Origin: Octopus bimaculoides
Taxonomy: Eukaryota
Assembly (NCBI RefSeq): GCF_001194135.2
Contig: NC_069007.1
Coordinates: 20,614,534 to 20,649,427 of the forward strand
DNA: 34,894 nt
Reading direction: 5' to 3'
Made by a program: the position numbers and the translations under genes. Below are positions 1 to 34,894 of the stretch, piece after piece (position 1 is the first letter of the stretch; every line of letters begins with the position of its first letter). The notes beneath the pieces are model-generated. The model did not search any database and was not told where the DNA came from. It was given only the letters and a program-made list of their open reading frames with translations.

Positions 1-11460: not shown

Positions 11461-11940
11461 CATGTGCTCGCACGAGACTATATTACGTAATGTTTGGTAA
11501 TCTAATCACTGTGTTTCTTATGGTGTAGAATTTAGGGCTATGGATTGTATACCGTAAGCTACCAGCGTTAGAGTAGTGAGACAAATGTGAGAGAGGGAAG
11601 TGGGTCAAGTTGTGTGATTCATGAAAGGTTATTTAAAGCAGCTATTCATACTCATTCAATTTCAGACGATTGTTAATCGTTGGTATATTTCTGTTATCAG
11701 AATGGCTTCTTTAATCCACAAACTACCGACATTACGATCTATAGCTCTAACGCAAATTGCATGGCCGTTGATCATGCTTTCGTATTTTTCAATGTATTTT
11801 GTCTTTTAAGATGATGCGCGTGAGTGTAGATACTCTTTGATTTGGTAGGGGAATAACGGAATCGTACATACTGATGTGATACACTACACAGGTACACTGC
11901 TTCTGGTATTGGAAGTTGTCAAGCAAATACAAGTCTGTGT

Positions 11941-12103
11941 GACGGGCTTCCTTCAGTTTCCGTCTACCAAATCCACTCACAAAGCTTTGGTCGGCGCGAG
12001 GTTATAGTAGAAGACACTTGTCCAAGGTGCCACGCAGTGGGATTGAACCTGGAACCATATTGCTGGGAAGCAAGCTTCTTACCACACAGCCACTTCTGCA
12101 CCT
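11941..12103 (-). mobile_element. tRNA-derived CORE-SINE (family B, octopus OR-type), head plus CORE domain
   Basis: Minus strand: A-box TGGCTGTGTGG (12082-12092), B-box GGTTCAATCCC (12039-12049), then GTGGCACCTTGGACAAGTGTCTT, resembling the MIR CORE motif GTGACCTTGGGCAAGTCACTT. Confidence 0.88.
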
Positions 12104-12132
12104 CTGTGTAGTAATAAGTTATGTAATTTTAC

Positions 12133-12175
<43 letters not shown>

Positions 12176-12928
12176 CTTGCGTATTTGGACAGTATATATG
12201 AATTTATACATATATTTGCTCAATATATAGCAAATATTATTTTTAAAAAAAAGGTGATAGTAGACCCGAAAACATGAATANNNNNNNNNNNNNNNNNNNN
12301 NNNNNNNNNNNNNNNNNNNNNNNNNNNNNNNNNNNNNNNNNNNNNNNNNNNNNNNNNNNNNNNNNNNNNNNNNNNNNNNNNNNNNNNNNNNNNNNNNNNN
12401 NNNNNNNNNNNNNNNNNNNNNNNNNNNNNNNNNNNNNNNNNNNNNNNNNNNNNNNNNNNNNNNNNNNNNNNNNNNNNNNNNNNNNNNNNNNNNNNNNNNN
12501 NNNNNNNNNNNNNNNNNNNNNNNNNNNNNNNNNNNNNNNNNNNNNNNNNNNNNNNNNNNNNNNNNNNNNNNNNNNNNNNNNNNNNNNNNNNNNNNNNNNN
12601 NNNNNNNNNNNNNNNNNNNNNNNNNNNNNNNNNNNNNNNNNNNNNNNNNNNNNNNNNNNNNNNNNNNNNNNNNNNNNNNNNNNNNNNNNNNNNNNNNNNN
12701 NNNNNNNNNNNNNNNNNNNNNNNNNNNNNNNNNNNNNNNNNNNNNNNNNNNNNNNNNNNNNNNNNNNNNNNNNNNNNNNNNNNNNNNNNNNNNNNNNNNN
12801 NNNNNNNNNNNNNNNNNNNNNNNNNNNNNNNNNNNNNNNNNNNNNNNNNNNNNNNNNNNNNNNNNNNNNNNNNNNNNNNNNNNNNNNNNNNNNNNNNNNN
12901 NNNNNNNNNNNNNNNNNNNNNNNNNNNN

Positions 12929-12987
<59 letters not shown>

Positions 12988-13734
12988 CATATATATAAAT
13001 ATATATATTTATATATATTATACATATATACGTACATGTATGTATGTATGTATGTATATGAATGTTAGAAACATTATATTAAATGGCGGTATTTTAATTT
13101 TCAGCTCCGTTGACTTGTAAATTAGTGTTTGAAAATTTTGATGGATAATTCATCTCAAACCACCACACCCAGCCCCCTGCTTTGCTCCCTCAAATATAAA
13201 AGAAACCCCTAAAAAAAAAAACTTTAAAAATAGGGAATAGGAAAGCAAAAATCGTGGGACCACCAGTTCCTCATTTGTACGATGTCTCCCCTAGCTCCTT
13301 TGGTAAGCGCTATTAAATGTCTCGGTCCTATTATGTGGGGGCGAAGTCGGAAATTACAGCTAGGTAACTGTGGCTACTCTGCTGGGGTAATTCGGTTCAT
13401 TATTTGTTTGGATATGTGAAAAAAGGTGAATGGAGCGATTATTAAGTGGGAAGGAAAGAAATAGAGCTGGGAGTAAAGTATTATAGTAGATAGGGGGGAG
13501 AATAATGAACGAGTAGGCAGAGGAGGAGGTGGAGTGAAAGAAGTGGAGTGTGTGATCGCTTGACAGAAGATTACATCTTTAGTTTTAAAAAATGACCCTT
13601 TCTCACGTTCCCCCTCTTTATCTATTTATTTCTCTCTTTCTATCTCTCTCTCTCTCCTCCTTCTCCACCTCCTGACTCTCCTTCTTTCGGTTTGTTATAT
13701 CAGAACAGGTTTTTTTTATTGTTCATTTAAACAT

Positions 13735-13890
13735 TAAGAGTGGTAAGTTAACAGAATCGTTCGAGCGTCGGTCAAAATACTTGGCGTCAATTTCTTTTTC
13801 TGGCTCTTGACGTGGTAAGGGTCAACTTTTCCGTGCATTCTTTCTGGGACCAAAAATAGTAGTCAAATAATGAGATCGATATAATCGACT
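13735..13890 (+). mobile_element. SINE family A, old copy with the B-box segment deleted
   Basis: CAGAATCGTTCGAGCGTCGGTCAAAATACTT...GGTCAACTTT...GATCGATATAATCGACT parallels the reverse complement of 7733-7950. Confidence 0.7.
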
Positions 13891-13964
13891 AAACCCGCTA
13901 AAATTAACGGCCTATTGCCAAAAACGGAAACAATTACAAATATACGTATATGTATCTATATATA

Positions 13965-14327
13965 TTTTTTTTTTTTCTTTTTAATGCGTTTCAGCCAAGT
14001 GGCTGCGGTCATGCTGGTGCACCACCGTGATTTTCACGTTCCTTGCATGGCTCTTCTCCCCCACCCGACATGGTCCAATCAAGAGTTTTGATGGCACATC
14101 TGATGTATAAGAGAATTTGACATAGCTGCCCTAAACTGCGTCTCATTACGAGCAATTGGTTCGTCTGGTATCGTGGAGAGGAAAGCGTCAAGTTTTGTCT
14201 TGAAGACCTCCGCATCCATGTCTTGCATGTCTCTCAAATGTTTTCGCAGGGCATTGAAGAGCTGAGGTCCTCTGAAACCGAGGCTGCTGCAGTATCTCGT
14301 TCTTATGTGAGATGCAGTGGACGGTAC
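13965..14327 (-). mobile_element. 3' end of a CR1/L2-group LINE (Daphne/Crack-like): ORF2 C-terminus, 3' UTR and A-rich tail; 5' part lost in an N-gap
   Basis: Open minus-strand frame 14327-14079, followed by ~100 bp UTR with a terminal stem-loop and an A-rich tail (T-run 13965-13982 on +). Clade assignment is from recalled C-terminal motifs, not a search. Confidence 0.8.
14079..14327 (-). pseudogene. LINE ORF2 (reverse transcriptase protein) C-terminal fragment, 82 codons, not in the supplied ORF track
   Basis: Translates without stops as VPSTASHIRTRYCSSLGFRGPQLFNALRKHLRDMQDMDAEVFKTKLDAFLSTIPDEPIARNETQFRAAMSNSLIHQMCHQNS*. The GPxLFNxL...FKxKLDxFLxxIPDxP...RAAxSNSL pattern is typical of CR1/L2-group ORF2 ends. 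Confidence 0.8.
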
Positions 14328-14610
14328 NNNNNNNNNNNNNNNNNNNNNNNNNNNNNNNNNNNNNNNNNNNNNNNNNNNNNNNNNNNNNNNNNNNNNNNNN
14401 NNNNNNNNNNNNNNNNNNNNNNNNNNNNNNNNNNNNNNNNNNNNNNNNNNNNNNNNNNNNNNNNNNNNNNNNNNNNNNNNNNNNNNNNNNNNNNNNNNNN
14501 NNNNNNNNNNNNNNNNNNNNNNNNNNNNNNNNNNNNNNNNNNNNNNNNNNNNNNNNNNNNNNNNNNNNNNNNNNNNNNNNNNNNNNNNNNNNNNNNNNNN
14601 NNNNNNNNNN

Positions 14611-14652
<42 letters not shown>

Positions 14653-14940
14653 GTATTTCTGAATTTTAATGTGTTTGTGCTCGTAAGTGTGTTCTTTTCA
14701 GTTTTTAATTATCTAAATTCTTCCTCAGAGGAAGGAGCTAGTTTCTAACAACGATACAAGGCTCCATCGTTTGAATGTAGATACAAAAATCTATTTTACA
14801 TTATAAATTTGAGTAAAGTCTCGCATATTTTTACTGCTCCACTTACAGATTGTATTTATAATGTGCGAGTTAGTTGGTCGACTTCTTTTTTCTGAAAAGC
14901 CATCCATATGTATGTATGTATGGAAAAATTTCCAACTTAA

Positions 14941-15040
14941 GCCGAACCGCTAAGTTACAGGGACATAAACACACCAACATAGGTTGTCAAGCGATGGTGG
15001 AGGAACAAGCACAGACACACACACACGCACACACACACAC
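14941..15040 (-). mobile_element. Family B SINE, mid-body fragment with internal (CA)n
   Basis: GCCGAACCGCTAAGTTACAGGGACATAAACACACCAACATAGGTTGTCAAGCGATG matches the octopus SINE body as I recall it; no second copy in the window to confirm. Confidence 0.65.
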
Positions 15041-15080
<40 letters not shown>

Positions 15081-15356
15081 GTATGTGCGTGTCCGTGCTT
15101 GTGTGTTGCGTTCACATTAACACAACATCACGAACACATGAATATACCCAAGAATAGATGGATACATTGACAAATGTAATTCGTCCGGATAAATATACAC
15201 ATACACACACACACATACACTCACATATACATTTTGTGACTATGTCTATCCTTCAATCTGTCTGTCTCTCTATCTATCAGTCTATCGATCACTTATTACC
15301 TGTCAGTTTGCCTACCTGTCTTTCTGTCTAGTTACCTAGCTATTGATCTGTGTGCA

Positions 15357-15397
<41 letters not shown>

Positions 15398-15542
15398 TTG
15401 CGTGTGTGTGTCTGTGTGTATGTATGTGCGTTTGCATGTGCGTAAGTTTGTCGGTGCCTGTCTATGCATTCATGGATATGTATGTATGCATGCATGCATG
15501 TATATATGTATGATGTGTCATTCTACTCGTGTATATGCGTGT

Positions 15543-15575
<33 letters not shown>

Positions 15576-15761
15576 CGTGTGTGTGTGTGCGTGTGTAAAT
15601 GTGTATGTTTGTCGGTGCCTGTCTACATACATGGATGTGTGTTTATAAATATAAATATAAGTGTTTGTGTACGGATGTATACATCCACATATGTATGCTT
15701 CTACATATGTATGTATGTATGTATGTATGTATTTATGTCAAATCATGAACAAAACGTATAG

Positions 15762-15807
<46 letters not shown>

Positions 15808-16547
15808 CCTCTCTCTTTCTCCTTGATGCTTTTCAACTCACCAATTTACTCTTGGTTCCGCCAGCCTCCCTCTGAGCAGTTGTCTGCCAATATCGACACG
15901 CCATCTGTATTGACTATATAAACACTGCCGTTGGGTTTTACCGCATCCTACAGGGACTTTAGGTACACAACCAAGGTACTTGATAACCTTGCAGCAGAAC
16001 ATTCCGTTTACTATGTAATCAACAGGCCATCATTGATGCACACGACTTACTAGAAATAGTAGCTAACATCTTCACCAAATCACAAGCTAGAGTTTTTTTT
16101 CTTCTTTTTGTTTTTTTTTNNNNNNNNNNNNNNNNNNNNNNNNNNNNNNNNNNNNNNNNNNNNNNNNNNNNNNNNNNNNNNNNNNNNNNNNNNNNNNNNN
16201 NNNNNNNNNNNNNNNNNNNNNNNNNNNNNNNNNNNNNNNNNNNNNNNNNNNNNNNNNNNNNNNNNNNNNNNNNNNNNNNNNNNNNNNNNNNNNNNNNNNN
16301 NNNNNNNNNNNNNNNNNNNNNNNNNNNNNNNNNNNNNNNNNNNNNNNNNNNNNNNNNNNNNNNNNNNNNNNNNTATATAAGCCTCTATAGAGGGCGGTTA
16401 AACTCAGGGGTTGCCCCAGGCGGTACACAGTCACTTTCTACTCCATTGAATGTGTCTGTAAATAAGAGAAAATGGTGTCGGTTAGAGCACCTATGATCAT
16501 AAGTTTGCTTCACATCGGCTGATATTGGCTGGTCTGGAAGCACAATA

Positions 16548-16889
16548 CGGGGACCCCCTTCGGTCATGACTGACCATGGGATTGCACCTAGGAAGTTACC
16601 CTCCCAGGCACAAGTCCGGGCAAGGTTGCTTTATGGAGGGCCAGCAGTCGCCCAATGCATACCGGCCTCCCCTCTCCACGCCACCAGTGTTATCCAAGGG
16701 AAAAGCAAAGGGGCCGATACAGCTTGGCACTTGTGACGTCGTAACTCATTTCTACAGCTGAGTGAACTGAAGCAACGTGAAATAAAGTGTCTTGCTAAAG
16801 AACACAACACGCTGCCCAGTCCGGGATTCGAACTCACAACCGCACGATCGCAAGCTCGACGCTCTAACCACTGAGCCATGCACCTTCAC
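16548..16889 (-). mobile_element. Full-length tRNA-derived CORE-SINE (family C)
   Basis: Minus strand: A-box TGGCTCAGTGG (16868-16878), B-box GAGTTCGAATCC (16824-16835), CORE-like TGTGTTCTTTAGCAAGACACTT...CACTCAGCTGTAGAAATGAG, terminal hairpin GGTCA-N4-TGACC (16562-16575). Perfect 12-bp TSD GGAAGCACAATA at 16536-16547 and 16890-16901. Confidence 0.92.
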
Positions 16890-16901
16890 GGAAGCACAAT
16901 A

Positions 16902-17030
16902 ACAATAATGGTGATATAGACTGGGTCCACCACCCTGCATAACACCCCTGTTTGGTCGCTGGGTATGCTTGATAGAACTGCAGGTATTCAGGTCAGGTTG
17001 GCTGACCTTGGGCTTAACAGCAACAACAGT
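16902..17030 (+). repeat. Possible older interspersed-repeat 3' end with an (AAC)n-like tail, interrupted by the family C SINE
   Basis: GC-richer than its flanks and ends in CTTAACAGCAACAACAG; resembles repeats I recall from octopus DNA but cannot name. Confidence 0.3.
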
Positions 17031-17265
17031 GGTGGTAGACTTAATCCGTGGCCCTGCTTAACACCCTAATCTGATTCCATGGGTCTGTTTGGCAGTATTG
17101 CAAGCATTCAGAACAGGTCTCCTGTCTAAAGTTAACTCCGTGTGTCTCACCATCCTTGCTATTGCTTAATCCTCCACTAGGTGGCGTCGTGATGTATCAA
17201 GTTCAATAGATCTGTGAATAGCTTTCAATCGATTATGTGACTACGTACCGTGTTGTTGATCTGTT

Positions 17266-17331
17266 TGTTTGCTCCCGTTGTACGGACTGTTTGCTCCCGT
17301 CGTACGGACTGTTTGCTCCCGTCGTACGGAC
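17266..17331. repeat. 22-bp tandem repeat x3 (TGTTTGCTCCCGTCGTACGGAC)
   Basis: Units at 17266, 17288 and 17310; one mismatch in total. Confidence 0.95.
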
Positions 17332-18643
17332 GCTCGCTTTAAATCGAATCTGGAAAAGAAGCATATTTAGGAAGCAATTGCTCTTAAAAAAACAGCATCT
17401 CGAGGGTCAGAATATATATATACTGAATGCATCCGTGCATTTTGAAAAGAATCGCATTAAAAATACAAAATTCAGAAAAGGAGACACGGGGAACGGAAAC
17501 CCCATAGATAGAAGTAACACGTTCAAATGTCCTCCCTCGTGACCGAGTTTGTCTATTTAGGGTTGATCTCCTTAACCACTCAAGGGGAAAAAGAACCGAA
17601 ACGAGTTAATTAATCCTTGCTACATGAAAGACCATATGTTTACCAATCATGCAATAGATGTTCTCTTTTACTAAAGAGATATGTTTGTACACACACAATG
17701 TCAAAAGTCATGATTCTGCAGTGCATTTAACTGAGAAGAGACGTCTAGGTGAGAAGGGCTGTGATGAAATAAGTAGATCAGCAACTTGGCTACGTAATCT
17801 TTGCTTTGATGGACTGAAGAGAGATGTGGGAGTCCCTAACGGCCCTTTCTACGGTTTCTTGCCTGCTCATCATAGAAGATGAACCCTGTTTCTTTTCCCA
17901 TTACACATTAAAAAATCATAGGTTTGTGTTCACATATTTGTAGTTCTCACACAGCCATACTTTCTATAATCCACGTTGAATTTAGTCCATCAGATTTACG
18001 CTGTGTTCTACAGAAAAAATATATTATTTAATTAATGAGAAGCTGTTAAAAAAAAACAAATATGCAAATCACCTATCCTCTACAGTGATAAACTAATTGA
18101 TGACTGTAGTAACTGATTGATCTATCCTATTGACTGGGGGAGTTTGTCCATAAGATTTCTTTGCTTTCTATGCACAGAAAAGGCTTGGAAGGCATGCGCT
18201 TACCTTCTTATATTTCTATTACAGCTAAGCTCTCTAATATTTAAAATTTATGTTAATCCTCTGATTTACGGTTCTTCAACCGACACTCGACTGACCCTCA
18301 AAAACTCGTGTTAGATCTGGAAAAGCAAAAATTCTGTTAAGAACCTAAAGTAATATTTCGAGTGCCTCTGGCACATCTTTAACAAACTTCGTGACAATTC
18401 TGATGTAGTCAAGTCACTTGAATTCTTCCACCATCGTCATAACTGCGCAACCGTTCGCAGACGTTACCAAAGCTCTCATAATAACTGAATACCGGTAAAT
18501 TGAGAGAAGTGTATTTGTACAGTGACTCAGCAAGCTGGTTACCAATAATCGTCAATTCTGTACGTATTTCCGTTGCATATTATAATCATATCACGTGCAG
18601 TCTATCGTGTATGTATGTATGTATGTATGTATGTATGTATGTA

Positions 18644-18861
18644 CGAAGGGTGCTGAAATGTTCCTCGCTTTGGGTAAAGAAAATACAGGAGAATCAGTTA
18701 ATTATGATTTTAATCAACATATTTCCCGTTCAGGTTCAAACACTTCGTGCAGCGGTCCTTCATTTTTTTTTCTAAGCCCTGTAAAAGAACTCGGAAGGTT
18801 GGGCCTCCAACCAGGCCTTTCGCAACACCCTTGAAGCTAGGAACTTTTCATCACTCCCTCG
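18644..18861 (-). mobile_element. Mariner internal-deletion derivative (MITE-like, 218 bp)
   Basis: TIRs CGAAGGGTGCTGAAATGTTCCTCGCTT (18644-18670) and AAGCTAGGAACTTTTCATCACTCCCTCG (18834-18861), 23/28 complementary. TA on the left, CA (mutated TA) on the right. Minus strand retains GLEKKMKDRCTKCLNLNGKYVD*, like the mariner transposase C-terminus (RWxKCxxxxGxYVE*). Confidence 0.85.
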
Positions 18862-18864
18862 CAT

Positions 18865-18979
18865 GTGTATGTATAAGTGTGTATGTATTTGTGTATGGGT
18901 GAGCGCATACATGTATGAATATATACATATATATCCTCAAACACATACGCACACACACACGGGTAGATATACATATAAG

Positions 18980-19020
<41 letters not shown>

Positions 19021-19280
19021 TCAGACAAACAGAAAGACAACCTGACAAATAGATATTTGTCTATGTATGTATATATGTATGTATGATTGTATGTATATGT
19101 GTGATTGTATATGTGTGTGTATAAGTGTGTATGTATGCATGTATTATGCGTATGATTGTATATATCTGTATATATGTGTATGTATGTGCGTATGTATGTA
19201 TGTATGTATGTATGTATGTGTGTGATTGTATATATGTATGTATGCACGTATACGTACATTGGTCTCTGAAATCGGTAAAC

Positions 19281-19327
<47 letters not shown>

Positions 19328-19330
19328 TGC
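18865..19330. repeat. Compound (TATG)/(TAGA)/(GA) microsatellite field
   Basis: Read directly from the sequence. Confidence 0.9.
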
Positions 19331-19689
19331 AGAGACTCGCCTTGTGTTTTTACAGATGGATAAATAAGAAGTGTATATAAGGGAAAATCATAAACTGAAC
19401 GGCAGAAAGAAAAACACACACAAAAAGCTGCAACTTTAAATTAACAGGATGTTAATGATTATAAGTGGCGGGTTACCTGGTACAATGAAATTTAGCGGGA
19501 TGCAGTTAATTTATATGGAAAGTTGCATGTGTCTGTGCGTGCGCGCGCGCATGTGTGTGTTTGTGTGTGAGTGTCTGTGTGACTGTGTGTGTGTGAATTA
19601 AGGTAGAGCGGTGTACGTATATACACGTGTGCGCTTGCGCGTGTGTGTATGTCTGTGTTTACATATATGTATGTATATATATATGTATA

Positions 19690-19744
<55 letters not shown>

Positions 19745-19885
19745 ATACTTACGTCATATGTATATGTATTTATATATAAATGCATATGTACATACATACA
19801 TGCATGCATGTATATATGCAAATTGCTATAGACATATAAGCAGATATTACGCATATGCATTTAGAAATACACACAGATATATACA

Positions 19886-19994
<109 letters not shown>

Positions 19995-20181
19995 GCATAT
20001 ATATACATGTAATATCTGCATACATGCAGATATATTTTTTTGGCATATGTGTGAGCATATATGTATGTGCGTACACACAAAAGTGAGTGTGTGTGTGTAT
20101 GTGTGTGTATGAACGCATCTATGTGTATTTGCGTTATTTCAGTATCTATTTTTACTATTCTTAAATTAGCGACAAGACGAA

Positions 20182-20213
20182 ACAGGAAGTGCAAAGAGTG
20201 AACCAAGATGGCG
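20182..20213 (+). promoter_or_regulatory. Candidate core-promoter motif pair: ETS site plus YY1 site
   Basis: ACAGGAAGTG (20182-20191) and CAAGATGGCG (20204-20213), 12 bp apart in unique DNA; motif match only. Confidence 0.3.
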
Positions 20214-20906
20214 TTTTAAATTGTTACTATATCATATCGTTTGCGTGTGCGCGTGTGTGTGTGTCGCTGAGTTATCCGGTTTATCTAAATTATTCTCTCA
20301 TTAAGCTATTCTTTTTACTTTCTTATGTATTTCTTTTAAAATATTATAATCAGATTGATATTTCGTTAGTATTTCTTGCAAATCAAGTGACCACGCAGCG
20401 ACGCCGCTCCTTCATCGCTTGACTTGTTAATTGGATGGTGAACGGTTCGGTGGTTGTTTCATTGGGTGGCTGGTTCGTGCGGTGGTTGCCTGGGCGAGTG
20501 GGCGAGTGTTTGGAAACCTAGACTCTATGATTCATTACGTCTTTCCATAATTGTAAGATCGTTCACCCCTGCTCCGATTATATCCTTCATAATTATTATA
20601 CCAACGACGAAAAAATTTTGGGAGTAACAATGAGAAGGCGCACCTGAACATAGGAAAGCACATGCAGTATTATAGGTGCGGCTGGTATGTAGGTGGGCGT
20701 TAAATCCTAACATAAGCCCCTAACACATTCACACGCATATACATGCATACATACATACACACACACACATACATGCATACATATACAAACACACACATAC
20801 ACTCATACACACATCCATACAGAGACAACAGCTTCGACACCTCCTGCTTCTATATCCGGATGACAGATCCACACTTATACCACTAATAATTGGAGAACTT
20901 GGTTTT

Positions 20907-22347
20907 GTAAGTAAATGTACGTGCGTGCGTACGTACGTGCATAAATACGTACGTCCGTACGTAGTAAATACCTACGTGCGTACGTCCGTGCGTGCGTACG
21001 TACGTACGTAAATACGTGCGTACGTACGTGCGTATGAACGTGCAAATATACGTGCGTACGTACGTGCATAGTTACGTAGATACGTACGTCGGTACAAACG
21101 TGAATACGTACGTGCGTATTTACGTGTATACATACATCCGTACGTAGTGCATACATACCAGCGACATTACTGCTTACTTACGTCCGTACGTACGTGCGTA
21201 CGTACATGCATACGTACGTGCATACATACGTGCATACATACGTGCATACATACCTCCGTACGTACCGTGCGAACGTAGGAAGGCACGTACGTGAAAGTAC
21301 GTGCTTACCTACGTAAGTGCATAGGTACGTCCATATGCACGTGAGTACGTACGTACGTGCGTACGTACTTCCATACATAGTGCATACGTACGTGCGTACG
21401 AACGTGTCATCCGTACGTGCGTACGAACGTGCATCCGTACGTGCGTACGTTCGTGCATACGTACGTACGTCAATACGTACGTCCATACGTACGTCCATAC
21501 AAACGTCCAAACAAACATGCATACGTATGTCCGTACGTACGTAAAAACGTACGTGCGTACGTACGTGTGTAAGTACGTAAATACGTACGTGCATACGTAC
21601 GAACGTAGGGCTTATGTACGTGCATACGCACGCACGTACGTAGGAACGTACGTATTGCATACATACGTTCGTACGGACGTACGTACTTCGTGCCTACGTA
21701 CGTACTTCCATACGTACGTACACACCTATGTGCGTACGTATGTCCATACGTACGTTCATACATACGTGCGTACGTACGTAGGGCATATGAACGTGCGTAC
21801 GTACGTCCATACGTACGCACGTAAATACGCACGTATGTACGTACGTACGCATATACGTTTATACGTAAATGCATGCGTACGTACGTGCATACGTACGTCC
21901 GTACTTACCTGCGTGCATACGAAGGTGCATACGTACGGCCGTACGTAGTAAAGACGTACGTGCGTACGTACGTAAATACGCACGTGCGTACGTACGTACA
22001 TACGTGCGTACGTACGTATTGCATACGTACGTTCGTACGGACCTACGTACTTCGTGCACACGAACCTGCGTACGTATGCCCATACGTACGTTCATACGTA
22101 CGTGCGTACGTACGTGAATACGTACGTAGAGCATATGTACGTGCGTACGTACGTCCGTACGTGCATACATACGCACGTATGGACGCAGGTACGTAGGAAC
22201 GTCCTTACGAACGTACGTACGAGTATATGTACGTCTATACGTACGCCCGTACGTATAGCATACGTACGGGCGTACGTTCGTGCCTACGTTCGTGCCTACG
22301 TACGTGCATACGTACGTCCGTATGTACCTGCGTACGTACGTGCATAC
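20907..22347. repeat. Complex (TACG)n-based satellite, left (most diverged) block
   Basis: Continuous TACG/CGTA core with recurrent variant words (GTGCGTAC, GTAAATAC, GTCCGTAC, GCATAC, GGGCATATG). Begins abruptly at GTAAGTAAAT (20907) after unique DNA. Confidence 0.95.
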
Positions 22348-23415
22348 TGATGCGACCACCGAAAATACAGTTGGCATTATATCCCTATCTCCCGGGCTGG
22401 GTTTTGAACCCGTACTCTGGTCAGTTGGGGACAATGGTATTTCCTTTGTCTCGTCGGCAACCACAGCTATTTTTAGCGTAGCTGCCCCCTTTCCGGTCAC
22501 CGAAAGTTCAGCAGGACAGGAATTGGCGGGAAGCAGTCGGCCGAAGCAGTGAGCAGAGAATTTTGGCCAGTGGAGTTCTGGCAGCCAGCAGAGGCAGTCG
22601 AGCGGTAGCAGCCAGCCGAGGCAGTTGGGGGACAGCAGTTTGCCCGTGGAGATGGAGCCAGTCGAAGAGAGAAAGTTATGGTCAGCAGAAACGCATAGAG
22701 TCCCAGAGAGAGAGGGACAGAGAGATGAAGCAGTTGTACAGAGATGAAGATGAAGAATTATAAGTCTGACAGAGAGAAAGATATGGTCAGCAGAAATGCA
22801 TAGAGTCCCAGAGAGAGAGAGAGGGACAGAAAGACGGAATTGTAGTGGCAGACTGCCTTGGTCAGTGGAAGTAGCAGACCTGAACGAAACGAACTTCGTT
22901 GTGGTAAATGCTTTTATATTATTTTAAAGAAAAAGAACTCTGAGTTGTTAACTGTGTCGTTGTAAATGCTTCTAAAACAAAGGAAAAGAAAAGGAATACA
23001 AAAGAAAGAAGCAGAAGAACTTTGTTGTCAAATGAAAACTTGAGACACGAATTTGCGATGTAAAAATGATTGAAAAGCTTATAATTGTTTGGAAACTTTG
23101 TGAACGGTATTGAACTGTCATGCCACGTATTGGAATTGTTATTATGTAATGCTCTATTCTAATGTTCTAAATGTATTCTGTGATGTTATGTATGTAAAAT
23201 GAAAAGGTTACCCAACGCATGGTCTTCGTGTTCTTTCTTCCTCCCCTCCTTTTGCCTGTGTTGTTCTTCGTTACGTGCTCCAGCCGGGGCTTTATTATCG
23301 GTCAGGGTGACCGACAGACGAGTTGCTAGCTCACTGAGCGAGTACGAACATTCGCGCGTGCGCGAGCCCCCTATTCGGTGTTAAGGTGGTGCTTCGCGTG
23401 CGGGCGTTCGTAACA
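22348..23415. mobile_element. Solo LTR (probably Ty3/Gypsy) inserted in the satellite
   Basis: 1068 bp of non-satellite sequence starting TGATGCGA and ending TCGTAACA (TG...CA; terminal 8-mers inverted at 6/8). Flanked by 4-bp direct repeat ATAC (22344-22347, 23416-23419). Internal 56/58-bp direct repeat. No PBS, PPT or coding region seen; orientation not resolved. Confidence 0.8.
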
Positions 23416-26400
23416 ATACGTACGTAAGTAGGACATATGTACGTTCGTACGTACGTACGTGCATACGTACGAACATACGTACGCACGTACGTAGGAAAGT
23501 CCGTACATATTGCATACGTACGTTCGTACGGACGTACGTAATTCGTGCATACGTAAGTACAAACGTGCGTACAGACGTACGCACGTGTGTACGGACGGAC
23601 GGACGTGCGTACGGACCGACGTACGTGCTTACGGATGTACGTTCTTACATAAGTACGTCCGTACGTATCAGCGAGCGGACGTGCGTCCGAAAGTGTATGC
23701 GTACGTGAAGATGTACGTGCGTACGTACGTTAATACGTACGTAAATACGTACGTAAATACGTGAGTACGTACGTAAATACGATCGTACGTACGTAAATAC
23801 TTACGTGCGTACGTAAAAACGTACATGCGTACGTACGTAATTCCGTACGAGCGTACGTACGTGCGTGCCAACAAAGGTAAATATGTACGTGCATACGCAC
23901 GTACGTCGGGCATTTGTACGTGCACGCAAACGTCCGTACGTACGTGCACACGAACGTACTGTATACGTACGTCCGTACGTGATGCAAACGTAATTCATGC
24001 ATACGTCCGTACGTACCTGCGTGCGTACGAACGTGCGTACGTACGGAAATACGTACGTGCATGAGTACGAGCATACGTACGTACGTACGGCATATGTACG
24101 TGCGTACGGACGTACGTACGTGCATACGTACATGTATACGTACGTACGTAGGGCATATGTACGTGCGTACGTACGTCCATACGTACGTCCATACGTACGT
24201 GCATACGTACGTACGCACGTACGTAGGAACGTACGTACATATTGCATACGTACGTTCGTACGGAAGTACGTTCGTACGGACGTAGGTTCGTAAGTACGTT
24301 TGTGCAAACGTACGTGCGCATGTACGTTCATATGTACTTCCATACGTACGCACGTACGTTGGAAACTCCGCACGAGTATACTACGTCCGTACGTGTATAC
24401 GTACGTCTGTACGTGTATACGTACGTCCGTACGTGTATACGTACGTCCGTACGTGTATACGTACGTCCGTACGTAAGGCAAACGTACGTTCATGCATACG
24501 TCCGTACGTAACTGCGTGCGTACGTACGTGCATACGTACGTACGACATATATCCGTGCGTACGTACATCCATACGTACGAACGTACGCACGTACGTACGA
24601 ACCTCCGTATGTATTGCATACCTAGGTTCGTACGGACTTACGTAATTCGTGCATACGTTAGCACGTGCGTACGGAAGTACGTACGTGCTTACAGACGTAC
24701 TTTCGTGCATACGTACGTCTGTACGTACCTGCGTCCGGACGTAATACGTCCGTCCGTACATACGTAAAGACGTACGTTCGTACGTACATAAATACGTGCG
24801 TACGTACTTAAATACGTCCGTACGTACGTAAATACCTACGTGCGTACTTAAACACTATGTGCGTACGTAAAAACGTACGTACGTGCGTGCGAACGTACGT
24901 AAATATGTACGTGCATAAGTGTATGCGTACATCCGAACGTACGTACGTAAATACGTAAGTGCGTACGTACGAAAATACGTGAGTACGTACGTAAATTAGT
25001 GCGTGCGTACGTCAAAACGTACGTACGTAAATAGTACGTGCGTACGTACGTAAATAGTACGTGTGTACGAACGTTAATACGTACGTGCGTACGTACGTAA
25101 ATACTTACATGTGTACGTACGTAAACACGTGCGTACGTAAGTAAATACGTACGTAGGTACGTAAATACTTACGTGCGCACGTTTTTACAGACGCACGCAC
25201 GTATTTACGTACGTACGCACGTACGTATTTACTTACGTACGTTCGGATGTACGTACGTACGTACGTTTTTAGGTAAGCACATACGTGTTTACGTACGCTC
25301 GTAGGTATTTACGTACGTACGCACGTACTTAAGTACGGACGCACGTATACACGTTCGGCCGAAGGTACGTACGGACGTACGTATGCACGTATATATGCCC
25401 TACTTACGTACGTATGCACGTACGTACGCACGTAAGTATTTACGTACGTGCGCTCGTATCTACGTGCGCACGCAGGTATTTACGTGTTTACGTACGAATT
25501 TACGTGCATATGCACGTATTTACGTACATAAACACGTATTTAAGTACGCACGCACGTATTTACGTACGCATGCACGTACATATGCCCAACGTACGTACGT
25601 ATGCATGTACATATTTACGTACGTTCGGACGCACGATTTTACGTACGCACGTAAGTATTTACGTACATACGCACGTATTTACGTACGTACGCACGTACTT
25701 ATTTACGTACTTACGAACGTACGTCTTTATGTACGTACGGACGTACGTATACACGATCGGACGCACGTCCGCACGCAGGTACTTACGGACGTACGTATGT
25801 AAGAACGTACTATGCAAGAACGTACGTCCGTACGCACGTACGTAAGCACGTCCGTACGTCCGAACGCATGCACAAACGTCAGTACGCACGTACGAAAGTC
25901 TGCACGCACGTACGAACGTACGTATGCATGAATTACGTACGTCCGTATGAACGTGCGTACGTACGAGCGTGCGTATGCACGTACGTACGTATTTACGTAC
26001 GTACGCACGTACTATTTACGTACGTACGCTCGTACTATTTACGTACGTACGTACGCACATACTATTTACGTACGTACGCACATACTATTTACGTACGTAC
26101 GTTTTTACGGACGAACGTACGTATTTACCTACGTACGCACGCACTAATTTACGTACGTACGCACGTATCTACGAACGAACGCCCGTACGTATTTACTTAC
26201 GTACGTCCGGATGTACGTATACCCGTATGCACGTACATATTTACGTACGTTCGCACGAACGTACGTACGTATGTACGTTTTTACGTACGCACATACGTGT
26301 TTACGTACGCACGTAGGTATTTACGTACGTACGCACGTATTTAAGTACGTACGCACGTATTTACGTACGCACGAACGTAAGTCTTTACGTATGTACCGTC

Positions 26401-29400
26401 GAACGTATACACGTTGGGACGCAGGTACGTACGGACGTACGTATGCACGTACTTATTTATGTAAGTACGTACATACGTATTTACGTACATGCGCACGTAT
26501 TTAAGTACGTACGCACGTATTTACGTACGCATGCACGTACATATGCCCCACGGACGTCCGTATGCACGTAATATTTACGTACGTTCGCACGCACGTTTTT
26601 ACGTACGCACGTAAGTATTTACGTACGTACGCACGTATTTACGTACGTACGAACGTAAGTTCGGACGCACGTCCGCACGCAGGTACGTACTGACGTACGT
26701 ATGTAAGAACGTACGTACGTCCGTACGCACGTACGTACGTCCGTACGCACGTACGTACGTCCGTATGTCCGCAAGCATTTACAAACGTCCGTACACACGT
26801 ACGAATGTCTGTACGCACGTACGTATGCATGAATTACGTACCTCTGTACGAACGTACGGACGTTCCGACGTACGTGCGTACGTAGGTGCGTACGTACGGA
26901 CGTAGGTGCGTACGTACGGACGTACGTATGTACGTACATATGCCCTACTTACGTACGTATGCAAGTATTTATTTACGTAAGTACGCTTTTACGTACGCAC
27001 GTAGGCATTTACGTACGTGCGCATGTATTTGCGTACGTACGCACGTGTTTACGGACGTACGCACGTAAGTATTTACGTACGTACGCACGTACGTATTTAC
27101 GTACGTACGCACGTACTATTTACGTACGCACGCACGTACTATTTACGTACGTACGATTGTACGGACGCACGTACGTATTTACGTACGTATGCACGCACTA
27201 ATTTACGTACGTACGCACGTATTTACGTACGTACGCACGTACGCACGTACTATTCACGTACGTACGAACGTACTATTTACGTACGTACGTTTTTACGGGC
27301 GCACGTACGTATTTACGTACATACGCACGCACTAATTTACGCACGTACGCAGTATTTACGTACGTACGTACGCACGTATTTACGTACGTACGCACGTACG
27401 TATTTACGTACGTTCGCACGTACGTATTTACGTACGTACGCACGAACTATTTGCGTACGTACGTTTTTACGGACGCACGTAGGTATTTACGTACGTACGC
27501 ACGTATTTAGATACGTACGCACGTATTTATGTAAGTACGAACGTACGTCTTTACGTATGTACGGACGCACGTATACACGTTCGGACGCAGGTATGTACGG
27601 GCGTACGTATGGACGTACATATGCCGTAATTACGTACGTATGCACGTACGTAAATACCTACGTGCGTACGTAAGAGTGTACGTAAGTGCGTACGTACGTA
27701 CTTACGTAAAGAAATACGTGAATACATACGTAAGTTGGGCATATGTACGTGCATACGTACGTCCGTACGTGCATACGCACGCTCGAACGTACGCACCTAC
27801 GTACGCACGTACGTAGGGACGTCCGTACGTTCGTACAGACGTGCATGCGAACGTAAGTAAGTATTACGTGCATACGGATGTACGTCGGGCATATGTACGT
27901 GCAAGCGTACGTAAATACGTGCGTGCGCACGTAAATACGTACGTACGCACGTAAATACGTACGTACGCAAATACTTCCGCACGTACGTGCGTACTTACGT
28001 AAATAAGTACGTGCATACGTACGTCCGTACGTACCTGGGTCCGAACGTGTATACGGGCGTCCGTACATACGTAAAGACGTACGTTCGTACGTACGTAAAT
28101 ACGTTTGCACGCACGTTTTTACGTACGCACGTAAGTATTTACGTACGTACGCACGTATTTACGTACGTACGCACGTACTTATTTACGTACTACGAACGTA
28201 CGTCTTTACGTCCGTACGTATAAACGATCGGACGCACGTCCGCACGCAGGTACGTACGGACGTACGTATGCACGATCGAATGTACGTCCGTACGCATGCA
28301 CAAACGTCCGTACGAACGTACGTATGCATGAATTACGTACGTCCGTATGAACGTACGTCCGTATGAACGTACGTACGTGCTACGTAGGTGCGTACGTACG
28401 TTCATACGGACGTACGTAATTCATGCATACGTACGTTCGTACGTACGTGCAGACATTCGTACGCGCGTACGGACGTTTGTGCATGCGTACGGACGTACGT
28501 TCGTGCTTACGGACGTACGTAAATACGTGCGTACGTACTTAAATACGTGTGTATGTACGTAAATACGTGCATACGCAGGTAAATTCGTGCGTACACATTT
28601 AAATACGTTCGTACGCACGTAAATACGAGCGCACGTACGTAAATACGTACGCGCGTACGTACGTGTGTACTTACGTAAATAATTACGTGCATACGTACGT
28701 AAGTCGGGCATATATACGTGCATACGTACGTCCGTACGTACCTGTGTCCGAACGTGTATACGTGCGTTCGTACATACGTAAAGACGTACGTAAATACGTG
28801 CGTACGTACGTAGACACGAACGTGCGTACGTAAACACGTATGTGCGTACGTAAAAACGTACGTACGTACGTACGTGCGAACGTACGTAAATATGTACGAG
28901 CATAAGTGTATACGTACATCCGAACGTATGTAAGTAAATACGTACGTGCGTACGTACGTAAATTAGTGCGTGCGTACGTACGGGCGTCCGTAGAAACGTA
29001 CGTACGTAAATAGTACGTGCGTACGTACGTAAATAGTACGTGCGAACGTACGTAAATAGTACGTGCGTACGTACGTAAATAGTACGTGCGTACGTACGTA
29101 AATACATGCGTACGTACGTAAATACGTACGTGAGTCCGTAAAAACGTACGTAAATAGTACGTGCGTACGTACATAAATAGTACGTATGTACGTACGTAAA
29201 TACGTACGTGCGTACGTACGTAAATACGTACTTGCGTACGTACGTAAATATTTACGTGCGTACGTACGTAAATACTTGCGTACGTACGTAAGTTAGTGCT
29301 TACGGACGTACGTACGTGCGTTCGGACGTATGTACGTTCGTTCATACGTACGTCCGTACGTACCTGCGTGCGGACGTACGTCCGATCGTGCATACGTACG

Positions 29401-32400
29401 TCCGTACGTACGTAAAGACGTACGTTCTTACGTACGTAAATAAGTACGTGCGTACGTACGTAAATACTTACGTGCGTACGTAAAAACGTGCGAGCGAACG
29501 TACGTAAATATGTACAGGCATACGTACTTACGTCGGCCATATGTACATCGGAACGTACGTAAGTAAATACGTACGTGATTACGTACGTAAATACGTGCGT
29601 ACGTACGTAAATACGTACGTGCGTCCGTAAAAACGTACGTACGCACGTACGTAAATACGTACGGTCGTCCTTGAAAACTACGTGCGTACCTACGTAAATA
29701 CTTACGTGCGTACGTACGTAAACACGTGCGTACGTTCCTAAATACGTTCGTACGTACGTAAATATTTACGTGCGTACGTAAGAACGTGTGTGCGAACGTA
29801 CGTAAATATGTACATGCATACGTACGTACGTCACGCATATGTACGTGCATGCGTACGTAAATACGTGCGTACGTACTTAAATATGTGTGTATGTACGTAA
29901 ATACGTGCGTACGCACGTAAATACGTACGTAACTAGGGCATATGTACGTGCATAAGTGTATACGTACATCCGAATGTACGTAAGTAAATACGTACGTGCG
30001 TACGTACGTAAATACGTACGTGCGTACGTACGTAAATATGTGCGTAAGTACGTAAATACATGCGTACGTACGTAAATACGTACGTGAGTCCGTAAAAACG
30101 TACGTAAATAGTACGTGCGTACGTACATAAATAGTACGTACATACGTACGTAAATACGTACTTGCGTACGTACGTAAATATGTGCGTACGTACGTAAATA
30201 CATGGGTACGTACGTAAATACGTACGTGAGTCCGTGAAAACGTACGTAAATAGTACGTGCGTACGTACATAAATAGTACGTATGTACGTACGTAAATACG
30301 TACGTGCGTACGTACGTAAATACGTACGTGCGTACGTACGTAAATACTTACGTGCGTACGTACGTATGTACGTAAATTAGTGCGTGCGTACGTACGTAAA
30401 TACGTACGTGCGTCCGTAAAAACGTACGTACTTAAATAGTACGTGCGTACGNNNNNNNNNNGTACGTGCGTACGTACGTAAATACGTACGTGCGTACGTA
30501 CGTAAATACTTACGTGCGTACGTACGTATGTACGTAAATTAGTGCGTGCGTACGTACGTAAATACGTACGTGCGTCCGTAAAAACGTACGTACTTAAATA
30601 GTACGTGCGTACGTACGTAGATACGTGTGTACGTACGTACGTAAATACGTGCGTACGTACGTGAATTAGTGCGTGCGTACGTACGTAAATACGTACGTGC
30701 GTCCGTATAAACGTAGGTACGTAAATAGTACGTGCGTACGCACATAAATACGTGCGTACGTACGTAAATACGTGCGTGCGTCCATGAAAACGTACGTACG
30801 TAAATAGTACGTGCGTACTTACGTAAATAGTACGTGCGAACGAACGTAAAAACGTACGTGCGTACATACGTAAATACGTGCGTACGTAAATTAGTGCGTG
30901 CGTACGTACGTAAATACGTACGTGCGTCCGTGTAAACGTACGTACGTAAATAGTACGTGCGTACGTACGTAAATACGTACTTGCGTCCGTACGTAAATAC
31001 TTACATGCGTACGTACGCAAATACGTGCGCACGTACGTAAATACCTACGTGCGTACGTAAGAGTGTTCGTACGTGCGTACTTACGTAAATAAATACGTGC
31101 ATACATACGTAAGTTGGGCATATATACGTGCATACGTACGTCCGTACGTGCATACGCACGCTCGTACGTACGCACCTACAAACGTACGTAAACCATGCAT
31201 ATGTACGTACGTACGTGCGTACAGACATTCGTACGTGCGCACGTTTGTACATGCGTAAGGACGACCTTACCGACGGACGTACGTGCGTCTGGACGTACAT
31301 ACGTTCTTGTATACTACGTCCGTGCGTACATGCGTGCGGACGTGCGTCCGATCGTGTCTACGTGCGTTCGTACGTACGTAAATAGGTACGTGCGTACNNN
31401 NNNNNNNNNNNNNNNNNNNNNNNNNNNNNNNNNNNNNNNNNNNNNNNNNNNNNNNNNNNNNNNNNNNNNNNNNNNNNNNNNNNNNNNNNNNNNNNNNNNN
31501 NNNNNNNNNNNNNNNNNNNNNNNNNNNNNNNNNNNNNNNNNNNNNNNNNNNNNNNNNNNNNNNNNNNNNNNNNNNNNNNNNNNNNNNNNNNNNNNNNNNN
31601 NNNNNNNNNNNNNNNNNNNNNNNNNNNNNNNNNNNNNNNNNNNNNNNNNNNNNNNNNNNNNNNNNNNNNNNNNNNNNNNNNNNNNNNNNNNNNNNNNNNN
31701 NNNNNNNNNNNNNNNNNNNNNNNNNNNNNNNNNNNNNNNNNNNNNNNNNNNNNNNNNNNNNNNNNNNNNNNNNNNNNNNNNNNNNNNNNNNNNNNNNNNN
31801 NNNNNNNNNNNNNNNNNNNNNNNNNNNNNNNNNNNNNNNNNNNNNNNNNNNNNNNNNNNNNNNNNNNNNNNNNNNNNNNNNNNNNNNNNNNNNNNNNNNN
31901 NNNNNNNNNNNNNNNNNNNNNNNNNNNNNNNNNNNNNNNNNNNNNNNNNNNNNNNNNNNNNNNNNNNNNNNNNNNNNNNNNNNNNNNNNNNNNNNNAACG
32001 TACGTACGTAAATAGTACGTGCGTACGTACGTAAATAGTCCGCGCGTACGTACGTAAATGCGTACGTGCGTACATACGTAAATACGTGCGTACGTACGTA
32101 CGTATATAGGTGCGTACGTACGTAAATTAGTGCGTGCGTACGTGCGTGCTTACGTACGTAAATATGTACGTGCATACGTTTATACGTACAGGCGAACGTA
32201 CGTAAGTAAATACGTACGTAAGTAAATACATGCGTACGTACGTAAATACATGCGTACGTACGTAAATTAGTGCGTGCGGACGTACGTAAATACGTACGTG
32301 CGTCCGAAAAAACGTACGTAAATAGTACGTGCGTACGTACATAAATAGTACGTACGTGCGTACGTACGTAAATACGTACGTGCGTACATACGTAAATACT

Positions 32401-34894
32401 TACGTGCGTATGTACGTAAATACGTGCGTACGTACTTAAATTAGTGCGTGCGTACGTAAATTAGTGCGTGCGTACGTACGTAAATANNNNNNNNNNGCTT
32501 ACGTACGTAAATACGTGCGTACGTACGTAAATTAGTGCGTGCGTACTTACGTAAATACGTACGTGCGTCCATGAAAACGTACTACGTAAATAGTACGTGC
32601 GTACGTACGTAAATAGTACGTGCGTACGTACGTAAATAGTACGTGCGTACGTACGTAAATACGTACGTGCGTACGTACGTAAATACGTACGTGCGTCCGT
32701 AAAAATGTAGGTACGTAAATAGTACGTGCTTACATACGTAAATACGTGCGTACGTACGTAAATTAGTGCGTGCGTACGTACGTAAATACGTACGTGCGTC
32801 CATGAAAACGTACGTACGTAAATAGTACGTGCGTACGTACGTAAATAGTACGTTCGTAGGTACGTAAATAGTACGTGCGTACGTACGTAAATAGTACGTG
32901 CGTACGTACGTAAATACTTACGTGCGTACGTACGTAAATATGTGCGTACGTACGTAAATACATGCGTACGTACGTAAATTTATGCGTGCGTACGTACGTA
33001 AATACGTACGTGCGTCCGTAAAAACGTAAGTAAATAGTACATGCGTACGTACATAAATAGTACGTATGTACGTACGTAAATACGTACGTAAATACTTACG
33101 TGCGTACGTACGTAAATACGTACGTGCGTTCGTAAGAACGTACGTACTTAAATAGTACGTGCGTACGTACGTAGATACGTGCGTACGTACGTACGTACGT
33201 AAATACGTGCGTACGTACGTACGTAAATACGTGCGTATGTACGTGAATTAGTGCATGCGTACGTACGTAAATTAGTGCGTGCGTACGTAAATTAGTGCGT
33301 GCGTACGTACGTAAATACGTACGTGCGTTCGTAAAAACGTACGTACTTAAGTAGTACGTGCGTACGTACGTGCGTACGTACGTACGTACGTACGTAAATA
33401 CGTGCGTACGTACGTACGTACGTAAATACGTGCGTACGTAAGTGAATTAGTGCGTACGTACGTAAATACGTACGTGCGTCCGTAAAAACGTTGGTACGTA
33501 AATAGTACGTGCGTACGTACGTAAATATGTGCGTACGTACGTAAATACATGCGTACGTNNNNNNNNNNCGTGCGTACGTACGTAAATATGTGCGTACGTA
33601 CGTAAATACATGCGTACGTACGTAAATTAATGCGTGCGTACGTACGTAAATACGTACGTGCGTCCGTAAAAACGTAAATAAATAGAACATGCGTACGTAC
33701 ATAAATATTACGTACGTACGTAAATACGTACGTAAATACTTACGTGCGTACGTACGTAAATACGTACGTGCGTTCGTAAAAACGTACGTACTTAAATAGT
33801 ACGTGCGTACGTACGTAGATACGTGCGTACGTACGTAAATACGAGCGTACGTACGTACGTAAATACGTGCGTACGTACGTGAATTAGTGCGTGCGTACGT
33901 ACGTAAATACGTACGTGCGTCCGTAAAAACGTAGGTACGTAAATAGTACGTGCTTACGTACGTAAATACGTGCGTACGTACGTAAATTAGTGCGTGCGTA
34001 CGTACGTAAATACGTGCGTACGTACGTGAATTAGTGCGTGCGTACGTACGTAAATACGTACGTGCGTCCGTAAAAACGTAGGTACGTAAATAGTACGTGC
34101 TTACGTACGTAAATACGTGCGTACGTACGTAAATTAGTGCGTGCGTACGTACGTAAATACTACGTGCGTCCGTAAAAACGTAAGTACGTAAATAGTACGT
34201 GCGTACGTTTATACGTACAGACGAACGTACGTAAGTAAATACGTACCTGCGTACGTACGTAAATATGTGCGTACGTACGTAAATACATGCGTAAGTACGT
34301 AAATTAGTGCGTGCGGACGTACGTAAATACGTACGTGCGTCCGTAAAAACGTACGTAAATAGAACGTGCGTACGTACATAAATAGTACGTACGTACGTAA
34401 ATACGTACGTGCGTACGTAAATACGTACGTGCGTACATACGTAAATACTTACGTGCGTACGTACGTAAATACGTGCGTACGTAAGTAAATTAGTGCGTGC
34501 GTACGTAAATTAGTGCGAGCGTACGTACGTAAATACGTACGTGCGTTCGTAAAGACGTACGTACTTAAATAGTACGTGCGTACGTACGTACGTACGTGCG
34601 TACATACGTACGTACGTAAATACGTGCGTACGTACGTGAATTAGTGCGTGCGTACATACGTAAATACGTACGTGCGTCCGTAAAAACGTTAGTACGTAAA
34701 TAGGACGTGCGAACGTACGTAAATACGTGCTTACGTACGTAAATATGTGCGTACGTACGTGAATTAGTGCGTGCGTACGTACGTAATGAGTCCATGAAAA
34801 CGTACGTACGTAAATAGTACGTGCGTACTTACGTAAATGGTACGTGCGTACGTACGTAAATACGTACGTGCGTACGTACGTAAATTAGTGCGTC
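23416..34894. repeat. Complex (TACG)n-based satellite, main block with internal inversions (runs off the window end)
   Basis: Same vocabulary as the left block. Polarity words GTAAATAC/GTGCGTAC versus their reverse complements GTATTTAC/GTACGCAC alternate in blocks. Four N-gaps inside. Confidence 0.95.
24381..24474. repeat. 20-bp tandem sub-repeat (GTACGTCCGTACGTGTATAC) x4.7 within the satellite
   Basis: Units start at 24381, 24401, 24421, 24441 and 24461 (partial); two single-base variants. Confidence 0.95.

What the first reader, a model, noticed from the sequence alone, without database searches (positions are those of the whole stretch)
20907..34894. ~14 kb satellite built on a self-complementary, CpG-saturated tetramer (TACG)n
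Seen: the core (TACG)n is its own reverse complement (TACG and CGTA are the same cyclic word), is strictly alternating pyrimidine/purine, and has one CpG per 4 bp; flanking DNA is AT-rich and CpG-poor. Established: self-complementary repeats extrude hairpins/cruciforms, and alternating pyrimidine-purine CpG tracts favour Z-DNA. Inference: this is an unusual heterochromatic (possibly centromeric or subtelomeric) satellite whose transcript would fold into extended dsRNA, notable in a lineage with very high ADAR editing. I do not recognise it as a described family.
Basis: partly seen in the sequence, partly recalled or inferred. Interest (0 to 1): 0.78.

Follow-up and report, generated by a model that had tools for sequence, protein, structure and literature searches.

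The report
Decayed ACGT-based satellite DNA array
This is a real but worn-down, silent stretch of tandemly repeated DNA built from 20-24-base units that derive from the self-complementary word ACGT; it is an unusual motif for an animal satellite, but otherwise ordinary repeat DNA, and part of its layout in the assembly is unreliable.

Summary
The array exists at the stated coordinates: 12,284 read bases between 20907 and the window end. It is interrupted by a 1,075-bp dispersed repeat (22342-23416) and four N gaps.

It is not a pure (TACG)n.
- The longest perfect run is 24 bp, and identity to (TACG)n is 78-81%, against 51-53% in controls.
- The distal half is better described as strand-asymmetric 20-24-bp units (AAATACGTACGTGCGTACGTACGT, about 90% fit).
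- The units lie in blocks of opposite orientation.
- Copies are only about 80% alike, and there is no crisp higher-order repeat.

Exact single-copy unitigs from runs of three separate studies reproduce the locus, so it is not an assembly invention. Three local assembly problems remain:
- Two 10-N gaps hide unmerged contig overlaps of 152 and 51 bp.
- The strand switch near 25170 has no read support.

The family totals roughly 10^5-10^6 bp genome-wide, which makes it a minor satellite. Two RNA-seq runs show essentially no transcripts, so the dsRNA/ADAR idea has no support. Strong single-strand fold-back potential is confirmed in silico (z -4.6 to -9.7). CpGs show no excess decay, which fits unmethylated intergenic DNA.

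Verdict: an apparently undescribed member of a known kind, microsatellite-derived satellite DNA. Interest is low to moderate.

The parts
20907..22341 (+). Proximal block of degenerate TACG-type repeat in + orientation, with a loose repeat period of about 350-370 bp
   Evidence: TRF period 4, 61% matches. 79% match to (TACG)n. Orientation markers 42:7 in favour of +. ATTGCATAC markers at 21654 and 22018. Exact single-copy unitigs 21019-22387 in runs X13 and X7.
22342..23416 (.). Insertion of a dispersed, transcribed interspersed repeat that interrupts the array. It is not part of the satellite. A tRNA B-box-like GGTTCAAAACC lies on the minus strand near 22395.
   Evidence: Only 2-4 occurrences of each TACG-type tetramer, CpG observed/expected 0.87, and 51% fit to (TACG)n. 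DNA read depth is 5-10x that of the array and RNA depth is 15-40. No tRNA, Rfam or Pfam call. No second copy in the window.
23417..25109 (+). Continuation of the + block. It is degenerate with the ~365-bp period up to about 24700, then becomes 20-24-bp AAATA-marked units.
   Evidence: Exact single-copy unitigs 23390-24400 and 24445-24910 in X13 and X7.
25110..25189 (.). Stretch holding the + to - orientation switch. No read or unitig of four runs supports it at 98% identity or better. It is probably a local mis-join or gap-fill.
   Evidence: Zero depth at 25110-25139 and 25170-25189 in X13, X7, X1 and X21. At 85% only paralogous unitigs lie there.
25190..27640 (-). Block of the same 20-24-bp units in inverted orientation
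   Evidence: Marker counts 72 reverse against 6 forward in the bins from 25151 to 27400. Unit hits lie on the - strand from 25202 to 27429. 80-88% identity to + blocks in reverse complement. Exact single-copy unitigs in X13 and X7.
27625..27650 (.). Verified - to + orientation switch (tail-to-tail junction)
   Evidence: It lies inside an exact 133-nt unitig (27539-27671) at single-copy depth in X13, X7, X1 and X2. Sequence shown.
27645..28100 (+). Short + block
   Evidence: GGCATATG markers on + at 27738 and 27888, and a unit hit on + at 28073. A continuous chain of single-copy unitigs 27560-28086 in four runs.
28101..28400 (-). Short - block. Its left junction (GCACGTTTTTAC) resembles the one at 25170.
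   Evidence: Unit hit on - at 28156 and reverse-complement marker at 28307. X7 unitig 28075-28136 spans the switch. Sequence.
28401..31397 (+). Block of 20-24-bp units in + orientation. It holds the 10-N gap 30452-30461, which conceals a 152-bp unmerged overlap.
   Evidence: 30300-30451 is identical to 30462-30613. RNA depth is about 0.
31398..31996 (.). 599-N assembly gap of estimated size. Continuity was not testable.
31997..34894 (+). Most regular part of the array, and it runs off the window end. Units are AAATACGTACGTGCGTACGTACGT (24), AAATACGTGCGTACGTACGT (20), AAATAGTACGTGCGTACGTACGT (23) and AAATTAGTGCGTGCGTACGTACGT (24). It holds the 10-N gaps 32487-96 (no overlap) and 33559-68 (51-bp overlap).
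   Evidence: TRF period 20, 139.6 copies, 71% matches. Unit census. 90% fit to the 24-mer. Best self-match offsets 634-678 bp at 79-86% identity. RNA: 1 read.

Best explanation
This is a non-coding, essentially untranscribed satellite or minisatellite array.

Inferred history: an (ACGT)n microsatellite acquired three substitutions, giving a strand-asymmetric 20-24-bp unit (AAATACGT[ACGT]GCGTACGTACGT). Replication slippage and unequal exchange amplified that unit to more than 12 kb. The array then decayed to about 80% copy identity, suffered internal inversions and took up a transposable-element insertion. It most likely has no sequence-specific cellular function and behaves as neutral repeat DNA.

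Its CpG load persists because CpGs here are not decaying faster than other sites. That is expected if the DNA is unmethylated in the germ line, as reported for intergenic DNA in Octopus bimaculoides.

Its local self-complementarity makes the single strands fold back in many alternative registers. That is a plausible cause of the inversions, of the indel-rich loss of repeat phase and of the assembly breaks.

Shown: anatomy, polarity, reality of the locus, lack of RNA, fold-back energy, absence of CpG-decay excess.
Inferred: origin from (ACGT)n, mode of growth, neutrality, hairpin-driven inversions.
For: - Period 4 with secondary periods 20 and 24; repeat phase is lost at long lags.
- 78-81% match to (TACG)n against 51-53% in controls; the distal part fits the 24-mer at about 90%.
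- Unit census.
- Polarity and inverted blocks. One switch is verified in four runs.
- Copies are about 80% alike at many offsets, with no homogenised higher-order repeat.
- Exact unitigs at single-copy depth from runs of 2015, 2022 and 2025 reproduce the degenerate parts.
- Array words are held at 0.38-0.55 in DNA runs of three labelled studies, plus one run of unrecorded type from a fourth.
- The TE insert has much higher DNA and RNA depth than the array.
- RNA is about 0 in X24 and X31. Most RNA runs hold 0-4% of the words.
- No ORF with a Pfam domain and no RNA family match.
- Fold-back energies: z -4.6, -5.7 and -9.7. The minimum-energy structure has a frequency near 0 and the centroid is nearly open, so there are many registers.
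- CpG transitions 6.0% against non-CpG transitions 7.4% relative to the unit consensus.
Against: - The window ends inside the array, so its true size and chromosomal position are unknown.
- PMC9476566 reports relatively higher methylation in the RepeatMasker 'satellite' class, which could include this family. In that case the lack of CpG decay would need another explanation, such as homogenisation or youth.
- Short contigs of family variants occur at low depth in the 'RNA?' runs of one study, X14 and X15. Low-level or tissue-specific transcription of some copies is therefore not excluded.
- Illumina libraries under-represent hairpin-forming DNA, so abundance may be underestimated.
- Neutrality is a default, not a demonstrated fact.
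Confidence: 0.7

Rival explanations
1. It is a functional heterochromatic satellite (centromeric, pericentromeric or subtelomeric). The window shows the decayed edge of a much larger, homogeneous array that short reads could not assemble.
For: - The array runs off the window end and becomes more regular distally: 24-mer fit rises from 76-78% to 90%.
- Canonical 31-mers have unitig depth 5,000-17,000 against 25-60 for single copy.
- Reads from other loci join TACG units to (AACG)n arrays, so there is a wider CpG-tetranucleotide satellite family.
- Satellites are the one repeat class reported as relatively methylated in O. bimaculoides.
Against: - Estimated family size is only about 10^5-10^6 bp. 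X21 depth is about 10 where about 0.7 is expected for single copy, if the genome is 2-3 Gb. Canonical words occur a few hundred times, and near-pure tracts at a few thousand sites.
- Copies are about 80% alike, without a homogenised higher-order repeat.
- The flank is ordinary AT-rich, microsatellite-rich DNA.
- A TE insert and inversions are typical of non-homogenised arrays.
Confidence: 0.12
2. It is a transcribed source of long double-stranded RNA, serving as an ADAR substrate or as an siRNA/piRNA precursor.
For: - Predicted RNA fold of -166 kcal/mol per 300 nt, z -9.7.
- Inverted blocks would give long-range duplexes.
- Low-depth contigs appear in the 'RNA?' runs X14 and X15.
Against: - Raw RNA-seq runs X24 and X31 give 1 read each on 2.4-2.9 kb, and 44 partial reads on 4.6 kb, while the embedded TE is well covered.
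- Eleven other RNA runs hold 0-4% of the words.
- No A>G excess could be assessed because there are no reads.
- The type of X14 and X15 is only guessed, and they also hold 34-38% of the words of the non-genic flank, which suggests DNA carry-over.
Confidence: 0.05
3. It is an assembly product with no real counterpart.
For: - There are unmerged overlaps at two 10-N gaps.
- The interval 25110-25189 is unsupported.
- Raw reads show many alternative joints in the distal part.
- The scaffold is short-read based and has 13 N runs.
Against: - Exact unitigs (0 differences, 60-550 nt, single-copy depth) from runs of three separate studies tile the degenerate parts, including an orientation switch.
- Array words are present in DNA runs of three labelled studies.
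Confidence: 0.03
4. It is a binding platform or sink for ACGT-core DNA-binding proteins, such as bZIP factors or bHLH-PAS factors that recognise TACGTG.
For: TACGTG occurs 227 times and TACGTA 741 times in 12.3 kb, against 2 and 12 in 17.9 kb of flank. That these are factor-binding cores is general knowledge, not tested here.
Against: The motif counts follow automatically from the repeat unit. There is no conservation, chromatin or expression evidence, and no gene lies within the window.
Confidence: 0.04

Closest known systems
Microsatellite-derived simple satellites and minisatellites (for example Drosophila simple satellites, or hermit-crab (TAGG)n-type satellites)
   Same: A short motif is amplified head-to-tail into kb-scale arrays. 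A longer unit (20-24 bp) is built from a mutated oligomer of the motif. Loose higher-order periods are present, and so are internal inversions and TE insertions.
   Different: The founding motif ACGT/TACG is self-complementary and contains CpG. To my knowledge it is among the rarest tetranucleotide repeats in animals. Abundance is low, and copies are strongly diverged (about 80%).
Alternating purine-pyrimidine Z-DNA-prone tracts ((CG)n, (CA)n; the G+C-rich land-crab satellite with such tracts)
   Same: There is local strict pyrimidine/purine alternation with CpG steps. 59-65% of bases lie in alternating runs of 12 bp or more.
   Different: Runs are interrupted every 20-24 bp by AAATA. TpA steps make the Z form less favourable than in (CG)n (general knowledge). 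No experimental evidence exists here, and the flank's (AT)n and (CA)n runs are longer.
Cruciform- or hairpin-forming palindromic repeats (AT-rich palindromes such as PATRRs, or (TA)n fragile sites)
   Same: Each strand is self-complementary. Predicted fold-back is far stronger than in shuffles. The sequence is associated with rearrangement (inversions) and assembly breaks.
   Different: There is no single long perfect palindrome. Perfect self-complementary runs reach only 24 bp, and many competing registers exist instead of one cruciform.
(AACG)n/(CGTT)n arrays of the same genome
   Same: They share a CpG-containing tetranucleotide base. In reads from other loci they directly adjoin TACG-type units.
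   Different: (AACG)n is not self-complementary, and no run of three or more AACG units occurs in this window.

Membership tests
Satellite / minisatellite DNA | Head-to-tail tandem repetition of a definable monomer | tested here: met
   TRF periods 4 and 20. Unit census of 20-, 23- and 24-mers. 90% fit of the distal part to the 24-mer. 40 unit matches against 0 expected.
Satellite / minisatellite DNA | Array length in the kb range or more | tested here: met
   12,284 read bases. The array runs off the window end.
Satellite / minisatellite DNA | The family is present at many copies or loci in the genome | tested here: met
   Canonical words have unitig depth 5,000-17,000 against 25-60 for single copy. 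72-87% of raw DNA reads fit only partly and continue into other sequence.
Pure (TACG)n microsatellite | Long perfect or near-perfect repetition of the 4-bp motif | tested here: not met
   The longest perfect run is 24 bp, identity to (TACG)n is 78-81%, and there is about 1 indel per 100 bp.
Centromeric satellite | Among the most abundant tandem repeats, in large homogenised (higher-order) arrays | tested here: not met
   The rough family size is 10^5-10^6 bp. Copies are about 80% alike at many offsets. Abundance may be biased low by Illumina chemistry.
Centromeric satellite | CENP-A association or cytological position at the primary constriction | not testable with these tools
   No chromosome coordinates, FISH or ChIP data are available.
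Heterochromatic, methylated satellite | CpG methylation or H3K9me3 over the array | tested here: inconclusive
   Indirect only. CpG transitions show no excess (6.0% against 7.4%), which argues against long-term germ-line methylation. The literature reports relatively higher methylation of an unspecified 'satellite' class. No bisulfite run was identified.
dsRNA / ADAR-substrate locus | The locus is transcribed | tested here: not met
   1 read each in X24 and X31 over the distal array. Most RNA runs hold 0-4% of the words.
dsRNA / ADAR-substrate locus | The transcript would form an extended duplex | tested here: met
   In silico only: -166 kcal/mol per 300 nt, z -9.7.
Z-DNA / cruciform-forming tract | Uninterrupted alternating pyrimidine/purine or perfect inverted repeat of sufficient length; structure formed in vivo | tested here: inconclusive
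   Alternating runs reach 69 bp, but mostly stay under 20 bp. ssDNA fold z is -4.6 to -5.7. Formation in vivo is not testable.
Protein-coding repeat (YVRT-type ORFs) | Expressed ORF with homologues or domains | tested here: not met
   ORFs up to 534 aa exist only because TAC-GTA-CGT-ACG has no stop codon. There is no RNA and no exact gene on record. Database hits are other microsatellite-encoded ORFs.

The most novel reading that the evidence does not exclude
The TACG-unit arrays, together with the neighbouring (AACG)n arrays, form a lineage-specific class of CpG-tetranucleotide satellites that short reads badly under-assemble. On this reading they are the methylated 'satellite' fraction reported for octopus. 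They would mark specific chromosomal domains (centromere-proximal or chromosome ends) and adopt non-B DNA, slipped hairpins or Z-form, which drives local inversions and fragility.
Probability: 0.08. Interest if true: 0.6.

Novelty: new member of a known kind. Interest (0 to 1): 0.27.

Why it matters
If the plain reading is right, the finding matters mainly in two practical ways.
- It documents an apparently undescribed repeat family with a rare, self-complementary, CpG-bearing motif.
- It flags mis-assembled spots in this scaffold: two unmerged overlaps and one unsupported junction.

It also gives a small natural test case. A CpG-saturated array that shows no CpG-decay excess fits the reported lack of intergenic methylation in octopus.

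Only if the family proved to be large, methylated and positioned at centromeres or chromosome ends would it bear on cephalopod chromosome biology.

Tried and rejected
- No PacBio run is listed for this organism, so array length could not be checked with long reads.
- Literature: seven searches and four papers read found no cephalopod TACG/ACGT satellite. One search was rejected for syntax, another for term length, and the 2015 genome paper is not held.
- An exact scan of metagenome contigs for the 29-nt unit found 0 hits.
- tRNA and Rfam scans found nothing above threshold. Two weak mir-297 hits at 22300-22358 are far below the gathering score (30 against 90 bits) and are treated as chance.
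- A Pfam scan of nine flank and insert ORFs found 0 families.
- I looked up window ORFs in public assemblies to learn the organism and find paralogous arrays. Nothing is on record.
- A protein-level search with a repeat-encoded ORF returned mostly (ATAC)n-type and a few (TACG/TATG)n-type microsatellite ORFs on unrelated ENA contigs, with no homologous array.
- A crisp higher-order repeat was looked for and rejected. There are only loose periods of about 350-370 bp (proximal) and about 634-678 bp (distal) at 73-86% identity.
- The attempt to resolve the 25170 junction at 85% likeness was swamped by paralogues. An alternative left flank seen in unitigs is absent from the window and may be paralogous.
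- A target-site duplication for the insert could not be defined inside repeat DNA.


Full report
**1. What is in the sequence**

From about 20907 to the last base of the window (34894) the sequence is dominated by the words TACG, ACGT, CGTA and GTAC. Each occurs 110-150 times in 20907-22341, 635-831 times in 23417-31397 and 256-342 times in 31997-34894. In the 17.9 kb of read flank each occurs 43-55 times. TRF reports period-4 arrays over the same three stretches, and for 31999-34878 a better period of 20 with consensus CGTACGTACGTAAATACGTG.

A wraparound alignment to an endless (TACG)n matches 78-81% of bases in every segment, with about one indel per 100 bp. The same procedure gives 51-53% for shuffles, three flank pieces and the internal insert.

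**2. It is not a pure (TACG)n**

- The longest perfect run is 24 bp, and only 38-46% of bases sit in perfect runs of 8 bp or more.
- CpG density is 1 per 6.2 bp, and CpG observed/expected is 2.6-3.6.
- The flank has GC 0.36 and CpG observed/expected 0.85. It is AT-rich but not CpG-depleted for its composition.
- Strict pyrimidine/purine alternation reaches 69 bp at most. The flank's (AT)n and (CA)n tracts are longer.
- Autocorrelation shows period 4 (0.59-0.65), secondary peaks at 20 and 24, and complete loss of phase at long lags.

**3. The true unit and its polarity**

Splitting the distal half at its A-rich marker gives units of 24, 20 and 23 bp:
- AAATACGTACGTGCGTACGTACGT
- AAATACGTGCGTACGTACGT
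- AAATAGTACGTGCGTACGTACGT
- AAATTAGTGCGTGCGTACGTACGT

The 24-mer fits the distal 2.4 kb at about 90%, while the proximal part fits it no better than (TACG)n. The 20-mer differs from (ACGT)5 at three positions, which is the basis for inferring a microsatellite origin.

These units are not self-complementary, so the array has polarity. Strand-specific markers and unit matches show this layout:
- plus orientation to about 25100
- minus from about 25200 to 27640
- plus 27645-28100
- minus 28100-28400
- plus from there to the end

Reverse-complement alignments between the blocks run at 80-88% identity. Direct copies are also only about 80% alike at many offsets. There are only loose periodicities, about 350-370 bp proximally and about 634-678 bp distally. 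This is an old, poorly homogenised array.

**4. The interruption**

The stretch 22342-23416 is not satellite. It fits (TACG)n at 51% and has CpG observed/expected 0.87. Its read depth is several-fold higher than the array in genomic reads, and it is well covered in RNA-seq. It is therefore a dispersed, transcribed interspersed repeat that inserted into the array. No tRNA, Rfam or Pfam assignment could be made.

**5. The gaps (the scan program's question)**

- The 152 bases before the gap at 30452-30461 are identical to the 152 bases after it.
- The 51 bases before 33559-33568 are identical to the 51 after it.

Other copies within the array are at most 88% alike, so these are unmerged contig overlaps. 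The sequence is continuous there and the assembly overstates the length by 223 bp. The gap at 32487-32496 and the 599-N gap at 31398-31996 show no overlap. Continuity across them is unknown, although the same unit type and orientation lie on both sides.

**6. Is the locus real?**

Yes. All listed runs carry one coded species label.
- DNA runs of three labelled studies (2015, 2022, 2025), plus one run of unrecorded type from a fourth, hold 38-55% of the array's sampled 31-mers and over 90% of the flank's.
- Unitigs from X13 (2015), X7 (2022), and X1 and X2 (2025) match degenerate parts of the array exactly. They are 60-550 nt long with no differences, at the depth of single-copy DNA (about 25-60).
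- The minus-to-plus switch at 27625-27650 lies inside such a unitig in all four runs, so inverted blocks are a genuine feature.
- In contrast, 25110-25139 and 25170-25189, which contain the first plus-to-minus switch, have zero support at 98% or better in four runs. At 85% only paralogues lie there. That junction is unverified and probably a local assembly error.

**7. Abundance**

- Canonical pieces have summed unitig depth of 5,000-17,000, which means a few hundred copies.
- A near-pure (GTAC)n piece collects 2-5 x 10^5 at 85% likeness, which means a few thousand sites.
- Raw genomic reads (about 1.9 Gb sampled) give a mean depth of about 10 over the array, and 72-87% of them fit only partly.

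With an assumed genome of 2-3 Gb (my assumption, since the species is coded), this points to 10^5-10^6 bp for the family, a minor satellite. The caveat is that hairpin-forming DNA is under-represented in Illumina data. Reads from other loci often run from TACG units straight into (AACG)n/(CGTT)n arrays. No such run occurs in this window.

**8. Transcription**

In two true RNA-seq runs the distal array received one read each, and 24400-29000 received 44 partial reads. The embedded repeat at 22390-23230 had depth 15-40 in the same data. Eleven other RNA runs hold 0-4% of the array's words. Only one study's runs of guessed type hold 8-23%, and those also hold a third of the words of the non-genic flank, which suggests DNA carry-over. 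No editing analysis is possible without reads, so the dsRNA/ADAR proposal has no support at present.

**9. Physical properties**

Folding 300-nt pieces gave these results:

| Piece | Molecule | Energy (kcal/mol) | z against dinucleotide shuffles |
|---|---|---|---|
| distal | DNA | -90 | -5.7 |
| proximal | DNA | -82 | -4.6 |
| distal | RNA | -166 | -9.7 |

The best structure has a negligible ensemble frequency and the centroid is almost unpaired. The strand can therefore pair with itself in very many registers rather than forming one cruciform. Whether hairpins, cruciforms or Z-DNA form in vivo is untested.

I infer that slipped and fold-back intermediates explain the many indels, the inversions and the assembly trouble. 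This is inference only.

**10. CpG persistence**

Relative to the 24-mer consensus, transitions at CpG positions (6.0%) are no more frequent than at other positions (7.4%). A germ-line-methylated array should show a large excess. [quoted passage not shown] The same paper notes relatively higher methylation of an unspecified 'satellite' class, so direct methylation data are needed. G-to-A changes are about three times as frequent as C-to-T, and I cannot explain this.

**11. Coding and context**

Long ORFs in the array, up to 534 aa, arise only because TAC-GTA-CGT-ACG lacks stop codons. No such gene is on record. Database 'homologues' are other microsatellite-encoded ORFs. The 20.9-kb flank is AT-rich, full of microsatellites and N gaps, and has no Pfam-detectable gene.

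**12. Comparison, novelty and verdict**

The object meets the definition of satellite or minisatellite DNA. It fails the tests for a pure microsatellite, for a transcribed dsRNA locus and, as far as could be tested, for a major centromeric satellite. I found no published description within the searchable library, but Repbase and Dfam could not be queried.

I file it as a new member of a known kind. The motif is unusual and the behaviour is ordinary. Interest is 0.27.

The most novel reading still open has a probability of about 0.08. It holds that the TACG and AACG arrays form a larger, under-assembled, methylated, position-specific satellite class.

Noticed in passing
window 22342-23416: A 1,075-bp dispersed repeat sits inside the satellite. 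Its genomic read depth is 5-10x that of the array, it is clearly present in RNA-seq (depth 15-40), and it has internal 27-bp and roughly 85-bp duplications. A tRNA B-box-like GGTTCAAAACC lies on the minus strand near 22395, but no tRNA or Rfam call was made. It is probably a SINE-like head plus other TE fragments.
   Followed up: partly
window 30300-30613 and 33508-33619: Exact 152-bp and 51-bp duplicates flank the 10-N gaps at 30452 and 33559. The contigs overlap and were not merged, so the scaffold is about 223 bp too long here.
   Followed up: yes
window 25110-25189: The reference sequence around the first strand switch has no exact support in four read sets, including a 2015 run. It is a likely local mis-join or gap-fill. 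The junction motif GCACGTTTTTAC recurs at the verified-looking switch near 28100.
   Followed up: partly
other genomic loci seen through read overhangs: Reads that match TACG units often continue into (GAAC)n/(CGTT)n, that is (AACG)n arrays. This second CpG-containing tetranucleotide satellite adjoins TACG-type arrays elsewhere in this genome but is absent from the window.
   Followed up: partly
window 25200-34894 (units aligned to the 24-mer): Strand-asymmetric substitution pattern relative to the unit: G-to-A at CpG is about 3 times C-to-T, while overall CpG transitions are not in excess. This is unexplained, and amplification of variant units may contribute.
   Followed up: no
window 29428-31032 (minus strand) and many others in 20875-33702: Spurious long ORFs (up to 534 aa, YVRT-type) arise because the repeat lacks stop codons in some frames. 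Gene predictors could mis-call them.
   Followed up: yes
window 17266-17331: Three near-perfect copies of a 22-bp unit, TGTTTGCTCCCGTCGTACGGAC (97% matches), sit in otherwise unique flank.
   Followed up: no
window 7861-7945 and 9991-10076: A short dispersed repeat, two direct copies at 81% identity. A tRNA-like 'GLNLEP/GLGFEP' reading also appears near 11875-12108, suggesting SINE fragments in the flank.
   Followed up: no
window 16400-18600: Small 'RNA?' runs of one study hold 27-38% of the words of this non-genic flank. Either the flank is transcribed (TE or lncRNA) or these libraries carry genomic DNA.
   Followed up: no
window 1-20906: Nine N gaps sit almost all next to (AT)n, (TG)n or (AG)n microsatellites, and several have short repeat overlaps across the gap (30-36 bp of AT). 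The whole scaffold is a short-read assembly that breaks at simple repeats.
   Followed up: partly

What the first reader, a model, noticed from the sequence alone, without database searches (positions are those of the whole stretch)
25171..28443. Satellite polarity flips four times, pivoting on palindromic words
Using the polar words GTAAATAC/GTGCG (F) versus GTATTTAC/CGCAC (R), the blocks are F 20907-25176, R 25177-~27648, F ~27649-~28103, R ~28104-~28376, F ~28377-end. The first F-to-R switch sits on the perfect 12-bp palindrome ACGTGCGCACGT (25171-25182); the second sits at ACGT (28101-28104). Inference: because every ACGT/GTAC is a palindrome, the array offers dense microhomology for strand-switching during replication or repair, making it a self-inverting satellite.
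Basis: partly seen in the sequence, partly recalled or inferred. Interest (0 to 1): 0.72.

Follow-up and report, generated by a model that had tools for sequence, protein, structure and literature searches.

The report
Inverted blocks inside an ACGT-based satellite
A tandem-repeat array built on the self-complementary word ACGT holds a cleanly inverted 2.5-kb block and a small hairpin-like inverted duplication; strand switches like these are already well known in other satellites, and no sequencing reads were available to prove these ones are real.

Summary
Three independent measures place polarity switches at about 25176, 27641-27648, 28100-28104 and 28377-28400. The "pivot on palindromic words" part carries no weight. 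The array has 105 perfect 12-bp palindromes in 13.4 kb, and 49% of its bases lie inside ACGT or GTAC. ACGTGCGCACGT also occurs twice in unflipped sequence.

The flips lie in a diverged domain (23417 to about 29920) organised as a higher-order repeat of roughly 1 kb. J1 and J2 are best read as one balanced in-place inversion of 25177-27641. Flipping it back restores native repeat sequence at both ends. The exchange sits in a 7-bp inverted core (TACGTGC / GCACGTA), and the J1 palindrome is a product of that join. J3 and J4 are a different event: a roughly 290-bp inverted fragment that forms a palindrome with the next forward segment (arms 81/82 identical, 35-bp spacer). Flipping it does not restore native order.

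Inverted microhomology of at least 7 bp is about 45 times denser here than in the flanking DNA. No read data were available, so an assembly artefact remains possible (about 0.25). A palindromic k-mer mis-join is excluded. This is a new member of a known kind, of modest interest.

The parts
20907..22344 (+). Degenerate (ACGT)n-derived satellite, forward polarity, left sub-array
   Evidence: TRF period 4; polar words; log-odds map
22345..23417 (.). 1,073-bp non-satellite insert that splits the array; both flanks are forward
   Evidence: Sequence read directly; no satellite k-mers
23417..25176 (+). Forward copies of the roughly 1-kb higher-order repeat (F-left). The last ~60 bp carry the rare marker GCGTACGTAAG at 25131
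25170..25182 (.). J1: forward-to-reverse junction. The 7-bp exchange core TACGTGC (25170-25176) runs into GCACGT, giving the 12-bp palindrome ACGTGCGCACGT (25171-25182)
25177..27641 (-). Reverse block: 2,465 bp, about 2.6 higher-order units, read as one segment inverted in place
   Evidence: flipping it back restores native sequence at both ends
27636..27648 (.). J2: reverse-to-forward junction ACGTAT|GCACGTA, the reciprocal copy of the 7-bp core (GCACGTA 27642-27648)
27642..28104 (+). Forward block, paralogous to the uninterrupted copy at 31035-31260 (183/199)
28100..28104 (.). J3: forward-to-reverse junction with 5-bp microhomology TACGT
   Evidence: Alignment to paralogues 24679-24841 and rc 26261-26478
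28100..28393 (-). Small reverse block, 276/291 identical to 25600-25990 of the long reverse block. Its last 35 bp (28359-28393) are the normal continuation of the unit and act as the palindrome spacer
28277..28503 (.). J4 palindrome: arms 28277-28358 and 28394-28503 (81/82 identical, plus one 28-bp indel in the right arm), 35-bp spacer
   Evidence: DNA hairpin -76.7 kcal/mol, z = -15
28394..29920 (+). Forward higher-order repeat copies (F-right). 28715-28787 is a 96% direct copy of 28008-28084
29920..34894 (+). Mostly the homogeneous 20/23-bp monomer array (consensus CGTACGTACGTAAATACGTG), forward throughout with no flips. It includes a partial forward higher-order copy at 31015-31397 and four N gaps
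31015..31066 (+). Uninterrupted forward paralogue of the y-site (AAATACGTGC|GCACGTACGTAAATACC...), used as the 'empty site'

Best explanation
The window holds a eukaryote-type satellite derived from (ACGT)n. Its older, diverged part (23417 to about 29920) is organised as a higher-order repeat of roughly 0.95-1.17 kb. Two separate rearrangements in that part produce the four polarity switches.

Event 1 (J1 + J2) is a balanced, in-place inversion of 2,465 bp (25177-27641). The two breaks lie after ACGTGC in two different repeat units: the x-site ACGTGC|ATACGT and the y-site ACGTGC|GCACGT. The strands were exchanged within a 7-bp inverted identity (TACGTGC / GCACGTA) with no bases gained or lost. 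The 12-bp palindrome at J1 is the automatic product of joining the two half-sites head to head.

Event 2 (J3 + J4) is a fold-back or template-switch type inverted duplication. A roughly 290-bp reverse fragment was laid down next to a forward copy of the same segment. This made a palindrome with 82-bp arms and a 35-bp spacer, and it was accompanied by a direct duplication of the neighbouring segment.

Shown: the anatomy, the restoration of native sequence on flipping event 1, the near-identity of the J4 arms, and the enrichment of inverted microhomology. Inferred: that the junctions exist in the organism, and that the molecular route was recombination or end-joining on short inverted identity for event 1 and replication template switching or hairpin-primed synthesis for event 2. 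Palindromic words matter only in that a satellite made of self-complementary words gives every direct repeat some inverted homology. No particular palindrome acts as a pivot.
For: Polarity blocks are confirmed three ways.

Event 1. After reverse-complementing 25177-27641, the left join aligns without a break to native copies (F 28560-28800, 159/190; rc 25340-25520, 132/165). The right join aligns to F 30930-31140 (172/203), with exact identity across ACGTGC|GCACGTACGTAAATACCTACGTGCGTACGTAAGAGTG. The rare word GCGTACGTAAG (6 copies in the window) lies 45 bp left of J1. After flipping, GGCATAT follows 17 bp to the right, giving a spacing of 63 bp against 66 and 74 bp in intact units. The 7-bp core is present at both junctions. 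The chance of a core this long for random breakpoint pairs is 3.1%.

Event 2. The arms are 81/82 identical while ordinary paralogues are about 91% identical. The hairpin folds at -76.7 kcal/mol, z = -15. The flanking direct copies are 96% identical. Two paralogues (24780|24781 and 26341|26340) lack the 690-bp block 28104-28794.

Against artefact. Copies differ by substitutions and indels that are often multiples of 4 bp, not by the 1-bp indel noise of raw long reads. No reverse segment is an exact mirror of a neighbour; the longest exact inverted repeat near the junctions is 50 bp. Sequence shared across the junctions is only 5-12 bp, too short for any exact-overlap assembler to join without a real read. 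The same pipeline left a 152-bp exact overlap unmerged at the 10-N gap 30452-30461, so it does not merge contig ends aggressively.

Strand switches of this kind are documented in human HSat3, beta-satellite and diverged alpha-satellite.
Against: No reads or independent assembly could be consulted (metagenome scans empty). The scaffold is a gapped draft with a demonstrable assembly flaw 2 kb away.

A misoriented contig would give exactly the same balanced signature as event 1.

The array is about 70-75% self-complementary everywhere. As a result, a generic 90-mer spanning test does not separate flipped from as-assembled junctions, and the left half of the x-site reconstruction rests on generic monomers plus one rare marker.

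A clean insertion of the reverse block at ACGTGCGCACGT^ACGTAAATACC also fits the y-side.

The origin of the small reverse block is ambiguous. Its best match is the long reverse block in the same orientation, not the adjacent forward copy.
Confidence: 0.6

Rival explanations
1. Assembly artefact. The reverse blocks are real satellite sequence put in the wrong orientation or place. Possible routes are a misoriented contig whose flanking gaps were closed, gap-filler output in a repeat, or a false reverse-complement overlap between noisy long reads, which is plausible because the array is about 70-75% self-complementary.
For: The scaffold has 13 N gaps. The 10-N gap at 30452-30461 is flanked by a 152-bp exact duplicate, which is an unmerged overlap. 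A balanced flip is exactly what a misoriented contig looks like. Any reverse-complement alignment in the array reaches 70-75% identity. No read support could be checked.
Against: There are no Ns at or near J1-J4; the contig runs uninterrupted from 16374 to 30451. Sequence shared across the junctions is only 5-12 bp, so a k-mer or exact-overlap assembler needs real junction reads. J4 has a non-palindromic 35-bp spacer and arms that differ by a 28-bp indel, unlike a contig-plus-own-reverse-complement artefact or a missed-adapter read. Differences between copies are substitutions and often multiple-of-4-bp indels, not long-read noise. Flipping J3/J4 does not restore native order (and the manual comparison), so that block is not a simple misorientation.
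Confidence: 0.25
2. The satellite is intrinsically self-inverting: palindromic words such as ACGTGCGCACGT and ACGT are the pivots, and flips recur at them throughout the array by strand switching during replication or repair.
For: Inverted microhomology of at least 7 bp is about 45 times denser in the array than in the flank. The J1/J2 exchange lies in a 7-bp inverted core and at the centre of a pre-existing 12-bp palindrome at the y-site. J3 lies on TACGT.
Against: Palindromes are so dense that any breakpoint would sit on one. The other two copies of ACGTGCGCACGT (31023, 31233) are not switch points. The homogeneous 20-bp array has the densest microhomology (4.2%) and no flips in about 4.3 kb. 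Only two events are needed to explain the four switches. J4 has at most 3 bp of exact microhomology, by manual comparison with paralogues using the sequences.
Confidence: 0.1
3. Other histories. One is two nested inversions (outer J1-J4, inner J2-J3). Another is that the long reverse block is a clean insertion of an inverted copy (template-switch insertion or re-integrated satellite circle) at ACGTGCGCACGT^ACGTAAATACC.
For: Nested inversions give the + - + - + pattern. The joined flanks F-left + F-right align to the intact copy at 30710-31244 (415/544). Windows of the reverse block have their best matches at mirrored, collinear positions in F-right.
Against: The nested model leaves at least two of its four reconstructed joins in an unnatural unit order (manual reconstruction). 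The insertion model needs two successive unit starts 64 bp apart (GCGTACGTAAG at 25131 and 27664), which the intact copy lacks. The mirrored similarity is equally explained by an older tandem duplication of a two-unit block once the reverse block is flipped back.
Confidence: 0.05

Closest known systems
Strand switches (inversion breakpoints) inside human satellite arrays: HSat3 on chr9, beta-satellite, diverged alpha-satellite (Altemose et al., bioRxiv 10.1101/2021.07.12.452052; 10.64898/2026.07.22.740206)
   Same: The same repeat family lies on both sides of a breakpoint in opposite orientation. Switches are concentrated in older, diverged parts of arrays and are rare in homogeneous parts. 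They are interpreted as by-products of array turnover.
   Different: Here the monomer derives from a self-complementary tetramer, so forward and reverse copies are already about 70% alike. The scale is kilobases, not megabases. The human cases are validated by long reads and population data; this one is not.
Balanced inversion by exchange between short inverted repeats or microhomology (two-break rejoining or short-homology recombination)
   Same: Reverse-complementing the segment restores native sequence at both ends, no bases are gained or lost, and a 7-bp inverted identity sits at both junctions.
   Different: The inverted repeat is not a dedicated element. It is the quasi-palindromic monomer itself. 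No enzyme or pathway can be assigned from sequence.
Fold-back or short-inverted-repeat-mediated palindromic duplication (breakage-fusion-bridge junctions, yeast and Tetrahymena palindrome formation; reviewed in PMC7999016, PMC3834830) and DUP-TRP/INV-DUP template-switch rearrangements (from my own knowledge: Carvalho et al. 2011)
   Same: J4 has two near-identical inverted arms separated by a short non-palindromic spacer (35 bp). There is a forward-reverse-forward arrangement with a duplicated forward segment (96%), and short microhomology at the switch points.
   Different: The arms are only about 82-110 bp before homology is lost, not chromosome-scale. There is no evidence of a dicentric or of amplification. 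The small reverse block's best match lies 2.5 kb away in the same orientation.
Assembly palindrome artefacts (de Bruijn hairpins at palindromic k-mers; missed-adapter or fold-back chimeric long reads)
   Same: Polarity reverses inside a contig of a draft assembly.
   Different: Those artefacts give zero-spacer, 100% identical arms running out from the pivot. Here no arm mirrors its neighbour exactly, the pivot palindromes are at most 12 bp, and J4 has a 35-bp asymmetric spacer and a 28-bp indel between arms.

Membership tests
Satellite-array strand switch (as in HSat3, beta-satellite, diverged alpha-satellite) | The same repeat family lies on both sides of the breakpoint, in opposite orientation | tested here: met
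   Polar-word bins, dot plots, an independent log-odds map and higher-order repeat alignments
Satellite-array strand switch (as in HSat3, beta-satellite, diverged alpha-satellite) | The breakpoint is confirmed by spanning long reads or independent assemblies | not testable with these tools
Balanced in-place inversion (J1+J2) | Reverse-complementing the segment restores native, collinear sequence at both ends | tested here: met
   Flipped x-site 159/190 and y-site 172/203 against native copies, spanning the joins; marker spacing 63 bp against 66/74 bp. Caveat: a generic 90-mer test does not discriminate
Balanced in-place inversion (J1+J2) | No net gain or loss of sequence, and a reciprocal junction pair | tested here: met
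   J1 = x-left + core + rc(y), and J2 is its exact reciprocal within the 7-bp core TACGTGC/GCACGTA
Balanced in-place inversion (J3+J4) | Reverse-complementing the segment restores native unit order | tested here: not met
   Flipping 28104-28393/28400 gives unnatural unit order at both joins (paralogue alignments)
Fold-back / short-spacer palindromic inverted duplication (J4) | Near-identical inverted arms with a short non-palindromic spacer | tested here: met
   Arms 28277-28358 and 28394-28503 are 81/82 identical with one 28-bp indel; the spacer is 35 bp; hairpin z = -15
Fold-back / short-spacer palindromic inverted duplication (J4) | Extra copy relative to paralogous units (duplication, not mere inversion) | tested here: met
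   The 690-bp block 28104-28794 is absent from F-left (24780|24781) and from the reverse block (26341|26340). The flanking direct copies are 96% identical
De Bruijn palindromic k-mer mis-join | A palindromic (k-1)-mer at the pivot (about 20 bp or more) and perfectly mirrored arms with no spacer | tested here: not met
   Pivot palindromes are at most 12 bp. The longest exact inverted repeat at a junction is 50 bp, around a 35-bp spacer
Missed-adapter or fold-back chimeric long-read artefact | Arms mirror each other continuously outward from the pivot; 1-bp indel noise in the consensus | tested here: not met
   Arm homology at J4 ends after about 82-110 bp. The phases at J1-J3 are offset. Copy differences are substitutions and often multiple-of-4-bp indels
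Site-specific invertible switch (invertase with defined inverted-repeat sites) | A recombinase gene and dedicated inverted repeats flanking the segment | tested here: not met
   There are no credible ORFs in or near the array. The only shared sequence is a 7-bp core common to the monomers

The most novel reading that the evidence does not exclude
Satellites derived from a self-complementary word such as ACGT may form a distinct class in which every direct repeat is also a weak inverted repeat. Balanced inversions and fold-back duplications would then arise at a much higher rate than in ordinary satellites. The 2,465-bp inversion, exchanged within a 7-bp core at the centre of a native 12-bp palindrome, would be a caught example. 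Strand orientation in such arrays would be intrinsically unstable.
Probability: 0.15. Interest if true: 0.55.

Novelty: new member of a known kind. Interest (0 to 1): 0.3.

Why it matters
If the junctions are real, this locus resolves satellite inversions to the base, with both reciprocal junctions and an intact paralogous site available. Few satellite strand switches have been described at that resolution. It shows a balanced exchange within only 7 bp of inverted identity, next to a fold-back duplication of a different type. It also gives a measurable quantity: inverted microhomology is about 45 times denser than in ordinary DNA. That number could be used to test whether self-complementary satellites invert more often than others. 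If the junctions are artefacts, the case is a useful warning that quasi-palindromic satellites can look rearranged in draft assemblies. Either way the general phenomenon is already known, so the value is illustrative rather than conceptual.

Tried and rejected
- Independent copies: exact-pattern scans of metagenome contigs for the J1 junction word and for a two-monomer consensus found nothing.
- Organism identification: Rfam and ARAGORN found nothing, and there are no credible coding ORFs. A protein search with a SINE-like ORF gave no hits. The organism remains unknown. An invertebrate origin is only my guess, from the SSR-rich sequence and the tRNA-derived SINE-like element.
- Self-BLAST: a sensitive blastn with word size 14 timed out, and megablast missed known similarities. 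I replaced both with k-mer dot plots and sliding local alignments.
- Loose reverse-complement alignments around the junctions and the repeat finder were uninformative, because any part of the array is 70-75% complementary to itself.
- A 90-mer spanning-alignment test of flipped against as-assembled junctions did not discriminate.
- Rejected models: a simple 26-bp target-site duplication around the reverse block (it is monomer periodicity); clean insertion of the reverse block (less parsimonious); nested inversions J1-J4 / J2-J3 (unnatural joins); one large palindrome centred on J2 (the mirrored similarity is explained by an older two-unit tandem duplication once the block is flipped back); and J1 and J3 as copies of one ancestral junction (their similarity is at background level, about 80%).
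- Literature searches for an (ACGT)n/TACG satellite found nothing relevant.


Full report
**What the window is.** The window is a gapped scaffold with 13 runs of N and 14 contigs. It is very rich in microsatellites and has no credible genes, no tRNA genes and no Rfam matches. From 20907 to the end it carries a satellite derived from (ACGT)n. TRF reports period 4 at only 61-65% matches. In the right-hand part it reports a 20-bp unit, CGTACGTACGTAAATACGTG. All four junctions of the finding lie inside one uninterrupted contig, 16374-30451.

**Check of the observation.** So does a 16-mer dot plot against the sequence itself and against its reverse complement. A strand score built from 6-mer log-odds, learned only on 31997-34894 and therefore independent of the region under test, places change points at 25172, 27644 and 28099, with a minimum at 28304.

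Two details need correction. First, the last reverse block extends by homology to about 28393-28400. Second, short "forward" blips inside the long reverse block (about 25947 and 26867-26907) are a normal part of the repeat unit, so the polar words are not strictly polar.

**Are the pivot palindromes meaningful?** No. The array contains 105 perfect 12-bp palindromes in 13.4 kb (7.9 per kb), and 49% of its bases lie within ACGT or GTAC. The median distance from any base to the nearest ACGT is 3 bp. ACGTGCGCACGT itself recurs at 31023 and 31233 inside unflipped forward sequence. Any breakpoint in this array would "sit on a palindrome".

**Internal organisation.** I ran sliding 120-bp local alignments on both strands. 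They show that 23417 to about 29920 is not a simple monomer array but a higher-order repeat of roughly 0.95-1.17 kb with recognisable segments. These include a unit start ACGTAAATACC...GCGTACGTAAG...GGCATAT and a GAATTACG segment, among others.

- Forward copies lie at 23417-25176, 27642-28104 and 28394 to about 29920, with a partial copy at 31015-31397.
- Reverse copies lie at 25177-27641 (about 2.6 units) and 28100-28393 (about 0.3 unit).
- Copies on opposite strands are about 91% identical (689/753), the same as copies on the same strand (470/516).
- Differences between copies are mainly substitutions, plus indels that are often multiples of 4 bp. They are not the single-base indel noise of an unpolished long-read consensus.

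**Junctions J1 and J2.** I compared the flanks with an uninterrupted forward paralogue at 31015-31066. I then reverse-complemented 25177-27641 in a script.

After flipping, the left join reads ...GTAAATACTTACGTGC|ATACGTACGTAATTACGGCATATG.... It aligns across the join to native copies: F 28560-28800 at 159/190, and rc 25340-25520 at 132/165. The right join reads ...CTGTAAAAACGTGC|GCACGTACGTAAATACCTACGTGCGTACGTAAGAGTG.... It aligns to F 30930-31140 at 172/203, with exact identity across the join.

The rare word GCGTACGTAAG has six copies in the window and marks the unit start. It lies 45 bp left of J1. After flipping, GGCATAT follows 17 bp to the right, so the spacing is 63 bp, against 66 and 74 bp in intact units.

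The simplest reading is one balanced in-place inversion whose two breaks both follow ACGTGC. The sequences around the x-site and the reverse complement of the y-site share the exact 7-mer TACGTGC. J1 (AAATACT-TACGTGC-GCACGTTTTT) and J2 (CGTACGTAT-GCACGTA-CGTAAATA) are exact reciprocal products of an exchange inside that core. The y-site was already the native palindrome ACGTGC|GCACGT. The palindrome now at J1 is made of x-left plus the reverse complement of y-left, so it is a consequence of the join, not evidence of a special pivot.

An alternative is a clean insertion of the reverse block at ACGTGCGCACGT^ACGTAAATACC. It also fits the right side. However, it requires two unit starts 64 bp apart, which the intact copy does not have.

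One caveat applies. Because the array is quasi-palindromic, a generic 90-mer spanning test cannot separate flipped from as-assembled junctions. The argument therefore rests on unit-specific markers and on the longer alignments.

**Junctions J3 and J4.** At J3 the forward homology to the paralogues 24679-24841 and rc 26261-26478 ends at 28104. The reverse homology starts at 28100, leaving the 5-bp overlap TACGT. The small reverse block matches 25600-25990 of the long reverse block in the same orientation (276/291).

At J4 the reverse unit continues normally for 35 bp (28359-28393). A homologous stretch follows the same segment at about 26860-26900. The sequence then turns into the reverse complement of the segment just read. 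The arms are 28277-28358 and 28394-28503. They are 81/82 identical apart from one 28-bp stretch present only in the right arm. That is far above the roughly 91% typical of paralogues. As single-stranded DNA the region folds into a hairpin of about 58 bp at -76.7 kcal/mol (z = -15 against shuffles).

Two paralogues pass straight from the position equivalent to 28104 to the position equivalent to 28794 (24780|24781 and 26341|26340). The 690 bp between are therefore extra. They are bounded by direct copies that are 96% identical (28008-28084 and 28715-28787).

Flipping the small block does not restore native unit order (and inspection). A nested-inversion history (outer J1-J4, inner J2-J3) leaves unnatural joins. 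This event is therefore an inverted duplication of the fold-back or template-switch kind, not an inversion.

**Does the array favour such events?** For random pairs of positions I measured the exact inverted identity covering the putative exchange point. A core of at least 7 bp occurs with probability 3.1% in the higher-order domain, 4.2% in the homogeneous 20-bp array and 0.07% in the non-satellite flank. Inverted microhomology is thus about 45 times denser than in ordinary DNA. The 7-bp core of event 1 is also longer than expected for random breaks (p about 0.03).

Against a strong "self-inverting" claim, all switches lie in the diverged domain and none in the homogeneous array. The same pattern is described for human satellites, where inversions accumulate in diverged alpha-satellite and are virtually absent from homogeneous arrays, and where HSat3 and beta-satellite carry hundreds of strand switches.

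The question cannot be settled here. The assembly is imperfect nearby: the 10-N gap at 30452-30461 is flanked by a 152-bp exact duplicate, which is an unmerged contig overlap.

The following points speak for real junctions:

- There are no Ns at the junctions.
- Only 5-12 bp are shared across them, so any k-mer or exact-overlap assembler needs genuine junction-spanning reads.
- J4 has an asymmetric spacer and an indel between its arms.
- There are no exact mirror copies.
- The variation between copies is of the substitution type.
- The pipeline evidently does not merge ends on short overlaps.

A misoriented contig for event 1, or a false reverse-complement overlap of noisy long reads, is not. 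I put the artefact at about 0.25.

**Comparison with what is known, and verdict.** The closest known systems are:

- strand switches in satellite arrays;
- balanced inversions through short inverted identity;
- fold-back or short-inverted-repeat palindromic duplications (PMC7999016 and PMC3834830, found);
- DUP-TRP/INV-DUP template-switch rearrangements (from my own knowledge).

What is particular here is the self-complementary origin of the monomer and the base-level view of both reciprocal junctions. This is a new member of a known kind.

Noticed in passing
window 30300-30613: The 10-N gap at 30452-30461 is flanked by a 152-bp exact direct duplicate (30300-30451 = 30462-30613). This is an unmerged contig overlap, so the gap is false and the sequence is duplicated.
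   Followed up: yes
window 32235-32688 and 33298-33968: The other two 10-N gaps in the array (32487-32496, 33559-33568) also have strong direct matches between their flanks (scores 116 and 148). These matches are not flush with the gap. They may be overlaps or just array periodicity.
   Followed up: partly
window 22345-23417: A 1,073-bp non-satellite insert splits the array. It has a tRNA-like 'GGGTTTTGAACCC' stretch near its left end and AG-rich internal repeats (27-bp unit at 22581-22638). The satellite is forward on both sides. It looks like a non-autonomous mobile element.
   Followed up: no
window ~16560-16885 (minus strand): A tRNA-derived SINE-like element (GGCTCAGTGGTTAGAGCG...GGTTGTGAGTTCGAATCCCGG...). 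ARAGORN calls no tRNA, and a protein search with its ORF found nothing.
   Followed up: partly
window 23417-29920 versus 29920-34894: The satellite has two states. One is an old, diverged domain with a higher-order repeat of about 1 kb. The other is a homogeneous 20/23-bp monomer array with long exact repeats (for example 164 bp at 33850/33997, i.e. a 147-bp super-period, and 93 bp at 29094/30048).
   Followed up: partly
window 31023 and 31233: Two further copies of the 12-bp palindrome ACGTGCGCACGT lie in forward context. The region 31150-31240 has a few reverse-type words, but these are a normal part of the unit and not a flip.
   Followed up: yes
window 1044-16373: Most sized N gaps abut microsatellites. 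For example, 5344-5765 lies inside (AT)n and 3496-3705 inside (TG)n. The gaps therefore mark SSRs that the assembler could not cross.
   Followed up: no
window 17266-17331: A 22-bp unit (TGTTTGCTCCCGTCGTACGGAC) repeated three times at 97% identity in otherwise unique sequence.
   Followed up: no
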